In this document: one piece after another, positions 1-64,000 of the stretch
How positions within the stretch are numbered: position 1 is the stretch's first letter
Layout: every line of letters starts with the position of its first letter
Source: a plasmid
Sequence record: CP121101.1
Length of the DNA stretch: 64,000 nucleotides
Strand: one strand, 5' to 3'
Notes under the pieces: generated by a model
The model's input: the letters and a program-made list of their open reading frames with translations, nothing else
The model's database searches: none
Told to the model about the DNA's origin: nothing
Position numbers and translations under genes: made by a program

Positions 1-372
1 GCGATCTTATCAAGACAGTTGGCTCCTTTGAGTTCAGTTGGTCAGGCTACGCCCCCAGTTTTTACTTTAAGGGGTTTGAATAGTCCCTCTCCCCTCCCCC
101 GCTTAGTAGGCGGGGGAACACCCCTTTATGATCCCCTATGCTTATTCCACTATATGTCCTGTTCCTGGTAGCCCTCTAGCGGGGTTGTAATCTGCTAGGA
201 TTCGCAAGGGTGACAATATGCTCAGTTCATCCGGTCCGGTACAATTGTAGGTTTTGTTTTCTTCCCTTACTCCAATCCATCAGAGTATTTCTGCAAGGTG
301 ACCTACCTGATGGGCACTTGCATTATCAAGTAACAGCGTAAGTTGACTCCACGCACCAAGGAGACAACCGTT

Positions 373-1527
373 ATGATGGAATTTACCTTTAAATCCAGTT
401 CATCTTTTACCGACGCAATCACCTTCGTTGCAGCTCATGCAAAAGGGAGCATTGCACCGATTCATAAATACCTTCTACTGCAAATAGCAGAGAACGGCGT
501 TCTGTCAGTTCAAGCCACGAATGGTGGTTTCTTTGCTACCCGCATGACGAAAATGGATTCGTTCAGCGGCACGGGCTCTATCTGCGTTGATGCGGCAAAA
601 TTCAATGCCATCGTTCACTCGATGCCCGTTGATGCAACCGCAACTGTCAAGTTTTCCTCTGACGGCAATAAATTATCAGGCGTTGTTCAAGCAGGGCGTA
701 GCCGATTCCAGTTAGTGTGCTTATCAGCAGACGAGTTCCCTCAGCCAGAGATTTGTAATAACACCTCTCGCTTTTCCATCCAAAGTAGCGATCTGCTTCC
801 CACCCTGACCCGTCTAAACCGTATGGCTCCGGCTAATGATTGCCGCCCAACGCTCAATTCCATTTGCGTTGAGCTGGACGATACGAGGGCCGTAGTTGTG
901 GCATCTGATGGATTGCGGCTGGCTAAAGGGGAGTTCCCTATCAGCAGTATTAGCGGTGATGTGCGGGGGCATCAGTTGTTGATCCCTAAACAACAAGTGC
1001 AGCAAAAATTTTCAATGACAAAGATGGGGTGTGAGCTGGTAGTTCTCTTTGATGCTTCACGCCTTGCCATCATCTGTCCGGTACATGGTTGGAAACTACA
1101 ATTCAGCCTGCTGGAAGGAAAGTACCCCAACTGGCAGCGTGTTATCCCGAATCCCTCTGGTCATGGCTGGGCTGACCTAGGGGTAGATCGGGAATATTTC
1201 ATTTCATGCCTTGAGAGAGCCAAGATTTTGGCTGATGGTCGCAAACAAACTGTGCGTTTCCAAGTCCAAGCTGGGGAGATCACTATCAGCTCGAAGAACG
1301 AAGGGAGCGACGAGGGGGCGACCGAGATCGTCCCCTGTAAGATGCCGTTAGGCTTAGAGAGGGTATCGGCCATCTTCAATGTTGGTTATCTCGTCGATGC
1401 TCTGCGCGGATTGTCCGGCGCAATAGTCAATCTGACCATCGATACCTCGGAGCAGAATAGTGCGGTTCTCATGCGTTCTGAAACTGACATTACTGCATTG
1501 CAGGTGTTGGCCCAAGTTAAGGCTTGA
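373..1527 (+). CDS. DNA polymerase III beta sliding-clamp (DnaN) homologue, mobile-element encoded paralogue
   Basis: ORF 343..1527. Motifs align with E. coli DnaN (GRSRFQL...ADEFP, SDGLRLA, EGKYPNWQRVIP, FNVGYLVDAL). AGGAGA RBS 7 nt before ATG at 373. Confidence 0.7.
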   Translation: MMEFTFKSSSSFTDAITFVAAHAKGSIAPIHKYLLLQIAENGVLSVQATNGGFFATRMTKMDSFSGTGSICVDAAKFNAIVHSMPVDATATVKFSSDGNKLSGVVQAGRSRFQLVCLSADEFPQPEICNNTSRFSIQSSDLLPTLTRLNRMAPANDCRPTLNSICVELDDTRAVVVASDGLRLAKGEFPISSISGDVRGHQLLIPKQQVQQKFSMTKMGCELVVLFDASRLAIICPVHGWKLQFSLLEGKYPNWQRVIPNPSGHGWADLGVDREYFISCLERAKILADGRKQTVRFQVQAGEITISSKNEGSDEGATEIVPCKMPLGLERVSAIFNVGYLVDALRGLSGAIVNLTIDTSEQNSAVLMRSETDITALQVLAQVKA

Positions 1528-1652
1528 TGTTATCTGACAGCTTGCTTTTGTCGTTCTATTGGGGGGCAAACTAATCGCTATGCCCCCTTGCATCATCCGG
1601 TATCGGGTTAACCTAAGTCCACTGAATAAAGAAACAGACCGGAGAAATTTCC

Positions 1653-2000
1653 ATGTTCCAGCCCCTGATTGAATGCCTTTCCACTCGCCTCGGGGTGAGT
1701 CAATTCAACCTTCAAGTGTCCGGCTCGGCAGAGTTAACACAGGTGATCATCATCCCCGTCCTCTCGGCTCCTGCGGCCAATGTTGCGGGGGCAGGCTATC
1801 AGGAGAGGGGGCAAGCCTACCGTGCTGCCCTGACAACTCCGGTTGTCGTTTCCGCACCTCTAGGTGACATTGATACTCGCTTAGCTGAGATCCTTGACGA
1901 GTACGCTCAAGGTCTCTCTGATACATTACGCCAGCCCAGCATCACTGAGCAATTGCAGAAGGCTGTATCTCAAGCGGCGGTCAAGGGTGTTGAGTGTTGA
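1653..2000 (+). CDS. hypothetical protein (115 aa), first gene of a ThiF-associated operon
   Basis: Intact ORF with a GGAGA RBS. No recognisable motif. Confidence 0.4.
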   Translation: MFQPLIECLSTRLGVSQFNLQVSGSAELTQVIIIPVLSAPAANVAGAGYQERGQAYRAALTTPVVVSAPLGDIDTRLAEILDEYAQGLSDTLRQPSITEQLQKAVSQAAVKGVEC

Positions 2001-2055
2001 GCCGAGAAGAAAAAGGGGGAAGCCACACATCCAGTGACTGATGGAGCTATTCCAA

Positions 2056-2112
2056 CAGGGGCAGGGGCAGGGGCAGGGGCAGGGGCAGGGGCAGGGGCAG
2101 GGGCAGGGGCAG
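2056..2112. repeat. (CAGGGG)n hexanucleotide tandem repeat, about 9.5 units, G4-capable
   Basis: Direct reading: caggggcagggg... uninterrupted for 57 bp in the intergenic space between ORF 1653..2000 and ORF 2189..2404. Confidence 0.9.
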
Positions 2113-2188
2113 TTCAGGAGAAAGTTGATGCCCAAGCACTTTTTGACCAAGACATTTTGTCCTCTTTGGGAATCTAAGGGGAGTCCAT

Positions 2189-2404
2189 ATGCAAACCATC
2201 AACTTACTGCGTCGAACCTTTAAAATTGGCTCTGCTATCGTAGATGACCCTGTTCCTGGCCTGCCACTCGAAACGGCACAACAAATCCTATCAGCCACCT
2301 ACCCACAGGTACGTTGGACAACCTTGTACGAGACCGATGGCCTTCTGGTAGGGAATACCTTGCAATACGAATTTCTAATACCCCCAGTCAAAACCAACGG
2401 TTAG
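2189..2404 (+). CDS. small hypothetical protein (71 aa)
   Basis: ORF with an AGGGGGAG RBS, followed by a strong hairpin terminator. Size is compatible with a beta-grasp/Ub-like protein, but there is no GG terminus. Confidence 0.45.
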   Translation: MQTINLLRRTFKIGSAIVDDPVPGLPLETAQQILSATYPQVRWTTLYETDGLLVGNTLQYEFLIPPVKTNG

Positions 2405-2426
2405 ATGTTGGGAGGGGAGGGGATCG

Positions 2427-2456
2427 AAAACCGCCGCAAGGCGGTTTTATCTTTTG
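2427..2456 (+). terminator. rho-independent terminator (aaaaccgccgcaaggcggtttt + T-run)
   Basis: Perfect 8-bp GC-rich stem with a GCAA loop, followed by TTTTATCTTTT. Confidence 0.6.
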
Positions 2457-2688
2457 TGTGTGTGGATTCAGCCGCCAGCTATCAGTCCTAGGGGAGGTTT
2501 GAGACCCAGTACTGCTGATGGGGTGATGTTGTCGGTGAACAGGCAGCAGAAAAATACAGTGTATTTGTGTTTCCAACTTGTTATCGGCAGCGCAAGGGAG
2601 CAACAAAAATACACTGTATTTTTGGGAGTTTGAGCTGATCTTGCGTCTGAGCAATCTAAGGGATACTGGCTGCATAGGAGGTGCTTAC

Positions 2689-2889
2689 ATGCCGACTCAT
2701 GATGAATTAGCCGCATGGCTGGATGTAATTGAGGCTGAGCCAGAACAGCCAACAGAGCAAGTTTCAGATCAAAACTACCTAGAAGAATTTGCCAAGGAGA
2801 AAGTGAAATGGATGCAGTTTGCTCAGAGAGTAGCGCGAGCACCAACCGAGCGGGATTTGCAATCCGGTTGGGCGAGCCGGCCTCGCTGA
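2689..2889 (+). CDS. small hypothetical protein (66 aa)
   Basis: ATG at 2689 preceded by a GGAGG RBS. This is the internal start of track ORF 2578..2889. Confidence 0.3.
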   Translation: MPTHDELAAWLDVIEAEPEQPTEQVSDQNYLEEFAKEKVKWMQFAQRVARAPTERDLQSGWASRPR

Positions 2890-3512
2890 AAGGGCAGGCT
2901 AGCGCGCGTTTGCAAGTACCCCCCTCCTTGCGTCTGCGCGGGGCTGTAATACCAAGACCGGGGTTTGCGGCTACAGATGGTTTCCATTCATCAATTCATT
3001 CTCTGGGGGAAATTGCACCACTGTTGAAGCCTGTCGTCACGCTGGCTCACAAGAACGGCTGGGGGGCCACAGAACTGACCAATTTGATGGCAGCGCAGAC
3101 TCTAGCTGAGCGCCTGAGTCGCTTTGAGGATCTTGCGCATGTTGTATGCCAAGAGCTGTCTGAGCGGGCTGAAAGGGCAGGGGAGGTATGTGCCTGCGAA
3201 CTGCGGGAGATCCTAAAAAATGTGGGTGGGGAAGCGTTGGCCACAGAGTTTGACAATAACTACGCAACTTGTAGGCAGATACTTGATTTTAGTTTTGGCC
3301 TTGTTAACGACCGAAATGGTAATGAGTTCGGTCAGGCCAGCGAGCAGTTCAGATTTAGGCTGTTCTCTGACCTCGAATTCATGGTTTTTCCATCGTCAGT
3401 GTCCAGCGACTACCTCGCAGCATTTCAAAACCTCATGTTCTCACAACTCCCACTTGTTGGGTTCATCCCAAGTAATGCCTTCTTTGAATACACCCTCGAG
3501 GATGATGACTGA
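2808..3512 (+). CDS. hypothetical protein (start uncertain). It overlaps the previous ORF by 80 nt, so a frameshift fusion is possible.
   Basis: 234-aa ORF. Its stop overlaps the next start (ATGATGA), which implies translational coupling. Confidence 0.35.
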   Translation: MDAVCSESSASTNRAGFAIRLGEPASLKGQASARLQVPPSLRLRGAVIPRPGFAATDGFHSSIHSLGEIAPLLKPVVTLAHKNGWGATELTNLMAAQTLAERLSRFEDLAHVVCQELSERAERAGEVCACELREILKNVGGEALATEFDNNYATCRQILDFSFGLVNDRNGNEFGQASEQFRFRLFSDLEFMVFPSSVSSDYLAAFQNLMFSQLPLVGFIPSNAFFEYTLEDDD

Positions 3513-4242
3513 GTGTTACGATCTTGAGTTACCAGAGACTTTGGAGGCCAGCCAAATTGACGAGTTCATCGGCGTTTTGGAGCAGGCCGAAAGTGAATTA
3601 TCCAAGATAGACTCTGCTCCCAGCATCGAATCAGAAGCCCCCGACTTTTTCGATAAACTCGTGCTGCTAGTCGGTGGCAAAGCAGAGGCAACTGCTGTTC
3701 TTATGAAGGTCAAAGATGCCAGTGATGAACTCGGTGGTGATGGATACTCAGCCATGTGGAGCTGTTTTGATTATTGCCATCAGAAAGCTGGCTGGACTGA
3801 AATCGCTCAGTCAGTGAAGGAGATCACAGCTGAAGGGGGGCTTGCGGCTGTATTTGGCCGCCTGAGTGAGGTGGATGATAACACCTCTCTGAGTGCCTTC
3901 CTGTTGGGGGCTCAGACGATCATTGAAAGGGAAATGGCGACCAATAGGGTAGCGAAAGAGGTTTTCGACTATCAAGACGAGTCTGACATATCCATTGACT
4001 TTAAAATCCCCTTTGAAACAAAGGTGCTGTCGCGCAGGGAGCTTGCTGATGATGCCTACAACACTCACAACGAATTTGCCATGAACGGGGATCTTTGTAC
4101 CTCTAGCGTTTGCGTCCACATCAATGATGATACTTTGATGGCCATGGAATCGTGGCAGCGAAGCATTGCAATTATGGCCGCTGTGTACGTCGCAGGAAAC
4201 AACATGAAAGAGGAAACAGGTCATGCAAGTGGTCAGAAATAA
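3505..4242 (+). CDS. hypothetical protein (about 245 aa)
   Basis: Internal ATG at 3505 (MMTECYDLE...) overlaps the upstream stop. Part of track ORF 3220..4242. Confidence 0.45.
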   Translation: MTECYDLELPETLEASQIDEFIGVLEQAESELSKIDSAPSIESEAPDFFDKLVLLVGGKAEATAVLMKVKDASDELGGDGYSAMWSCFDYCHQKAGWTEIAQSVKEITAEGGLAAVFGRLSEVDDNTSLSAFLLGAQTIIEREMATNRVAKEVFDYQDESDISIDFKIPFETKVLSRRELADDAYNTHNEFAMNGDLCTSSVCVHINDDTLMAMESWQRSIAIMAAVYVAGNNMKEETGHASGQK

Positions 4243-4969
4243 CGCCTGTCAGAATAAACAGAGTCTACCCCGCCTTGCGCTCGTATTTTCCAGCTCTAGT
4301 GAGCAGATGGCAGACCTGACCGGCATTACACGACACGCCATCGTTGACGACAAACTTGGGCTAGGTGAACCCCTTTCAATGCAGACGATTCAGGATCTGT
4401 TGGCAGACCTCACAGGGTCGCTGGATCGCTCCCAGGGTAACACGAAGGGCAACTACCAATTCATCCCCTCAAACGTGCTGCTCAGTAGCCCAAGCGCCAT
4501 TACATGGTATCAGCCCTCGCGGGAAGGAATGTTATGGTTACAGGTAGGTGGTGAGAGGTGCGGTTTCCAGATCCGTTGGCCAGCACTTGTGTTCAATATC
4601 CAGAAAGGGTCGGCACGGCTATCTGTAGCCGCTCTGGAAACCGATGAGCGCCCTACACCCGAGAACCATGTCTACGATGTTCCGATGCCCAACTGCTACC
4701 ACGGGGGAGGGTTTTGCCTTGGGAGTGCAACGTTGCCCCGAGAAATTAATTTCTCGACCTTGCCGGAGATTGAGGCTTGCATGTACGAGGCGCTGAAAAC
4801 ACACAGTAACAACTCCCAAGCGTTAGCCGACGGCTCTACGCCAACCGCGTTTTGGGTCGGAATGGACGTAGAGCGGAGAAAGACCGGCGTAATCCCGACA
4901 ATAACAGCCTCCCAAATGACGAGAATTGGCTATCTCGGAGATTGGATTGAGCAGGTTGCATCACGATAA
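4223..4969 (+). CDS. hypothetical protein with a conserved Cys/His cluster (NCYHGGGFCLG); start uncertain (4223 or 4307)
   Basis: 248-aa ORF inside the ThiF-associated operon. Confidence 0.4.
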   Translation: MQVVRNNACQNKQSLPRLALVFSSSSEQMADLTGITRHAIVDDKLGLGEPLSMQTIQDLLADLTGSLDRSQGNTKGNYQFIPSNVLLSSPSAITWYQPSREGMLWLQVGGERCGFQIRWPALVFNIQKGSARLSVAALETDERPTPENHVYDVPMPNCYHGGGFCLGSATLPREINFSTLPEIEACMYEALKTHSNNSQALADGSTPTAFWVGMDVERRKTGVIPTITASQMTRIGYLGDWIEQVASR

Positions 4970-5015
4970 AGAAGGGGATAATTGCGAACGTTGAGTTGAG
5001 TAAAGGAGCAGGGCG

Positions 5016-5764
5016 ATGAAGTGGAAAACCCCCATTGAGTATTTGTCTCAGGAAGTGGATGTTGTGCTTATTGGGTGTGGAGGGACTGGCAGTTTTGTCA
5101 TGGGCGAACTGTCAATGTTACATGATCTCTTGGCCCGTCTTGGTCATCCCGGCATCAGTGTGACCGCCTATGATGGCTCTCCGGTTCGTGAAGCTAATTT
5201 AGGTCGCCAGAGGTTCCATGCGGCAGACCTGGGGCTCCCCAAAGCACAAGCCTTGGTCGATGCGGAGCGTTGCTATAACGGATTCGCTTGGGAAGCTAAG
5301 GCAGACTATGATGTGGGCCAAGGACACTTTAATCGCCGCCGTCCAACCGTATATATCACCGCTGTGGACAAGCCCAGTTTTCGTGCGCAATTCGGGTCGA
5401 AGTTTGCAACGTTGAGCAAAGGAAACGGCCTCTGGATTGACGCAGGCAACGATAACAAGACGGGGCAGGTAGTCTTAGGGGGGGCGGGATTGCCGCAGCC
5501 TATGACCTGTTTGCGGGGCAGTATGAGGTGATGGTGGATGACCTATCCAAGAGCTGTTCATCAGCGGAGGCCGTCGCCAAGCAAGATTTCGGGGTTAACT
5601 CTACGGCAGCCAGGATTGTTGGCCAACTCATGTGGAATATGTTCCGGCATGGCGGCCTTGATTCCCACGGTGCGTTTTTCGACGTACACCGGTTATCAGT
5701 TGACCCCATACCCATTGACGAAAAAGTGTGGTCATCGTTCGGTTACTCTCCGAAGACTCAGTGA
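5016..5764 (+). pseudogene. ThiF/MoeB/E1-like protein (PRTRC-type ThiF family), split by a frameshift near 5528
   Basis: Rossmann motif GCGGTGS and the E1-type NLGRQ motif in ORF 5016..5531. The C-terminal continues in ORF 5528..5764. Confidence 0.65.
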
Positions 5765-5787
5765 GTGCCATGAACGCAACCCTAAAT

Positions 5788-5812
5788 AAAAACCGCCCGA
5801 TGGCGGTTTTTA
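5788..5812. terminator. bidirectional rho-independent terminator between the ThiF-like gene and parB
   Basis: aaaaaccgcccgatggcggttttt hairpin flanked by A- and T-runs. Confidence 0.6.
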
Positions 5813-5880
5813 TTTACTGGCAGGTTGGTGGAATCCTATTGATGCTGTTGCTCCCATGCCCAGCCCTCCCTGCTTGATCC

Positions 5881-6880
5881 TCACTTTTTGAGCATAGCAA
5901 GGAGATCGAACAGTTGCTGACTGGAAATCTCGTCTGGTAGGGTCAACTCGAAAGTATTGCCCTTTTTTTGCTTCACCTCGATTCCGGCAATCACATTCAC
6001 ATTGGTGCGCTTTTTCGGCTTTTCACCCGCAAGTTCTGTTGCTTGTGCGGCAATGTCGGCCAGTGCTTTCGGTGCTGAGGGGTATGGCTCTTTACCTTGG
6101 GCCCATAATATCAGGGCTTCAACTTGTCCCTTCGTGAGTAGCTTTAGGGTTCTTCGCAGATTTAGTATTGTTGGGCGCCCAGTACCAGTTCCATCCGGTA
6201 GCAGTTCATAGAGTGGCAGCGGGATCTCAAGTGCCCACTGTGAGGCGCGGACTTCTGACTCATGCACCCCGAAAAGTGCTGCGGCCTGGAGTACATCTAA
6301 CCCTTCATCCTTCATCACCCGGGCATAATGCAGCCCTTTATCATAAAGCGAGTTGGGTCGAGTGAGGTTGGCAAGTCGACTGAGCTCGCGTAGCTCTGCC
6401 ATGCTCAGATCCTCTGTTTCGTCGGTGTAAGCTATGGGTAAGCCTTTATCCGCCAACAGTGCACAGTATCGGCGACGCTGACCGTCAAATATCCATATAC
6501 CTGGTATCTGCTCCTCGTACTGCCAACACCTCCATCACGACGCCACCAGACCGAACTGAGCCGATCAGGTCATCTACAGTTTCTTCAGTCACTCCCGACT
6601 TGGAGCGAATATTCGCTTCGTGGATATAGGTTAGCTCCTCAACATGTGCGGAGGGGATATAGACTGACGTCAGCCGCACGAGGCGCCCATTTTTAAGGCG
6701 TATAACCCGGAAAGCACCAGTCGATCGAATCTTGCTGGCCAATGCTTCTTCCGCGTCCAGAAATCCCCCAGCCACATCCTCAGGTATGCTGAACACACCG
6801 CTTGAAATGGACGGCTCGGCTGCTGATGCAGCCATGTGGGCCACTAGGCCTGTGCTCATTGGCGTGCGCTTTTTGCTCAT
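5881..6880 (-). pseudogene. parB: ParB/KorB-family partition protein, split by a frameshift near 6456-6485
   Basis: The N-terminal ORF 6485..6880 and C-terminal ORF 5881..6456 are contiguous. A GQRRRY motif is seen across the junction. Confidence 0.7.
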
Positions 6881-6913
6881 CAGTTCGATACCTCAAGAAT
6901 GTTAGAGAAAAAC

Positions 6914-7964
6914 TCAGCCACAACGTTCTCCGCAACGTTCTGGGCACGTCGGAGTGACCGGGTATCTCCTGCATAATGCTTCGGTTGGATGGATGGTGAA
7001 TACGGTTCGGCCATCTTCAGTGACAGAAGAGAATGGCCTCAGTTGCTCCATCCTGTTGACAAACAACTTCGCTGGTTCAAGGTTCTTGAGCATCATGTAG
7101 TTATCCAGATGCTGTGGATTGGTGCCGTCAAATTTACTGCCCAGAAGCCAGACTGATGCGGGATCCAGGTTTGGGGAGGGGATATTCGCCAACAACCCAT
7201 GAATGGACTCGAGGAATTTCAAGCTCGAGTCAAACTCCAGCGGGTCGAGGCCAATAGCAACAAACAAGCTGTCACTCGCTTGCAAAGTGTTAATCAAGGC
7301 CGCGTCAAGATGAGGACCCGCATCAAGCAAGATGAGATCGAAGTGATCACGAATCGGATCAATGACATATTTTGTCAGCAATTCGGTCATGTTGATGCCG
7401 GTATCTGCAGCGTGTTGGTATGCCTGCAGTGAAAAGAAACCATCAGCTGTACCCGCCGGCATGACGAATAGCCCATCGCTAGAAAGTAGGCAGCATCCAT
7501 GACCTTACCGTTTCAGGTGTGGCTCTGCTGGCAATGGCTTCGATTGCAGAATGCTGTGGCACTTTTCCAAGCCCGGCGAACCCAAAAGCAACGGAAGTTG
7601 ACCCCTGGGGATCCATGTCAATAACCGCTACCCGCAATTGATGACGGATCAGGTTGCGATGATGAACCAAACCGGTCGCGATGGTAACGGTCGATGTGGT
7701 CTTGCCAACCCCCCCCTTTAGGTTCTGGCAAGCTACCACCTTAGCGCGAGTATCGGAGCCAAGAGTGGACTTGATCTCGGCAAACGAACGCTGGCCTGCG
7801 GCCTTGTAAATGGCCCGCACATCGGCATGAGAAAATGTGTGTGGTTGGAGCGCGTTTTTCTCTGCTGGTAGCCGGCTAAACTCTCGGCCACCATCACGCA
7901 ACACCTTGATGGCCCCTTCAACTCTGGCCCGGGTCATTTCCGGTAAACGCTGCACCTGGTACAT
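6914..7964 (-). pseudogene. parA: ParA/Soj-family partition ATPase, split by a frameshift near 7462-7479
   Basis: Walker A KGGVGKTT in ORF 7479..7964. The ParA C-terminal is in ORF 6914..7462. Confidence 0.7.
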
Positions 7965-8391
7965 CGTGTAAACCGCACTTTGATAGCCGTCCTCAATGAG
8001 GAGTCCCGGCGGTCTTGCTTAACATCGGCTATGTACCCCAACACCATTCTTGCTTGGTTGCGGAGTTTCTCGAAGCCCACCAAGCGTTGCTGTCTTTCCA
8101 ATACACTGATCATTCGACTTCCACCGTCAATTCCATGTTTTTAGGTCTTGGGATGATAATTCAGGAATTATGGGTTTGTCTATTTTTTGGCAATAGGCGC
8201 AGCTGGAGGCACAAGCTCTGCCCTCAGCTAAATGCGGCCAACTAAACCAAAAGCACATCAGATGACCGATCACATTCATTCGTCACCAGCCCCAGCCTGA
8301 TTGGAAGAAGTAACTGCATACTGATTCTTCCCCGCAAATCATCACCGTCACCAATGGATTTGACCCCATAGATCCAGACACTTTTTCCCGC

Positions 8392-9270
8392 TTAGGGTTG
8401 TGATACCCGACTGCGCAGAAATTCCCGTGGTGAACGGTATCCCAAGGCGCTGTGCGGGTGGTGCTCGTTATAATGCTCAAACGCGATAGCCAAATTGCCT
8501 ACCGCTGTTCGGCTATCCGGTTTTGGCATCATCTCGATATAGTCTCGCTTCATCGTCTTCACGAAGCTCTCCGCTATACCGTTACTCTGTGGGCTTCTCA
8601 CTGCTGTCGTTCTGGGCTCCAACCCGATTTCTCGTGCAAACGCGCGGGTCTCATGGGCGCGATACGCCGAGCCATTATCAGTCAGCCACTCCACCGGTGA
8701 TGCCGGCAACGAATCCCCAAAGCGACGTTCGACAGACCTCAGCATGACATCTTGCACCGTGTCACTATCGTAACCCCCAGTACTGGCCGCCCAGTCCAAC
8801 GCTTCCCTATCGCAGCAATCCATGGCGAACGTGACACGTAGCTTTTCACCGTTATCGCAGCGAAACTCGAAGCCATCTGAGCACCACCGTCGATTGCTCT
8901 CCTTGACGGCAACACACCCCTTATGTGCCTGCTGGGCCAATGGTGCAGCTGGTTTTCTTTCCAGCAGCAAGCCATGCTCGCGCATGACGCGATATACCCG
9001 CTTAGCGTTTACCACAGGTTGTTCTGTTGCCTCAGACTGACGCCGTAACAGCGCCCAGACCCGGCGATAGCCATAGGAGGGAAGCTCTGCCATCGCCTCC
9101 ATGATACGGCCAAGTAAGGCTGCATCATCACGCTGGCGATGATGACGACCATCTTGCCAACCCGGTTTTCGATGAACACGAACGGATAGCTGCGCACGCG
9201 ATACATTAAGAGCCTGGCTCACAGCACTTAATCGTCGTCCCCCGGCAACAAGGGCGCATGCGCAATCCAT
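8392..9270 (-). CDS. IS2-like transposase OrfB (DDE)
   Basis: 292 aa, about 75 % similar to IS2 InsD over its length ([25 protein letters not shown]). Confidence 0.85.
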
Positions 9271-9623
9271 TTTTTTGCTCGACCATACTCCACGGCTTCT
9301 TTGAGGATCTCGTTCTCCATGGTCTTCTTCCCGAGCAGACGCTGAAGCTCTCGGATCTGCTTGATGGCAGCAGCCAACTCGGAAGCAGGAACAACATCCT
9401 CACCGGCGGTGATCGCCGTGAGAGACCCTTCTTGGAATTGCTTACGCCATTTGAAAAGCTGGTTTGCGTTGACGTCGTGCAAGCGAGCAACATGAGAGAC
9501 GGTCATCCCGGGCTCAAAGGTCTGCTGCACGATGGCGATCTTTTCTTGTGGAGTCCGGCGTCGACGGCGCTCGGCCCCTGTTAACACTTCGACCATCTTC
9601 TCGTTGTGACTAGTACTGAACAT
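9228..9623 (-). CDS. IS2-like transposase OrfA (HTH)
   Basis: Matches IS2 InsC ([15 protein letters not shown]...[37 protein letters not shown]). Overlaps orfB, consistent with programmed -1 frameshifting. Confidence 0.85.
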
Positions 9624-9699
9624 AGCTCCAAGACTACCTCTTAAGTTAAGAGGGGCGAAGTGTCTGGATCTTCAAGGGGCCAATCTAACCAACACGGTC

Positions 9700-9802
9700 G
9701 TTAACCCGCCGAGAAGTGATACAAGGCAACTACGACAGTAGTTCAACAGTGATACAAGGCGACTACGTTGGTAGCTCAATGGTGATACGACTTGCATCAA
9801 AT
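9700..9802. repeat. about 2.5 direct repeats of roughly 33 bp (AGTGATACAAGGCRACTACG...) upstream of the stb-like operon; candidate centromere or operator
   Basis: Direct reading of three successive copies, 9715-9748, 9749-9783 and a partial copy. Confidence 0.5.
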
Positions 9803-9905
9803 GTGATTCGTTTATGATGCAAAGCGTTGACAAGGGTAAGGGCGAAAATGAGCACAACAATCACCAATCCTTGGCACCTAGACAGCATCTCTTAGCGAGG
9901 ACCTT

Positions 9906-10250
9906 ATGTTACCAAGCAGAAAAGGCGCATCGAAACTCGAGCCCTATACAGATGAACTCCTGGAGCTGAGGGGTAAACATTCGCTTGAGGTGATCCGTGA
10001 GTACCTAGAGGAGAAGTACAACATTGAGATAACAAGGTCCGCAATAAATGCGTTCGTAAAACGAAGACAGAAAATATTGGCAAGCCATAGTTCGACCCAA
10101 CCAACTCCTCTCGTCCCCAGCGAGGAACCCAAAATGGCGCCAGCCGCCGTGCAGCGTAGTCATGTGGCCGAACGACTTCCTTCTGCCACATCCAATAAGG
10201 TGGAAACGCCTGTAGTTGTTGACGTGTGGGCAGGCAAGGTAAAACTCTGA
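9906..10250 (+). CDS. hypothetical protein, possible StbA-like DNA-binding partition adaptor
   Basis: 114-aa ORF immediately downstream of the direct repeats and upstream of an ATPase gene. Confidence 0.4.
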   Translation: MLPSRKGASKLEPYTDELLELRGKHSLEVIREYLEEKYNIEITRSAINAFVKRRQKILASHSSTQPTPLVPSEEPKMAPAAVQRSHVAERLPSATSNKVETPVVVDVWAGKVKL

Positions 10251-10268
10251 ATATTAGGGAATTAATAG

Positions 10269-11024
10269 ATGAAGATTGTTGTTGTATCTAAAACAGGATT
10301 TGTAGGAAAAACCGTTCTGTCTGCCCACTGGTTGAAAACCATGATGCCCGCAGCCCAGCTCTTCTCGATTGAGGACATGAACCAGGCCGCTGATGCACTT
10401 GGTGTTGACGTAACCACAATGAACGGGGGTCAATTCTCAAATCTGATGAATTCAATCATGGTAGAAGATGAGGCCATCATCGATGTGGGTATGAGCAACG
10501 TCCGGTTCTTCATCGACGGACTTCGCAAGTTCAGTAACTCTTGCCAAGAGTTCGACTACTACTTTATCCCCCTCACACCAGAGAAGCGTTGCCAGGCAGA
10601 GGCGGCAGAAACCATCAACACGCTGTTGGAAATTGGCGTTGACCCTGCTCGGATTCGCCCGATTTTCAACAAAATTCCAGCCACATTCTTCTCCTTCGAC
10701 CAGTTTGCAAGCTTCGTGTCATACATGAAAAAGCATACAAAAGTGGAGACCGACTTCCGGTGGGCAGTAGAAGAAAACCCGGCGTTTGAAATGCTGTCGC
10801 GGCAGGAGCTGAGCCTTGCTAGCGTGGTAGCTGATACTCGAGACTACAAAAGTGAGGCAAAGGCTATCGTTATGAAATCTCGTACAGAAGGGTTGGAGCT
10901 CGATGCCAGGAAGGTAGAAGAACTGACGTCCATGCACACTCTACGCATGTGCTGTGTTCCGCTCCTTGAGAAGCTCACTACAGTCTGGGGGGATTTACGT
11001 CTTACTACTAAGCAGGTCGCCTAA
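10269..11024 (+). CDS. ParA/StbB-like protein with a degenerate Walker A (SKTGFVGKT)
   Basis: 251-aa ORF. The deviant P-loop starts at residue 7. The gene order resembles stbABC. Confidence 0.45.
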   Translation: MKIVVVSKTGFVGKTVLSAHWLKTMMPAAQLFSIEDMNQAADALGVDVTTMNGGQFSNLMNSIMVEDEAIIDVGMSNVRFFIDGLRKFSNSCQEFDYYFIPLTPEKRCQAEAAETINTLLEIGVDPARIRPIFNKIPATFFSFDQFASFVSYMKKHTKVETDFRWAVEENPAFEMLSRQELSLASVVADTRDYKSEAKAIVMKSRTEGLELDARKVEELTSMHTLRMCCVPLLEKLTTVWGDLRLTTKQVA

Positions 11025-11461
11025 TGGCCCCGGAAAACCTATCGTTGAAGGGGGGCTTGTTACCGGCAGAACATTACCAGGCGATCTTTGCATCCATGCT
11101 TGGTGATGTGTACGAAGCCATTCAGGCAGCCAGCCGCCTACAACGAGAGGTGGAGCGTACCCACGAACTGTTTAGCAAGATTGAGTCGCTTTTAAAATGG
11201 CTATCCCGTGAGCGGCAAGAGATACATGATGCAGCAACACGCTTTGGTGTCATGCTAGAGCGGCTTGATGAAGAAAACGAGCGATTTATTCGTGTGCATC
11301 GTTCAACTCTCGATGCGATGAGGAGTGAGTTAGACTTCATAGCCCGCTCCGAAATGAAGGAGAGGGGAAGCAAGCTGAATGTTGTTACAAATGTTCCCTG
11401 GTTGGTAGCCATTATCTGTTCAGGCATTACAGGTTACTTACTTGGTATGATGGCGAAATGA
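11024..11461 (+). CDS. hypothetical protein with a C-terminal transmembrane anchor (StbC-like position)
   Basis: 145-aa ORF; its start overlaps the upstream stop. Hydrophobic C-terminus VPWLVAIICSGITGYLLGMM. Confidence 0.4.
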   Translation: MAPENLSLKGGLLPAEHYQAIFASMLGDVYEAIQAASRLQREVERTHELFSKIESLLKWLSRERQEIHDAATRFGVMLERLDEENERFIRVHRSTLDAMRSELDFIARSEMKERGSKLNVVTNVPWLVAIICSGITGYLLGMMAK

Positions 11462-11462
11462 A

Positions 11463-11497
11463 TTGAAGGCCGTACAGCGATTGTGCGGCCTTTTTTT
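11463..11497 (+). terminator. rho-independent terminator
   Basis: ggccgtacagcgattgtgcggcc stem followed by TTTTTTT. Confidence 0.6.
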
Positions 11498-11559
11498 GCT
11501 TATTCACTTCAGGTCGACTCGGCGATGCACCGTTCGAGAGATCGCTAGGTAGGCACATC

Positions 11560-13053
11560 AGCAAGCTGCAGCTAGATTCTGTATGGGCAGGGGGCCAACT
11601 AAGGCGAAGGCCGGGGGGGGGGCATCGGCTCTCGCCGGCCCGAGGCCCCGCCAGTACCGGCCGGGTGGAGTTATCCAAGGTACTGGCCTAGCATGCCTGG
11701 AGCCGGCGCCAGATCCTGCAGGGGCGGGGCCAACCAAGGTGCCGGCCGAAGAAACACCGGCTCCCGCACACCTGCAGGCCTGACCGTGGCAGCCCTAAGG
11801 CTGAGTTCTACGGCCTTAAAGCGTCAGAACAAACGCCCTCATAATCTCCTCCTTCCTCACATCCATGACTTGGCAAGCAAACAAATGCCTGCCGCCATCT
11901 CGAGCCTAACCGCATGACGCGAACCGGATATCCAGCCCGGGACGCACCGAGCATCCCAAACCGGTCCTCTGAACACCGAACCGAAACCGATAATGGGGCG
12001 GGCTACCTGGGACGTTGAGCTCGGGCCTTGCCAGCCCCAGCACACCTGACGGCCCCGCCGACTGCCATGAACCGGAACACTCGTCCAGCAGGGTACCGAG
12101 CCTGCGACGGCCCTGGCTCGACTTAACCAGCCCCGGCCCAGGGCCCGCCATGCACCGGCTCCCCCTGAACACCGAACCGACCGGCAGCCCGGGGCCACCT
12201 GCTGTACCGGCCCGCCGGACAGAGTACCGGATCCACCCCGCCGGCGGTGGCCAACTCGGGCTCCGAGACCGCGGCGGCCCGGGGCCACCGGCAGCACCAC
12301 CACACCGAATACAACTCCGGATCGGTCCACACTGGCCAAAGAGTCCGCGGCGGCACGATCCGTCAACCACACTCCACAAAGGCCAGCGCGAGCGCTACCA
12401 AAGCCCAGGATCTTGAGATCGGCATGCACACCGAGTAAATCCCGCCGCCACCTGGTCCAGCACACTTGCCGGCACCGCCGGACGTAGCACCCGATCCCCC
12501 GCCGGCGGTGGCCGCCCTCTGCCCGATCCCACGGTGACCCGGGCCATCCTGCTGCACCGCCCCGCCAGACGTTGTACCTCAGTGGCCCCCCATGCGCCGA
12601 GCACGCAGCAGCCCGAGACGTACCAGGTATTGCGCATCGGCTTACTCGACCCAGGGCACCAATGGGGATAGCGGTACCCGCTCGGCGGCCAGCATCTGCA
12701 GAATCAGCCCTGATCATTTAGTCCGGGCCCCTTAGACTCAGCACACCAGTGTGTGGAGCTCGAATACCGCCGGAGCCTTGGCTTGCTACTCTGCATGCAC
12801 ACCGACAAAAACCAGCCACCACAACTCCCGGCCCCACCGGCAACAGCACCGATCCGGGAGCTGCAGCGCCACCGGCAAGCACCGGAACACCCGCAGGCAG
12901 TGGCCACCCTCTAACCGAACCCGCCGGCCGCTACAACCGATCACCCCGCCGCTGCTGGGCACCCTGGATGCCGAACTCGCTGCCGCCCGGGGCCACCTGC
13001 AACACAGACCCATCGGAGGCCGCGCCGAATCCCCGCCCGGTCGCCGGCTACCC
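11560..13053. repeat. GC-rich (about 68 %) degenerate tandem-repeat array, unit about 150-330 bp, non-coding
   Basis: Recurring modules (cacactggccaaagagtccgc...gatcggcatgcacaccgagtaaatc...; ctgaacaccgaaccgaccgg...caccgaatacaactccgg). The same modules recur at 44147..44500. ORFs here are Arg/Gly/Pro-rich on both strands and are compositional artefacts. Confidence 0.6.
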
Positions 13054-13159
13054 GGGGTCGTTTGCGGGAGAGGGCGAAATCCTACGCTAAGGCTTTGGCC
13101 AACGATATTCTCCGGTAAGATTGATGTGTTCCCAGGGGATAGGAGAAGTCGCTTGATAT

Positions 13160-13998
13160 CTAGTATGACGTCTGTCGCACCTGCTTGATCGCGGCCGCGA
13201 TAGCTAGATCGCGTTGCTCCTCTTCTCCATCCGCGTTCCAAGCTGCGGAAAGGCACCCATAAGCGTACGCCTGGTCGAGCAGGCGACGCGGATCGACGTC
13301 CAGCGCACGAGAGAATGCGTCCGCCATCTGTGCAATGCGTCTAGGATCGAGACAAAGGTCGTCTCTGTCAGCCGGATCGTAGAACATATTGGCGGCGCCA
13401 AAGCCCACTTCACCGACCAGACCGACGGGATCTATCACCAGCCAGCCGCGACTGGAGAACATGATGTTTTCATGATGCAGATCGCCATGTAGCCCACCAG
13501 TTCCGAGGCATTGCTCATCATTTGATCGGCTATAATCGCCGCGTGGACGTAGTCAGTTTGACAACCTGCGTTTTGATCATCGCGCGCCCGCTGAAACAAA
13601 GCTGCAAAGCGATCCCGGATCGGGAGAAGGGCAGAAGGCAGGGGTTCCTCAGATGCGGCATACAGCTTCGCCATTAGTTCCGCTGCAATTTCGGTCGCCT
13701 GGTAGTCGCCGTGCTCGGCAACGATGTGAGAGAGCATTCGCTCCCCGGCATATTCGAGCAACATCAGATTGTTCTCACGACCGAGCAACCGGACTGCTCC
13801 CCTCCCATTGCGCCATACCAGATAGTCGGCCCCGCGCAGTTCATCAGCAATGTCTTCTATAGGTTTCAATCCCTTGACGATTGCAGGAGTCCCGTCTGGC
13901 AATGAAACTTTCCAAACGAGGCTGGAAAAGGTGTCCGCAATGAGAACAGGTTGCGAAACGTGCCAATGAGCAGGAAAAACAGGCGGCATGAACATCAA
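13160..13998 (-). pseudogene. strB: aminoglycoside 6-phosphotransferase APH(6)-Id (strB), frameshift near 13440-13460
   Basis: ORFs 13435..13998 and 13160..13462 together reproduce StrB. The frame is lost at NASEL|RGLHGDLHHENIMFSSRGW. Confidence 0.8.
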
Positions 13999-14491
13999 AA
14001 CCCCAAGTCAGAGGGTCCAATCGCAGATAGAAGGCAAGGCGTTCGCGGTCGGGGGCTTCGATCCCCAATACATTGAATAGGACAGCGAAGGCGCGCTCTG
14101 CTTCATCTGGCGCTGCCCAGTTCTCTTCGGCGTTAGCAATCATGAGTGCCAAATCGGCATAGCGATCTGCTGTTCCGAGCCGCCCAAGGTCGATCAGACC
14201 CGTGCATTGAGTTTTAGGGTCCACCATGAAGTTTTAGGGCCCACCATGAAGTTCGGCATGCAGGGATCAGCTGCCATGGCAAAAGAAGTCCATATCGGCA
14301 TTGCGCTCTTGCGTCGAGCCGCTCAAACGGTAGCTCTCGTTCGACACGAGCCAAAAGCAAATCGAGCTGCGCGTACTCTTGAAGAAGGCATGCCCGTCAC
14401 CACGTCGAAAAACAAAATCACCAGATTCTCCGCCTCTGACAGGCAACCAGTCAGAATGCGATTCACCAAAAAAAATATTAGTTCGATTCAA
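13995..14491 (-). pseudogene. strA: aminoglycoside 3''-phosphotransferase APH(3'')-Ib (strA) remnant: about 320-bp internal deletion plus a 19-bp imperfect tandem duplication at 14222-14262
   Basis: The N-terminal 36 aa (14384-14491) and the C-terminal MVDPKT...LDPLTWG (ORF 13844..14227) are present. The residue 40-147 region is absent. The duplication is ggtccaccatgaagtttta / gggcccaccatgaagtt. Confidence 0.7.
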
Positions 14492-14556
14492 TGGAGGTTC
14501 CTTCAGTTTTCTGATGAAGCGCGGAGGTGGCTCAACCTGCGAAAAGAAACGAGTTG

Positions 14557-15171
14557 CTACGTAAGTCCGAGAACATGCTTTCCATGGTCTCTGAGCTCGC
14601 CTTTGGGACCGACATATCGGTAGAGAGTGACGCGCTCGATGCCGAGTTCCTTGCAGAGATCGGAAACTGAAGTATCGCGCTGGGCCATGGCGGCTTGCGC
14701 GAGACGCACCTGAGCTTTGGTGAGCGCGAATTTTCGTCCGCCCTTGCGACCGCGCGCTCTCGCGGAGGCGAGACCCGCCATGGTGCGCTCTCGGATCAGA
14801 TCCCGCTCGAACTCGGCCAAGGTGGCGAAGATTCCGAACACCATGCGACCGGACGCAGTCGTGGTGTCGATCTGAGCGCCCTTTCCAGTCAGAACCCGCA
14901 GGCCGATCTTGCGGTCTGACAGCTCCTTCACCGTGTTGACCAGATGGGCAAGCGATCGTCCGAGGCGATCGAGCTTCCAGACCACCAGCACATCGCCGTC
15001 ACGCAATGACTTGAGGCAGGCAGTCAAGCCAGGGCGATCATCACGACCGCCGGAAGCAAGATCATCATAGATATTGTCCCGTTCGACACCTGCGGCGCGC
15101 AAGGCGTCGTGCTGCAGGTCGAGAGACTGCGAGCCATCGGCTTTGGAGACGCGGGCATATCCGATCAGCAT
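14557..15171 (-). CDS. tnpR: Tn5393 resolvase TnpR (serine recombinase)
   Basis: 204 aa, MLIGYARVSKADGSQSLDLQ... Transcribed divergently from tnpA. Confidence 0.85.
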   Translation of the reverse strand: MLIGYARVSKADGSQSLDLQHDALRAAGVERDNIYDDLASGGRDDRPGLTACLKSLRDGDVLVVWKLDRLGRSLAHLVNTVKELSDRKIGLRVLTGKGAQIDTTTASGRMVFGIFATLAEFERDLIRERTMAGLASARARGRKGGRKFALTKAQVRLAQAAMAQRDTSVSDLCKELGIERVTLYRYVGPKGELRDHGKHVLGLT

Positions 15172-15296
15172 GTATCACAAACGTTGGTTTGAGGCGGCGC
15201 TTCGGCCACGATTGCATTGACCTCTGGAAATGTATCTCAACCAGCTTCATAAACAAAGCGTCTTGAACGCTATCAGATTTTGAAAAAGGAACATGT
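15172..15296. promoter_or_regulatory. putative res site and divergent promoters between tnpR and tnpA (Tn5393)
   Basis: Position only. This is the 125-bp divergent intergenic region typical of this subgroup. Confidence 0.4.
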
Positions 15297-17924
15297 ATGC
15301 CGCGTCGCGTCACTCTAACCGATCGGCAGAAAGACGCGCTGTTGCGCTTGCCGACTTCACAGACGGATTTGCTCAAGCACTATACGCTGAGTGATGAAGA
15401 CCTTGGGCATATCAGGCTGCGTCGGCGCGCTCACAACAGGTTCGGCTTCGCCCTGCAATTGTGTGTCCTGCGCTATCCCGGCCGGGTGCTGGCTCCAGGC
15501 GAACTGATCCCTGCAGAGGTCATCGAATTTATCGGAGCGCAGCTTGGCCTGGGTGCCGACGATCTCGTAGACTATGCTGCCCGCGAGGAAACACGGCACG
15601 AGCATCTTGCCGAGTTACGGGGGCTCTACGGCTTCCGCACCTTCTCCGGACGTGGTGCGAGCGAGCTGAAGGAATGGTTGTTCCGAGAAGCCGAGATGGC
15701 GGTGTCGAACGAGGATATCGCCCGTCGCTTCGTAGCCGAGTGCCGACGCACCCGCACTGTCCTTCCCGCGACATCCACGATCGAGCGGCTTTGTGCCGCG
15801 GCTCTCGTCGATGCCGAGCGACGCATCGAGACGAGGATCGCCAGTCGGCTGCCTATGTCGATCCGAGAACAGTTGCTGGCATTGCTCGAGGAGACGGCTG
15901 ATGATCGGGTGACCCGTTTTGTGTGGCTGCGCCAGTTCGAGCCTGGCTCGAACTCTTCGTCGGCCAACCGGCTGCTCGACCGGCTCGAATATCTGCAACG
16001 CATCGATCTCCCCGAGGATCTGCTTGCCGGCGTTCCTGCCCATCGGGTGACTCGTCTGCGCAGGCAGGGTGAACGGTATTATGCCGACGGCATGCGCGAT
16101 CTCCCGGAGGACAGGCGGCTTGCGATCTTGGCTGTTTGCGTCTCGGAATGGCAGGCGATGTTGGCCGACGCAGTGGTCGAAACCCACGACCGGATCGTCG
16201 GCCGTCTCTACCGTGCTTCGGAGCGTATTTGCCATGCAAAGGTCGCAGACGAAGCGGGGGTGGTGCGTGACACCCTGAAATCCTTCGCCGAGATCGGGGG
16301 CGCCCTGGTCGATGCACAGGATGATGGCCAGCCGCTGGGCGATGTCATCGCGAGTGGGTCAGGGTGGGACGGCTTAAAAACCCTTGTTGCAATGGCAACC
16401 AGGCTGACCGCCACCATGGCCGACGATCCGCTCAATCATGTGCTCGACGGTTATCACCGCTTCCGCCGATACGCTCCACGCATGTTGCGCCTGCTCGATC
16501 TGCGAGCTGCGCCCGTTGCACTGCCGCTTCTGGAAGCGGTGACGGCCCTTCGTACCGGTTTGAACGATGCCGCGATGACCAGCTTCTTGCGGCCCAGCTC
16601 GAAATGGCATCGCCACCTTCGGGCCCAGAGGGCTGGCGACGCTCGCCTATGGGAGATCGCGGTGCTGTTCCATCTGCGCGATGCGTTCCGCTCCGGAGAT
16701 GTCTGGCTTACTAGGTCCCGGCGCTATGGCGATCTGAAACACGCACTCGTTCCGGCACAATCCATCGCGGAAGGCGGTCGTCTCGCTGTGCCATTGCGGC
16801 CGGAGGAATGGCTGGCAGACCGGCAAGCTCGCCTCGACATGCGGTTGCGCGAGCTTGGCCGTGCCGCTCGCGCAGGCACGATCCCGGGCGGGTCGATTGA
16901 AAACGGCGTTCTGCATATCGAGAAACTCGAAGCCGCCGCGCCGACAGGCGCCGAAGATCTGGTGCTCGATCTCTACAAGCAGATCCCGCCCACGCGCATC
17001 ACCGATCTCCTGCTGGAGGTGGATGCGGCGACCGGCTTCACCGAAGCGTTCACCCATCTGCGCACAGGAGCACCCTGCGCTGACCGGATCGGGCTAATGA
17101 ACGTTATCTTGGCGGAAGGGATCAACCTCGGCTTGCGCAAAATGGCGGATGCGACAAACACCCACACCTTCTGGGAATTGATCCGCATTGGACGGTGGCA
17201 TGTCGAGGGCGAAGCCTATGACCGGGCGCTGGCCATGGTGGTCGAGGCACAGGCAGCGTTACCCATGGCCCGGTTCTGGGGCATGGGCACGTCGGCTTCG
17301 AGCGACGGACAGTTCTTCGTCGCTACAGAGCAAGGTGAGGCCATGAACCTGGTCAACGCGAAATATGGCAATACCCCGGGCCTGAAAGCCTATAGCCACG
17401 TCTCCGACCAATATGCGCCGTTCGCAACCCAGGTGATTCCTGCAACGGCAAGCGAAGCGCCTTACATCCTCGATGGCCTGCTGATGAACGATGCTGGACG
17501 CCATATCCGCGAGCAGTTCACCGACACGGGCGGCTTCACCGATCACGTCTTTGCCGCATGTGCCATTCTCGGCTACCGGTTCGCTCCGCGCATCCGCGAC
17601 CTGCCATCCAAACGGCTCTACGCGTTCAATCCGTCGGCCGCCCCGGCGCACCTGCGAGCGTTGATCGGCGGAAAGGTCAACCAAGCCATGATCGAGCGCA
17701 ATTGGCCCGACATCCTGCGCATCGCCGCCACCATTGCTGCCGGGACCGTCGCGCCAAGCCAGATTCTGCGGAAACTCGCCTCCTATCCGCGGCAGAACGA
17801 GCTCGCGACAGCCCTGCGGGAAGTCGGTCGCGTCGAGCGCACCCTGTTCATGATCGACTGGATTCTGGATGCCGAACTCCAACGGGGAACCGCAGAATTC
17901 GGAAAAAATCGTACGCTAAGCTAA
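15297..17924 (+). pseudogene. tnpA: Tn3-family transposase TnpA (Tn5393-type), 3'-truncated at 17883 by the Tn1721-type IR
   Basis: 875-aa ORF with conserved Tn3-family C-terminal motifs ([33 protein letters not shown]). The last 13 codons and the stop come from the adjacent IR, and about 100 aa are missing. Confidence 0.8.
17884..17920 (+). repeat. Tn501/Tn1721-type terminal inverted repeat, left end (GGGGAACCGCAGAATTCGGAAAAAATCGTACGCTAAG)
   Basis: Matches the 38-bp IR of the Tn21/Tn501/Tn1721 subgroup. The same IR is inverted at 44109..44146. Confidence 0.75.
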
Positions 17925-18071
17925 CGGTGTTCTCGTGACAGCTCTTTGACTAGGCTTTCTAAGGCCATTCTGATAGCCCTGACTTCCTGAAAAGCCATGG
18001 CTAAAATTTGTGCGGCTAAAAGGGATAACCGATGGTAAAGTAAGTTATCCCTGTCGAGATACTGAAAAGCG

Positions 18072-18947
18072 TTATCCTCGTTTTTCCCAAAACTGTTTTG
18101 CCAGTTCGCTCAGAGCGCTAGTTAACTGAGCGACAGATTTCGCACTTTGCAAATTATTCTGCCCGGTCTGTACATTGGTATCAGCAGCATCGCGTATATT
18201 GATAATACTGCGGTTTATGTCTTCACTTACTGCTCCCTGCTGCTCGACCGCAGTCGCTATTTGCGCGTTCATGTCGGTAATTTCGTTAACGCGTTGGCCA
18301 ATTCCATCAAGAGCTGTAGCTGCTTCCTCTGCGTGAGCTACACTCGTGTGCGCTTGCCGACTACTTTGCTCCATGACTGTAACAGCGGATTGCGCTCGCT
18401 CTTGTAGAGCGCTGATCATGCTTTGAATATCCGTTGTCGATTGCTGTGTGCGAGCAGCAAGACTGCGAACCTCATCGGCGACAACAGCAAAACCACGCCC
18501 CTGCTCACCAGCACGCGCGGCCTCAATTGCTGCGTTGAGTGCCAACAAATTCGTTTGCTCGGCGATCCCTCGTATAACGTCAAGAACTTTTGATATCTCG
18601 TTACTTTGACCTTCAAGCTCATGAATAACCTGAGTGGCTTGCCTAATTTCACCTTCAAGGGCAGTGATTGACTGGCTTGTGTGGGCTACCAGACGCTGGC
18701 CAGATGCCGTCTCAGTGTCTGCTCTTCCGGCCGCATCTGCAGCATGCTGTGCATTGCTCGCAACCTCTTGAATGCTTGCCACCATTTGGTTTACTGCCGT
18801 TGCTATTTGATCTGTCTCTGCCTGCTGCTCAACTGTAAGTACATTGCTTGACTCAATATCCTTTAGTAGGCCTCGGGTGTGTTCGCTAAGCCGATTTGAT
18901 GCATCACCTATGCGACCTACTATGGCGCCTGTTTCAGCTTGCATCAT
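18072..18947 (-). CDS. mcp: methyl-accepting chemotaxis protein signalling domain (Tn1721 orfI/mcp-like), 5'-truncated
   Basis: 291-aa ORF with the MCP highly conserved domain ([31 protein letters not shown]). Tn1721 is known to carry an MCP-like orfI at its left end. Confidence 0.65.
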
Positions 18948-19117
18948 TCGTAAAGCAAACTCTATTTGGCCAAACTCATCGGTGCGCCCAGTGTAGAGGG
19001 ATTGACTTAATGGGTTATTGGAAATATTCCGGCTCTTTCAACCAGTCTTCCAAGAGGAGAGAGAATAGCCAAAACACTAACAGAGCTTAAGCTTCCTGAC
19101 ATTAAAGTGGCTAACAA

Positions 19118-19164
19118 TAAGCTGCTTATTGATGTATCAGTAAGCTGCTTATTGATGTATCAGT
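19118..19164. repeat. perfect tandem duplication of about 24 bp (GCTGCTTATTGATGTATCAGTAA x2)
   Basis: Direct reading. Lies about 215 bp outside the Tn402 IRt. Confidence 0.6.
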
Positions 19165-19518
19165 AAGCATGCCGGCAGCCATTGCGCTTGATATAATACT
19201 ACCCCATATGAGCAAGAGTATTTTCACGGAAAAGCTAGCAGCCAATTTCGGCCTCGCGGCCTTCCCGCTTCTCAATTGAGCATATAATTTTTCCGCAGCC
19301 AAAACCTGCTCAGGTTCAGGCTTGGTCCTTACAGACTGGTATTCAACAATCGGCTAACTGATGTCAGGCAGGGCCGCTGTCATTTTCAGAAGACGACTGC
19401 ACCAGTTGATTGGGCGTAATGGCTGTTGTGCAGCCAGCTCCTGACAGTTCAATATCAGAAGTGATCTGCACCAATCTCGACTATGCTCAATACTCGTGTG
19501 CACCAAAGCGAGGTGAGC

Positions 19519-21202
19519 ATGGCGACGGACACCCCACGGATTCCAGAACAAGGCGTGGCCACTCTGCCTGATGAGGCTTGGGAGCGTGCGCGCCGTCGTG
19601 CGGAGATCATCAGTCCGTTGGCGCAGTCGGAGACGGTCGGGCACGAAGCGGCCGATATGGCGGCTCAGGCGCTGGGCTTGTCTCGGCGCCAGGTATACGT
19701 TCTGATCCGGCGTGCCCGGCAAGGCAGCGGCCTCGTGACGGATCTGGTGCCCGGCCAGTCCGGTGGAGGTAAAGGTAAGGGGCGCTTGCCGGAACCGGTC
19801 GAGCGCGTCATCCACGAGCTACTGCAAAAGCGGTTCCTGACCAAGCAGAAACGCAGCCTAGCGGCCTTTCACCGCGAAGTCACTCAGGTGTGCAAGGCTC
19901 AAAAACTGCGAGTGCCGGCGCGCAATACCGTGGCCTTACGGATCGCTAGCCTTGACCCGCGCAAGGTCATCCGCCGGCGGGAAGGCCAGGATGCCGCTCG
20001 TGACCTACAAGGTGTGGGCGGCGAGCCTCCTGCCGTGACCGCGCCGCTGGAGCAGGTGCAGATAGACCATACGGTCATCGACCTGATCGTGGTCGATGAC
20101 CGCGACCGGCAACCTATTGGCCGCCCGTACCTGACCCTCGCCATCGACGTGTTCACCCGCTGCGTGCTCGGCATGGTCGTCACGCTGGAAGCGCCGTCTG
20201 CCGTTTCGGTTGGCCTGTGCCTCGTGCATGTCGCCTGCGACAAGCGCCCTTGGCTGGAAGGACTGAACGTGGAAATGGATTGGCAGATGAGCGGCAAGCC
20301 CTTGCTGCTCTACCTAGACAACGCGGCCGAGTTCAAGAGCGAGGCCCTGCGCCGGGGTTTGCGAGCAGCATGGCATCCGGCTGGACTATCGCCCGCTGGG
20401 ACAGCCGCACTATGGCGGCATCGTGGAACGGATCATCGGCACGGCGATGCAGATGATTCACGACGAACTGCCGGGAACGACCTTCTCCAACCCTGACCAG
20501 CGCGGCGACTACGATTCCGAAAACAAGGCCGCCCTGACGCTGCGCGAGCTAGAGCGCTGGCTCACATTGGCGGTCGGCACCTACCACGGTTCGGTGCACA
20601 ACGGCCTGCTCCAACCGCCGGCCGCGCGCTGGGCCGAGGCCGTGGCGCGTGTCGGCGTACCGGCCGTCGTCACACGCGCTACTTCGTTCCTGGTCGATTT
20701 TCTGCCGATCCTCCGGCGCACGCTGACCCGCACCGGCTTTGTCATCGACCACATCCACTACTACGCCGATGCGCTCAAGCCGTGGATTGCGCGGCGTGAA
20801 CGCTGGCCGTCCTTTCTGATCCGGCGCGATCCGCGCGACATCAGCCGTATCTGGGTCCTGGAACCGGAGGGACAGCACTACCTGGAAATTCCCTACCGTA
20901 CCTTGTCGCACCCGGCTGTCACCCTCTGGGAACAACGGCAGGCGCTGATGAAATTGCGGCAGCAAGGGCGCGAACAGGTGGATGAGTCGGCGTTGTTCCG
21001 CATGATCGACCAGATGCGCAAAATCGTGACCACCGCGCAGAAGACCACGCGCAAGGCGCGGCGCGACGCAGATCGACGCCAGCATCTCAAGGCAACGGCA
21101 CCGCCTGTCAAAGCCACGCCACCACCGGACGCTGACATGGATGACCAGCAGGCGGACAACCAGCCGCCCGCCAAACCGTTCGACCAGATTGAGGAGTGGT
21201 AG
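19519..21202 (+). pseudogene. tniA: Tn402 transposase TniA, +1 frameshift (extra T near 20357)
   Basis: MATDTPRIPEQ... start. The frame is lost at RRG|CEQHGIRLDYRP and resumes in ORF 20423..21202. Confidence 0.8.
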
Positions 21203-22113
21203 CCGTGGAAGAATATCCCATCATCGAGCTGTCCCACCTGCTGCCGGCGGCGCAGGGATTGGCCCGGCTGCCGGCGGACGAGCGCATCCAACGCCTTCGC
21301 GCCGACCGCTGGATCGGCTACCCCCGCGCGGTCGAGGCGCTGAACCGGCTGGAAACCCTGTATGCGTGGCCAAACAAGCAACGCATGCCCAACCTGCTGC
21401 TGGTCGGCCCGACCAACAACGGCAAGTCGATGATCGTCGAGAAGTTCCGGCGCACGCATCTGGCCAGCGCCGATGCCGACCAGGAGCACATCCCGGTGCT
21501 GGTCGTGCAGATGCCGTCCGAGCCGTCTGTGATCCGCTTCTACGTCGCGCTGCTCGCGGCGATGGGTGCGCCATTGCGACCGCGCCCACGACTGCCGGAA
21601 ATGGAGCAACTGGCGCTGGCACTGCTGCGCAAGGTCGGCGTGCGCATTTTGGTGATCGACGAGTTGCACAACGTCCTGGCTGGTAACAGCGTCAACCGCC
21701 GGGAATTCCTCAATCTGCTGCGCTTCCTCGGCAACGAACTGCGCATCCCACTGGTCGGGGTTGGCACGCGCGACGCCTATCTGGCCATCCGCTCGGATGA
21801 CCAGTTGGAAAACCGCTTCGAGCCGATGATGCTGCCGCTGTGGGAGGCCAACGACGATTGCTGCTCACTGCTGGCCAGCTTCGCCGCTTCGCTTCCTCTG
21901 CGGCGACCCTCGTCGATTGCCACGCTGGACATGGCCCGCTACCTGCTCACACGCAGCGAGGGCACCATAGGCGAACTGGCGCACTTGCTGATGGCAGCGG
22001 CCATCGTCGCCGTGGAGAGCTGCGAGGAAGCGATCAACCATCGCACGCTCAGCATGGCCGATTACACCGGTCCCAGCGAGCGGCGGCGGCAATTCGAGCG
22101 GGAACTGATGTGA
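21196..22113 (+). CDS. tniB: Tn402 TniB AAA+ transposition ATPase
   Basis: 305 aa, Walker A GPTNNGKS. Confidence 0.8.
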   Translation: MVAVEEYPIIELSHLLPAAQGLARLPADERIQRLRADRWIGYPRAVEALNRLETLYAWPNKQRMPNLLLVGPTNNGKSMIVEKFRRTHLASADADQEHIPVLVVQMPSEPSVIRFYVALLAAMGAPLRPRPRLPEMEQLALALLRKVGVRILVIDELHNVLAGNSVNRREFLNLLRFLGNELRIPLVGVGTRDAYLAIRSDDQLENRFEPMMLPLWEANDDCCSLLASFAASLPLRRPSSIATLDMARYLLTRSEGTIGELAHLLMAAAIVAVESCEEAINHRTLSMADYTGPSERRRQFERELM

Positions 22114-23333
22114 AGCCAGCGCCACGCTGGCCACTGCATCCGGCTCCCAGGGAAGGCGAAGCCGAAGCCTTGTCTTCGTGGCTCAACCGCGTGGCCCTTT
22201 GCTATCACATGGAGGTGTCCGAGCTGCTGGAGCACGATCTTGGTCACGGTCAGGTTGATGACCTGGACACCGCGCCACCACTGGCGCTGCTGGAGATGCT
22301 CTCCCTGCGGAGCGGCATCGAGCCGGATCGGCTGCGTTGCATGAGTTTCGCCGGCTGGGTGCCTTGGCTACTGGACAGTCTTGATGATCAGATTCCAGAT
22401 GCATTGGAAACCTATGCGTTCCAGCTCTCGGTGCTGCTGCCGAAACTCCGCCGTAGGACGCGATCCATCACGAGCTGGCGTGCCTGGCTGCCCAGCCAGC
22501 CGATACATCGCGCCTGTCCGCTCTGTCTGAACGACCCGGCAAACCAAGCCGTACTGCTTGCATGGAAGCTGCCCCTGATGCTGAGCTGCCCGCTGCATGG
22601 CTGCTGGCTGGAATCCTATTGGGGCGTGCCAGGGCGGTTTCTCGGCTGGGAGAACGCCGACGCCGAACCGCGCACCGCCAGCGACGCGATTGCGGCGATG
22701 GACCAGCGTACCTGGCAGGCACTGACAACCGGTCACGTGGAGCTGCCGCGCCGACGCATCCACGCTGGATTGTGGTTTCGGCTGCTACGCACGCTGCTCG
22801 ATGAGCTGAACACCCCGCTTTCGGCGTGCGGAACCTACGCGGGGTATCTCCGCCAAGTCTGGCAAGGCTGCGGGCATCCGCTGCGTGCTGGGCAAAGTCT
22901 GTGGCGACCGTATGAAACCCTGAACCCGGCAGTACGGTTGCAGATGCTGGAGGCAGCGGCAGCGGCAATCAGCTTGATTGAGGTGAGGGATATAAGCCCG
23001 CCAGGCGAGCATGCAAAGCTGTTCTGGTCCGAGCCCCAAACCGGGTTCACCAGTGGTCTGCCGGCGAAAGCGCCGAAGCCCGAACCCGTCAATCACTGGC
23101 AACGGGCGGTCCAAGCTATCAGTGAGGCGATCATTGAAGCGCGGCACAACCCCGAGACGGCGCGCTCGCTGTTCGCCTTGGCTTCCTATGGTCGGCGCGA
23201 CCCAGCTTCCCTGGAACAGTTGCGAGCCACCTTTGCAAAGGAAGGCATCCCCCCGGAATTTCTGTCACATTACGAGCCTGATGGACCCTTTGCATGTCTT
23301 AGACAGAATGACGGGTTAAGTGACAAATTTTGA
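22110..23333 (+). CDS. tniQ: Tn402 TniQ
   Basis: GTG start overlapping the tniB stop. VKPAPRWPLHPAPREGEA... Part of track ORF 21840..23333. Confidence 0.75.
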   Translation: MKPAPRWPLHPAPREGEAEALSSWLNRVALCYHMEVSELLEHDLGHGQVDDLDTAPPLALLEMLSLRSGIEPDRLRCMSFAGWVPWLLDSLDDQIPDALETYAFQLSVLLPKLRRRTRSITSWRAWLPSQPIHRACPLCLNDPANQAVLLAWKLPLMLSCPLHGCWLESYWGVPGRFLGWENADAEPRTASDAIAAMDQRTWQALTTGHVELPRRRIHAGLWFRLLRTLLDELNTPLSACGTYAGYLRQVWQGCGHPLRAGQSLWRPYETLNPAVRLQMLEAAAAAISLIEVRDISPPGEHAKLFWSEPQTGFTSGLPAKAPKPEPVNHWQRAVQAISEAIIEARHNPETARSLFALASYGRRDPASLEQLRATFAKEGIPPEFLSHYEPDGPFACLRQNDGLSDKF

Positions 23334-23379
23334 CGGCCAGAATTTTCCGGCGCACACTGTCACATAATCGAACGTATAC

Positions 23380-24018
23380 GTGACGGGTGAAAAGGTGCTG
23401 ATCGGCTACATGCGGGTATCGAAGGCGGACGGATCCCAGTCCACCAATTTGCAACGCGATGCGCTCATCGCCGCTGGTGTGAGCCTTGCGCACCTTTACG
23501 AGGATCTGGCCTCGGGCAGGCGCGATGATCGCCCAGGGTTGGCTGCTTGCCTGAAGGCGCTTCGTGAAGGGGACACGCTGATCGTGTGGAAGCTCGATCG
23601 GCTTGGCCGTGATCTGCGCCACCTGATCAACACCGTGCACGACCTAACTGCGCGTAGCGTGGGCCTGAAGGTCCTGACCGGTCACGGTGCGGCGGTCGAC
23701 ACGACGACTGCCGCCGGCAAGCTTGTGTTCGGTATTTTTGCCGCGCTGGCCGAGTTCGAGCGTGAGTTGATTTCCGAGCGAACAGTCGCTGGACTTATCT
23801 CGGCGCGCGCTCGCGGCAGGAAAGGGGGGCGCCCCTTCAAGATGACCGCCGCCAAGCTACGCCTGGCGATGGCCAGCATGGGGCAACCGGAAACCAAGGT
23901 GGGCGATCTCTGCGAAGAACTCGGGATTACCCGGCAGACGCTCTACCGGCACGTGTCGCCCAAGGGCGAACTGCGGCCAGACGGCGTAAAGCTGCTCTCC
24001 CTCGGTTCAGCCGCATAA
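23380..24018 (+). CDS. tniR: Tn402/Tn5053 resolvase TniR (TniC), serine recombinase
   Basis: (M)LIGYMRVSKADGSQSTNLQRDAL... GTG start at 23380, or alternatively at 23395. Confidence 0.8.
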   Translation: MTGEKVLIGYMRVSKADGSQSTNLQRDALIAAGVSLAHLYEDLASGRRDDRPGLAACLKALREGDTLIVWKLDRLGRDLRHLINTVHDLTARSVGLKVLTGHGAAVDTTTAAGKLVFGIFAALAEFERELISERTVAGLISARARGRKGGRPFKMTAAKLRLAMASMGQPETKVGDLCEELGITRQTLYRHVSPKGELRPDGVKLLSLGSAA

Positions 24019-24112
24019 ATGGAGGCGACCTGGAACGGGGCGCTGTTCAGTGCGGCAACGATCCGATTACCGGTGTCGACCCAGAGCAGCCGTAGAGCTT
24101 TTGGGAAAGCTG

Positions 24113-24180
24113 TCGTTCAACGTTTGACATGAGGGGCGGCCAAGGGCGCCAGCCCTTGGACGTCCCCCTCGATGGAAGGG
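24113..24180 (-). other. attC (59-be) of the aac(6')-Ib cassette
   Basis: Imperfect palindrome gacgtccaagggctggcgcccttggccgcccctc between the gene stop and the GTTGAAC core. Confidence 0.5.
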
Positions 24181-24735
24181 TTAGGCATCACTGCGTGTTC
24201 GCTCGAATGCCTGGCGTGTTTGAACCATGTACACGGCTGGACCATCTGGGGTGGTTACGGTACCTTGCCTCTCAAACCCCGCTTTCTCGTAGCATCGGAT
24301 CGCTCGCAAGTTGCTCGGCGACGGGTCCGTTTGGATCTTGGTGACCTCGGGATCATTGAACAGCAACTCAACCAGTGCTCGAACCAGCTTGGTTCCCAAG
24401 CCTTTGCCCAGTTGTGATGCATTCGCCAGTGACTGGTCTATTCCGCGTACTCCTGGATCGGTTTCTTCTTCCCACCATCCGTCCCCGCTTCCAAGAGCAA
24501 CGTACGACTGGGCATACCCAATCGGCTCTCCATTCAGCATTGCAATGTATGGAGTGACGGACTCTTGCGCTAAAACGCTTGGCAAGTACTGTTCCTGTAC
24601 GTCAGCAAGTGTCGGGCGTGCTTCTTCTCCGCCCCACCACTCGACGATATGAGATCGATTTAGCCACTCATAGAGCATCGCAAGGTCATGCTCAGTCATG
24701 AGGCGCAGTGTGACGGAATCGTTGCTGTTGGTCAC
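24181..24735 (-). CDS. aac(6')-Ib: aminoglycoside 6'-N-acetyltransferase AAC(6')-Ib, wild-type allele (Trp102, Asp179)
   Basis: 184 aa, recognised as AAC(6')-Ib (no alignment was run). ...[10 protein letters not shown]... and ...[11 protein letters not shown]... seen in sequence. Confidence 0.9.
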
Positions 24736-24832
24736 GATGCTGTACTTTGTGATGCCTAACGCCCGAAATAACCGGCGTGCGCTAGCACGTCCGGCGCCGC
24801 AGGCGCGTAGTTAATTGACTTGTTATGTTTGC

Positions 24833-25228
24833 TTATAGCCATACTAACCCTTGAGGTTTAGACTTCAACGATTCCAAACGACTTTGTAGGCTACCGCTAT
24901 GGATTTCCAATTTATGGCCGTCAGGATCGAGCAAGTATAAAGAAAGTCCTTCGCTTCTATTTTGTTTCCATTCAACGACATGTGCTTCGCGAAGCTTTTT
25001 AGTAACTGGTTCGAAATTCTCTTCGGAAACATCAAACGCGATGTGACAGTAATCTTGGCTCGGATGCACTTCGTCACAAGACAAGCAAATCCAAGTAGCC
25101 TCCAAGCTCAGATATGCCCCACTATCCCAGCGGACATGTGCCTTCATTCCTAATAGACGCGTATAGAACTCCACGGAACGTTCAAGGTCACTTACTGCAA
25201 TAGTAATATGATTCAATCCTCGTAACAC
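24833..25228 (-). CDS. fos: FosA-family glutathione S-transferase (fosfomycin resistance) gene cassette
   Basis: 131 aa. Vicinal-oxygen-chelate fold with FosA hallmarks (MLRGLNHITIAVSDL, EWKQNRSEGLSLYLLDPDGHKLEIH). Flanked by attI1 and an attC with a central palindrome. Confidence 0.75.
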   Translation of the reverse strand: MLRGLNHITIAVSDLERSVEFYTRLLGMKAHVRWDSGAYLSLEATWICLSCDEVHPSQDYCHIAFDVSEENFEPVTKKLREAHVVEWKQNRSEGLSLYLLDPDGHKLEIHSGSLQSRLESLKSKPQGLVWL

Positions 25229-25386
25229 TGACTCTCCTCAGCGAACATAACTTTGTTTTAGGGCGACTGCCCTGCTGCGTAACATCGTTGCTGCTCCATA
25301 ACATCAAACATCGACCCACGGCGTAACGCGCTTGCTGCTTGGATGCCCGAGGCATAGACTGTACAAAAAAACAGTCATAACAAGCC
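25229..25386 (-). promoter_or_regulatory. attI1 integration site (copy 1)
   Basis: Canonical 5'-CS sequence ...GGCATAGACTGTACAAAAAAACAGTCATAACAAGCCATG and CCCTAAAACAAAG|TT crossover region. Confidence 0.6.
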
Positions 25387-26400
25387 ATGAAAACCGCCAC
25401 TGCGCCGTTACCACCGCTGCGTTCGGTCAAGGTTCTGGACCAGTTGCGTGAGCGCATACGCTACTTGCATTACAGTTTACGAACCGAACAGGCTTATGTC
25501 CACTGGGTTCGTGCCTTCATCCGTTTCCACGGTGTGCGTCACCCGGCAACCTTGGGCAGCAGCGAAGTCGAGGCATTTCTGTCCTGGCTGGCGAACGAGC
25601 GCAAGGTTTCGGTCTCCACGCATCGTCAGGCATTGGCGGCCTTGCTGTTCTTCTACGGCAAGGTGCTGTGCACGGATCTGCCCTGGCTTCAGGAGATCGG
25701 AAGACCTCGGCCGTCGCGGCGCTTGCCGGTGGTGCTGACCCCGGATGAAGTGGTTCGCATCCTCGGTTTTCTGGAAGGCGAGCATCGTTTGTTCGCCCAG
25801 CTTCTGTATGGAACGGGCATGCGGATCAGTGAGGGTTTGCAACTGCGGGTCAAGGATCTGGATTTCGATCACGGCACGATCATCGTGCGGGAGGGCAAGG
25901 GCTCCAAGGATCGGGCCTTGATGTTACCCGAGAGCTTGGCACCCAGCCTGCGCGAGCAGCTGTCGCGTGCACGGGCATGGTGGCTGAAGGACCAGGCCGA
26001 GGGCCGCAGCGGCGTTGCGCTTCCCGACGCCCTTGAGCGGAAGTATCCGCGCGCCGGGCATTCCTGGCCGTGGTTCTGGGTTTTTGCGCAGCACACGCAT
26101 TCGACCGATCCACGGAGCGGTGTCGTGCGTCGCCATCACATGTATGACCAGACCTTTCAGCGCGCCTTCAAACGTGCCGTAGAACAAGCAGGCATCACGA
26201 AGCCCGCCACACCGCACACCCTCCGCCACTCGTTCGCGACGGCCTTGCTCCGCAGCGGTTACGACATTCGAACCGTGCAGGATCTGCTCGGCCATTCCGA
26301 CGTCTCTACGACGATGATTTACACGCATGTGCTGAAAGTTGGCGGTGCCGGAGTGCGCTCACCGCTTGATGCGCTGCCGCCCCTCACTAGTGAGAGGTAG
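25387..26400 (+). CDS. intI1: class 1 integron integrase IntI1 (intact, 337 aa)
   Basis: Full-length match to IntI1 ([30 protein letters not shown]...LTSER). Confidence 0.95.
25474..25502 (-). promoter_or_regulatory. integron cassette promoter Pc, hybrid type PcH1 (TGGACA-17 bp-TAAACT), inside intI1
   Basis: The reverse complements agttta (25474-79) and tgtcca (25497-502) are separated by 17 bp. Confidence 0.55.
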
Positions 26401-26577
26401 GGCAGCGCAAGTCAATCCTGGCGGATTCACTACCCCTGCGCGAAGGCCATCGGTGCCGCATCGAACGGCCGGTTGCGGAAAGTCCTCCCTGCGTCCGCTG
26501 ATGGCCGGCAGCAGCCCGTCGTTGCCTGATGGATCCAACCCCTCCGCTGCTATAGTGCAGTCGGCTTCTGACGTTCA

Positions 26578-26602
26578 GTGCAGCCGTCTTCTGAAAACGA
26601 CA
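26578..26602 (-). repeat. Tn402 IRi (25 bp), copy 1
   Basis: gtgcagccgtcttctgaaaacgaca is the reverse complement of TGTCGTTTTCAGAAGACGGCTGCAC. Confidence 0.8.
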
Positions 26603-26711
26603 GCAACCCTGAAAAAAATTCTCAAAAAACCGTTCAGTTAACTGGTTGATGAAATCAGCGTTCAGAACCATACTCTTTCATTCAATTAAATGAACGATTC
26701 AGGGTTATCTG

Positions 26712-27302
26712 ATGATTTTTGGGTACTGCCGGATCAGCACCAAAGGGCAAAGTTTTGACCTGCAGGAAGACGCGCTCAAAAACGCCGGTTGTGAACGTGT
26801 TTTTAGAGATATCGCTTCCGGCGCAAAAACCAAAAGACCTGGCCTTGATGATTTACTTGGTCAGCTCAGAGCTGGCGACATCATCGTGGTATATAAACTG
26901 GACCGGCTCGGACGGTCGTTACAGCATTTGGTGCATTTGATGAACCAATTGACCGAACAGCAGATTGGCCTTCGCAGTCTTAACGACCCAGTGGATACCA
27001 CCACGCCACAAGGGCGTCTCATCACGAATGTGTTTGCCTCCATCGCTGAATTTGAACGGGATTTGATTAGGGAGCGCACAAAAGCAGGATTGGCTTCGGC
27101 TCGGGCACGCGGACGCAACGGAGGGCGACCAGCAGGACTTAGCAAAGACGCCCAAAATGTGGCAATAGCGGCAGAAGCATTATACAAGCAAGGCAGTCTC
27201 AGTGCGCAGCAAATTGCCGCACAGCTCAATATCTCCAAGACCACTCTTTATAAATACCTACGACTTCAGGGAGTTGGTATTGGCAGTGTTGGGCTCAGGT
27301 GA
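26712..27302 (+). CDS. serine recombinase (resolvase/invertase family)
   Basis: 196 aa, MIFGYCRISTKGQSFDLQEDAL...VYKLDRLGRS. The upstream region 26606..26711 contains the 10-bp palindrome CAGTTAACTG (a res-like subsite). Confidence 0.8.
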   Translation: MIFGYCRISTKGQSFDLQEDALKNAGCERVFRDIASGAKTKRPGLDDLLGQLRAGDIIVVYKLDRLGRSLQHLVHLMNQLTEQQIGLRSLNDPVDTTTPQGRLITNVFASIAEFERDLIRERTKAGLASARARGRNGGRPAGLSKDAQNVAIAAEALYKQGSLSAQQIAAQLNISKTTLYKYLRLQGVGIGSVGLR

Positions 27303-27306
27303 TGCC

Positions 27307-28644
27307 ATGAACTCAGCGAAGCGCGGCATTGCACAGGAAGTTTTGATTGATCTCTACCATCGATTGGAAGGCTTACCGCCGCGCTGTGCTCAGCGACGTG
27401 ACATCATTGCACAGGCCACAGCCCTCTACGGCATTTCAGAAAGTTCCTTGTACCGACACTTACGCAATTTGTACCAGCCAAAATCCATCCGCCGCAGCGA
27501 TGCGGGTAAACCCAGAGCCATTCCGCAGGCTGAACTGGAACAGTATTGCGAAATCATTGCGGCGCTGAAGATCCGTACGATGAATAAAAATGGCCGTCAT
27601 CTTTCAACAGCCAATGCGATTGCACTGCTGGAGCGCACAGGTGTTGGCTCGGATTATGGGTTCATCAAAGTGCCGGTTGGACGATTGAACAAAGCAACCG
27701 TCAATCGTTACCTGCAGCAATGGGGTTTTAATCCGAAACAAGTACTCAGAGATACGCCTGCGGTCCGGTTCCAAGCCACATATAGCAATGAATGCTGGCA
27801 ATTCGATCTAAGCCCATCTGATTTGAAGCATGTGCAGGAACCGCTCTGGTTTGATCCACAAAAAGGCAGGCCGCTGCTGATGCTCTACAGCGTGGTCGAT
27901 GACCGCAGCGGGGTTTGCTATCAGGAATATCGGAACGTCTATGGCGAGGATACGCCAGCGGCCTTACTGTTTTTGTTCAATGCCATGAGTGCGAAGTCTG
28001 ACAGCGAGTTTCCATTCCGTGGTATCCCGAAAACCATCTATCTGGATAATGGTCCCATCGCTAAAAGCCGTGTATTTCGCAATGTCATGGTATTTTTGGG
28101 CGTTGAGCTGAAAGTCCATGAACCTGCAAGCGCCACTGACAGGCGCAAAACTGCCCGTTCAAAAGGCAAAGTCGAGCGAGCCTTTCGGACAGTCAAAGAA
28201 TGCCATGAAGTGCTCTATCACCTGCGGGAACCCAAAAATGAGGTCGAAGCCAATGACATGCTGCGGGAATACCTAAAGCAATATAACGACCACTCGCACC
28301 GTTTAGAGACTCATTCCCGCATGGAGGACTGGCAACTCAATATTCCGCCTCTTCTGGTATTCAAAGCATGTGCAGCTGGGAGCGATTTTGTGCATTTGCC
28401 AGAGAACCGGAGCAACGTACTGTCGGCATTGATGCCAGGATCAGCGTCGATGGCACCGTTTATGAAATCAGTCCGGAACTTGCCGGTGAACGGGTTGTAC
28501 TCTGGTGGGGGCTGTTTGACGACGAACTATTTGTTGAACATGAAGGCAAGCGGTACGGAGCATATCTTCCAGTCAGCGGTCCTATTCCTCTCTACCGGTA
28601 CCGGAAATTTAAAAAGACTCAGGCTGAGAAAAAAAATTAGATAA
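27307..28644 (+). CDS. Mu-type DDE transposase (TniA/TnsB/Tn552 p480-like); the C-terminal domain continues in an overlapping frame (28368..28640), so a frameshift is likely
   Basis: 480-aa track ORF; ATG at 27307 follows the recombinase stop. DDE-family features (WQFDLSP, YLDNGP). ORF 28368..28640 resembles a Mu-transposase C-terminal domain. Confidence 0.6.
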   Translation: MNSAKRGIAQEVLIDLYHRLEGLPPRCAQRRDIIAQATALYGISESSLYRHLRNLYQPKSIRRSDAGKPRAIPQAELEQYCEIIAALKIRTMNKNGRHLSTANAIALLERTGVGSDYGFIKVPVGRLNKATVNRYLQQWGFNPKQVLRDTPAVRFQATYSNECWQFDLSPSDLKHVQEPLWFDPQKGRPLLMLYSVVDDRSGVCYQEYRNVYGEDTPAALLFLFNAMSAKSDSEFPFRGIPKTIYLDNGPIAKSRVFRNVMVFLGVELKVHEPASATDRRKTARSKGKVERAFRTVKECHEVLYHLREPKNEVEANDMLREYLKQYNDHSHRLETHSRMEDWQLNIPPLLVFKACAAGSDFVHLPENRSNVLSALMPGSASMAPFMKSVRNLPVNGLYSGGGCLTTNYLLNMKASGTEHIFQSAVLFLSTGTGNLKRLRLRKKIR

Positions 28645-28959
28645 ATTAGAAACTTTGGCAAAGTCGCTGAGCTTGCGGGATATTGGGGACGAGCAAAATG
28701 TGGCCATCCTCAAAACGATGCTTAAAACCGTGAATGTTATTGCGGATAAACCGTTTGCAGACCCTGATCCTTATAACGACCTGAGCTACTCAAGTGTACT
28801 CAAAGCAAAGCTCGCCATCGCAGACTATCTCGGTAAGCCACTGGCGCTGTTGCCAAACAGATCGGGACTTTATAGAAGCCATTTTGGATGAAACATTGGA
28901 AAAATCCGTTGTCATGGCACGACTGAAATCGTACTTCCATCCAAAAGGAGATAGCACTC

Positions 28960-29880
28960 ATGCAACTTGAAGTCATGGAGCACTACGGCATTATTAAGTA
29001 TTTTCGGGACGCGGACTATTTCGAAACTGAGCACCAGCGGCGGATCTTTAATCAGCTCAAAAAGGTGATCCCTGAGGGGCAGCTGATTGCATTATCCGGT
29101 GTAGTCGGCAGCGGTAAAACCACGACATTATCACGACTGCAAGACTTACTGGCGAAAGAGAAAAAAGTCATTGTTGCAAAATCGTTGTCTGTCGAGAAGA
29201 CAAAGACCAATCTTGGAACGCTGATCACCGCTCTGTTTTATGATGTCAGCGGAGATAAAGACTATCGGGTACCCAAACTCGGCGAGAAGCGGGAACGTGA
29301 ATTACGCGACTTAATTCAGGATGTCAAAAAGCCAGTGGTGCTGTTAGTGGCGAAGCCCATGATTTGCATCATCGTACGCTGACGGGATTAAAACGGTTGA
29401 TGGAAGTGATCAGAGACGGTGGTGGCAAACTGTCAATTTTATTAGCCGGTCATCCAAAGCTAAAAAATGACTTAAAAGGCCCAACGATGGAAGAAGTAGG
29501 TTATCGGACCATTGTCGTGTCATTAGATGCTATGCAGGGCAACTTGCGCGAGTACGTGTACTGGCTGCTGGACAATTGCACAGATGATAAAACCAAACCC
29601 ACAGATGTCATCGAGGAACAGGCCATCGACTACCTGGTAGAGCGATTGACGACACCATTGCAAATTGAGCAACACTTATCGCTGGCATTGGAAGAAGGTT
29701 TTAATGTGGGTGTGAAACCTATCACGGTTGACGTGTTGGATTTAACCCTGTCCAGACGGATCAATGATATAGAGCCACGTCTTATCCGGCATGGCTACAG
29801 CGAAAAAGTACTGGTGGATCAGTTTCATTACAAACCGGCTGAGCTTCGCTTAAATTTTTTTTTAAAGGTGAGTTGGATGC
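28960..29880 (+). pseudogene. TniB/TnsC-like AAA+ ATPase, frameshift near 29350-29370 across the Walker B (VLLVDEAH) region
   Basis: Walker A GVVGSGKTT in ORF 28960..29382. The continuation is in ORF 29364.. The 3' end is uncertain. Confidence 0.55.
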
Positions 29881-29944
29881 TAATCGGGTCAAAGAAATTA
29901 CGCAGGACTTGCGGGAAGCTGGGCTGCCCATTTAAAGGAACTTT

Positions 29945-30286
29945 ATGTCTGAAAAGATACAGTGGCAGCCGATTAGCATGCTGCCTTTACTTGTTCAAAT
30001 GGTTGAGGAAGTGCACAGCAGTACCCAACAGCAGACCCTCAACCTGGAGAAAGCAAAGGGTAATCCATTTTTGTTTTCGGCCTGTGAGCTAATCAGAACG
30101 GAAAGAGCTTACCAGGAACAGCTGGGTTCGCTGAGTTTATTTCAGCAGCAATGTGAGCGGTGGCTTGCAGAAGACATTCAACCTGAAAACGAAGTGATGG
30201 TCATGGATACGCTGGAGAGACTGTTAGAAATGGACATTATGACGAAAACCGTACTTACGCAACTCAAGTCATTTGTTGGTACCTAA
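29945..30286 (+). CDS. hypothetical protein (113 aa), in a TniQ-like position
   Basis: ORF only. Confidence 0.3.
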   Translation: MSEKIQWQPISMLPLLVQMVEEVHSSTQQQTLNLEKAKGNPFLFSACELIRTERAYQEQLGSLSLFQQQCERWLAEDIQPENEVMVMDTLERLLEMDIMTKTVLTQLKSFVGT

Positions 30287-30436
30287 TGTGAGCCTAGCTA
30301 GATGAATTCAAGCCCGATGGCACAGCGGCAAATCTCATTGGCACTGATTGTGAGCCGAGCACTTGGCTTATTATCAATTAATCTGAGTCGGGAAAACCGG
30401 ATGTAATCAAGCTTGCGGGATTATGTTTGCGAGCCA

Positions 30437-31257
30437 CTACAGGTAGCTATTCATTCGTTCAAGAAAATTCAGCAAGCGCAGCAGCAAGGGGGTCAGGAAG
30501 GAAGCGGACATGCTCACCCCGGCCATCGCCATCATCAGCCGGGTGTACTGCTCGGGAGACAGGCCGAACGTGGTCATCAGGACGAGGGGCGAGACGCTCA
30601 CATAGACCAGGATGGCGGTCACGCTGGCGCTGGTCAGCAAGGCGCGCTGCATGAAGGGGGCCATGCCCAGCAGGGCCAGCGGCGATGCTCCCGCAGGCTG
30701 GCGGGCGGGGCGGGTCTCCTTGAGCAGTCGCAGGTTGACCAGGGCACTGATGGCGGCCACCAGCGCCATGCCCACGAAGATGCCGCGCCACTCGAAGTGC
30801 GACAGGATGAGATAACCGAGTACGGGAGCCAGCACCGAATGATGACGCAGATCACGCCATTGATGAGGGAGAGGGCCATCGCGAGGCGCGCCTGGCTCAG
30901 CACATCCCGCAGCACGGTGAAGGTCATGATGTAGAGCGCTCCAGCGCCCACCCCTTGCCAGAAACGCCCCAGATAAAACTGGGCGATGCCGGTTGCCTCC
31001 GCCGCCACCAGGGAGGCGACCACGAAGATGAGGGCGCCCCCCAGCACCACGGGGCGCCTGCCATGGCGATCCGCCAGCATGCCCCCCGGCAGCACGGTAG
31101 CCGCCATGCCCAGCAGATAGATGGAAAAAGCGGTGTGGATCTGCGCCTCGCTCCCCTGCAGGGTTTGCGCAATGCGGGGGACGGCCACCAGATAGAGATC
31201 GATCCCGAGGGGATAGAGGATGATCATCAGAAAAGTACACAGCAGAAACATACCCAT
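30437..31257 (-). pseudogene. MdtL-like MFS efflux transporter fragment (about 270 of about 390 aa, several frameshifts), at the distal end of the ISCR1-mobilised segment
   Basis: N-terminal homology to MdtL (LYPLGIDLYLVAVPRIAQTLQGSEAQIHTAFSIYLLGMAA...). ORFs 30634..31257 and 30437..31240 overlap in different frames. Confidence 0.55.
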
Positions 31258-31549
31258 GAAGGCTCCATAGCAGCAGGTTTCACCATCACAGGTGCGCTGT
31301 CAGCGAGATTGACAACTCAATCCTGCAAAAGCAGAGGAAGATGCCGGGCACTATAGAGCGGGCGGCCTGCCGGGGCCTAGTGACGAGATGGCACTCGGTG
31401 GATGCCAATCCGGACATCTCCCGCAGGAGAGGTCCGGATTGGCATGCTCATCGACCCGCCCCCTGCCAGGTCGCCCTTGAGGGGTCGGGTCCGAGGTAAC
31501 GGGCACGCCGCGATGCGACGTGCCCTCAAGGCTCAGCGACGGCGCACCA

Positions 31550-32893
<1,344 letters not shown>

Positions 32894-33055
32894 TTACCGC
32901 TCAAGCCCCAATTTTAACTGCCGGTCCAGCCTAAACCGCTCTAATAAGGTTCGATTTGGCGGTAAAATCTCTAGCCTGATAGCTCGAGAGATACAAACTG
33001 CCCCACCGCCCCGTTTAAAAGTTGGCAGTGTTGAGCAGTGTTGGATTTGGGGTCG

Positions 33056-34600
33056 TCAGTCAAAGAGACGACTCTGTGATGGATCGAACAGGCTGGGAGT
33101 CAGTGGCGGCGCTCGTTCTGGTGGCAGCTCACGCTGCTTGGCGGCATTCGCCTTGGCTGTTTTCTGTTTCAGATGCTTGAGAATCTGCTCAATGACCTTC
33201 GGATCTTCGATGCTGGCAATCACTTTGACGTGACCGCCGCAGTGTTCGCAGACTTCAATATCAATATTGAAGACTCGCTTGAGGCGTTGCATCCAGGTCA
33301 TGGCGCGGTGGCGCTCTGCAGGACTCTTGTCACGCCAGTTAGTATCGAGACCTTCCGATTTGTCGGGCTTCTTGCCCCGCTTGGCGGGTGTTACTTGAAC
33401 TCGGTGTTTGCTGTTCGGTGCAAAGACGCCGTGGAAGCGTGTGAGGTTGACTCGCGGCTTAGGTACCAACGCAGCGAGTTTGGCGATGAAGTCCAGCGGC
33501 TCGAAGATCACATGGGTGGTGCCATTGCGGTACGGAGTTTTGAGCTCGTAACGCACCTGCCCATTGGCGGTTAATGCCAGACGTTTTTCTGAAACCGCTG
33601 GCCGACTAATGTAGCGACACAAGCGCTCAAGCTTATCCCGCTGATGCGCTTCGGCCATCACACCGGCGTGTAGCGAGAAACCAGCATGGTTGGCTACTCG
33701 ACTGCTTGAGTCGGCTTTATCCTCACGCCCTGGCAAGGTTTGCAGGGTGAAGACTTTGCGCCCTTGCTGGGGGCCGACGGCAATGCGATACGTAACCGAA
33801 GCACCATGTAATTGAGTCAGCGTATCGTCTTCGCCCTCTTCCAGTGTCAACCACGTATTCTCGGCATCACGCTCCAAAATCCCACGCTTTTCCATGCAGC
33901 GAGCGATGCGATGGCTGAGGGTGTGAGCGAGCGTATTCAGCTCATCGTAAGTGGGTGCCTTGACACGATGGAAGCGTTGCTTGCCATAGTCATCTTCGGC
34001 ATAGACACCATCGAGAAACAGCATGTGGTAGTGGACATTGAGATTTAGCGCGGAGCCAAAGCGTTGGATAAGAGTCACTGAGCCAGTTTGTGCAGAGGCT
34101 TTGGTGTAACCGGCTTTTTTGATCAGATGAGTTGAGAGTGTACGATAGACGATACTCAAGACCTGGCCCATCAGCTGGGGATGGCGAGCCAGCAAAAAGC
34201 GTAGCTGGAAAGGAAAGCTGAGCACCCACTGGCGAATGGGCTCCTTGGGGAAGACTTCGTCTATCAGCAGCGCCGCACTCTCGGCCATCCGGCGGGCACC
34301 GCAGCTAGGGCAAAAGCCGCGTCGTTTACAGCTGAAGGCGACCAGACGACGCTCGTGATGACAATCCTCGCAGCGAACCCGCATGAAACCATACTCCAGA
34401 CGGCCACATTGGAGGAGGTCGTTGAATTCTTGTTGGATGTAGCGAGGCAGGTGTTGACCTTGGGCTTCGAGTGAGGCTTTGAAGGCTGGGTAGTGCTGCT
34501 CAACCAGCTGGTAGAGCAGCGTCTGGTCGGGTTGGTGGCGTTCGTAACCGTTTGTTTGAGTGGGCGATTGACTCGCCGTGGCGTTCCTTGCCAGCGACAT
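33056..34600 (-). CDS. ISCR1 transposase (orf513, IS91-like rolling-circle)
   Basis: 514 aa, recognised as the ISCR1 protein (MSLARNATASQSPTQTNGYERHQ...) (no alignment was run). blaMOX lies on the oriIS side, as expected for ISCR1-mobilised genes. Confidence 0.95.
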   Translation of the reverse strand: MSLARNATASQSPTQTNGYERHQPDQTLLYQLVEQHYPAFKASLEAQGQHLPRYIQQEFNDLLQCGRLEYGFMRVRCEDCHHERRLVAFSCKRRGFCPSCGARRMAESAALLIDEVFPKEPIRQWVLSFPFQLRFLLARHPQLMGQVLSIVYRTLSTHLIKKAGYTKASAQTGSVTLIQRFGSALNLNVHYHMLFLDGVYAEDDYGKQRFHRVKAPTYDELNTLAHTLSHRIARCMEKRGILERDAENTWLTLEEGEDDTLTQLHGASVTYRIAVGPQQGRKVFTLQTLPGREDKADSSSRVANHAGFSLHAGVMAEAHQRDKLERLCRYISRPAVSEKRLALTANGQVRYELKTPYRNGTTHVIFEPLDFIAKLAALVPKPRVNLTRFHGVFAPNSKHRVQVTPAKRGKKPDKSEGLDTNWRDKSPAERHRAMTWMQRLKRVFNIDIEVCEHCGGHVKVIASIEDPKVIEQILKHLKQKTAKANAAKQRELPPERAPPLTPSLFDPSQSRLFD

Positions 34601-35003
34601 GGGTATCCTCCGCTGATACTGTGGTTATGTACAGTATCAGCGGCTTGCGTTCAGACGTCCAGTCTGGCCCTAGACATCGCTAAATGCTTAACCCGCAATA
34701 GCCCTCACGAGTTGTTATCAGCCACTACCGGTTGAGCGAGAAGGTTTTGGGTTCAGGGTGCTATTGCTCCACCAATCACAATACTGAAGCCCCAACTGTT
34801 ATCAGTTGGGGCTTTTTCTTGTCTGTTTGCGGCGGTTGCGTTTATCGGTAGTCGTCGAGCTCTGCACCATCCCACATAAGAGCTTAACGGTGCGATCTTC
34901 AACGCCATCACACAAAACTTTCTTTTTCACGCACAGTCAACTTATTGGATGTTTTATTAACAACCCAAAAGGAGATATTTAGCGGGCGGCCGGAAGGTGA
35001 ATG

Positions 35004-35846
35004 CTAGGCATGATCTAACCCTCGGTCTCTGGCGTCGCGACTGCGAAATTTCGCGAGGGTTTCCGAGAAGGTGATTGCGCTTCGCAGATCTCCAGGCGCG
35101 TGGGTGCGGACGTAGTCAGCGCCATTGCCGATCGCGTGAAGTTCCGCCGCAAGGCTCGCTGGACCCAGATCCTTTACAGGAAGGCCAACGGTGGCGCCCA
35201 AGAAGGATTTCCGCGACACCGAGACCAATAGCGGAAGCCCCAACGCCGACTTCAGCTTTTGAAGGTTCGACAGCACGTGCAGCGATGTTTCCGGTGCGGG
35301 GCTCAAGAAAAATCCCATCCCCGGATCGAGGATGAGCCGGTCGGCAGCGAGCCCCCCGCTCCGTCGCAAGGCGGAAACCCGCGCCTCGAAGAACCGCACA
35401 ATCTCGTCGAGCGCGTCTTCGGGTCGAAGGTGACCGGTGCGGGTGGCGATGCCATCCCGCTGCGCTGAGTGCATAACCACCAGCCTGCAGTCCGCCTCAG
35501 CAATATCGGGATAGAGCGCAGGGTCAGGAAATCCTTGGATATCGTTCAGGTAGCCCACGCCGCGCTTGAGCGCATAGCGCTGGGTTTCCGGTTGGAAGCT
35601 GTCGATTGAAACACGGTGCATCTGATCGGACAGGGCGTCTAAGAGCGGCGCAATACGTCTGATCTCATCGGCCGGCGATACAGGCCTCGCGTCCGGATGG
35701 CTGGCGGCCGGTCCGACATCCACGACGTCTGATCCGACTCGCAGCATTTCGATCGCCGCGGTGACAGCGCCGGCGGGGTCTAGCCGCCGGCTCTCATCGA
35801 AGAAGGAGTCCTCGGTGAGATTCAGAATGCCGAACACCGTCACCAG
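35004..35846 (-). CDS. sul1: dihydropteroate synthase Sul1. The canonical ATG is replaced by CTG (start probably GTG at 35843), and there is one extra codon ([10 protein letters not shown]).
   Basis: Full-length Sul1 match. The upstream junction reads ccgacgacgcctggtgacgg, against canonical ccgacgccatggtgacgg. Confidence 0.85.
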
Positions 35847-36189
35847 GCGTCGTCGGCCTCCGCAGCGACTTCCACGATGGGGATCGGGCGAGCAAAAAGG
35901 CAGCAATTATGAGCCCCATACCTACAAAGCCCCACGCATCAAGCTTTTGCCCATGAAGCAACCAGGCAATGGCTGTAATTATGACGACGCCGAGTCCCGA
36001 CCAGACTGCATAAGCAACACCGACAGGGATGGATTTCAGAACCAGAGAAAGAAAATAAAATGCGATGCCATAACCGATTATGACAACGGCGGAAGGGGCA
36101 AGCTTAGTAAAGCCCTCGCTAGATTTTAATGCGGATGTTGCGATTACTTCGCCAACTATTGCGATAACAAGAAAAAGCCAGCCTTTCAT
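35794..36189 (-). pseudogene. qacEdelta1: qacEdelta1 (SMR quaternary-ammonium efflux). Its 3' end is frameshifted by the same indel that alters the sul1 start.
   Basis: Residues 1-110 are identical to QacEdelta1. The tail reads [10 protein letters not shown]... instead of RRPTPW*. Confidence 0.85.
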
Positions 36190-36411
36190 GATATATCTCC
36201 CAATTTGTGTAGGGCTTATTATGCACGCTTAAAAATAATAAAAGCAGACTTGACCTGATAGTTTGGCTGTGAGCAATTATGTGCTTAGTGCATCTAACGC
36301 CGCCATAAACGGCGACAGGGTGGCGCGCCTATTGCGCATAAAATGGCGAAGCCATGCGCAACAGGCGCGGAATCTCTGGCGTCCGGTTTGATGGCTTTGT
36401 TATGCAAAGGA

Positions 36412-36864
36412 CTAGTCTTCAATGACGTGTAAACCACGGCGCTTTAAGTCCTCCAACGAATCCAACATTCCCCTTATTAATTCAACAGGATGCCCCTCCC
36501 AGTCTTCAACAACGCCAACAATTCTCAAGGGTTCGCAGGTTCTATAGGACTGTGTTGGATTACCGGGAAATCTTTTGTTCGTAAGATTCGGATCGTCTTC
36601 GAACGGTCCTGTTGGCTCAACTATGTATATGTAGCCGCGACCCTCGAGGCCAGACAGTGACATAGCAAGTTCAGCTCCCCAAACTGCTGGCTCCATCAAG
36701 GCTGAAAAGTAGATGTGCTTAAGAATACGACCGTCCTCGAAATGAGAGATGAACCCTGTGGTTAGCAAGTCACCAATCGCCAAATTGGCTTTGGTTCCAT
36801 GATAGAACGGTCCTTGCACCTGCTTGTAATTATCATGAGAGATGGGAATCCAATCTTTTACCAT
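36412..36864 (-). CDS. arr-3: rifampin ADP-ribosyltransferase Arr-3
   Basis: 150 aa, recognised as Arr-3 (MVKDWIPISHDNYKQVQGPFYHGT...) (no alignment was run). Confidence 0.9.
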   Translation of the reverse strand: MVKDWIPISHDNYKQVQGPFYHGTKANLAIGDLLTTGFISHFEDGRILKHIYFSALMEPAVWGAELAMSLSGLEGRGYIYIVEPTGPFEDDPNLTNKRFPGNPTQSYRTCEPLRIVGVVEDWEGHPVELIRGMLDSLEDLKRRGLHVIED

Positions 36865-36948
36865 TTTAAGACCCTTAATTGTTGGGATTTGGCTGCATAA
36901 CGCCTGAAATAAGCCGTGCCGCGAAGCGGCATCGGCTTGATTGAATTG

Positions 36949-37582
36949 TTAGACGGCAAACTCGAGCCAATACTTGTGCAGGCCAACAATATTAGACGAG
37001 CACAGCATGGGCATTGCCGCTTTGATCTTCTCCAGTGACCAATTCCACCACTCCATCTCCAGAAGCAATGAAATTTCCTCATCGGTGAAGCGTTTCTTAA
37101 TCTTCTTAGCGGGATTGCCGCCAACGATAGCGTAAGGCTCCACATCTTTTGTCACCAACGAGCGGCTGCCTATCACCGCACCGTGCCCGATCTTGATTCC
37201 GGGCATGACCATTGCCTCAGAGCCGATCCAAACGTCATTGCCAATGACAGTATTACCTGCTTTTTGGAAGGCATCGAGTGCGCTTGAGAATGCAGGTTCT
37301 TCCTGCATATAAAAGAACGGGAAAGATGATGCCCAGTCGTACGTGATGCCCCTGATTGCCAGCCATGATAAAGGAAGCCCCACTCCCGATAGAGCAGAAA
37401 CTACCGATGATCAACTTATCAACGTCATCACGGTCCGGAAACAGATACCGTGCGCAGTCATCGAATGAGTGCCCATGATAGTAGCCAGAGTAATAGCTGT
37501 ACCGCCCAACTTTGATATTGGGGTTCTTCACTTGCTCAGAAAGCAGCTTGCCTTTGAAGGGGCTATCAAAGTAGTTGGTCAT
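36949..37582 (-). pseudogene. catB3: chloramphenicol acetyltransferase CatB3, frameshift near 37365
   Basis: ORFs 37253..37582 (N-terminal, diverging after AGNQGH) and 36949..37383 (C-terminal) together reproduce CatB3. Confidence 0.85.
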
Positions 37583-37719
37583 AAGAGATCCCGCGGTCTG
37601 TGACTTTGCCGTCTAACGTTTGAAATAAGGGGCGCCGAGCGCCAGCGAGGGGAGCCAAAAGCTTGCTTTTGGCCGTCCCGACTTGATTGAAGGGTTGGGC
37701 GATTTTGCCATTAGATTTT

Positions 37720-38550
37720 TTATAAATTTAGTGTGTTTAGAATGGTGATCGCATTTTTCTTGGCTTTTATGCTTGATGTTAAATTCGACCCCAAGTTTCC
37801 TGTAAGTGCGGACACAAAAACATATTTATGTCCTGATTTGCTTATAATAAACCCTTCAAACCATCCGTTTTGTAAGGTTCTATTTGCTGTGAATCCTGCA
37901 CCAGTTTTCCCATACAGTTTTGTACTATTATCCAGATCTTGTAGATACATGTTCTCTATGGTGTTTTCTATGGCTGAGTTTTTAACTGGGAGATTGTGAT
38001 TAATAATTTTACGCAGGAATTGAATTTGTTCTTCTGGTGAAATTTTTAAGCTACTTTCGAGCCATGCTTCTGTTAATCCGTTGTTTCTTTCTTTATCTCC
38101 AGAGAAGTCTTGATTTCCATAATCAAAATCTTTGAGATAATTCTTGATTTTATTTAATCCAATTTTTTGGGTTATTTCTTGCGAAACCCAAACAACAGAA
38201 AATTGCATCCACGTCTTTGGTGTATGATTGCTGTTCCAGATCTCCATTCCTTTGGGGGTTTTATCCCATTTGAATATGGTTTTCTGATCTATTATTTCCG
38301 CATCAAATGCCATAAGTGATAATGCGATCTTGAAAGTTGAATCTGGTGCCATTTGCGTTGCACACTTTGCTTTATTGAATTGAGCAATTTCAGCGTTTGT
38401 GGATGCATCGTAAAGTAAAAAACAACCTTCAGTTCCTTCAAATAATGGAGATGCAACAGTAGAGATATCTGTTGATGCACTGGCGCTGCTGTAGATAATA
38501 TTTGCAATTATTAAAAAAATAGCGAAGTTGATATGTATTGTGTTTTTCAT
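37720..38550 (-). CDS. blaOXA-1: class D beta-lactamase OXA-1
   Basis: 276 aa from MKNTIHINFAIFLIIANIIYSSASA. STFK and KTG motifs. Recognised as OXA-1 (no alignment was run). Confidence 0.95.
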   Translation of the reverse strand: MKNTIHINFAIFLIIANIIYSSASASTDISTVASPLFEGTEGCFLLYDASTNAEIAQFNKAKCATQMAPDSTFKIALSLMAFDAEIIDQKTIFKWDKTPKGMEIWNSNHTPKTWMQFSVVWVSQEITQKIGLNKIKNYLKDFDYGNQDFSGDKERNNGLTEAWLESSLKISPEEQIQFLRKIINHNLPVKNSAIENTIENMYLQDLDNSTKLYGKTGAGFTANRTLQNGWFEGFIISKSGHKYVFVSALTGNLGSNLTSSIKAKKNAITILNTLNL

Positions 38551-38680
38551 AATAAGTATTGGTTTGGTAAAGGGCTTAATTTTAACGGCTAACAATTAAT
38601 GAGGCTCCGGGTTCGCCCAACGTTTGACATGAGGGGCGGCCAAGGGCGCCAGCCCTTGGACGTCCCCCTCGATGGAAGGG

Positions 38681-39277
38681 TTAGGCATCACTGCGTGTTC
38701 GCTCGAATGCCTGGCGTGTTTGAACCATGTACACGGCTGGACCATATGGGGTGGTTACGGTACCTTGCCTCTCAAACCCCGCTTTCTCGTAGCATCGGAT
38801 CGCTCGCAAGTTGCTCGGCGACGGGTCCGTTTGGATCTTGGTGACCTCGGGATCATTGAACAGCAACTCAACCAGAGCTCGAACCAGCTTGGTTCCCAAG
38901 CCTTTGCCCAGTTGTGATGCATTCGCCAGTAACTGGTCTATTCCGCGTACTCCTGGATCGGTTTCTTCTTCCCACCGTCCGTCCCCGCTTCCAAGAGCAA
39001 CGTACGACTGGGCATACCCAATCGGCTCTCCATTCAGCATTGCAATGTATGGAGTGACGGACTCTTGCGCTAAAACGCTTGGCAAGTACTGTTCCTGTAC
39101 GTCAGCAAGTGTCGGGCGTGCTTCTTCTCCGCCCCACCACTCGACGATATGAGATCGATTTAGCCACTCATAGAGCATCGCAAGGTCATGCTCAGTCATG
39201 AGGCGCAGTGTGACGGAATCGTTGCTGTTGGTCACGATGCTGTACTTTGTGATGCCTAACTTTGTTTTTGCGTTGCT
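38681..39277 (-). CDS. aac(6')-Ib-cr: AAC(6')-Ib-cr (W102R, D179Y), the aminoglycoside and fluoroquinolone acetylating variant, with an N-terminal extension
   Basis: [10 protein letters not shown] and [11 protein letters not shown] seen. 5' fusion [16 protein letters not shown] as in In37-type arrays. Confidence 0.9.
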
Positions 39278-39525
39278 CATGATGTCTAACTCCCAATTTG
39301 TGTAGGGCTTATTATGCACGCTTAAAAATAATAAAAGCAGCTTGACCTGATAGTTTGGCTGTGAGCAATTATGTGCTTAGTGCATCTAACTTTGTTTTAG
39401 GGCGACTGCCCTGCTGCGTAACATCGTTGCTGCTCCATAACATCAAACATCGACCCACGGCGTAACGCGCTTGCTGCTTGGATGCCCGAGGCATAGACTG
39501 TACAAAAAAACAGTCATAACAAGCC

Positions 39526-40541
39526 ATGAAAACCGCCACTGCGCCGTTACCACCGCTGCGTTCGGTCAAGGTTCTGGACCAGTTGCGTGAGCGCATACGC
39601 TACTTGCATTACAGTTTACGAACCGAACAGGCTTATGTCCACTGGGTTCGTGCCTTCATCCGTTTCCACGGTGTGCGTCACCCGGCAACCTTGGGCAGCA
39701 GCGAAGTCGAGGCATTTCTGTCCTGGCTGGCGAACGAGCGCAAGGTTTCGGTCTCCACGCATCGTCAGGCATTGGCGGCCTTGCTGTTCTTCTACGGCAA
39801 GGTGCTGTGCACGGATCTGCCCTGGCTTCAGGAGATCGGAAGAGACCTCGGCCGTCGCGGCGCTTGCCGGTGGTGCTGACCCCGGATGAAGTGGTTCGCA
39901 TCCTCGGTTTTCTGGAAGGCGAGCATCGTTTGTTCGCCCAGCTTCTGTATGGAACGGGCATGCGGATCAGTGAGGGTTTGCAACTGCGGGTCAAGGATCT
40001 GGATTTCGATCACGGCACGATCATCGTGCGGGAGGGCAAGGGCTCCAAGGATCGGGCCTTGATGTTACCCGAGAGCTTGGCACCCAGCCTGCGCGAGCAG
40101 CTGTCGCGTGCACGGGCATGGTGGCTGAAGGACCAGGCCGAGGGCCGCAGCGGCGTTGCGCTTCCCGACGCCCTTGAGCGGAAGTATCCGCGCGCCGGGC
40201 ATTCCTGGCCGTGGTTCTGGGTTTTTGCGCAGCACACGCATTCGACCGATCCACGGAGCGGTGTCGTGCGTCGCCATCACATGTATGACCAGACCTTTCA
40301 GCGCGCCTTCAAACGTGCCGTAGAACAAGCAGGCATCACGAAGCCCGCCACACCGCACACCCTCCGCCACTCGTTCGCGACGGCCTTGCTCCGCAGCGGT
40401 TACGACATTCGAACCGTGCAGGATCTGCTCGGCCATTCCGACGTCTCTACGACGATGATTTACACGCATGTGCTGAAAGTTGGCGGTGCCGGAGTGCGCT
40501 CACCGCTTGATGCGCTGCCGCCCCTCACTAGTGAGAGGTAG
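39526..40541 (+). pseudogene. intI1: intI1 copy 2, 2-bp insertion (GA near 39841) causing a frameshift
   Basis: gatcggaagaGAcctcggcc here, against gatcggaagacctcggcc in copy 1. ORFs 39526..39879 and 39807..40541. Confidence 0.9.
39613..39641 (-). promoter_or_regulatory. Pc promoter, PcH1 (TGGACA-17-TAAACT), copy 2
   Basis: Same hexamers as copy 1. Confidence 0.5.
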
Positions 40542-40718
40542 GGCAGCGCAAGTCAATCCTGGCGGATTCACTACCCCTGCGCGAAGGCCATCGGTGCCGC
40601 ATCGAACGGCCGGTTGCGGAAAGTCCTCCCTGCGTCCGCTGATGGCCGGCAGCAGCCCGTCGTTGCCTGATGGATCCAACCCCTCCGCTGCTATAGTGCA
40701 GTCGGCTTCTGACGTTCA

Positions 40719-40743
40719 GTGCAGCCGTCTTCTGAAAACGACA
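40719..40743 (-). repeat. Tn402 IRi, copy 2, abutting the tnpR interior
   Basis: gtgcagccgtcttctgaaaacgaca followed directly by tnpR codons (VVVHSMDRLARN). Confidence 0.8.
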
Positions 40744-41136
40744 ACAGTGGTGGTGCACAGCATGGATCGGCTGGCCCGCAACCTCGATGACCTGCGTCGC
40801 TTGGTACAGAAGCTGACTCAGCGCGGCGTGCGCATCGAGTTCCTGAAGGAGGGCCTGGTGTTCACTGGCGAGGACTCGCCGATGGCCAACCTGATGCTGT
40901 CGGTGATGGGGGCCTTCGCTGAGTTCGAGCGCGCCCTGATCCGCGAGCGGCAGCGTGAGGGCATCGCCTTGGCCAAGCAGCGTGGCGCGTACCGGGGCCG
41001 CAAGAAAGCCCTGTCCGATGAGCAGGCTGCTACCCTGCGGCAGCGAGCGACGGCCGGCGAGCCCAAGGCGCAGCTTGCCCGCGAGTTCAACATCAGCCGG
41101 GAAACCCTCTACCAGTACCTCCGCACGGACGACTGA
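40744..41136 (+). pseudogene. tnpR: Tn21-subgroup resolvase TnpR, 5'-truncated by IRi (about the last 130 aa remain)
   Basis: VVVHSMDRLARNLDDLRRLVQKLTQRGV...LYQYLRTDD matches the TnpR C-terminal two-thirds. Confidence 0.8.
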
Positions 41137-41139
41137 CAC

Positions 41140-44113
41140 ATGCCGCGTCGCTTGATCCTCTCGGCCACGGAGCGGGACACACCCTGCTTGCGCTGCCGGA
41201 AAGCCAGGATGACCTGATCCGCTACTACACCTTCAACGACTCCGACCTGTCGCTGATCCGCCAGCGACGCGGCGACGCCAACCGCCTCGGCTTCGCCGTG
41301 CAGCTCTGCCTGCTGCGCTACCCCGGTTACGCGCTGGGAACCGACAGCGAGCTGCCCGAGCCGGTCATCCTGTGGGTGGCGAAGCAAGTCCAGGCCGAGC
41401 CGGCGAGCTGGGCAAAGTACGGCGAGCGCGACGTGACCCGTCGCGAGCATGCCCAGGAACTGCGCACCTACCTGCAACTGGCCCCGTTCGGCCTGTCCGA
41501 CTTCCGCGCCCTGGTGCGCGAGCTAACCGAGCTGGCCCAGCAGACCGACAAAGGCTTGCTGCTGGCCGGTCAGGCCCTGGAGAGCCTACGGCAGAAACGA
41601 CGCATCCTGCCGGCGCTGAGCGTGATTGACCGGGCCTGCTCGGAAGCCATTGCGCGAGCCAATCGGCGGGTCTACCGCGCCCTGGTCGAACCACTCACGG
41701 ACTCGCATCGGGCCAAGCTGGACGAGCTGTTGAAGCTCAAGGCCGGCAGCAGCATCACCTGGTTGACCTGGCTGCGCCAGGCACCGCTGAAACCCAACTC
41801 TCGGCACATGCTGGAACACATCGAGCGGCTGAAGACATTTCAGTTGGTGGACTTGCCCGAAGGCCTGGGCCGGCACATCCACCAGAACCGCCTGCTCAAG
41901 CTGGCCCGCGAGGGTGGGCAGATGACGCCCAAAGACCTCGGTAAGTTCGAGCCGCAGCGCCGCTACGCGACCCTGGCCGCCGTGGTGCTGGAGAGCACCG
42001 CGACCGTGATCGATGAGCTGGTCGATCTGCATGACCGCATCCTGGTCAAGCTGTTCAGCGGCGCGAAGCACAAGCATCAGCAGCAGTTCCAGAAGCAGGG
42101 CAAGGCGATCAACGACAAGGTGCGCCTGTACTCCAGGATCGGCCAGGCGCTGCTGGAAGCGAAGGAAAGCGGCAGCGACCCCTATGCCGCCATCGAGGCG
42201 GTGATTCCCTGGGACGAGTTCACCGAGAGCGTCAGCGAGGCCGAGCTGCTGGCCCGGCCGGAAGGCTTCGACCACCTGCACCTGGTCGGCGAGAACTTCG
42301 CCACCCTGCGCCGTTACACGCCGGCCTTGCTGGAGGTGCTGGAACTGCGCGCCGCGCCGGCCGCGCAAGGCGTGCTGGCAGCCGTGCAGACCCTGCGTGA
42401 GATGAACGCCGACAACCTGCGCAAGGTGCCGGCCGATGCACCCACGGCCTTCATCAAGCCGCGCTGGAAGCCGCTGGTGATCACCCCGGAAGGCCTCGAC
42501 CGGAAATTCTACGAAATCTGCGCCCTGTCCGAGCTGAAGAACGCCCTGCGCTCCGGCGACATCTGGGTCAAGGGCTCGCGGCAGTTCCGCGACTTCGACG
42601 ACTACCTGCTGCCGGCCGAGAAGTTCGCCGCACTCAAGCGCGAGCAGGCCCTGCCCCTGGCGATCAACCCGAACAGCGACCAGTACCTGGAAGAGCGTTT
42701 GCAGCTGCTGGACGAGCAGTTGGCCACCGTCACCCGCCTGGCCAAGGACAACGAGCTGCCCGATGCCATCCTCACCGAGTCAGGGCTGAAAATCACCCCG
42801 CTGGATGCGGCGGTGCCGGATCGGGCGCAGGCGCTGATCGACCAAACCACCAGTTACTGCCGCGCATCAAGATCACCGAACTGCTGATGGACGTGGACGA
42901 CTGGACGGGCTTCAGCCGCCACTTCACCCACTTGAAGGACGGGGCCGAGGCCAAAGACAGGACGTTGCTGCTGTCCGCAATCCTCGGTGATGCGATCAAC
43001 CTCGGGCTGACCAAGATGGCCGAGTCGAGCCCCGGCCTGACCTACGCCAAGCTGTCCTGGCTGCAAGCCTGGCACATCCGCGACGAAACCTATTCGGCGG
43101 CCTTGGCCGAGCTGGTCAACCACCAGTATCGCCACGCCTTTGCCGCCCACTGGGGCGACGGCACGACCTCATCCTCCGATGGCCAGCGCTTCCGCGCGGG
43201 TGGCCGGGGCGAGAGCACCGGGCACGTCAACCCGAAGTACGGTAGCGAGCCGGGACGGCTGTTCTATACCCATATCTCCGACCAGTACGCGCCGTTCAGC
43301 ACCCGCGTGGTGAATGTCGGCGTCCGCGATTCCACCTATGTGCTCGACGGCCTGCTGTACCACGAGTCCGACCTGCGGATCGAGGAGCACTACACCGACA
43401 CGGCCGGCTTCACCGATCACGTCTTTGCCCTGATGCACCTGCTAGGCTTCCGCTTCGCGCCGCGCATCCGCGACCTCGGCGAAACCAAGCTGTACGTGCC
43501 GCAGGGCGTGCAAGCCTACCCGACGTTGCGCCCGCTGATCGGCGGCACCCTGAACATCAAGCACGTGCGTGCCCACTGGGACGACATCCTGCGCCTGGCC
43601 AGCTCGATCAAGCAGGGCACCGTCACCGCCTCGCTGATGCTGCGCAAGCTCGGCAGCTACCCGCGCCAGAACGGACTGGCCGTGGCCCTGCGCGAGCTGG
43701 GCCGGATCGAGCGCACGCTGTTCATCCTGGACTGGCTGCAAAGTGTTGAACTGCGCCGCCGCGTGCATGCCGGCCTGAACAAAGGTGAGGCGCGCAACTC
43801 GCTGGCCAGGGCGGTGTTCTTCAACCGCCTTGGGGAAATCAGGGATCGGAGCTTCGAGCAGCAGCAGCAGCGCTACCGGGCCAGCGGCCTCAACCTGGTG
43901 ACGGCGGCTATCGTGCTGTGGAACACGGTGTACCTGGAACGCGCCACCCAGGGGTTGGTCGAGGCCGGCAAGCCGGTGGACGGCGAGCTGCTGCAATTCC
44001 TGTCGCCGCTGGGCTGGGAGCACATCAACCTAACCGGCGATTACGTCTGGCGGCAGAGCCGCAGACTGGAAGACGGGAAGTTTCGGCCCTTACGGATGCC
44101 CGGAAAACCTTAG
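41140..44113 (+). pseudogene. tnpA: Tn1721/Tn21-subgroup transposase TnpA, two frameshifts (about 41210 and about 42885)
   Basis: [13 protein letters not shown]... start. ORFs 41298..42887 and 42887..44113. Ends ...[12 protein letters not shown], as in Tn21-group TnpA, with the stop inside the IR. Confidence 0.85.
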
Positions 44114-44146
44114 CGTACGATTTTTTCCGAATTCTGCGGGCTCCCC
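44109..44146 (-). repeat. Tn1721-type 38-bp terminal IR (right end)
   Basis: Reverse complement reads GGGGAGCCCGCAGAATTCGGAAAAAATCGTACGCTAAG. Confidence 0.8.
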
Positions 44147-44650
44147 CACACTGGCCAAAGAGTCCGCAGCGGCACGAGCCGTCAGCCCCCTCCACGCAGG
44201 CCAGCGCGAACGCTACCAGAGGCCAGGATCTCGAGATCGGCATGCACACCGAGTAAATCACGCCGCCACCAGGTCCAGCACACCTGCCGGCACCACCAGA
44301 CGCTGTGCCGGGTCCCCTGAACACCGATCCGACCGGCTGCCTAGGGCCACCTGCTGTACAGACCCGCCGGCCGCCGCACCGGAACCTGCCCAGCCTGACC
44401 ACCATGGGTGCCGAGCCAGCGACGCCCCGGGGCCACCGGCAGCCCCCCACCGAATGTAACTCCGATTCGGGAGACAGACCCCCACCACGGGAGCACCGGT
44501 AATCGAGCCACGCCTTGTCGGCGAAAACGGTCTTGGTGTGGTGCGTGGCCTGCTTTGCTTCGTGATAGCGCCCCTCAGATCGACCCCATCTCGTAGCTAG
44601 CCGGAGGGGTGGAGAGTGTCGCGGATCTCGATGTTGGCCCACTCAGTGAC
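44147..44650. repeat. GC-rich degenerate repeat modules homologous to 12160..12500
   Basis: About 80 % identity over about 150 bp starting cacactggccaaagagtccgc..., followed by a ctgaacaccga...caccgaatgtaactccg module. Confidence 0.55.
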
Positions 44651-45758
44651 TCGGACGCAGGTCGAGTGAGTTAGCCAGAGCTGCATTGCATCACGGTCGA
44701 ATTAACGACCGGTGATCGAGGCGACACGAATCACATGCTTGAGTTGTCCAGGACGAAGGGCGGCAGCACGACGGGCGTCGGGTCTTGGGGAGTAGTACAT
44801 GGGACTCTCTCTATTTAATGCCGGTTCACAGCAGTGAACTGAGTGAGCAGGAAAAGGGTCTCCTGGTGATCATACCAGCAGGCCACAGGCGGGGTTCACG
44901 GATAGTTAGGCGAGTGTGTCAGGGCTGGGCACATCAGGAAGGTACACACACGGCGGTGTCGTGACGGCATGCTCTTTCGTGTAATGAGGTCGAGGCTCGG
45001 GCGCTAAGTAGATATGAAGCCCACCTTCGGGCTTCCACATTGGAGAACAGAGCATGAACAAGACTCGTATCAAACAAGGCGCCCGCTGGGCATTCACTGT
45101 CGCCCAGCAGGCGATCACCTAGGCCGCCGTCAGGCTGCTTGGCATGGCCATCCTGTCAGTGGTCGTCAAGACCTGGCCAGTGGTCGCTGTGGCGACTGGG
45201 GGGCTATGTTGAGCCCACGAATAGAAGCGGGGCCACAGGCCCCGCCGATTAGCACGGACTTTTAGAGTGAGACTTTGCTTTCATCTCACAAGGGCAGTCC
45301 AGGAGTCCGCCGAGCACCACACAAAATCACCGGCTCTAGCACAGGACCGTCAGATCCAATCCTCCACGGGGCCGACTGCGGCCCCCACTGCCAACTACTA
45401 GCCCCCGCCTGCGCTGGCCGCCTTGGGCAATGAATTTTCACGGATTCTCAATCTGGATAGTCTGCAAGTAGCCAAATGCCGATAGCCATGCAGCCGAACG
45501 TGGACCCTGTGATTGAATACCGAGCCTGCTGGCCACCGAGTAGTCCAGATCACAACTAAAGGAGGGGGAGGGGGTCGCAGTCGAGTAACTCGAAGTGAAA
45601 AGGCAGGATCCGGCTCATCTATCGATGGTGCTTCACTGACGTGGTTAATGCGGTAGATGCTACTCATGCAGTTCATTATCTCTACGACGTCTTCGAAATC
45701 ACAACATACATCAACAAAAAGCCCCGCTAGGCGGGGCTATTTGCATCTTGCGCCTGGT

Positions 45759-46427
45759 CTATGCGCAGATCTTAACTGGGCGCGGCAACGGCTTACAGGC
45801 GATGATCGCGAGCTGCCATTCGTGGTGCTGGGGGCTACCCCATATCTTATCTGACAATGAAGCCAACTCAGCATCAGAACGGATCTGGTGCAGTTCGCCG
45901 GTCATCAGTTGATAGTGGTACACGTACAGCCGACGATAAAGCGCCTCGGACATTCTGGCCTTCCAGAAGTGCATACCTTCCCCAGTCTGCATGTTATCAC
46001 TCAGGATCACATCATAACGGGCCAGTATATAGCCGAAGAATACCGCAGACGGCAGATCTCGAAGTACAGCCTTGTGGTGCTGATTGAACGAACGCCAAAC
46101 CCGTTGCTGGGTGGCCGGGCGACATTTCAGATCTTCATAGTGAACGATGATCACCTGGTTGTAATAGGCGACCTCAGCCGTATGGTCATTGACCAAGGCG
46201 ATCTCGAATTTGTCGCCACCGAGTCGAGTAGTCACACAGACGAGGCGGTAGCCGGGCGGTAGAGCGATTCCCAACTCCGGCGCAATCTCCTGGATGTGCT
46301 CATGCCCCACCAGAGCTTGATACATCGCCCCGTTGGTTGCGGTCACTTCCAGGTCACGGAATGTTTCTGTGACCTTGTTTGCATCGATAATGAGTTGCGG
46401 CATAGCGTCTCGTAGTTGATTGCTCAT
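45759..46427 (-). CDS. hypothetical protein (222 aa)
   Basis: ORF flanked by hairpin terminators at 45722-45745 and 46474-46494. Confidence 0.45.
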   Translation of the reverse strand: MSNQLRDAMPQLIIDANKVTETFRDLEVTATNGAMYQALVGHEHIQEIAPELGIALPPGYRLVCVTTRLGGDKFEIALVNDHTAEVAYYNQVIIVHYEDLKCRPATQQRVWRSFNQHHKAVLRDLPSAVFFGYILARYDVILSDNMQTGEGMHFWKARMSEALYRRLYVYHYQLMTGELHQIRSDAELASLSDKIWGSPQHHEWQLAIIACKPLPRPVKICA

Positions 46428-46534
46428 ATTTGATTCATGCCTACTCTAACACTCTGGGGCGGGTGACTTCCATAATAATAGACAAAGCCCCGCAACGCGG
46501 GGCAGGACAACCAAAACGAACTGTGTCAGGCAAA

Positions 46535-46927
46535 TCACCGACTGATTTTATCCCGAGGCCTCATGCATTTGAGCCAAAGGCAATAGCAAGCGACTAGGGA
46601 ACCCAGGCAGTAGAGAATGAACGGCAGCACCATCCGATATGAGAAGGGGCTAGGAACCATGCTCGTCGGCGGAATTGACATTATCTTGAAGCTCTTGAAT
46701 TTCGTAGATTTTCCGTCTGCATCAGTCAGATTATAAGTCCCTTCCCAATCAATAGAGAGGTCACCTGCAAGAGTTCTATCATTCGGAAGCACGACTTCCA
46801 CATTGTGGCGAACAAAGCCAACCGATTGCCATTTCATCCCTAAGTGGATGACCCCTATCGCCATCCATAGCCAACACCCACCGGCCAACAAAATCACTGG
46901 CACATACCGAACTTGACTCAATTGCAT
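46535..46927 (-). CDS. hypothetical membrane protein (two predicted TM helices)
   Basis: 130-aa ORF with hydrophobic segments VPVILLAGGCWLWMAIGVIHL and VLPFILYCLGSLVACYCLWL. Confidence 0.4.
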   Translation of the reverse strand: MQLSQVRYVPVILLAGGCWLWMAIGVIHLGMKWQSVGFVRHNVEVVLPNDRTLAGDLSIDWEGTYNLTDADGKSTKFKSFKIMSIPPTSMVPSPFSYRMVLPFILYCLGSLVACYCLWLKCMRPRDKISR

Positions 46928-46998
46928 CTCTCCTAGAACACTAGAAATGTAACGTGGTAGCGATTGACTAGCAAACCACTGAAAATGTTTTTTTGGCT

Positions 46999-48972
46999 CT
47001 AAAGCTTCATTACCTTTTTCCTACGGCTTCCCGCCGCCGCCCGGTTCCAGTCATCCCGCTTATTGCTCTCAATTGATTCCCTTCCTGCTTCCCACGTTCC
47101 GCTGAAAAAATTGGCATCATCTGTTCTACCAACAGCGATTAAGGGGGTTACCAATCGTGAGAAATACACCCTCTTGTGAATCTGAGCCGCAACTTCAAGC
47201 GGCGATCGAGAAGAAGAGAGCATTTTTTTCAATCTGGCGATAGTGTCTGCGTTATCCCTATACCAGAAAGTGACACGAAGATGAGCCGGTTTAAGCGGTA
47301 TAGAGCGGAGAATCGTTTCAAATTCTGACTGTTTGCTTTTGCGTGGGTCATGGCTCGCGATTTGACGCAGCAGTGCGGCATCGGCATCACGCGCCACGAT
47401 TCAAACACCTTAGCTAGGCTGGTCAATTTGCGATCATCGCCCCCCTTGAGCAGGAGGCGAGCGCCGGCCGGTGACTTCTTGGCAGCCTTACGCAATCCTG
47501 ACATTATCCGCTCAACAGCATCCAGGTTGGCTGATAGCCACTCTTTAGGCTTGGTTCTGGCGGATGGACTCGTACTTGATGCCGTAAAACTGAGCCCTTG
47601 CAGTTCCTCCGCCACCTCAGTGCTATACGCCTTACCGCGACCCCGCTTTCTGGGCACATCGATTACTGGAAGTGTAAGGTCCGAATTTGCTACAGACCGA
47701 GCATCCCCGATTGAATGCGATTTAAAGTGAATTTCCGTTGAAAGTGTGAGTCGTTCATCACTTTCCTTTGACTTCACATTTCGATATTTAATATCGACAT
47801 CGATCAGTCCCGCACTCAGAAGTTCGTTAAGGGCCAATGAGAGTTGCCGGCGATCATTGTGGTTGTGCCGACCAGTCTCGCGTGGATGGATTTCACGCAG
47901 GAGCTCAAGAACCGTCATGGGCCGCAGATTCAGAAACACCCTGCGCCCCATTAGCTTGCCTGGCCTAGCTGCGATCCATAGAGCTAGCAGGCGAGCCATC
48001 TGAGAGTTCAACTGAATGACTGCACTTCGATTTATTGGGACGAGCTTTTTAGTGCTCAGATACAAGGTTCGCAGCTCTGGGGTCGGAGATATTTCGATGG
48101 TCCCATCAGGTTCCAACCTCAGAGTACCAACGATATTCGCAATCATGACCGATCTCTTTCGGCTAGTCTCATCCGCATCATCGAGCGTTGGGTAAAATAG
48201 AAGAGCAACGCTCTTTAGCCTTGCAAGCGAATCGACGATTTTTTTGTCCAACAGGTAATCTGACGGCCGCATATCCTCAGGAATCGGTGAGAAAAATCGC
48301 TCTATGGTCATACGAATTGGCTTGATGATGGCTTGCTCAAACCTCTCCTTTGACAGGCGCCCTAACCAATGAGTGATGCAGATATAAGAGACAAAATCCA
48401 TTTTGAGTGTTGAGGGTTGGCCCCCTCAGTGACATATAAGCGTGACCACTGCTAAGCGGAGTGGTCAGGTGGTAAATTCTATGCTCATCCAGTGCTGGTG
48501 GCGTCTTCCCGCTCGCAAGCACGCGGAACATCCCCGTTTTCAGGGTCATATCCAGGTGCAAATCAATGTTCTCAGGGGGAGGGCTGCGATCTGGGTACAA
48601 GGAGCGGGTTTGAACCCTATCGTACTCAACCAAGTAGTCCGTATCTTGTTCTATCACCACGGGAGCTCTTGTGTTAGCCACAGCAGTAGGTTCTGGGTGA
48701 TCCTTTTCTTCAGCTCCCCCTACATTGTGTTCATTGGCTTCATCCACCAGCAACGTCATTTTTTCCATTGCCGGCCAAATGATCTCTAGGGCTCGCTCTA
48801 CTGACAGCTCCGGTGCCGTCGACACAAAATTCAGCAGCATTGACACAGCCGACTTGTTAATTTTCGGTAAAAGTGGGGGCGCCATCACTTTGATGACGTC
48901 AGCACGAAATCCCTGTTTGGTTAAATACGCCTCTAAAATCGCATTCGCGCAGCTAATTTTATCAACGATCAT
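46999..48972 (-). pseudogene. rep: putative iteron-type plasmid replication initiator (Rep), apparently split by frameshifts into ORFs 48337..48972, 47229..48401 and 46999..47397
   Basis: Position immediately downstream of 7 iterons and an AT-rich GATC cluster. Overlapping consecutive ORFs on the same strand. No named family recognised. Confidence 0.45.
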
Positions 48973-49068
48973 GCGTCACCCCCCAACCTGTGCATATGCT
49001 GAATATAACCTGTTCAAAAGCTGTTTATAACCTGTTATCACCTGACAAAATAGTCTCGATAGAGACTC

Positions 49069-49222
49069 CGCGGCATAGTAGATAAGAGACCACGGCATAG
49101 TAGATAGCATATCACGGCATATAACATAGAGCATCACGGCATAGCATATAGAGCATCACGGCATAGTACATAGAGGAACGCGGCATATAACATAGCAGTG
49201 CACGGCATATTACATAAAACAG
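49069..49222. repeat. seven 22-bp iterons (C[A/G]CGGCATA + 13 nt) with exact 22-bp phasing; candidate oriV
   Basis: Copies start at 49069, 49091, 49113, 49135, 49157, 49179 and 49201. Confidence 0.8.
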
Positions 49223-49254
49223 AAAAAAGCCATATACATCACTAAGTTACAACC

Positions 49255-49345
49255 ACCCCATCTTTAAAGATCTTTAACAGATCAAAGATATTAAAAGATC
49301 AGTAGATCAAGAGATCAAAAAAAAGAGATCAATGATCTATAATAA
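49255..49345. promoter_or_regulatory. AT-rich region with 7 GATC (Dam) sites in about 90 bp, origin-unwinding-element-like. More GGATCC/AGATCT sites follow at 49370-49620.
   Basis: Direct reading: agatct, cagatca, agatcag, tagatca, gagatca, gagatca, tgatcta. Confidence 0.6.
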
Positions 49346-49850
49346 GTTGCAGTCGATCTCTTCTCGTTAGGATCCATTTTCGGATTCACAATCCGTTCGC
49401 AGCCCCTGAGCAAGCCTGATTTGAGCCCTAGACAGCTCTCAGATGGAAAGTAGACCCCGTGGCAATACGTTGGTATACCCCGGTGATGAGCGCCCTATAA
49501 ACCGCAATTCCAGCGATTTTATGACTGGGTGAATAACCGCTTAAAAACCGTCCCATCCTATCGGATCCAGACCATAGATCTACTGGATCCAACGTGGATC
49601 CATTTTTTAACAGGACCTCGTTTACCTCACACCATCAATAACCTACAGCTAATCGTTCAGTTCAAGCTTTTCGCTGTAGATCCAAGACACGTTGACCCCA
49701 TACTCTGAACTAGATCCTTAGCAGGGTATGCAAGGATCGATGATCTGAAGATAAAGCGACACAAACAGACGTCCTGAGTTTAAAACACGGTCTCATTCAG
49801 CATCTTCAAGATCCGATTGGGGTAACATATGCCTTTCGATTCGGAGGTAT

Positions 49851-51735
49851 TTGATGAGGACCTTAGCAAGGAAAGGCGATCCCACCAGCACTGGCGGTGC
49901 GATCCAAGACGGGGACAGCAGCTGGCTCAGCGAAGGCTCCCCAACCACCTATATCGGGATGATAGCGACCTGCCCAGCTTGCAAAGTCGGACAGGGCCCT
50001 ATCGTCGCCGTGGGCCCCCGCTCCATCATCGGCCCGGGCGGGCCGGTAGCACTGCAGGGCGATTATGTCGCTTGCGGCTGCCCGCCTATGAGCAACACCA
50101 TACTCCCCGCCCAGGGGACGACAGTCGGCGACAACAAAGGGCCTCGAGCGAAAGCAGCCAGCGCCCCAGCAGAACCACCAGCGCCAGCACCGGCCAGTTC
50201 GCCGGCGACCCCTCTTGTCCCGTTGGTTGACCCCGAGGAACACCGGATCGGCATCTTCTTCGATGGCACCCAGAACAACAGGCACAACAGCGAGCTCAGG
50301 GAGCAATGTGAAGAGGCAAGCGAGGCGGCCTGCAAATCCATAGAGAAGCTGATAGGCACTGAATCCTCATACGACGGCGGCCCAACCAACATGCCCCCGG
50401 CTGCATCAAGCCTATACCGGCCCAGCAATCTACATCGAGGGGATCGGCACTGCTGCCGGCAAGGCTGACACAAAGATCGACATGGCTTTCGGTACCGGTG
50501 CAACTGGCGTCATAGCCAGGTCAAAGGAAGGCCTGGCCAAGATCAGCACCATGATCGCCAGCCTACCCGCCGGCCCGGTAGCTGTGGATGTCTTCGGCTT
50601 TAGCCGGGGCGCTGCAGCTGCGCGACATTTCGTGAACATCCTTCTGGAATCGAACCTGGGGCGCCAGGTGCACGTCGCATTCGTTGGCCTCTTCGATACC
50701 GTAGCAGCCATAGGCCTGGACGCCAGCAATGACGAGAATGCGCCAGTTCGCCTCTACATTGCTCCCGGGGCCGCGGAGAAGGTTGTCCAGCTCGCCGCCA
50801 AGGACGAGTACCGGCTCAATTTTGCGCTTAACTCCGTACAGCCAGACCACACGGAACTCCCGCTATTCGGTACTCATAGCGACGTTGGCGGCGGGTATCT
50901 AGACCAAGTTGAGAAGACGCCAATCATGCGCCCCTATGATGCCATCCTGAAATTTGGTGATGACGCAGCCTATAAGAGATTCCAGGCTGCAGCCAACGCC
51001 AGGCTCCAGGAGGAAGCTATCCCTCTATACAAGGGATATGCGAAAGACAGCAGCCAAATAAAGCCGACCATCAGCTCTTTCTCCGTCGTATCCAAGAGCG
51101 ACGCGCCAATGGTGGGCTATGTGGCCAACGCGATCATGACGCGCACGGTCAAACCTGAACTGCAGCTGCTCGCCGGCCACCTTATGCAGACTATCGCGCA
51201 GGAAAGCGGAGCGCCGCTCACCCCCCTGTCTGAGCCGGTTCCCGGGGCGCTGGCCTTCTTGTTCGACAAGTACCTGGGCCTGTGGCATGGAAGCGGTGAC
51301 CTCAAACTGTCCAAGGAGCAAAACGAGATGCTGATGACGGAGTATGTTCACTGCTCCGATAACTGGACGCCGCTCGGCCCCCTCTACGTGAACGCCCCGC
51401 CCCTAGTAGGGTTCGTCGCGTCTACCAGCAAACACCAGGGAAGTGACCTTATGAAGCGAATAGTCAGTGTCCTAGCCCTCCCCCTCGCACTTGCAGCTTG
51501 TGGCGATACCCAGGAGAAGAAACAGCCCCGTAAGCCGCCAGAGGAGCGGGTGATCAGTGAGCCAGCTCATGGATTTGGCGTCCTTTTTGGCAAGCCAAAC
51601 CCCGATTACACACCGCCAGGGAGGCTAGTTGATAGCCCGGACTTTAAAGTGACTCTCCCAGAGGACCGCTGGGAAGAGGTCACTATCAGCAAAAAAGAGG
51701 GCAAGCCAAGCGCGGCGGCAGGTGTAGATAAGTGA
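49851..51735 (+). pseudogene. PAAR-domain / DUF2235 (Tle1-family phospholipase) fusion, a T6SS-type effector, with a +1 frameshift near 50400
   Basis: The N-terminus is PAAR-like (ARKGDPTSTGGAIQDG, CPACKVGQGPIVAVGP). The DUF2235 hallmarks are IGIFFDGTQNN and DVFGFSRGAAAARHF (GxSxG). ORFs 49851..50468 and 50482..51735. Confidence 0.65.
51451..51735 (+). CDS. putative lipoprotein (94 aa; MKRIVSVLALPLALAAC lipobox) encoded in-frame at the 3' end of the effector ORF; candidate immunity protein
   Basis: Canonical signal peptide with an L-A-A-C lipobox beginning at an internal ATG at 51451. There is no stop codon between it and the DUF2235 domain in this sequence. Confidence 0.35.
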   Translation: MKRIVSVLALPLALAACGDTQEKKQPRKPPEERVISEPAHGFGVLFGKPNPDYTPPGRLVDSPDFKVTLPEDRWEEVTISKKEGKPSAAAGVDK

Positions 51736-51974
51736 GAGCTCGCTGGGCTGTCACTCTCCTGGCGACAGTAGGGGTCTTGGCCATAGCCACCCTGTTTTAC
51801 ACTAGGTCAGATCTACCGAAGGCGGAAAGGCCAGGTATCACCTCCTCCAGTCATGGAGTGGGTGTCCTGTTAGGTTCGCCACAGTACCAGGTGAAAGGTG
51901 AGCTGGTGGAGGGGGGCTTTCTGGATAAGCAGCTGGACGAGAAGGGCAGTACGGAATTGGACGAATACCAGTGA
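51732..51974 (+). CDS. small membrane-anchored hypothetical protein (80 aa)
   Basis: ORF with an N-terminal TM helix (WAVTLLATVGVLAIATLFY). Its start overlaps the upstream stop. Confidence 0.35.
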   Translation: MRARWAVTLLATVGVLAIATLFYTRSDLPKAERPGITSSSHGVGVLLGSPQYQVKGELVEGGFLDKQLDEKGSTELDEYQ

Positions 51975-52003
51975 CACTAGGCCGGCCAGCTGCAATGATG
52001 AAC

Positions 52004-52023
52004 CAATCAATCAATCAATCAAC
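52004..52023. repeat. (CAAT)4-CAAC tetranucleotide repeat 12 nt upstream of the start codon of ORF 52035
   Basis: ccaatcaatcaatcaatcaac followed by an acGGAGGgcaagtgATG RBS and start. Confidence 0.85.
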
Positions 52024-52034
52024 ACGGAGGGCAA

Positions 52035-52409
52035 GTGATGTCCTTTACTGCGATCACCCTTGAGGCCGCCCTGGCCATTGAGCCGGCCAAGCTATCTGGC
52101 GTCATAGACGGGGTACCGGTCAACCCGGCCAAGCCACCAGCCAGAGACATCAAGCACGACGAGCGTGAGCCCGAAGAAATGATTCTGTGGTGGCGCCAAC
52201 CGTACCTGCAATGGAATAGCAATGGGCACTGGGATGTTAGATGCCTCGATGGCGGCGCATGGGATCGCCCCACGTTCATAGGTAACCATGAAGAGCTGGC
52301 CGGTGCCATAGAGCTGGCCAAGAAGCCTACCCGCGCCTATGCCATAGGGGAGCGGCAGGCCCTGGAGAGCGGCGAAGCCCTAATGAGATCGCTGGGGCTT
52401 GATGAATGA
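52035..52409 (+). CDS. hypothetical protein (124 aa)
   Basis: ORF with a GGAGG RBS. Confidence 0.4.
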   Translation: MMSFTAITLEAALAIEPAKLSGVIDGVPVNPAKPPARDIKHDEREPEEMILWWRQPYLQWNSNGHWDVRCLDGGAWDRPTFIGNHEELAGAIELAKKPTRAYAIGERQALESGEALMRSLGLDE

Positions 52410-53090
52410 GCCAAGGGCGCCACATAGGCGCCCTTGTTCTGAGATGAAAACAAGCAGTAAGCTTAACTTTGGTAGGGCACTATAAGCTCAGAGCCCTGAC
52501 AATCGCCCGTTTCGCATCTGTCCTAGTAAGGGCCTTAATAGTATGTGTGGCCCTGCTCAGTCTTGGGGCTAGAGTGACGTGACAAAATGGAATGACGCCG
52601 GCTAGATCACTGGTCACCACATGGGATCCCGGAGTCCAGTAAAACTCGTCGCCCCTACACACCCAACAATGCCTCCCATCAAGCTCGCCGGTGTACTCTA
52701 AATCGGATTGCCTCATAGTTACTCCAAACTCGCCTTTGGTTCCTGGTGGTTACCACTCCAGGATCAGAATATGGCCATGGATTCTCCATATGGCCGTGCT
52801 TGACGCCTGAGTTACCAATTAGCTCTGATTTTCATCATCCAACCCTTCAGCGGTATACCCAACCATGGAGTTTTGGTACCGAACCGCAGCTGTATGGATG
52901 GATACGGATTGAAGAGAATAGCCCCGCCGCAGCAACGACTGCAGACAGCCATGGGTCAGACCCCGTGTTAGCTAGACCAAGTACCAGAAGCATGATGCCA
53001 ATGCCGATCATGTGGCTGGCAGTTACAATGCCATGGGTTCGCAGTCTAGCAATCATTCTGTTCATTTGTGGCGTTCATTCCTCGTCGCAA

Positions 53091-53648
53091 TCAAGCGTTG
53101 AAGTGGTTCAGAAGCTGAAGGCGATCCATTAATCTCTGGGCATTTTTATCCTTGCTCCGAGAGGAATCATCCCGTGTTCGGTCGTTCTTATCAAAAAGCG
53201 CTCTCAAGCTAGCTATGCCTCTCAGGGAGGCTTCATATCGAGACCGGCTCATGATTTCCCTTACTTCTCGAATAACAACCTTACACTCGTGCTCATCCAG
53301 CCAGCCTATGCCCCGGCGAGTATATGGCAGGCTCAGAAGGTGCTGCATCCATGCATAGGCTTCGTGCTTATTCATTCTGCCGGAATCGATCAGGGTGTTG
53401 ATGCTGGTATGTGCCTCGCGCCTCGCCAATCGGGTTTCCCTGTTGGCAACAGAACCGATCGCGATGTCAGTTCCTTCTCGGCAGCTAACGTAGCTATCGC
53501 AGGCATCACGGTTGCAACGGTAGATCATCGCTTTAGCCGGCGCGGCAGGATACACCACCTGTTTTCTGACGAGCTCCAGAGGAGCGCCACAATAGCGGCA
53601 GTCCTTTGGATGAAAATGACTATTTGCTGTGTTGCGAGCCATATGCAC
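53091..53648 (-). CDS. hypothetical zinc-ribbon protein (CxxC...CxxxxCxxxxxC)
   Basis: 185-aa ORF; CRYCGAPL...CNRDACDSYVSC. Confidence 0.4.
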   Translation of the reverse strand: MHMARNTANSHFHPKDCRYCGAPLELVRKQVVYPAAPAKAMIYRCNRDACDSYVSCREGTDIAIGSVANRETRLARREAHTSINTLIDSGRMNKHEAYAWMQHLLSLPYTRRGIGWLDEHECKVVIREVREIMSRSRYEASLRGIASLRALFDKNDRTRDDSSRSKDKNAQRLMDRLQLLNHFNA

Positions 53649-54417
53649 AATCCTGATGAGAGGGTTGTAGCCATTGTCTCGTGGTACTCAGGAATGCAAG
53701 TTTGAGTTGCAGCCATGCCGGCTGTGAAAACCCTGCTAGGCCCGGGTAAGGGGTTCTACACCCGGGTGTGTAGTTGGGAGTGCAAAACGATCTCGGGTTT
53801 AGCCCAAAAATAACCTTGCTGCAGATTGAAGCCGAGCATTTGAGATGAGACAGCTTGGTTGTAGGTTTCGATGCGTTCAGCGATGATGGGGATCCCCCCT
53901 TCCTCATACAAGTATCAATCCCTTCCAGCATGCAGGAGGTGTAGCCGTTCGTCTGGCCACACTCAAACTTCACTATGTCCCATTCAAAATCATGCAGCCG
54001 TGTAAGCGTGGAGTATTTCGTGCCGAAATCATCCATGACAAGTTCGACACCCATCGATCTTAGGCTATCCCATCGTTTTTGGAGCGTAGAGGGGGTGACC
54101 TGCTCGGTGACTTCAACCAAGATGTTGTGCTTGCGGGCCAGCTTGAGGATCAGAGTGCGCCATTGATGGAATCGGCGCTCAACTGCCAAGGTATGCTCAC
54201 TCACATTGACCAGTAGGTTCAATTCCCCCTTAAGGAGCTGGTCCGCGAGATCGAGAACGGCCTTATCAATGTCGAACCAGGAGTGGTAATCGGAGGTTGG
54301 AGGGGAGAACCTTGATAGGCCACTATTTCTCGCAAGCAACTCATAGGCATGAATCACCTGTTTCTCTGTGTCGAACACTGGCTGCCTAGCAATGAGCATT
54401 AACTTTGGTCCCCTCAA
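53620..54417 (-). pseudogene. EAL-domain (c-di-GMP phosphodiesterase) protein, C-terminal part degenerate or frameshifted
   Basis: EAL signatures QPVFD, ELLAR and VMDDFGTKYSTL are present in the first about 170 aa. The tail lacks EAL motifs. Confidence 0.5.
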
Positions 54418-54841
54418 AAATTACCGCGAGAGAGTCTACCCCTCTGACGCCGAGTAAATCCTATGGTGAAATCGTGAGCTATTTCTGATGTGAGTTATCC
54501 ACAGAATTGCTGGATAAGTAGCCTGTGAACGTGTGGACAGTTCGCTGCAGCCATTGCTAGGACTGTGTTATTGGCAGCCCTTGGCTGCAGCGCATTTGAT
54601 TTGGGCTATCTAGCACCAGGGAAGCCGATCAGAGGCCAGGTCATGACATCAGCAAGCAGATCTTCGTATTCAGACAGTGCCGCCCGGCCGAGAGCTATCT
54701 GCAGCTTGATTAGGTTGGTAGCCAAAGCCGTGAAACCGACCGCCTCGGTACAACTGCTTTCGCCATTACGCGCCGCGGATAAAATGTCAAAGGAGTGATT
54801 AAACTCGGGCTGCCGGGCAGCGGCATGGATGGCATCGTAGA

Positions 54842-55405
54842 TCAAAGCAAGCCGCGATATGGACTCAAAGGCCAGTTCCGGGAATGTATCCGGAGCTGAG
54901 CCCCCATCGTGTGGCCAAAAAATGGTGCAATGACGGATCCTGCCTGGCAGGACAAGTCACTCGAGATTTTCTCGATGCTTTCCAGCATTGAATTCAGAAA
55001 TTCCTGAGAATACCCGGCCCCCTGATCACCCAATTGCAGCAACACGTCGTTCTTAATTTGCTCCTCAATGGACATCAGGATCAGTTGATACGAGGCATGC
55101 ACTGCTCGTACACAAGCCGTCAATGGCTGGTGAGGAATGAGCTCCTTATGCCAGGTGGCCAGGGGATGGGACTTCAGTTCCGCATTGTCTGCGTCGGAGT
55201 AGGAGTAAGTTACGAGCGAACGGCCATCGAGGTATATGATGTTGTGCACCATGACTATAAAGCCGTTCTTCGTGAGCCACAGTGAACCGGCTCTGACCCT
55301 CGAGTCACCCTGGTCTGCGGTGTTGGGTCGTGTGTCTATTGCGGTCATTTTATTCCTCTCAACATTAGTGAATTGTAAGGCTGCGATGGTGCAGTTCGCG
55401 GGCAT
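54842..55405 (-). CDS. hypothetical protein (187 aa)
   Basis: ORF only. Confidence 0.3.
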   Translation of the reverse strand: MPANCTIAALQFTNVERNKMTAIDTRPNTADQGDSRVRAGSLWLTKNGFIVMVHNIIYLDGRSLVTYSYSDADNAELKSHPLATWHKELIPHQPLTACVRAVHASYQLILMSIEEQIKNDVLLQLGDQGAGYSQEFLNSMLESIEKISSDLSCQAGSVIAPFFGHTMGAQLRIHSRNWPLSPYRGLL

Positions 55406-55670
55406 CGATCAAGTATCGGTACCGGTATAGCTCGCTGGCTTGTTGGTTCAACGGCACCAATACCCACTCCACGTCGGAATGACAGATGATGGAGAAGCAG
55501 TGATCGTTGATGATGAAAATATCACCGGGGAAGTGCCGGCATTTAGATAGGAAATCATCACGCTGAGCCAACGTCAGTGGCTTGCACTCTGCGTAGTTGA
55601 GGATTTTTTCCCGTTCGCAAACCTGCACCGGCAGGTCTATGGTGGTGGCGATTGCTTTACTGAAGTCCAT
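55365..55670 (-). CDS. hypothetical protein (101 aa)
   Basis: ORF only. Confidence 0.3.
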   Translation of the reverse strand: MDFSKAIATTIDLPVQVCEREKILNYAECKPLTLAQRDDFLSKCRHFPGDIFIINDHCFSIICHSDVEWVLVPLNQQASELYRYRYLIDARELHHRSLTIH

Positions 55671-55907
55671 AGGGTCCCCCCATTTTTATTGATAAGTTGG
55701 TGACAGGATAAATTGCTTTTTTGCAATGCAAGGGGGGCCCATCCTGGGCGGCAAGTACCTGAACAGCTTCAAAACGAGAGGGCGAGTGCACCGGAACTAT
55801 GTGGCCGGTGCCTGGGAGTTTGTGATTGATTGGAGGGAAGGGGGGGTAATCAAATTCATCCTGCCGGTGGTTCTAGATCTAGGCAGGCAGGGGATGCAAT
55901 CCTCGGG

Positions 55908-56183
55908 CTATAGGGACTTCAGTAACAGTGCGCGGAGAAAGTCCTGCTGTGAAATTGAGCAAGCTTTGAACCCGCGAAACACACCATTATCGACCAGGAT
56001 TTCGTCATACCGGCCAATGGTATCTCGATAAACAAGACGTCGCTTTCCAATACCGCCGACCAACTCATCAACCGTGCGCACAACCTGTTCGGCTGAATTC
56101 GTGATTGTGGCGCAGAGGTCTAGATCCAGAAGGAGCAGCATGGTCTCGTCCTGGTACACGATTTCAAAAACGGGTGTTGGCAA
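55908..56183 (-). CDS. hypothetical protein (91 aa)
   Basis: ORF only. Confidence 0.3.
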   Translation of the reverse strand: MPTPVFEIVYQDETMLLLLDLDLCATITNSAEQVVRTVDELVGGIGKRRLVYRDTIGRYDEILVDNGVFRGFKACSISQQDFLRALLLKSL

Positions 56184-56559
56184 TTGTCTGCTCCCTATAC
56201 CTCTGTTGAGCCAACCCAGGTATCACCAAGGTAAGCATCCGCACCCCGGAGGCGCTCCAGAGGGATATCTAGGGAAGGTGCGAATAAGTGGTTAGCACCT
56301 TCGTCTTTGATAGTTAGGTCGATTTTTGACTCGTCCCATTTCTAACATTGCCCTATTTTCTTCAAAAATCAGGATTTATAACCATTTTCACCTCTTATCT
56401 GTGGGTATTCCTCGATTTTAGGTAGATCTTTTCTGTGCTCTTATCAATTGGTCTACTCGAAACAGGTTCGCTAGCGTAAACAACATCGCCAGTTGAATGT
56501 CGTTCTTCATCAGCCCCTTGTACCGCGCTTTGACGAAGCTGAGTCGCCCCCAGTTCCCT

Positions 56560-57615
56560 AGACACCTTACAGCCTTAAAATGAGGCAATTATTGGGGGTG
56601 TTATGACCAGTCAGCGTTGTCCAGAAACATTCAAAATCGAAGCTGTGAAACAAGTCACCGAGCGCGAGCGGCCTGTGGCTTATGTTGCACGAGCCCTCGG
56701 GGTATCCAGCCACTGCCTGTATGTTTGGCTCAAGCAGTACGGTAAGCCTGCTGACCAACAGCATGGAGAGTCTGCCTTGCAGGCGGAGATACGCCGCCTA
56801 AAAAACCGAACTTCGCCAAGTCATAGAGAAGCGCAATATTCTAAAGGGAGCAGCGTACTTTGCCAGCGAGTCAAGGAAAGGTACGCGTTCATAACCTCCT
56901 GACTCGACCAGTACAATGTCGTTACCCTGTGCCAGACCCTGGGGATTCACCGAAGTGGCTTCTACGCGTGGCTGAAACAACCCGCATCGTTACGCCAGCA
57001 GGAGGACGAACGGCTGACAGGATTGGTCAAACAATCCTGGCTGGAAAATGGTGCTGTCTATGGTTACCGCAAGATCTATCGCGATCTCCGTGACATGGAG
57101 GAAGCCTGTGGGAAGCACCGTGTGGCCAAATTAATGAAGCGGGAGGGTTACGTTCGCAAACTGGTTATCAGCGTTGTAAGGAGCATTATGGTGGCAAGAG
57201 CCCGCTGGCGGCCCCGAACACGCTGGCACGTCAGTTTAAGGTTCCAGACCCTAACATCTCCTGGGTAACTGACATTACCTACATCCGCACTCAAGAAAGG
57301 TGGCTGTAGTGCTCTCGCCAGATCGTCTGGCTGGACGATGAAGCCACGCAGCCGGCGGACCTAGCGGTTGGCGCGCTCTTGATGGCTATCTGGCGCCGCA
57401 AGCCAAAGCAGCCGGTACTGGTGCATTCGGATCAGGGCAGCCAGTTTACTCGCTCACTGATCTTGCTGTCGCTGCCGTGGATATTACCGAGGAAATCAAT
57501 GCGCCAGATGATACCGGTGTCCGAGTCTTTGATATTGCCAAGTGAATTCTCAAATAGCCCTGATTCTGGATCATTGGGTATCGTGTCTTGCTACATCATT
57601 GGTTTACCATAACAG
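56560..57615 (+). mobile_element. decayed IS3-family insertion sequence (orfA intact to about residue 60, orfB in at least three frames)
   Basis: OrfA HTH (ORF 56603..56902). OrfB remnants WLENGAVYGYRKIYRDL (57023..57268) and HSDQGSQFT (57379..57612). Confidence 0.6.
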
Positions 57616-57683
57616 CCAATCGAATCTGAATCCTACCCTCCCTACCGTGGGTGTGACATTGCAGTAGAACACCAAGGATCATC

Positions 57684-60371
57684 ATGGCCGTCAATCAGAC
57701 CAAAATCTCCGATGACTTGAAAGCGTTGGTCAACGCACCTGACAAATCCGAATTTATCTTTGGCTTTATGGCCGCCTATGGGCTGCCCAAGGCCACGATC
57801 ACGCATATCAAGCAAGGGGGAAATCGCAACCTGGCCAAAGAAGCGGGCCACGTTGGCATCAACTCAAAGTTCTACTTTCAGCCGGTGAATGAAGGGACCG
57901 ACATCGAGCTCCTTTTTGAACAGCGGATTGCAGCGTGTGCCAGCACCAAGCACAAATACCGCTTCGTCATCCTCACCGATTTTGTTCGCTTCCTCGCGTG
58001 GGACGTTCTGACTGAGGAGAGACTCGATACTGAGCTCGGCGAACTGTTCCGCGAATATGGTTTCTTCCTACCCTTAGCAGGCCTTGAGAAGGCGATTCTG
58101 GGTGCCGAGAACCCAGCCGATGTGAAAGCTGCCGAGAAGATGGGCAAGCTCTTCGATCTCATCAAGAGCCTCAACGAATTGAGTAGACCTGAGGATATTC
58201 ATGCCCTCAACGTATTTCTGACGAGGCTGTTATTTTGCCTGTTTGCCGAAGATACGGGGATTTTCGAAAAGGGTCAGTTTACCTCTGCCATCAAGGGCTA
58301 CACAGAAGACGATGGCAACAACCTCGATCAGTTCCTGAGTGACTTATTCGCTGTCATGAATAGCGAACCCAATAGTGACTTGCGCAAAAATCTGCCGTCT
58401 CATCTGGCAGCCTTCCCCTATGTAAACGGTGGGCTGTTCGCGGTGGATGAACCCATCCCGTCGCTTGGCAAGCAGGGCCGCAAGATCCTGCTGGAATGCT
58501 GCATGATGAACTGGGGGGAGATCAACCCGGATATCTTCGGTTCAATGTTCCAGGCGGTGATTGATGTCGAGCAGCGCGGGAATTTGGGCCAGCACTACAC
58601 CTCGTATAGCAACATCATGAAGGTGATCCAGCCACTGTTTCTGGATTCACTGCGGGCCGAGTTGGAAAAGAATCGAAAAAGTACCAATGGCCTCAAGAAA
58701 CTGCTGGTGCGGTTGGGTAACATCAAAGTTTTCGATCCCGCCTGTGGTTCGGGTAACTTTCTGATCGTCGCTTATAAAGAGTTGCACACACTTGAGCGGA
58801 TGATCATTCAAGCCCTACAACAGCTTGAACCACAGCAGGGCTTCTCCATGAGCAGCCTGCACCTTGATCAGTTCTATGGTATTGAGATAGACGACTTCGC
58901 CTGTGAAATCGCCCGCCTTGCACTCTGGCTGGCCGAACATCAGCTTAACAAGCAGTGGGAGCAAACCTTTGGTTATGCACGCCCAGCGCTACCGCTGAGA
59001 TCATCCGGCAATATCGTGAGCGGTAACAGCCTAGTGCTGGATTGGCATAACGTTTGTCCCAAAGGCATTGAGGATGAAGTCTATGTGATCGGCAATCCAC
59101 CTTTCTTGGGAACATTGGGACGCAGCGATGAACAGCGATCCAATATGCAGGCAGTATTTGGTGATGTCGTTTTGGGTACTATGGATTTTGTCGCCTGTTG
59201 GTTCTGGAAGGGAGCTAAGTACATCCAGAACTCCTTCGCTGAGCTGGCATTGGTCTCAACGAACTCTATCTGCCAAGGTGAGCAGGTGGCTGCACTCTGG
59301 CCTCCAATTTTTAACTTGGGGCTGAATATTCACTTCGCTTATCCGACCTTCCCGTGGGCTAACAATGCACGTGACAAGGCAGCAGTCCATGTCGTTATTG
59401 TAGGTCTTTCCGCAAGGGACAAATCGAGACGGTTATTTCAATTTGTTAATGGTGAATGGCATAGCTACAACGTCAGCAATATCAGTCCCTACCTGGTGAA
59501 AGGCAGCAATATCGCTATAGCACCACGAAACAAGCCACTTACAGAGGGCATTCCACCACTAAGTAACGGTAGTAAACCTACGGATAACGGTCATCTGTTT
59601 CTAAATAGGGAAGAATATGATGAACTGCTAAAGATTGAACCTCAGGCTAAACGCTGGATCAAAAAATTCTTGGGTGCAGACGAGTTTTTGAACGCTAAAG
59701 AGCGCTGGTGCTTGTGGCTAGCTGGCGCTACCGAAGAAGACTTACGGGGTATGCCTATAGTTCAAAAGCGGGTGGAAGCGGTACGAGTCTTTCGTCTTGC
59801 AAGTACAAAAGAAAATACGGTTAAACGAGCAGAGATTCCCCATCTATTCGATCAGGACAGGCAACCAACCTCAGGAAGTTATATTCTGATGCCTCGCGTT
59901 TCATCATCAGAGCGTCGTACCTATGTTCCATTAGGGTTTTACAGCGTTGATGTCATTTCATCTGATCGCAACTTCATCCTTCCCAATGGTTCGCTCTATG
60001 AGTTTGGAGTTCTTTCATCTCTGATTCATAACGATTGGATGCGACTGGTAGCCATGCGTCTTAAAAGCGATTACAGCTACGGAAATAAGGTTGTATATAA
60101 CACATTCCCTTGGCCAACAGCGTCTATTGCTCAACAGACAGAAATAGAACGGATAGCGGAAGAATTGCTTCTTACACGGGAAGATTACCCTGGCAAGACT
60201 TTGGCCGAACTCTATGACCCCGACAAAATGCCTGCTGGGCTGCTTGAAGCACACCGGGCACTGGATAGCGCTGTCGATAAGCTATATCGGGATCGCCCCT
60301 TTAAGGATGCTGCGGAGCGGGTAAGCCATCTGCTCGGGCTCTATGAAAAGCTAACCGCTGCTACCCTCTAG
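57684..60371 (+). CDS. MmeI-like Type IIL/IIG restriction-modification enzyme (N-terminal nuclease-like domain + gamma-class N6-adenine methyltransferase + target-recognition domain (TRD)), 895 aa, intact
   Basis: Motif I DPACGSGNFL and motif IV VIGNPPF. N-terminal YRFVILTDFVRFLAWD resembles the MmeI-family D/E/K region. AAGGA RBS. Confidence 0.65.
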   Translation: MAVNQTKISDDLKALVNAPDKSEFIFGFMAAYGLPKATITHIKQGGNRNLAKEAGHVGINSKFYFQPVNEGTDIELLFEQRIAACASTKHKYRFVILTDFVRFLAWDVLTEERLDTELGELFREYGFFLPLAGLEKAILGAENPADVKAAEKMGKLFDLIKSLNELSRPEDIHALNVFLTRLLFCLFAEDTGIFEKGQFTSAIKGYTEDDGNNLDQFLSDLFAVMNSEPNSDLRKNLPSHLAAFPYVNGGLFAVDEPIPSLGKQGRKILLECCMMNWGEINPDIFGSMFQAVIDVEQRGNLGQHYTSYSNIMKVIQPLFLDSLRAELEKNRKSTNGLKKLLVRLGNIKVFDPACGSGNFLIVAYKELHTLERMIIQALQQLEPQQGFSMSSLHLDQFYGIEIDDFACEIARLALWLAEHQLNKQWEQTFGYARPALPLRSSGNIVSGNSLVLDWHNVCPKGIEDEVYVIGNPPFLGTLGRSDEQRSNMQAVFGDVVLGTMDFVACWFWKGAKYIQNSFAELALVSTNSICQGEQVAALWPPIFNLGLNIHFAYPTFPWANNARDKAAVHVVIVGLSARDKSRRLFQFVNGEWHSYNVSNISPYLVKGSNIAIAPRNKPLTEGIPPLSNGSKPTDNGHLFLNREEYDELLKIEPQAKRWIKKFLGADEFLNAKERWCLWLAGATEEDLRGMPIVQKRVEAVRVFRLASTKENTVKRAEIPHLFDQDRQPTSGSYILMPRVSSSERRTYVPLGFYSVDVISSDRNFILPNGSLYEFGVLSSLIHNDWMRLVAMRLKSDYSYGNKVVYNTFPWPTASIAQQTEIERIAEELLLTREDYPGKTLAELYDPDKMPAGLLEAHRALDSAVDKLYRDRPFKDAAERVSHLLGLYEKLTAATL

Positions 60372-60377
60372 CCAATT

Positions 60378-62430
60378 TTGACAAGGATTCAAGCATGGAA
60401 ATTCATCTTGCAAGTGACCTATGCCCAGAACGGGCAGAGCTCGGCGCTTAACGGCATGGGAATGCGGGAGATGCAGGCCCGCGCCTTCGCTCAACGCAAC
60501 AGCCCCTATCTGCTTATCAAAGCGCCACCCGCCTGCGGTAAATCCCGTGCACTGATGTTTTTGGGGCTGGACAAGCTGCTCAATCAAGGTCTGCGCAAAG
60601 TCATCGTCGCGGTGCCTGAGATGTCTATCGGCGCATCGTTTAAAGACACTGCGTTGACCGAATACGGATTCTTTGCGAACTGGCAGGTTAAACCTGAAAA
60701 CAATCTCTGCATTCATGGCGGTGAAAAGAGCAAGGTGGCCGCATTTAAGCGTTTTATGGAGAGTGATGACCAGATCCTTGTCTGCACCCACGCCACTCTG
60801 CGTTTCGCTTTTGACGAGGTAGATATCGCCTCGTTTAACGATTGCCTGATTGCCATCGACGAGTTTCACCATGTTTCCGCCAGTGAAGATAGCCGCCTCG
60901 GAGCGCGCTACTCGACGGCTTAATCCAGCAGTCCAATGCACATATCGTTGCCATGACGGGATCTTATTTCCGTGGCGATACTGTGCCTATCCTGACACCA
61001 GAGGATGAAGCCAAGTTTACCAAGGTCACCTACACCTATTACGAACAACTGAATGGCTATGAGCACCTGAAATCCCTCGGCATTGGTTACCATTTTTATC
61101 AGGGTAAATACATCGGTGCTCTGCCTTCGGTGTTAAACGCTTTCCTGAAAACCATTATTTACATCCCGAACGTGAATTCTAGTGAGTCCACCAAGGACAA
61201 ATATACCGAGGTCGATGCGATCTTGGATGTGCTGGGCGAGGTGCAGTCGAAAGATCCCGACACTGGCATCTACTTGGTGAAACGACATGAAGATGGCAAG
61301 CTGCTCAAAGTAGCCAATCTGGTGGATGACGATAATGAACGCCCCAAGGTGCAGGCTTATTTGCGCACCATTCAATCGGCTGATGATATGGACATCATCA
61401 TTGCTGGCTTGGCATGGCAAAAGAAGGCTTTGACTGGCCCTATTGCGAGCATGTGCTGACCATTGGCTATCGCAGTTCGCTGACCGAAGTCGTGCAGATC
61501 ATCGGTCGTGCGACCCGTGATTGTCCTGGTAAGACCCACGCTCAGTTCACGAACCTGATTGCCCAGCCCGATGCCCAGGATGACGATGTGAAGGTGTCGG
61601 TCAACAACATGCTCAAGGCGATCACGACATCCCTGCTGATGGAGCAGATCCTAGCCCCCAGTATTCAGTTTAAGCCTCGCTCGCAGTGGACTGGGGAGGC
61701 ATTGCCACCCAATACCGTGCTCGTTGGTGATGCGACCGTGCCGGTCTCGCAAACAGTGTTAGATATTCTCAATGGTGGCAAAGAGGAGATCCTGGCTGCA
61801 CTGATGGCCAAGGAGAAGGTGGTCAAAGAGGCAATTACTGAAACAGCTCCGCCCGAGGTATTTACTCAGTTAGAACTGCCCTCGGTCATTCAGGAGCTCT
61901 ACCCCGATCTATTGCCCCATGAGATAGAGCAAGTTCGTTCCGGCCTGCTACAAAGCATGTATATCAATCAACAGGGAGGGCTGATCAATGAGAGTGACTT
62001 GCCTCCCGATGCCGAGATTGTAGGAAGCCCGAACCCCACCTCTATCGGAGGGGCAAGCCCCGATGCCGCCAAGGATCAAGCAACCGCCAGTAAGCAGTTC
62101 TTAAAAATCGGCGAGAAGTTTATCAACATCGACAACCTGAGCATCGACCTGATCGAATCGGTTAACCCGTTCCACGGGGCCTATGAAATCCTCTCCAAAT
62201 CCGTGACGGCCACCATGCTCAAGACCATTCAGGAAGCGGTCAGCGCCAGCAAGTCACAACTCTCCGAGGAGGAGGCCGTCATGCTATGGCCGAGGATCAA
62301 GGAGTTTACTCAGCAAAACCAGCGTGCGCCTTCGTTGCATGCACCTGATCCCATCGAGGTACGACTGGCAGAAGCGCTGGCCTACATCAAACAGAAGAAA
62401 CAACAATCTGCGGCTAAACAGGAGGACTAA
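60378..62430 (+). pseudogene. SF2 (DEAH-type) helicase split into three ORFs by frameshifts near 60923-60953 and 61414-61459
   Basis: Motif I PPACGKS, motif II DEFHH, motif VI QIIGRATR. Confidence 0.6.
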
Positions 62431-62433
62431 GTA

Positions 62434-63716
62434 ATGATCCTGTTGCGATCGCATCAGCTCAAACCCAAAGCGTCTCTTGAAGATATCTTTGCCGAAGACG
62501 ATGTATTGGGTCTGCTCGATGTAGAGCCCCTAAAACCGAAAAGCGCGCCAGTTGACCTAGTGAGCAACCAGTTTGGGGATATCGTGGCGTTTTTTGAACA
62601 ACACGGTAGAGCCCCCCAAAACTCGACCTGTGCCGATATGCCCGAGAAGCGTCTTGCAAGGCGCTTGCAGGCGATACGCACGGATCCAAAGCAATGCAGT
62701 GCCCTTTCAGGTCAGGATATCCATGGTCTGCTGGCAGACATAGAAGTAGTGGGGATGGTTGCCGAGGAGCATGAGCAATATCCTGCCAGGGGAGTAGGTG
62801 TTGAGACTGTTAATGCACCCACCGTTGATACGTCGGAGCTGGTGACCTCGCTTGACGATATTTTTGCCGATGATGACCTCGGGTTATTGGATTTTGATAC
62901 CCCTGATATTTCAGCATGCAGCATGTGCCTAGAGAGAAAAAGGAGTTACCCGACGAGATAGCCCAGCGTCAGCCCTGTCCGGATTTTTCCCGCTTTGCAC
63001 CGCTGTTTGAGACCGTGAAAGCAGGTCTGCAAGGCCAAGAGTTCTCCCTCGCGCGCTATCGAAACGAACACGGTTTTCAGGTGGGTGATTTTTTCATATT
63101 GAATGGGGTTATGGGCTATGTGCATAGTGCCGGGGAGCGGCTAGAGCAGTACGAGCGATACAACGCACGACTTCACCTGGTTTTCGATAATGGAACAGAG
63201 CTGTACATGCTCTACCAGTCACTGACCCAGGGGCTTATTCGTGACAAGGAAGGTCGTAAGGTCATGCTAGGTGACAAACTCCTCTTGCCAAATGATGCAC
63301 CTATTCCAAGCGGTTTTGTATATGTACTCGCGACAAAGAGCACTGACCCGGTATTGATGCCCTTCAAGCAAAATCTCTACAAAATAGGTTTCACCGAAAG
63401 CTCTGTTGATGAGAGGATAAAGAATGCCGAGAAGGATAGAACTTTTCTGCAAGCACCAGTCCGTATTGTGACGACTTTCCAATGCTTCAACATGAACACG
63501 CACAAGTTGGAGACCTTGGTGCACGGCTTTCTCGCCAAGCAGCGCCTCGATATAACCTTAAAAGGGCAGGATGGCACCAGCTACACCCCGAGAGAGTGGT
63601 TTTACACTCCATTGGCAACAGTTCTTGAAGTTATTCAACACATTTTGGATGGGACTATTTCGCAGTACCGAATGGACAACACCACGGGGAAGATTGTTGC
63701 CAAAAAACTTCCATAG
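62434..63716 (+). pseudogene. protein with an N-terminal internal repeat (IFAEDDVLGLLD / IFADDDLGLLD) and a C-terminal T5orf172/GIY-YIG-like domain; two overlapping ORFs suggest a frameshift near 62930
   Basis: ORFs 62434..62961 and 62916..63716. GFVYVLAT...LYKIGFTESSVDERIKN pattern. Confidence 0.45.
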
Positions 63717-63761
63717 TTTTACGTTTTGACCCTTTGGAAAGTCGAGGAAGATACTCAGAAC

Positions 63762-63845
63762 ATGCTGAAATTCTTATCTACCCTAATCGCACTGGCCGCA
63801 CCGCTGGTGGTGTGGATAACGATGTCGCTGGTCATGATTGTTTGA
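63762..63845 (+). CDS. 27-aa hydrophobic peptide (MLKFLSTLIALAAPLVVWITMSLVMIV), speculative
   Basis: ORF not in the track (under 60 aa). GAGGAAG lies 12 nt upstream. Confidence 0.2.
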   Translation: MLKFLSTLIALAAPLVVWITMSLVMIV

Positions 63846-64000
63846 CTGATTTATCATCAAAAAAGGAGTGATTATGTTCAAAATTACTGGACTAGACACA
63901 CTGAAAAAAAAGAACTGGCTGAAACCCAACGTGCTTTAGCCGAATTGGATGGTGAACTGGGAACTGTCAGTTTCAACCCTCACAATCCGGCCAGTATCGA

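Follow-up and report, generated by a model that had tools for sequence, protein, structure and literature searches.

Positions 19378-26602 of plasmid record CP121101.1, of which a stretch of 64,000 nucleotides (hereafter, the window) was analysed, raise the question of whether the class 1 integron encoded there is an unusual element, with a distinct fosfomycin resistance allele and a broken transposase gene, or a familiar one altered during sequence reconstruction. Comparison with public sequences indicates that it is very probably the latter, namely, a known class 1 integron of Tn402 type, with fosC2 and aac(6')-Ib4 as its cassettes, in which the split tniA and the FosC2 protein one residue short are probable errors of polishing in 500-bp chunks. 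From 19378 to 26602, the order is IRt, tniA, tniB, tniQ, tniR, the aac(6')-Ib cassette, the fos cassette, attI1, Pc/intI1 and IRi (Table 1), and qacEdelta1/sul1 is absent between the last attC and tniR. This anatomy agrees with the preliminary description, in which a Tn402-type class 1 integron retains its tni genes and both IRs and lacks the 3'-CS. The same description called the element complete, a term to be qualified since 5-bp direct repeats are missing, and implied that such tni-bearing integrons are rare, which they are not: at least 90 PLSDB plasmids cover 80% or more of the element. Indeed, earlier descriptions exist of fosC2, of aac(6')-Ib4 and of class 1 integrons that bear tni, and the same element is found in public plasmids. 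Judging by the families to which its proteins belong, IntI1 would capture cassettes at attI1, and Pc, located inside intI1, would transcribe these promoterless cassettes; FosC2 would open the epoxide of fosfomycin as a glutathione transferase dependent on Mn2+ and K+, and AAC(6')-Ib4 would acetylate aminoglycosides. TniA, TniB and TniQ are predicted to move the whole unit into res sites, with TniR resolving the cointegrate.

Table 1. Features of the Tn402-type integron in the window (positions are those of the window).
Feature	Position	Strand	Details
IRt, 25-bp terminal inverted repeat (Tn402 family)	19378-19402	+	exact match to TGTCATTTTCAGAAGACGACTGCAC
tniA, DDE transposase, split as deposited	19519-21202	+	extra T at 20358; ORFs 19483-20496 and 20423-21202
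tniB, NTP-binding transposition protein	21205-22113	+	302 aa, identical to TniB of public Tn402-type integron
tniQ	22110-23333	+	407 aa; in-frame 6-bp tandem duplication (CGAAGC) at 22157-22162
tniQ-tniR intergenic region, putative res site for TniR	23334-23394	.	sequence identical to public Tn402-type integron
tniR (tniC), serine resolvase	23395-24018	+	207 aa, identical to WP_003155741.1
aacA4 cassette	24121-24759	-	aac(6')-Ib4 gene 24181-24735; attC R'' GCCTAAC 24186-24180, R' from G 24121
fosC2 cassette	24760-25250	-	gene 24833-25228, 131 aa as deposited; attC R'' ACATAAC 24829-24823, end G 24760
attI1, extent approximate	25251-25320	-	crossover AAAG/TTA, read from sequence
intI1, class 1 integron integrase (R32, H39)	25387-26400	+	NCBIfam PRK15417, 799 bits
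Pc, PcH1	25474-25502	-	TGGACA (25502-25497), 17 bp, TAAACT (25479-25474)
IRi, 25-bp initial inverted repeat	26578-26602	-	exact match to TGTCGTTTTCAGAAGACGGCTGCAC

The first cassette of the array had been assigned to the FosA-type glutathione transferases, and this assignment withstood scrutiny. The best-matching family is FosC2 (NCBIfam model NF000074.1, 302.2 bits versus a cut-off of 250), followed by FosG, with 207.9 bits, under the cut-off of that model. In an alignment with FosC2 homologues and Pseudomonas aeruginosa FosA (identical to PDB 1LQK), all Mn2+ ligands (FosA His7, His64 and Glu110) are retained, and the residues of the K+ loop (Ser94, Glu95, Ser98) and the fosfomycin contacts (Thr9, Lys90, Tyr100, Arg119) occupy invariant columns. 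A non-Fos glyoxalase or bleomycin-resistance protein, the outcome named in advance as overturning the assignment, is ruled out by the FosC2 score (302 bits, above the cut-off of 250). At the DNA level, the cassette, attC included, is the fosC2 of pIMP-HB623 (KM877517) and pSS332 (CP071152), except for a 3-bp in-frame deletion at ~24854 (missing CTA), which removes Tyr126 (KPYQG to KPQG) and leaves 131 of the 132 FosC2 residues. The allele, left for determination in the preliminary description, is therefore fosC2 with Tyr126 missing, and the 131-aa length given there, although correct for the deposited sequence, is due to a deletion in a 132-aa gene. The missing residue is the conserved C-terminal Tyr (FosA Tyr128, equivalent to FosC2 Tyr126) of the putative glutathione/fosfomycin channel, and PMC11933065, citing Beharry and Palzkill 2005, counts FosA Tyr128 as one of 16 residues that are essential to function or structure.

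The boundaries of the fosC2 cassette are constant in arrays with differing neighbours, and its R'' (ACATAAC) exactly complements the GTTATGT with which the cassette itself begins; in its present hybrid context, the fosC2 attC shows only weak folding (z = -0.73). Among ~15 billion proteins, this exact 131-aa sequence has a single occurrence, in one NCBI contig of 211,418 bp, versus 22 contigs for wild-type FosC2, and neither PLSDB nor the complete E. coli genomes, the GTDB representative genomes or the protein collection yielded a second copy of the allele. The fos cassette had no match among complete E. coli genomes. Searches of GTDB representative genomes with the exact pattern of the deletion junction, and of the same genomes and JGI metagenomes with the fosC2-attC/aacA4 junction, also returned no matches, which is uninformative because few such plasmids are represented in these collections.

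The second cassette, next to the Fos cassette, is indeed aac(6')-Ib, as had been proposed (NCBIfam AAC(6')-Ib, 434 bits versus a cut-off of 400); the encoded protein is identical to AAC(6')-Ib4 of pLD209, and the bottom strand of its attC forms a hairpin (z = -4.1). IntI1 is identical to WP_000845048.1 and to IntI1 of pLD209 and pKPS30, and the 5'-CS matches its pKPS30 counterpart at 100% identity. The promoter TGGACA-17-TAAACT was found as claimed, and the Pc region contains no TGN. By the variant definitions (-35 TGGACA, -10 TAAACT, 17-bp spacer, no TGN-10; IntI1 R32 H39), which reportedly stem from the work of Jove and colleagues in 2010, the Pc of this integron is PcH1. The spacer of P2 is 14 bp, so that P2 is inactive. 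Being first in the array, fosC2 is presumably the better-expressed cassette.

Within the tni module, tniB and tniR are intact, TniQ is two residues longer (407 aa versus 405 aa in the public Tn402-type reference and in plasmids CP180560.1 and CP180565.1), and tniA is frameshifted as deposited by an additional T at 20358 (TT to TTT) compared to the intact tniA of p17285-IMP, pIMP69_000369, CP180560.1 and CP180565.1. Once the extra T is removed, however, the product is an intact TniA of 560 aa, identical to that of p17285-IMP and pIMP69_000369. Thus, the 1-bp frameshift, said to be the only lesion of the module, is present in the deposited sequence, but is most likely a polishing error, and it is accompanied by the 6-bp duplication in tniQ.

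The closest relatives of the element, found by looking up contigs that encode wild-type FosC2, reside in CP180560.1 and CP180565.1 (196,803 bp each). Both share the order IRt, tniA, tniB, tniQ, tniR, aacA4, fosC2, intI1, IRi and the IRi flank (GCAAC, followed by resolvase, DDE, AAA, MFS, blaMOX and ISCR1), with ~99.8% identity across 11-14 kb, and CP180565.1 also shares the IRt flank (GCCGC, res remnant, mcp and Tn3-family tnpA), although with 460 bp of extra mcp/res sequence beside IRt. Both differ from the window in encoding wild-type 132-aa FosC2, intact 560-aa TniA and 405-aa TniQ and in carrying PcW (TAAGCT), and most of the differences fall on the 500-bp indel grid of the window described below. 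More distantly, Tn6335 (In41) of pLD209, p17285-IMP and pIMP69_000369 resemble the element in that IRi and IRt are complete, tniABQR is present and the 3'-CS is absent, and in that aacA4 ends the array and adjoins the same backbone sequence; the tni modules of p17285-IMP and pIMP69_000369 (blaIMP-8/IMP-69-aacA4) are 99.6-99.7% identical to that in the window, and pLD209 shares not only AAC(6')-Ib4 and IntI1 but also PcH1. By contrast, the first cassette in these elements is blaVIM-2 or blaIMP rather than fosC2, and they are flanked by 5-bp direct repeats (AAAAC, GAGGT and CCGCT), which are lacking here.

An integron that combines fosC2 and a tni module had already been described in 2015, in pIMP-HB623 (Wang et al. 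2015; PMC10352792). In this plasmid (KM877517; intI1-fosC2-blaIMP-34-tniR-tniQ-tniB-tniA remnant-IS26), fosC2 likewise comes first in a tni-bearing class 1 integron without the 3'-CS, and the fosC2 cassette with its attC is the same; however, blaIMP-34 takes the second position instead of aacA4, IS26 truncates tniA, the promoter is a PcW with TGN-10, and the tni module is only ~94% identical, pointing to a different lineage. In the original fosC2 integron, from E. coli (AB522969; Wachino et al. 2010), which also belongs to class 1, the same fosC2 cassette likewise comes first (PMC10352792), but this integron is of sul1 type, fosC2-dfrA17-aadA5-qacEdelta1-sul1, with an IS26-truncated intI1, and lacks a tni module.

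Compared to five independent near-identical references, the window contains almost no substitutions but 41 small indels, and 26 of the 40 spacings between adjacent indels deviate by no more than 15 bp from a multiple of 500 (p = 4e-22, binomial). The lesions in tniA and fosC2 both fall on this grid (20358 and 24854; mod 500 = 358 and 354, respectively), together with neighbours at 19851, 28349, 28851, 29350 and 29853. At on-grid sites, 1-6 junction bases have typically been duplicated or lost, often with a frameshift in an otherwise conserved gene. Dozens of other conserved genes in the window bear lesions of this kind without accompanying substitutions. Given that the polishing window of Racon is 500 bp and that Raven runs two iterations of Racon (bioRxiv 10.1101/2020.08.07.242461), the ~500-bp pattern most likely represents the residue of chunk-wise consensus polishing, as judged from the pattern itself and from the comparison with the references. 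Because both lesions lie on the grid, whereas the sister plasmids carry intact versions, the extra T in tniA and the loss of Tyr126 are most probably polishing errors; the position of the deletion also implies that the real gene probably keeps Tyr126. The real plasmid then most probably has an intact tni module and wild-type fosC2.

Several indels are located outside the main grid, including the tniQ duplication at 22157 and those at 28629, 41177, 19030 and 11613. Their spacings are loosely compatible with a second grid, as might result from a second round of polishing, but the events are too few. The 23-bp duplication in mcp at 19118 is off-grid as well, but it recurs in CP180565.1 and is therefore real, so that errors do not account for all indels of the window.

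Could the lesions nevertheless be genuine? The deposited sequence reads so, defective tni modules are frequent in class 1 integrons (bioRxiv 10.1101/2020.12.23.424275), and in-frame 3-bp deletions and one-base extensions of T runs also occur naturally. The element would then be a decaying, immobilised Tn402-type integron, movable only with Tni proteins supplied in trans, and little or no resistance to fosfomycin would be expected from its first cassette, considering that the lost Tyr aligns with FosA Tyr128, reported as essential (PMC11933065). We regard this as improbable, given that both lesions coincide with the grid, that the 131-aa allele is a singleton, that the sister plasmids are intact in the same context and that dozens more conserved genes of the window bear similar grid lesions with no substitutions. 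There is, likewise, just a slim chance that both the deletion and the frameshift are real and combine into a natural FosC2 without Tyr126, in the array position with the highest expression, under a promoter that is one step above that of the sister plasmids in strength, on a transposon that has just been deprived of its transposase; if true, this would constitute a natural test of the contribution of this Tyr in Fos enzymes. Even less credence can be given to a new, functionally distinct Fos allele that merits its own name. Although the protein differs by one residue from every named FosC2 sequence, its DNA is otherwise 100% fosC2, including attC, it scores as a member of the FosC2 family, and its sole difference is the loss of a conserved Tyr on the artefact grid, with no second occurrence in the collections searched; we consider such an allele extremely unlikely.

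The promoter calls for a separate assessment. The only difference from the -10 box of CP180560.1 and CP180565.1 is at 25476 (TAAGCT to TAAACT); within the element, no other substitution that separates it from these two plasmids lies off the grid. Both copies of the 5'-CS in the window carry PcH1 and are identical but for one grid indel. It is thus possible, although we advance this only tentatively, that PcH1 is a real change from the PcW of the sister plasmids, brought about by gene conversion or recombination with the 5'-CS of the second integron on the same plasmid, and that it raises the expression of fosC2 and aacA4. However, reads of two 1.36-kb repeats may become mixed during consensus building, with the same outcome, and a single base cannot tell conversion, mutation and error apart.

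For resistance biology, the locus is of little import, as its parts and the element itself are already known. Its practical value concerns data quality: resistance-gene callers that require exact alleles would list a 'novel' fos variant together with a pseudogenised transposase at this locus, and, in view of the periodic indel grid, such calls from this record are unreliable without the reads.

The flanks provide some insight into the history of the locus. No 5-bp target duplication is present (GCCGC on the left versus GCAAC on the right); the two ends therefore stem from different insertion events, or the locus was rearranged later. The GCCGC flank is preceded by a res-like remnant, which is also found beside the integron of pIMP69_000369. 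On the other side, GCAAC is continuous with the upstream sequence of a resolvase gene (26712-27302) that is part of a Shewanella-plasmid transposon, and the empty target site of this side is present in Shewanella plasmid CP091834. Simple transposition in situ is ruled out by the unlike flanks and by the left half of the Shewanella target being missing from the window. IRi lies in the res region, 110 bp upstream of the resolvase gene, and faces it, in the orientation expected from the rule given in bioRxiv 10.1101/2020.12.23.424275. The element is thus embedded, with flanks originating from different targets, in a resistance island of mosaic structure, and the plasmid is of Aeromonas type. Provided that its tni module is intact, as seems likely, the unit has the potential to move and links fosfomycin and aminoglycoside resistance beside blaMOX on this plasmid, the backbone of which, within the window, resembles that of Aeromonas plasmid pAER-f909.

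The integron at positions 19378-26602, with its two terminal inverted repeats, tniABQR, two cassettes, intI1 and no 3'-CS, largely agrees with the preliminary description. No resemblance to qacEdelta1/sul1 was found between the last attC and tniR, and sequence comparison showed this junction to be identical in other tni-bearing integrons. The element was, however, presented there as more novel than it is: its kind had been recognized correctly, but the fosC2-aacA4 Tn402-type integron is already known. Class 1 integrons that carry tni and lack the 3'-CS are well documented, for instance, Tn6335 and Tn6336 (bioRxiv 10.1101/2020.12.23.424275), and at least 90 PLSDB plasmids contain at least 80% of the element. 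According to PMC10352792, fosC2 was described as a first cassette in 2010 and within the tni-bearing integron of pIMP-HB623 in 2015; a source in Aliidiomarina shirensis, cited in the same paper, has already been proposed, and chromosomal homologues from this species fall into the same protein cluster as FosC2. The fosC2-aacA4 array is also present in a chromosome of Providencia huaxiensis and in several further assemblies. The second cassette product is identical to the pLD209 protein AAC(6')-Ib4, the Ser variant (QSLAN), which is linked to modification of gentamicin, not amikacin.

Features of the window and positions of small indels
Feature	Position	Strand	Remarks
pAER-f909-like backbone	1-13057 and 44146-56272		
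Tn5393-type segment	13058-17885		aph(6)/aph(3'') genes, tnpR, tnpA
IRt	19378-19402		TGTCATTTTCAGAAGACGACTGCAC
tniA	19519-21202	+	two frames
tniB	21205-22113	+	
tniQ	22110-23333	+	
tniR	23395-24018	+	
Second cassette	24181-24735	-	AAC(6')-Ib family enzyme
First cassette	24833-25228	-	131-aa Fos protein
attI1	between fos cassette and intI1		
intI1	25387-26400	+	
Pc (PcH1)	25502-25497 and 25479-25474		TGGACA, 17 bp, TAAACT
IRi	26578-26602	-	TGTCGTTTTCAGAAGACGGCTGCAC
Transposon-like module	26603-30441		196-aa resolvase, DDE protein, AAA ATPase, small ORF
Second integron array			aac(6')-Ib-cr, blaOXA-1, catB3, arr-3, qacEdelta1, sul1, ISCR1, blaMOX (CMY-1/MOX-family)
Second integron IRi	40719-40743		abuts 5'-truncated tnpR, then TnAs1-type tnpA
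On-grid indels in 19000-44200	19851, 20358, 24854, 28349, 28851, 29350, 29853, 34345, 34840, 35351, 35846, 37343, 39340, 39841, 42849, 43857		
Indels within 1-11003 (examples)	1996, 2502, 3503, 5495, 6495, 6986, 7483, 7997, 11003		
Differences from sister plasmids, on grid	19851, 20358, 24854		
Differences from sister plasmids, off grid	25476; 6-bp tniQ duplication		

The first cassette had been assigned to the FosA type with its allele left open. The Fos family assignment stands, and the allele is fosC2: the protein scores 302 bits against the NCBIfam FosC2 model (cut-off 250 bits) and falls below the cut-offs of all other Fos models. Apart from an in-frame 3-bp deletion, AAACC[CTA]TCAAGG, the DNA of the cassette is identical to that of its fosC2 counterparts in pIMP-HB623 (KM877517) and pSS332-218k (CP071152), with the attC, the GTG start and the ribosome-binding site included; the product is therefore FosC2 without Tyr126 (KPYQG to KPQG). 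Alignment with Pseudomonas aeruginosa FosA (sequence identical to PDB 1LQK) shows that all ligands of Mn2+, the residues of the K+ loop and those contacting fosfomycin are retained, and that the deleted residue corresponds to Tyr128 of FosA, which is listed as one of 16 positions required for structure or function (Beharry and Palzkill 2005, cited in PMC11933065). Among ~15 billion sequences, there is a single exact match to the 131-aa protein, on a 211,418-bp NCBI contig, whereas wild-type FosC2 is found on 22 contigs. The deletion is thus present in the public record itself and private to it.

The closest intact tni modules, those of p17285-IMP and pIMP69_000369, are 99.5-99.7% identical to that of the window. 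The extra T at 20358 of tniA (GGGGTTGC to GGGGTTTGC) accounts for the 1-bp frameshift noted earlier, but it is not the only lesion, as tniQ contains a CGAAGC tandem duplication at 22157-22162. Once the T is removed, TniA is 100% identical to the 560-aa TniA of both references; TniB and TniR are identical to their counterparts as deposited.

A look-up of wild-type FosC2 retrieved two sister plasmids of 196,803 bp each, CP180560.1 and CP180565.1, which carry the same integron and encode a 132-aa FosC2, a 560-aa TniA and a 405-aa TniQ. Both share the right flank of the window (resolvase, DDE, AAA, MFS, blaMOX, ISCR1), and CP180565.1 also shares the left one (res remnant, mcp, Tn3-family tnpA). 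Base-by-base comparison revealed only five differences inside the element. The two sisters belong to different assemblies and carry the fosC2 integron and blaMOX module at two different positions. Beyond IRt lies ATGGA beside mer genes in CP180560.1 and GCCGC beside mcp in CP180565.1; the two positions and distinct flanks suggest that integron and module were duplicated inside that plasmid.

The chief lesson of this locus concerns data quality. When set against the most closely related public sequences (those of Shewanella plasmid CP091834, Aeromonas plasmid pAER-f909, pKPS30 and an E. coli IncR plasmid), other parts of the window show hardly any substitutions but many small, periodic indels, in most of which 1-6 bases have been duplicated or lost at a junction. 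Their positions modulo 500 group at 340-358 within 19000-44200, at ~483-503 (around 0) within 1-11003 and at 393-402 within 44395-54901, and 26 of 40 adjacent spacings deviate by no more than 15 bp from a multiple of 500 (2.5 expected; binomial p = 4e-22). Many of the indels disrupt the reading frames of genes that are otherwise conserved, among them TnAs1 tnpA, the second intI1 and the Shewanella-type genes for the DDE and AAA proteins. The tniA frameshift and the fosC2 deletion (24854) both fall on this lattice, 4496 bp or about nine 500-bp windows apart; the next grid event, at 28349, follows 3495 bp (about seven windows) later. A 500-bp indel lattice without substitutions is produced not by natural mutation but by consensus building in fixed 500-bp chunks, and windowed polishing is known to be prone to errors at the junctions where windows meet. 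Racon works through windows of 500 bp and is run by Raven in two iterations (bioRxiv 10.1101/2020.08.07.242461). The features that seemed to set this copy apart, including the tniA frameshift and the loss of Tyr126, are thus very probably polishing artefacts, and any frameshift or short indel in CP121101.1 is suspect.

A few window-specific indels are off the grid (22157-22162, 28629, 41177, 19030 and 11613); their spacings, loosely near multiples of 500, could reflect a second polishing round. Exactly at grid position 19353-19358, a stretch of 460 bp that is present in CP180565.1 (the 5' part of a Tn1721-type mcp and adjoining res) is missing from the window, as is one T; this gap may represent the loss of a whole polishing window. 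Not all indels are errors, however: a 23-bp tandem duplication that splits mcp (19118-19140, relative to the E. coli IncR plasmid) is also present in CP180565.1 and is therefore a real mutation.

The PcH1 assignment holds for the sequence as given: there is no TGN, P2, with its 14-bp spacer, is inactive, and IntI1 carries R32/H39. Position 25476, in the -10 box, is the sole off-grid substitution relative to the sisters, both of which, like most other fosC2 integrons, have TAAGCT (PcW). The second class 1 integron of the window (~31550-40743, sul1 type) also has PcH1, and the two 1.36-kb 5'-CS copies differ only by one grid indel. The copies agree at 25476, and PcH1 in the first integron may reflect gene conversion between them, a point mutation or mixing of reads between the repeats.

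The left flank of the element is GCCGC and the right flank is GCAAC, so that it lacks the 5-bp duplication seen in comparator copies (AAAAC, GAGGT, CCGCT). IRi is inserted upstream of the resolvase gene of a module 99.7% identical to modules carried by plasmids of Shewanella xiamenensis and S. putrefaciens. It faces this gene at a distance of 110 bp, and the target is uninterrupted in a Shewanella plasmid, an arrangement in keeping with the tendency of the Tn402 family to insert at res sites and with its usual orientation (bioRxiv 10.1101/2020.12.23.424275). The other half of the target was not found in the 64-kb window, and IRt abuts a res-like remnant also seen beside the pIMP69_000369 integron. 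The mismatched flanks, the missing half target and the other IRt flank in CP180560.1 thus indicate that recombination or rearrangement among Tn402-type elements brought the two ends together. The GCAAC junction is accompanied by blaMOX and ISCR1 in each copy seen. The integron resides in a resistance island of ~31 kb (roughly 13058-44146), set in a backbone 99.7% identical to pAER-f909; in its left part, the Tn5393-type segment joins the Tn1721-type mcp fragment at ~17885.

Follow-up and report, generated by a model that had tools for sequence, protein, structure and literature searches.

What does a plasmid gene amount to when its two halves lie in different reading frames and the second half runs on into a lipoprotein? 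Positions 49,851 to 51,974 of the window, the 64,000-nt stretch of plasmid DNA (record CP121101.1) that we analysed, pose this question. The preliminary description read them as an orphan T6SS effector, with a frameshift near 50400, that is either genuinely fused to its immunity protein or has lost the boundary with it. We consider it very probable, from comparison with close relatives and from the spacing of indels across the window, that positions 49854–51974 hold three intact genes forming an orphan T6SS effector-immunity module, carried by a large MOBH resistance plasmid of Aeromonas, and that both the frameshift and the fusion are polishing indels. The features of the region are as follows.

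49844–49848, plus strand: Shine-Dalgarno-like GGAGG, read from the sequence, with a 5-nt spacer to the ATG at 49854
49854–51446, plus strand: PAAR-Tle1 effector gene, 530 aa once two frameshifts are corrected, otherwise matching the intact 530-aa genes of four relatives (L096–L099)
49872–50084, plus strand: PAAR domain (aa 7–77), the T6SS spike-tip module; PF05488
50139–50234, plus strand: Pro/Ala-rich linker (aa about 96–127) between the two Pfam domains, from the translation
50244–51369, plus strand: predicted Tle1-like alpha/beta-hydrolase phospholipase domain (aa 131–505), including IGIFFDGTQNN; PF09994 and phmmer match to 6sjl_D
50390–50400, plus strand: frameshift site 1 (net +1 at 50393–50395), most likely an assembly artefact; CATGCCCCCGG in the window and CATTGCCCGG in all close relatives; lattice phase 393–395 mod 500
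50602–50604, plus strand: Ser250 in GFSRG, aligned to EAEC Tle1
50695–50697, plus strand: Asp281 in FDTV, aligned to EAEC Tle1
50875–50877, plus strand: His341 in THSD, aligned to EAEC Tle1
51395–51399, plus strand: frameshift site 2 (−1), most likely an assembly artefact; a run of four C in the window and of five C in relatives; lattice phase 395–399 mod 500
51444–51446, plus strand: true effector stop TGA in the original frame 0, followed after 4 nt by the lipoprotein ATG
51451–51735, plus strand: type A immunity candidate, a 94-aa lipoprotein starting MKRIVSVLALPLALAAC, with lipobox LAAC at 51490–51501, Cys17, Gly at +2 and an HGFGVLFGKP core
51732–51974, plus strand: type B immunity candidate, an 80-aa membrane-anchored paralogue with an N-terminal TM segment or signal peptide and an HGVGVLLGSP core

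Reading frames of the effector and the 500-bp indel lattice

The raw open reading frames are 49851..50468 in frame 0 and 50482..51735 in frame +1, the latter open from 50356. The effector itself is read in frame 0 to about 50393, in frame +1 to about 51395, and again in frame 0 to the TGA at 51444–51446; the shift near 50400 is thus as first described, and a second one, of −1 at 51395–51399, had been overlooked. Translation likely starts at ATG 49854 and not at TTG 49851, given the GGAGG upstream, and the RefSeq start of the orthologue on pAER-f909 is the equivalent ATG. We compared 49600–52100 (2,501 nt) with L096–L099, which are four independent assemblies or metagenomes, and observed one SNP (two in L098) and exactly two differing frameshift sites. 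In each of the four, an uninterrupted 530-aa effector gene ends in its own stop codon, and the lipoprotein gene starts separately after a 4-nt spacer. Similarly, the effector differs from that of pAER-f909, whose backbone is 99.6–99.8% identical, only by the +1 at 50393–95 and the −1 at 51395–99. In a set of about 15 billion proteins, the 204-aa and the 417-aa ORF products each come from just one contig, compared with about 50 for the exact lipoprotein.

When the window is aligned to any of three different references, the indels are spaced on a 500-bp lattice in its own coordinates. In three segments, 9/12, 8/10 and 9/10 of the indels lie in one 15-bp phase class, which was reached in 0/20,000 simulations; significance was taken from a scan statistic, which replaces a Rayleigh test on the indel phases that was diluted by a few off-lattice events. 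The phase is about 0 at 1–11 kb, about 345–360 at 19–44 kb and about 400 at 44–56 kb, and lattice indels also "break" parA, parB, PRTRC thiF, sul1, qacEdelta1, catB3 and TnAs1 tnpA. At the rearrangement breakpoints near 5800 and 52583, the phase carries on unchanged in the window and jumps in pAER-f909 coordinates, indicating that the errors belong to the assembly of the window. Errors lying in pAER-f909 are excluded by these jumps, and the lattice is present against pKPS30 and pIMP69 too. As judged from these alignments, the lattice is the signature of consensus-window polishing errors, and the two indels in the effector, about 1 kb apart, would have arisen at 500-bp consensus-window junctions during contig polishing. 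With indel errors about every 500–1000 bp, pseudogene, frameshift and fusion calls in the window should be distrusted unless they are shared by a relative.

We regard it as quite improbable that the locus is a true pseudogene, with both indels real, the effector decayed and the immunity genes retained as orphan immunity. Both frameshifts are present in the sequence as given, and loss of the effector with retention of immunity has precedents in the family: NZ_CP118944 and NZ_CP110646 have only the 3' part and the lipoprotein, and in another relative (P0130) the lipoprotein ORF lies beside unrelated sequence. By contrast, both indels studied here sit exactly on the window-wide lattice that disrupts parA, parB, sul1, catB3 and tnpA, and apart from the SNPs noted above the 2.5-kb region is that of four intact relatives. 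Moreover, a degrading gene would not be expected to show just two frameshifts that compensate each other across about 1 kb and no further decay.

Effector domains and plasmid setting

For the domain search, we joined the two parts of the protein by deleting one base at 50397. A profile search of the joined effector matched PF05488 (PAAR; E 1.1e-12, aa 8–78 of the joined protein, 48 bits, cut-off 27) and PF09994 (T6SS_Tle1-like_cat; E 6.7e-14 to 2.5e-14, 52–54 bits, cut-off 27), both above their gathering cut-offs, in agreement with the PAAR-linker-DUF2235 order read earlier from the translation; the DUF4150 profile, suggested at the same time, had no match in the joined effector. In a phmmer search of the PDB, the closest solved structure was EAEC Tle1 (6sjl_D; E 1.6e-32, aa 132–505), a match that settles the fold of the lipase domain. 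The motifs IGIFFDGTQNN and GFSRGA, which had been put forward as Tle1 hallmarks, are both present and both align to EAEC Tle1. Ser250, Asp281 and His341 align column for column with S197, D245 and H310 of 6sjl_D, which we take to be the catalytic residues of EAEC Tle1, reportedly as described by Flaugnatti et al. in 2016. GxSxG and S-H-D are family-level features of Tle1 (PMC9860674). The effector combines PF09994 above the curated cut-off with GxSxG and a Ser-Asp-His triad, consistent with the Tle1 family, and an N-terminal PAAR domain with a C-terminal toxin extension, consistent with the PAAR specialised ("evolved") effectors; the PAAR+PF09994 architecture recurs among the best 120 of 1,500 homologues. 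At the level of sequence, the domain identities and the conservation of the catalytic residues are established, and they predict phospholipase activity and T6SS-dependent delivery. The PAAR domain would sit at the tip of the VgrG spike of a T6SS whose genes lie elsewhere in the host, and the Tle1-family Ser-Asp-His phospholipase, carried on the Pro/Ala linker, would be delivered to the periplasm of nearby Gram-negative cells and would break down their membrane phospholipids there.

The window also contains a class 1 integron, ISCR1 and TnAs1, which bears out its description as part of a resistance replicon. The orphan status of the effector holds as well: no T6SS structural gene (Hcp, VgrG, Tss) appears in the annotation of the regions matching the window or of the whole of pAER-f909, the closest complete plasmid, and in the same sequences the effector is not linked to vgrG, hcp or a T6SS cluster. 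Such linkage is typical for the Tle1 family and not strictly defining. The fused PAAR domain supplies the spike linkage instead of neighbouring vgrG/hcp genes.

Neighbouring genes were considered as further members of the module. Upstream on pAER-f909, on the opposite strand, 657-aa and 222-aa genes were rejected as adaptors, being without a Pfam or NCBIfam match; they are met only beside pAER-f909-type Aeromonas copies and are not counted into the module. Downstream, the 124-aa ORF at 52035–52409 was rejected as a module part, being without a Pfam match; the downstream neighbour gene is not the same in the pAsa5 and IncA copies and is likewise not counted. A promoter and terminator scan and an Rfam search of the locus gave nothing useful.

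It is highly unlikely that the effector is a DUF2235 hydrolase of some non-T6SS kind, acting with another contractile system or a conjugation apparatus or as an anti-eukaryotic lipase, with small proteins unrelated to immunity. Such a role would fit a plasmid lacking T6SS genes in the sequences named above, small proteins without a family assignment, and literature searches that found no published study of the plasmid PAAR-Tle1 module. However, PAAR is a dedicated spike-tip domain whose combination with PF09994 is widespread, the nearest relative with a solved structure has been proven to be a T6SS toxin, a homologue of the type A lipoprotein lies within a PAAR-VgrG-adaptor-Tle1-immunity cluster, and A. 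hydrophila PAAR-DUF2235 proteins are proven T6SS effectors (PMC12396204).

The effector-lipoprotein junction and the immunity candidates

The lipoprotein signal at 51451 is indeed in frame with ORF 50482..51735 and has no intervening stop, as the preliminary description had noted. This apparent in-frame fusion exists because of the C-run deletion at 51395–51399: together, the two frameshifts lead the mechanical ORF past the true TGA into the lipoprotein frame. A lost boundary or a genuine fusion, as proposed in that description, requires these two lattice frameshifts, and both are absent from L096–L099 and pAER-f909. In eight of eight relatives in which the junction was read, the effector tail is ...VNAPAPSR(V/I)RR(V/I)YQQ..GK, followed by a stop, the 4-nt spacer and a separate lipoprotein gene, and the stop-to-ATG spacing is the same in L001, L002, L003, L006, L007 and L096–L099. 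From Aeromonas to Enterobacter the frame-0 C-terminal tail and its stop are kept, and relatives with an intact effector have an open lipoprotein frame for just 60 nt upstream of the lipoprotein ATG; on these two observations a genuine fusion was rejected. The outcome on which the fusion proposal was to be abandoned is essentially found: in relatives the lipoprotein is a separate, out-of-frame gene behind an intact effector, but there is no cognate T6SS cluster adjacent. Programmed or phase-variable frameshifting at the C-runs was also rejected, since both sites are on the error lattice and the four identical relatives are invariant there. A fused product, whether from a genuine effector-immunity fusion or from such frameshifting, is hardly credible at all: ORF 50482..51735 does run through into the lipoprotein, and the independent record of the A. 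hydrophila YURI 17 plasmid NZ_CP121796.1, with a RefSeq-annotated 628-aa effector-lipoprotein fusion and two extra C in C-runs of the same C-rich 3' region, makes real slippage at these homopolymers conceivable in principle, but the read-through frame follows the first frameshift, where PAAR is already cut off, so that PAAR, Tle1 and lipoprotein never share one frame, a lipoprotein signal peptide in the interior of a protein would be non-functional, and the window's C-run deletion is on the lattice.

In the intact module, the effector is followed by two small genes. The lipoprotein gene (type A) lies directly downstream of the effector in 12/12 Aeromonas loci read, the effector being cut by the contig end in L100 and L101. 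The second small TM protein noted earlier is the 80-aa type B product, which has a hydrophobic segment at its N-terminus; its GTG start and the type A stop share 4 nt (GTGA), and gene calls for type B exist in L097, L098, L100 and L101. Types A and B match each other with a BLASTP E of 1e-5, the shared HGxGVLFG core covering only about 30 aa; L002 has the two in an array (A-B-A) and L003 has them fused (B/A). On pAsa4, a PAAR-VgrG-DUF4123-DUF2235-DUF2931 cluster ends in a type A homologue of 63% identity. Export signals were read by inspection and from a weak LPAM_1 match; at E<=0.01 the small proteins match no Pfam/NCBIfam family save for signal-peptide-only matches. Tli genes encode lipoproteins or Sec-signal proteins (PMC13133936). 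A periplasm-facing gene directly downstream, as in the Tle1 family, is kept in all loci examined, and neither small protein falls into the known Tli families (DUF3304 Tli1 of P. aeruginosa; DUF2931 of Aeromonas and Vibrio). The two are immunity candidates by context, outside any named Tli family, and an immunity function is predicted for both: type A, an outer-membrane-type lipoprotein, and type B would be periplasm-facing immunity proteins that shield plasmid carriers from attack by sister cells. The two very small proteins are uncharacterised; the family of the whole effector-immunity module spans Aeromonas and the IncA plasmids of clinical Enterobacterales and has apparently not been studied.

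Distribution and comparison with known systems

About 80 plasmids carry a full-length copy of the effector at 60% identity or more; the type B protein is encoded on 77, of which 61 are conjugative. Aeromonas MOBH plasmids commonly carry the module, as do the IncA plasmids of Enterobacterales, there at about 61% identity. A pattern scan of genome contigs gave close relatives only from A. salmonicida and A. rivuli; the remaining matches in that scan were Bacteroidota DUF2235 proteins caught by the FFDGTQNN pattern and are uninformative. The distribution by itself is the basis for a tentative and somewhat doubtful reading, for which we found no publication: the PAAR-Tle1 effector and small immunity genes may be a plasmid-selfish weapon, a spike-tip toxin that commandeers any host chromosomal T6SS and kills plasmid-free neighbours or segregants, with the HGxGVLFG proteins as a new minimal Tli family. 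If true, this would be a population-level addiction stabilising resistance plasmids (MOBH pAsa5-like; IncA). The module may benefit the plasmid and could bear on the persistence of multidrug-resistance plasmids; its mechanism holds no surprise.

The closest structural counterpart is EAEC Tle1/Tli1 (EC042_4534/4535; PDB 6SJL, 6SKI), whose DUF2235 alpha/beta-hydrolase aligns to the plasmid effector over about 375 aa, with FDGT.NN, the GFSRG serine, the FDTV aspartate and the HSD histidine all conserved. As in EAEC, where Tli1 provides immunity, a small outer-membrane-type lipoprotein gene lies directly downstream (PMC9860674). By contrast, EAEC Tle1 travels as cargo, bound to the C-terminal TTR domain of VgrG1, and is encoded inside a T6SS cluster, whereas the plasmid module is an orphan in which a covalent PAAR domain and P/A linker replace the first about 38 residues. 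The plasmid immunity candidates are set apart from Tli1 only by the absence of a curated Pfam/NCBIfam match, not by direct alignment.

Two Aeromonas systems are also similar. In A. hydrophila AH54, PAAR-DUF2235 effectors and their downstream immunity genes are experimentally validated as T6SS antibacterial; PAAR1/PAAR2 with Tsi3/Tsi4 share with the plasmid module the genus, the N-terminal PAAR, the C-terminal DUF2235 with GxSxG and the immunity gene directly downstream (PMC12396204). The AH54 genes, however, are in chromosomal Aux1/Aux2 clusters adjoining Rhs effectors and are Tle2 in their authors' phylogeny; the comparison made with them here is one of architecture. Tle1AH of A. hydrophila NJ-35 and the auxiliary cluster of pAsa4 provide Aeromonas Tle1-family lipases with periplasmic immunity (PMC7245790; PMC2556355), and pAsa4, with its type A copy, is itself an Aeromonas MOBH plasmid bearing a T6SS effector module. 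These lipases differ in being cargo that needs a DUF4123 adaptor and a cognate VgrG, in having DUF2931 immunity, and in being about 28% identical to the plasmid lipase.

The nearest relatives outside Aeromonas are on the IncA (RA1-type) Enterobacterales plasmids pRAx, pKpnLUIS and p35734-141kb, which are MOBH conjugative resistance plasmids with the same 530–546-aa architecture and the type B membrane-anchored small protein directly downstream; p35734-141kb, the one IncA plasmid whose effector was translated, has the conserved C-terminal tail. By contrast with the Aeromonas copies, those on IncA plasmids are without the type A lipoprotein and lie among other backbone genes, which include hipA and a tyrosine recombinase. 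The PAAR-Tle1 effector with its small immunity candidates is one more example of an already known module type on multidrug-resistance plasmids.

Reading frames and domains of the effector

Three mechanical ORFs lie on the plus strand between 49851 and 51974:

49851..50468, plus strand: ~204-205 aa, frame 0, mechanical ORF
50482..51735, plus strand: 417 aa, frame +1, the frame being open from 50356
51732..51974, plus strand: 80 aa, mechanical ORF

Comparison of the frame 0 and frame +1 translations places the +1 frameshift, reported near 50400 in the preliminary description, at ~50393-50398: frame 0 stops soon past ...SSYDGGPTNM, and frame +1 takes over with ...RLHQAYTGPAIYIEGIGT... The lipoprotein-like start MKRIVSVLALPLALAAC at 51451 does share the frame of ORF 50482..51735, and is followed by a lipobox, LAAC, at 51490-51501 (Cys17, with Gly at +2).

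The effector region shares 99.6% identity with pAER-f909 (NZ_CP026221.1), a plasmid of Aeromonas sp. ASNIH4; of the 39 plasmids matching the region, 34 are from Aeromonas. In pAER-f909 the effector is intact, with 530 aa and a TGA end, and is followed 4 nt on by a separate 94-aa lipoprotein gene in the +1 frame. We observed three differences from pAER-f909 within the genes: a net +1 change at 50390-50400 (CATGCCCCCGG in the window, CATTGCCCGG in pAER-f909), a -1 change at 51395-51399 (a C4 run in the window, C5 in pAER-f909), and a substitution at 51467. The single frameshift described earlier corresponds to the first of these sites; the second had been overlooked. The correct reading is thus frame 0 to ~50393, frame +1 to ~51395, and frame 0 again to the stop, TGA, at 51444-51446. 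The mechanical ORF keeps frame +1 beyond the second site, misreads the final 16 codons of the effector (PLVGFVASTSKHQGSDL), and then enters the lipoprotein ATG. The true tail, ...VNAPAPSR(V/I)RR(V/I)YQQ..GK*, is kept in five translated Aeromonas relatives and in an Enterobacter plasmid copy with 61% identity, and four independent assemblies with an intact effector (L096-L099) also end in this way. Moreover, the lipoprotein frame upstream of its own ATG is open for only 60 nt in intact relatives (81 nt in pAsa5). The proposed embedded lipoprotein, with a lost boundary or a fusion, therefore arises from the two frameshifts; relatives keep the stop and a separate gene. At 51467 the window has G where pAER-f909 has T, which gives Ser6 rather than Ile6 in the lipoprotein signal peptide. 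This substitution is a genuine polymorphism because Ser is the more common residue: ~50 contigs carry exactly the lipoprotein variant of the window.

The PAAR and DUF2235 assignments held: the protein joined across the two frames matches PF05488 PAAR_motif (E 1.1e-12, aa 8-78) and PF09994 T6SS_Tle1-like_cat (E 6.7e-14), both well above the gathering score. The same profile search gave no match to DUF4150. The domains of the effector are as follows:

aa 7-77: PAAR domain (PF05488)
aa ~96-127: Pro/Ala-rich linker
aa 131-505: Tle1-family alpha/beta-hydrolase, then a short conserved tail

This architecture, PAAR with PF09994, recurs among the best 120 of 1,500 homologues. The best solved-structure match is 6SJL chain D, the Tle1 of enteroaggregative E. 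coli (EAEC) in complex with VgrG (E 1.6e-32, query residues 132-505), in which IGIFFDGTGNN aligns with IGIFFDGTQNN of the effector. The GFSRG serine (Ser250, codon 50602-50604), the FDTV aspartate (Asp281, 50695-50697) and the THSD histidine (His341, 50875-50877) align with 6SJL residues 197, 245 and 310, respectively, which we take to be the catalytic triad of EAEC Tle1, reportedly described by Flaugnatti et al. in 2016. At the level of the family, Tle1-4 have a GxSxG motif and an S-H-D triad (PMC9860674).

A 500-bp spacing of indels in the assembly

Positions 1-13057 and 44146-56272 of the window are pAER-f909 backbone (99.6-99.8% identity), with MOBH, a PRTRC system and ICE-type conjugation genes. 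Between them lies ~31 kb of resistance DNA, with a class 1 integron (aac(6')-Ib-cr, blaOXA-1, catB3, arr-3), qacEdelta1, sul1, ISCR1, TnAs1 and a tni module, so the effector is indeed on a resistance replicon.

The indels and small garbled patches that separate the window from pAER-f909 are not scattered, but fall at ~0 (mod 500) across the first 11 kb and at ~400 (mod 500) across 44.4-55.4 kb. Comparison of the resistance island with the unrelated references pKPS30 and pIMP69 again revealed a 500-bp lattice, with a phase of ~345-360. The phase steps from ~0 to ~350 to ~400 along the window.

Lattice sites, in window coordinates
First 11 kb: 1995-2005, 2504, 3500, 5496, 6496, 6993, 7999, 11008
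Region with phase ~345-360: 19359, 19851, 20358, 34345, 34841, 35351, 35848, 37344, 39341, 39841, 42850, 43857
44.4-55.4 kb: 44396, 45405, 47398, 48404, 50395, 51399, 52900, 53898, 54904

In the three segments, 9/12, 8/10 and 9/10 indel events fell within one 15-bp phase class, and none of 20,000 simulations was as extreme. Across the rearrangement breakpoints (~5800 and ~52583) the phase is constant in window coordinates and jumps in those of pAER-f909; therefore, the errors are those of the window assembly itself. We suggest that a polisher with fixed 500-bp consensus windows left small duplications and deletions at the joints. Lattice indels also frameshift parA, parB, PRTRC thiF, sul1, qacEdelta1, catB3, TnAs1 tnpA, an EAL-domain gene and several hypothetical genes; so many broken genes are not credible as the biology of a maintained resistance plasmid.

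Independent assemblies lead to the same conclusion. In all six places shown, from 24 contigs read, where the window's lipoprotein variant occurs, a 530-aa PAAR and Tle1 gene ends 4 nt ahead of it; four of these genes are complete, and the other two (L100 and L101) are truncated where the contig stops. Compared base by base over 49600-52100, GCA_052315895.1, metagenome ERZ929151, SRR5298264 and GCA_051662245.1 differ from the window only by a single intergenic SNP (two SNPs in SRR5298264) and at exactly the two lattice sites. By contrast, the ~204-205-aa and 417-aa ORF products were each found in one 211,418-bp contig among ~15 billion proteins. We conclude that the frameshifted effector and the embedded lipoprotein are assembly artefacts, and that the effector is very probably intact in the real plasmid. 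Any call of a pseudogene or fusion within the window is suspect.

A "fusion" of the effector and lipoprotein genes is also seen, independently, on the A. hydrophila YURI 17 plasmid (NZ_CP121796.1, 5012-6898), where RefSeq annotates a 628-aa PAAR-DUF2235 and lipoprotein protein. Its cause, judged against pAER-f909 and pAh2111-2-KPC, is two extra C in two C-runs close to the 3' end, at gene positions 1521 and 1539 (18 nt apart). These look like homopolymer errors but may be real; they show that the C-rich 3' end of the effector is prone to such calls.

Other differences from pAER-f909 were seen in the window. The sole off-lattice indel within 44.4-55.4 kb is one unit of a (CAAT)n repeat (52003-52022), closely upstream of the GGAGGG/GTG start of a conserved 124-aa ORF (52035-52409); the window and L096-L099 are one unit longer than pAER-f909, and because this difference is off the error lattice it is probably real copy-number variation. 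A G8 homopolymer at 11621-11622, two bases longer than that of pAER-f909 and also off the lattice, may reflect either true variation or a routine error in homopolymer length. A 1,336-bp IS3-family insertion sequence (131-aa orfA and 292-aa orfB) lies at 8352-9687; pAER-f909 carries its copy elsewhere (record 43429-44764, directly downstream of the effector-immunity module), with 16 substitutions and no indels between the two.

Candidate immunity genes

The 94-aa lipoprotein (type A, 51451..51735) and the 80-aa protein downstream (type B, 51732..51974), which has an N-terminal transmembrane or signal segment, are paralogues (BLASTP E 1e-5) with the common core ..P.HG[FVL]GV[LI]FG[KS]P..Y..G..V. 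Neither matched any curated family in profile searches. Their arrangement varies: type B only in pAsa5 and IncA plasmids, A followed by B in pAER-f909-like plasmids, where the stop codon of A overlaps the start codon of B, A-B-A in pAh2111-2-KPC, and A with a B/A fusion in pA of strain RZ6S-1. In pAsa4, the PAAR-VgrG-DUF4123-DUF2235-DUF2931 cluster ends with a type A copy of 63% identity. This copy, the export signals, the tandem duplication and the close coupling to the effector are what would be expected of Tli-type immunity genes (PMC13133936, PMC9860674), suggesting that types A and B are candidate immunity proteins.

The pAsa4 cluster (NC_009349.1, 5534-11861) is a full T6SS auxiliary cluster; the plasmid is conjugative and of the MOBH type, and the gene order is PAAR, VgrG, DUF4123 adaptor, 650-aa DUF2235 Tle1, DUF2931 immunity, 58-aa ORF and 99-aa lipoprotein. 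The lipoprotein gene appears to be an orphan, giving immunity to PAAR-Tle1 effectors encoded on other plasmids.

Distribution and relation to known Tle1 effectors

With the artefacts removed, the locus is an orphan PAAR-Tle1 effector gene followed by genes for two small immunity candidates, carried by a multidrug-resistance plasmid of Aeromonas. Its orphan status was correctly recognised, no Hcp, VgrG or Tss genes being annotated across the whole of pAER-f909. Intact, otherwise identical copies of the module are already in public databases.

Using tblastn, we found DUF2235 relatives on 301 plasmids and full-length effector copies with at least 60% identity on ~80. The latter are Aeromonas plasmids, of which the virulence plasmid pAsa5 is one, and plasmids from Enterobacter, Klebsiella, Citrobacter, Salmonella and others, whose copies are ~61% identical. 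Three of these Enterobacterales plasmids were typed (p35734-141kb, pRAx and pKpnLUIS), and all are IncA. On these IncA (RA1-type) resistance plasmids the 61%-identical PAAR-Tle1 and type B, often unannotated, adjoin a tyrosine recombinase, HTH and hipA block, which also flanks PAAR-Tle1 on the A. salmonicida plasmid pA. Type A occurs on 25 plasmids, all from Aeromonas, and type B on 77, of which 61 are conjugative. Among GTDB species representatives, close copies were found only in A. salmonicida and A. rivuli, both on small contigs. Reports of T6SS genes on Aeromonas plasmids go back to the A449 genome paper (PMC2556355); our literature search found no paper on this plasmid PAAR-Tle1 module.

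By its domains, the PAAR cone would be seated at the tip of VgrG in a T6SS encoded by the chromosome, and the lipase would be shot into the periplasm of a neighbouring cell, where it would hydrolyse membrane phospholipids. Such modules may let conjugative resistance plasmids turn the T6SS of their host against plasmid-free cells. The identification of an effector-immunity module is supported. In A. hydrophila AH54, experiments have established that PAAR-DUF2235 proteins encoded upstream of immunity genes act as antibacterial effectors of the T6SS (PMC12396204). EAEC Tle1 binds VgrG as a cargo effector (PMC9860674), whereas in the window effector its first ~38 residues are replaced by the fused PAAR domain and linker.

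Follow-up and report, generated by a model that had tools for sequence, protein, structure and literature searches.

The three genes at 57684-63716 of the 64,000-nt window (the whole stretch of plasmid DNA analyzed here, from record CP121101.1) are an ordinary copy of a known module, the YeeA(DnmA)-YeeB-YeeC-type trio, on an Aeromonas-type resistance plasmid. We regard it as probable that all the data are jointly best explained by a trio of this type, whose frameshifts as written are non-biological and whose proteins would act through a type I-like restriction mechanism. An earlier note on this DNA had given the genes in the same order and place, as confirmed here, and had taken the combination as possibly undescribed. 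It had in fact been described by Morgan et al. (2009; PMC2731913), who reported that a second group of MmeI homologues, devoid of the nuclease motif and exemplified by the Bacillus subtilis YeeA/DnmA-YeeB-YeeC cluster, always has a DEAD helicase and a GIY-YIG protein as neighbours; the dnmA-yeeB-yeeC cluster was then studied in 2020 and 2023 (PMC7261158, PMC9973331).

Limits of the module and features of its genes

Comparisons by blastn defined a module shared, in the same gene order and with 87-94% nucleotide identity, with pAsa4-family plasmids (NC_009349 pAsa4, NZ_CP022176 pS44-1 and others) and contig CBCZDW010000052.1, where the genes are intact (894-896, 677-678 and 427-431 aa). Positions 57578-63707 of the window correspond to 7979-14103 of L001, a pAsa4-family sequence (88.8% identity), the identity with L002 being 87.0%, and positions 57547-63706 align with contig L091 (94.2%). 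Homology ends 9 nt short of the stop codon of the last gene. Upstream, similarity to a pAER-f909-like plasmid backbone stops at 56272, and the module is divided from this backbone by an ISAs5-like element, which is context and lies outside the system. The backbone is that of an Aeromonas-type multiresistance plasmid, on which the cassette adjoins this IS3-family element, whereas in pAsa4 it is placed after mobH and topoisomerase III. YeeA-YeeB-YeeC-type modules are common on plasmids and other mobile elements. The following features were located:

56273..57577, plus strand: ISAs5-like IS3-family element or remnant (open reading frames with IS3 transposase features; 86-87% identity to ISAs5 copies)
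57578..63707, plus strand: three-gene module of 6.1 kb (blastn; common to pAsa4-family Aeromonas plasmids and contig L091)
57684..60371, plus strand: MmeI-family N6-adenine DNA methyltransferase with target recognition domain (TRD), YeeA/DnmA type (Pfam, match to PDB 5HR4)
57846..57887, plus strand: segment GHVGINSKFYFQPV, counterpart of the MmeI catalytic stretch D70...E80-x-K82 (profile-to-PDB alignment)
58734..58763, plus strand: SAM-binding motif I, DPACGSGNFL (read from the sequence; within the MmeI_Mtase match)
59085..59105, plus strand: catalytic motif IV (NPPF) in VIGNPPF (read from the sequence; aligned with NPPF of MmeI)
59502..60119, plus strand: TRD (Pfam MmeI_TRD, aa 607-812)
60395..62430, plus strand: SF2 (DEAD/ResIII-type) helicase, YeeB type (tblastn with intact pAsa4 helicases; Pfam ResIII, DEAD, Helicase_C)
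62284..62388, plus strand: helical module of about 40 aa at the helicase C-terminus, ...F..QNQRAP......E.RLA.AL..I (hit by an HMM made from the N-terminal segment of YeeC-type proteins)
62434..63716, plus strand: YeeC-type protein (tblastn, Pfam; 427 aa with one deleted base put back)
62476..62523, plus strand: acidic motif 1, LEDIFAEDDVLGLLDV (read from the sequence; 65-member alignment)
62572-62676, plus strand: N-terminal-side helical module of the YeeC-type protein
62851..62895, plus strand: acidic motif 2, LDDIFADDDLGLLDF (read from the sequence; 65-member alignment)
63312-63644, plus strand: C-terminal T5orf172/MUG113 (GIY-YIG-like) domain (Pfam)

The first gene encodes 895 aa as written, its true length being probably 894 aa, as in its closest relative, P0241 (98% identity). 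The protein matched all five Pfam MmeI domains (MmeI_N, MmeI_hel, MmeI_Mtase, MmeI_TRD and MmeI_C) and aligned with MmeI (PDB 5HR4; E = 4e-203) over residues 64-892, about 830 residues, with its first ~60 residues left unaligned by phmmer. Motifs I and IV are intact. Identity to the pAsa4-family proteins of L001 and L002 is only 68-70% in the TRD, against 90-95% in the N-terminal, spacer and methyltransferase domains, and by this comparison the TRD allele of the window is different from that of the pAsa4 copies. Fast divergence of the TRD is typical of restriction-modification (RM) specificity subunits under diversifying selection.

None of the three MmeI catalytic residues is present in GHVGINSKFYFQPV, where H56, Q66 and V68 stand at the positions of D70, E80 and K82. 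In an alignment of 52 family members the D70 column holds E or D in 44 of them (H in the window), the E80 column K or R, and the K82 column V, A, E or T; E80 and K82 are absent throughout the helicase-linked group. The stretch YRFVILTDFVRFLAWD, which the earlier note had read as nuclease-like, is not a catalytic motif, since its place is downstream of the catalytic positions and MmeI and the nuclease-less group both conserve it. Judged from these alignments, the first protein is a methyltransferase with a TRD and not an endonuclease, and its N-terminal domain is related to the nuclease domain of MmeI but catalytically dead. The description of this gene as an intact Type IIL endonuclease-methyltransferase-TRD enzyme thus holds for the methyltransferase, the TRD, both motifs and the five domains, and fails for the endonuclease.

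The helicase as written consists of three pieces in three frames (60378-60923, 60953-61459 and 61414-62430, by tblastn with the pAsa4 helicases) and yields 676 aa after removal of three indels. Its start is the ATG at 60395, 23 nt past the methyltransferase stop, with the same spacing in pAsa4; the start had been placed at 6 nt, the true one being masked by a +1 insertion at 60402. The three motifs listed in the earlier note are all present: Walker A PPACGKS (60525-60545), DEFHH (60858-60872) and motif VI QIIGRATR (61495-61518). The protein is 46-53% identical to helicases of other phyla, some of them named YeeB by their sources, and the Pfam search of its corrected sequence gave no match to a nuclease domain.

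The third gene, written in two pieces (62434-62961 and 62916-63716), gives a corrected protein with Pfam matches to T5orf172 (E = 5e-13) and MUG113 (E = 6e-16), a conserved middle domain to which no fold was assigned, and the duplicated acidic motifs that the earlier note had pointed out. When 65 family members from many phyla were aligned, both motifs, of the form D-D-I-F-x-D-D-x-L-G-L-L, proved to be conserved. Residues kept in at least 90% of these homologues include G..Y (GFVYV), LyKIG, R, N, E..H and P.EWF, of GIY-YIG type. An HMM built from the YeeC-type N-terminal segment matched the extreme C-terminus of 78 of 79 helicases (38 at E < 1e-3) and matched neither shuffled helicases nor methyltransferases; on these profile matches, the helical module at the end of the helicase is homologous to that near the N-terminus of the T5orf172 protein.

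Conservation of the trio and its relation to known systems

In a survey of 80 species, the T5orf172 gene was found downstream of the helicase in 73 of 73 loci and an MmeI-like methyltransferase upstream of it in 60 of 61, and the trio was present in all five diverse plasmid loci considered; order and orientation are conserved across phyla. These data, together with the shared module, support the view that the three genes form one functional unit and move as a 6.1-kb piece, in agreement with the linkage proposed earlier. The two outcomes that the earlier note had named as contrary to its reading were that the genes are never syntenic elsewhere, which the survey contradicts, and that the first is an orphan methyltransferase with unrelated neighbours; of the latter, the lack of nuclease residues was borne out, but the neighbours are conserved. 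Some family loci carry guest genes between methyltransferase and helicase (RhuM, Fic, AlbA_2, AAA_21, DUF1016, AIPR), and DarTG-like genes also occur in the operon. RhuM, Fic, AlbA_2, AAA_21, DUF1016 and AIPR genes are of the kinds embedded in type I RM operons.

The locus has the composition of a YeeA-YeeB-YeeC cluster: an MmeI-like methyltransferase with a TRD and without PD-ExK residues, a DEAD/SF2 helicase immediately downstream on the same strand, and next a GIY-YIG/T5orf172 gene. It shares with B. subtilis DnmA-YeeB-YeeC the components, their order and orientation, genes that abut or overlap, and an occurrence on mobile elements and in defence-rich neighbourhoods. The link was drawn through proxies, namely Bacillota loci with the same trio (L005 Staphylococcus, L008 Ligilactobacillus and L026 Bacillus mediterraneensis), the name YeeB given by sources, and a Moraxella osloensis locus with the trio, of the kind cited by Morgan. 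The allele of the window differs in being Gammaproteobacterial and plasmid-borne, in having a helicase about 47-53% identical to homologues from Bacillota and other phyla, in carrying, as written, indels that are probably artefactual, and probably in its TRD allele; because of the latter, its recognition site would differ from that of the B. subtilis cluster.

With MmeI and other Type IIL/IIG enzymes the first protein has in common the helical spacer, the gamma-class N6-adenine methyltransferase, the TRD, the C-terminal domain and, probably, modification of one strand only; it differs in lacking the catalytic ExK residues and in having conserved partner genes. Type I RM systems (HsdM/HsdS/HsdR, e.g. 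EcoR124I) resemble the trio in keeping modification and recognition apart from an SF2/ResIII-type ATPase motor and in the kinds of guest genes that their operons harbour; HsdR of EcoR124I was also the best Foldseek match, a weak one, of the AlphaFold model of the helicase. The two AlphaFold models are of low confidence (pLDDT 57 and 65), so structural support is weak. In the trio a separate HsdS is missing, since the methyltransferase itself carries the TRD, the nuclease is a GIY-YIG-type protein of its own and not a PD-(D/E)xK domain fused to the motor, and the recognition site of characterised relatives is contiguous and asymmetric; an assignment to type I proper was rejected on the first two grounds. 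Type ISP enzymes (LlaGI, LlaBIII) likewise combine nuclease, SF2 motor, adenine methyltransferase and TRD and methylate one strand, as predicted for the trio, but do so in one polypeptide with an Mrr-type nuclease, instead of three polypeptides with a GIY-YIG-type one. BREX and DISARM were also rejected: PglX and DrmMI models gave partial, weak matches, NCBIfam BREX models scored 22-31 bits against cut-offs of 400-900, and the two partner proteins matched none of the models of BREX (which has PglZ, BrxC and BrxL besides PglX) or DISARM (which has DrmA, DrmB and DrmC besides DrmMI).

Indels with a 500-nt period

As written, three frameshifts interrupt the helicase and one the T5orf172 gene, at 402, 401, 406 and 409 modulo 500, and an in-frame insertion is present in the methyltransferase:

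59901..59903, plus strand: in-frame +3 insertion (TCA, extra Ser) in the methyltransferase, probable artefact (401 mod 500; absent from L001, L002, L091, L092 and L093)
60402, plus strand: +1 insertion (T) three codons past the helicase ATG, probable artefact (402 mod 500; absent from the same five sequences)
60901..60904, plus strand: +2 insertion in the helicase, probable artefact (401-403 mod 500)
61405..61407, plus strand: +2 insertion in the helicase, probable artefact (405-406 mod 500)
62909..62910, plus strand: 1-nt deletion in the T5orf172 gene, probable artefact (409 mod 500)

When 27 window-specific indels were scored against three independent reference sets, their positions bunched at a single phase modulo 500 nt (R = 0.71, Rayleigh p = 3e-7), other periods giving no signal, and the four frameshifts of the cassette fall inside a band of 31 nt that the neighbouring region predicts (P ~1.5e-5). 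This lattice runs across 30 kb of unrelated sequence of the window and also hits conserved resistance genes, with a +2 frameshift in a copy of intI1 and an in-frame +3 in sul1. Undoing the four frameshift indels (6 nt) restores open reading frames of 895, 676 and 427 aa. The geometry of the indels thus indicates that the frameshifts are very probably non-biological errors of sequence assembly, as from stitching of windowed consensus or polishing. Since they lie on such a lattice and their removal restores the genes, the trio is probably intact in the organism (894, 676 and 427 aa).

Two alternatives would leave the first protein to act alone. The earlier note had considered the partners frameshifted and the system possibly reduced; the indels are indeed there in the sequence as given, and such an end state is biologically plausible, since B. 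subtilis DnmA acts as a functional orphan methyltransferase. However, that the helicase and nuclease genes are real pseudogenes beside an orphan enzyme is very improbable in view of the position of all four frameshifts, and of the +3 in the supposedly intact gene, at 401-409 modulo 500. After correction, the 6-kb cassette has no stop codon or off-lattice frameshift, many lattice indels duplicate neighbouring bases as stitching errors do, and none of these indels occurs in six relatives (87-97% nucleotide identity), of which the annotated ones (L001, L002, L091) have intact genes. The other alternative is a self-sufficient MmeI-type Type IIL enzyme with two unrelated genes downstream. The PADLOC check proposed earlier gave a Type IIG model (PDLC03598) that matches the first protein over nearly its full length (E = 4e-298), and the protein has all five MmeI domains. 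Yet the H/Q/V at the catalytic positions and the constancy of both neighbours argue against this reading, to which we give hardly any probability; YeeA and a Moraxella homologue showed no endonuclease activity on their own, and MmeI-type single-chain enzymes have no consistently associated neighbour genes (PMC2731913).

Predicted function of the trio

The intact trio is predicted to work as a type I-like restriction system methylating one strand, a mechanism that goes back to the proposal of Morgan et al. (2009). The methyltransferase would recognise a short asymmetric site and methylate one adenine on one strand, thereby marking self DNA. At an unmodified site, the dead N-terminal domain may serve as a docking or signalling module through which the helicase would be recruited or licensed; the helicase would translocate on DNA with ATP and the GIY-YIG/T5orf172 subunit would cut, so that the outcome would be type I-like restriction with the nuclease on its own subunit. 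Candidate interfaces for assembly are the two acidic motifs and the ~40-aa helical module that the C-terminus of the helicase has in common with the N-terminus of the nuclease. The ResIII match of the helicase, the guest genes, the conserved GIY-YIG-type residues and, weakly, the HsdR match speak for a type I-like character. Against the explanation as a whole, PADLOC 2.0 has no model for either partner, and tests in B. subtilis were negative.

It is also conceivable, although we consider it rather unlikely, that the trio is real and intact and has no part in restriction or defence, the methyltransferase being an epigenetic regulator and its partners serving another DNA transaction, such as repair, maintenance of plasmids or mobile elements, or addiction. 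Restriction or anti-phage activity has been demonstrated for no member of the family. In B. subtilis, deletion of dnmA left growth and plasmid transformation efficiency unaltered, and infection by three phages was the same with or without yeeB or yeeC; phage genomes show no depletion of the DnmA site, and promoter activity is influenced by DnmA-dependent m6A (PMC7261158, PMC9973331); the frequency of the module on mobile elements would also fit. Against this stand the strict order and co-orientation with a sequence-specific methyltransferase across phyla, a TRD that diversifies far more quickly than the other parts of the protein (68% vs 90-95% identity), the likeness of the RhuM, Fic, AAA_21, AIPR and DarTG-like guests to those of type I RM loci, and the enrichment of defence genes around DnmA (PMC7261158, PMC9973331).

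Our tentative proposal, which we hold to be possible rather than probable, is that the Aeromonas plasmid trio is an active member of a widespread kind of restriction system, in which an MmeI-like methyltransferase with a dead nuclease domain would steer two separate proteins, the SF2 motor and the GIY-YIG/T5orf172 nuclease, towards asymmetric sites that are unmodified, the complex being joined by that dead N-terminal domain, the paired DDxLGLL motifs and the shared helical module. The idea of a restriction system dates from 2009; if it is true, the novelty would lie in a working example and in the interfaces through which it may be assembled.

Layout and surroundings of the module

Three consecutive genes, as proposed in the earlier note, are borne out by the ORF map and by Pfam matches, and the motifs quoted there were found at their positions in the sequence. 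The coding features are as follows:

57684-60371, + strand: methyltransferase ORF, 895 aa
60378-60923, 60953-61459 and 61414-62430, + strand: helicase, in three ORF pieces
62434-62961 and 62916-63716, + strand: T5orf172 gene, in two ORF pieces

In the first protein MmeI_N, MmeI_hel, MmeI_Mtase, MmeI_TRD and MmeI_C were all matched, and residues 64-892 align with the MmeI structure 5HR4 (E = 4e-203). ResIII and DEAD were matched in the first helicase piece, and T5orf172 and MUG113 in the last ORF piece. A promoter and terminator scan of 57300-64000 returned fewer sites than shuffled sequence, and a tRNA scan of the window found none.

The whole module has 87-90% nucleotide identity to a cassette of pAsa4-family Aeromonas plasmids, whose genes are intact (896, 677-678 and 431 aa) and annotated as DNA methyltransferase, helicase-related protein and GIY-YIG nuclease family protein. 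The common module covers 57578-63707. In pAsa4 it is preceded by mobH and topoisomerase III, and in the window by an ISAs5-like IS3-family element (56273-57577), which occupies exactly the 1305 nt between the module and a pAER-f909-like backbone further left. The multiresistance region at 25248-44146, which is responsible for the window's high-GC half, is 99.7-100% identical to Klebsiella pKPS30 and contains ISCR1, sul1, qacEdelta1, arr-3, catB3, blaOXA-1, aac(6')-Ib-cr, intI1 and TnAs1. The intI1 copy at 25387-26400 is intact (337 aa, 100% identical to pKPS30).

Spacing of the frameshifts

The frameshifts in the helicase and T5orf172 genes had been read as decay of both partners. Comparison with the two pAsa4-family copies places all five of the following cassette indels at nearly the same phase of a 500-nt lattice, and the only off-lattice differences within the cassette are at 57645 (1 nt, non-coding) and 59168 (3 nt, in frame).

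Cassette indels relative to both pAsa4 copies (size; position; phase modulo 500; gene)
+3; 59901; 401; methyltransferase, in frame
+1; 60402; 402; helicase
+2; 60901; 401; helicase
+2; 61406; 406; helicase
-1; 62909; 409; T5orf172 gene

The same spacing was found outside the module. The segment 44146-56272 is 99.8% identical to the Aeromonas plasmid pAER-f909, with more gaps than substitutions, and the gaps fall at 44395, 45402, 47396, 48401, 50393, 51394, 52894, 53894 and 54901 (393-402 mod 500), except that a CAAT tandem repeat differs off phase, at 52004. pKPS30 served as another, unrelated reference: its class 1 integron/TnAs1 region is 99.7-99.8% identical, and indels relative to it occur at 34345, 34840, 35351, 35848, 37343, 39340, 39841, 42849 and 43857 (340-357 mod 500), with one off phase; they hit sequence conserved in thousands of plasmids, and one of them frameshifts an intI1 copy. 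A Rayleigh test on all 27 indels at a period of 500 gave R = 0.71 (p = 3e-7), with no signal at periods of 300, 400, 450, 550, 600, 700 or 1000. The lattice indels, observed with three independent reference sets, span 34345-62909, measure 1-6 nt and in many cases copy adjacent bases, a pattern that badly joined consensus windows would be expected to leave. Several long-read polishers operate on 500-nt windows, and we presume that consensus tools of this type produced the lattice indels; a literature search for a citable description of errors at polishing window boundaries found nothing specific.

Once the four frameshifting indels (6 nt) are removed, the three ORFs read through at 895, 676 and 427 aa, free of further lesions, and a helicase ATG is exposed at 60395. 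P0241, the nearest methyltransferase in the protein database (98% identity), has 894 aa, one residue fewer than that of the window, which is consistent with the +3 at 59901 being spurious. Its 242-kb contig, with 94% nucleotide identity to the window, carries the trio intact (894, 677 and 427 aa); the window shows the same five indels against it, plus one natural in-frame indel, and two further contigs bear out the first two of the five. Since the indels lie on the lattice, their removal restores full ORFs and the genes of relatives are intact, the frameshifts of both partners are, from these comparisons, almost certainly artefacts of the sequence and not decay. As a non-biological signature, the lattice casts doubt on every frameshift or pseudogene call in the window, for example on that of the second class 1 integrase copy (about 39519-40535), in which the on-lattice +2 at 39841 shifts the frame, and possibly on that of the IS3 element. 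The transposase of the latter switches frame several times, and some of these switches (near 56900 and 57400) may be lattice artefacts.

The methyltransferase and its partners

The first gene had also been taken for an endonuclease, a claim that fails. The catalytic residues of MmeI have been defined as D70, E80 and K82 (Morgan et al., 2009, PMC2731913). The initial 60 or so residues of the window protein do not align to MmeI, and further on the pairwise alignment sets MmeI L78-I-E80-M-K82 opposite Y-F-Q66-P-V68. A profile of the N-terminal domain, built on 40 helicase-linked homologues, aligns to MmeI residues 25-212, with D70 opposite the column that holds H56 of the window protein.

MmeI catalytic positions in 52 family members (MmeI; family column; window)
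D70; E or D in 44 of 52; H56
E80; K or R; Q66
K82; V, A, E or T; V68

The stretch YRFVILTDFVRFLAWD, proposed earlier as a nuclease-like region, is not the catalytic motif, since it follows the catalytic positions and is conserved in MmeI as well as in the helicase-linked group. Both SAM motif I (DPACGSGNFL) and motif IV (NPPF) are preserved. The target recognition domain (TRD; 59502-60119) is 68-70% identical to those of the pAsa4 copies, compared with 90-95% for the N-terminal, spacer and methyltransferase domains. The TRD is thus a mosaic, which points to specificity having been exchanged or diversified, and its low identity suggests a recognition site different from that of the pAsa4 copies.

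In the T5orf172 protein, two acidic motifs (aa 15-30 and 140-154) are conserved across the family. The protein further comprises a helical module, a middle domain that is conserved and, at its C-terminus, a domain whose GIY-YIG-type residues are at least 90% conserved. A profile of the helical module, located in the N-terminus of this protein, matches 78 of 79 helicases at their very C-terminal end, with E < 1e-3 in 38 of them, and has no match in shuffled helicases or in methyltransferases. A module of about 40 aa (F..x.GRxP......E.RLA.AL..L/I), found family-wide, is thus common to both partners (62284-62388 in the helicase and 62572-62676 in the T5orf172 protein), for which it may be a docking element.

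None of the three proteins has a dedicated NCBIfam family, PADLOC gave only weak PbeA, Cas3 and PDC-S57 matches for the partners, and a PDB sequence search with the helicase profile had no match at E <= 0.01. Membership of BREX, DISARM or MADS was rejected because the PglX, DrmMI and mad2 matches are weak and partial and none of the partner genes is present. An AlphaFold2 model of a YeeC-type homologue of the T5orf172 protein (P0121, 45-sequence alignment, mean pLDDT 57) had no Foldseek match in the PDB at E <= 0.001, and showed a weak likeness, given no weight here, to small beta-barrels and to the GIY-YIG domain protein 1zg2. The model of a YeeB-type helicase (P0001, mean pLDDT 65) matched generic SF2 helicases, among which the type I motor HsdR of EcoR124I was the best, weak match (TM ~0.2).

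A widespread gene family and its possible role

The trio was found in the same order in 5/5 diverse loci, from Moraxella, Staphylococcus, Rhodococcus, Acetobacter and Ligilactobacillus; the near relatives of the Staphylococcus helicase bear the name YeeB at source. The Aeromonas helicase is 46-53% identical to helicases from four phyla, and a tblastn search of plasmids with the helicase returned 264 records from many genera. Synteny was surveyed with a helicase profile on one genome per species (about 186,000 species genomes), which returned 80 loci from 80 species. The helicase is present in at least 570 species genomes (570 of the 600 candidate stretches listed were confirmed), and the methyltransferase and helicase searches yielded at least 8,000 candidates each. 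Synteny elsewhere held: a T5orf172 gene follows the helicase in 73/73 loci whose sequence extends 1 kb or more downstream, and of the 61 with 3 kb or more upstream, 60 carry an MmeI-like methyltransferase there on the same strand. The only locus of the latter group with no such gene within 5 kb, in Sulfurimonas sp. CS5 (L041, 1-5000), has an 862-aa P-loop/helicase-like ORF and an AlbA_2-type gene upstream.

Genes are repeatedly inserted between methyltransferase and helicase: in 19 of 68 loci (among L018-L086) the gap holds 0.5-3.7 kb of co-directional guest genes, those scanned encoding RhuM (6 loci), Schlafen-AlbA_2 with HATPase_c_4 (6 loci), Fic/DOC, AAA_21, YhcG/DUF1016 and AIPR. The gap in Moraxella osloensis (L004, 2064-4414) contains RelB/YafQ and a DarTG-like DUF4433/macro-domain pair. 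Guest genes of such kinds occur embedded in type I restriction-modification operons. On a Ligilactobacillus salivarius plasmid (L008, 2-4494), several MmeI-like fragments, one on the opposite strand, lie upstream of the helicase in place of one methyltransferase gene, which could reflect decay or TRD/segment shuffling. A T5orf172 gene on its own, with neither methyltransferase nor helicase and with about 90% identity to window 62492-63707, is present on a Klebsiella pneumoniae plasmid (L003, 8070-9236) and on about 35 other Klebsiella, Raoultella and Citrobacter plasmids, adjoining ISApu1 and IS26. A megablast search of E. coli complete genomes gave no match.

Nor is the combination undescribed, as had been thought possible. 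MmeI homologues fall into two sets, one with a PD-ExK motif and no conserved neighbours, the other flanked by the helicase and GIY-YIG genes; a type I-like system with single-strand modification was proposed, and endonuclease activity was detected neither with YeeA alone nor with a Moraxella osloensis homologue alone (Morgan et al., 2009, PMC2731913). YeeA, renamed DnmA, produces m6A at GACGAG, and its deletion left growth and transformation unaffected (Nye et al., 2020, PMC7261158). The dnmA-yeeB-yeeC synteny was confirmed as conserved, and deletion of yeeB or yeeC had no effect on three phages (Fernandez et al., 2023, PMC9973331). A search of the literature from 2021 on, combining MmeI-like, helicase and phage, found nothing. 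By its sequence, the trio is a further member of this known, widespread three-gene family, whose function is unproven.

What we observed here is the domain content, the loss of catalytic residues, the strict synteny, the conservation of helicase and GIY-YIG motifs and the more rapid divergence of the TRD. On the model of Morgan et al. (2009), we infer that the methyltransferase would read an asymmetric site and methylate one strand, that unmodified sites would license the SF2 motor via the dead N-terminal domain, and that the motor would then translocate and the GIY-YIG subunit cut. The HsdR match of the modelled helicase lends weak backing to such a type I-like mechanism. A role of the trio other than defence, which the negative results in B. 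subtilis would favour (PMC7261158, PMC9973331), seems to us unlikely, if by no means negligible.

The analysis removes a false lead, as the combination is not new and its apparent decay is, in all likelihood, an artefact. It also indicates that annotation tools scoring the methyltransferase alone would call the trio a Type IIG restriction-modification system despite the missing catalytic residues. The trio is common, and for testing the type I-like restriction hypothesis of 2009 an enterobacterial or Aeromonas allele carried on a plasmid would be well suited.
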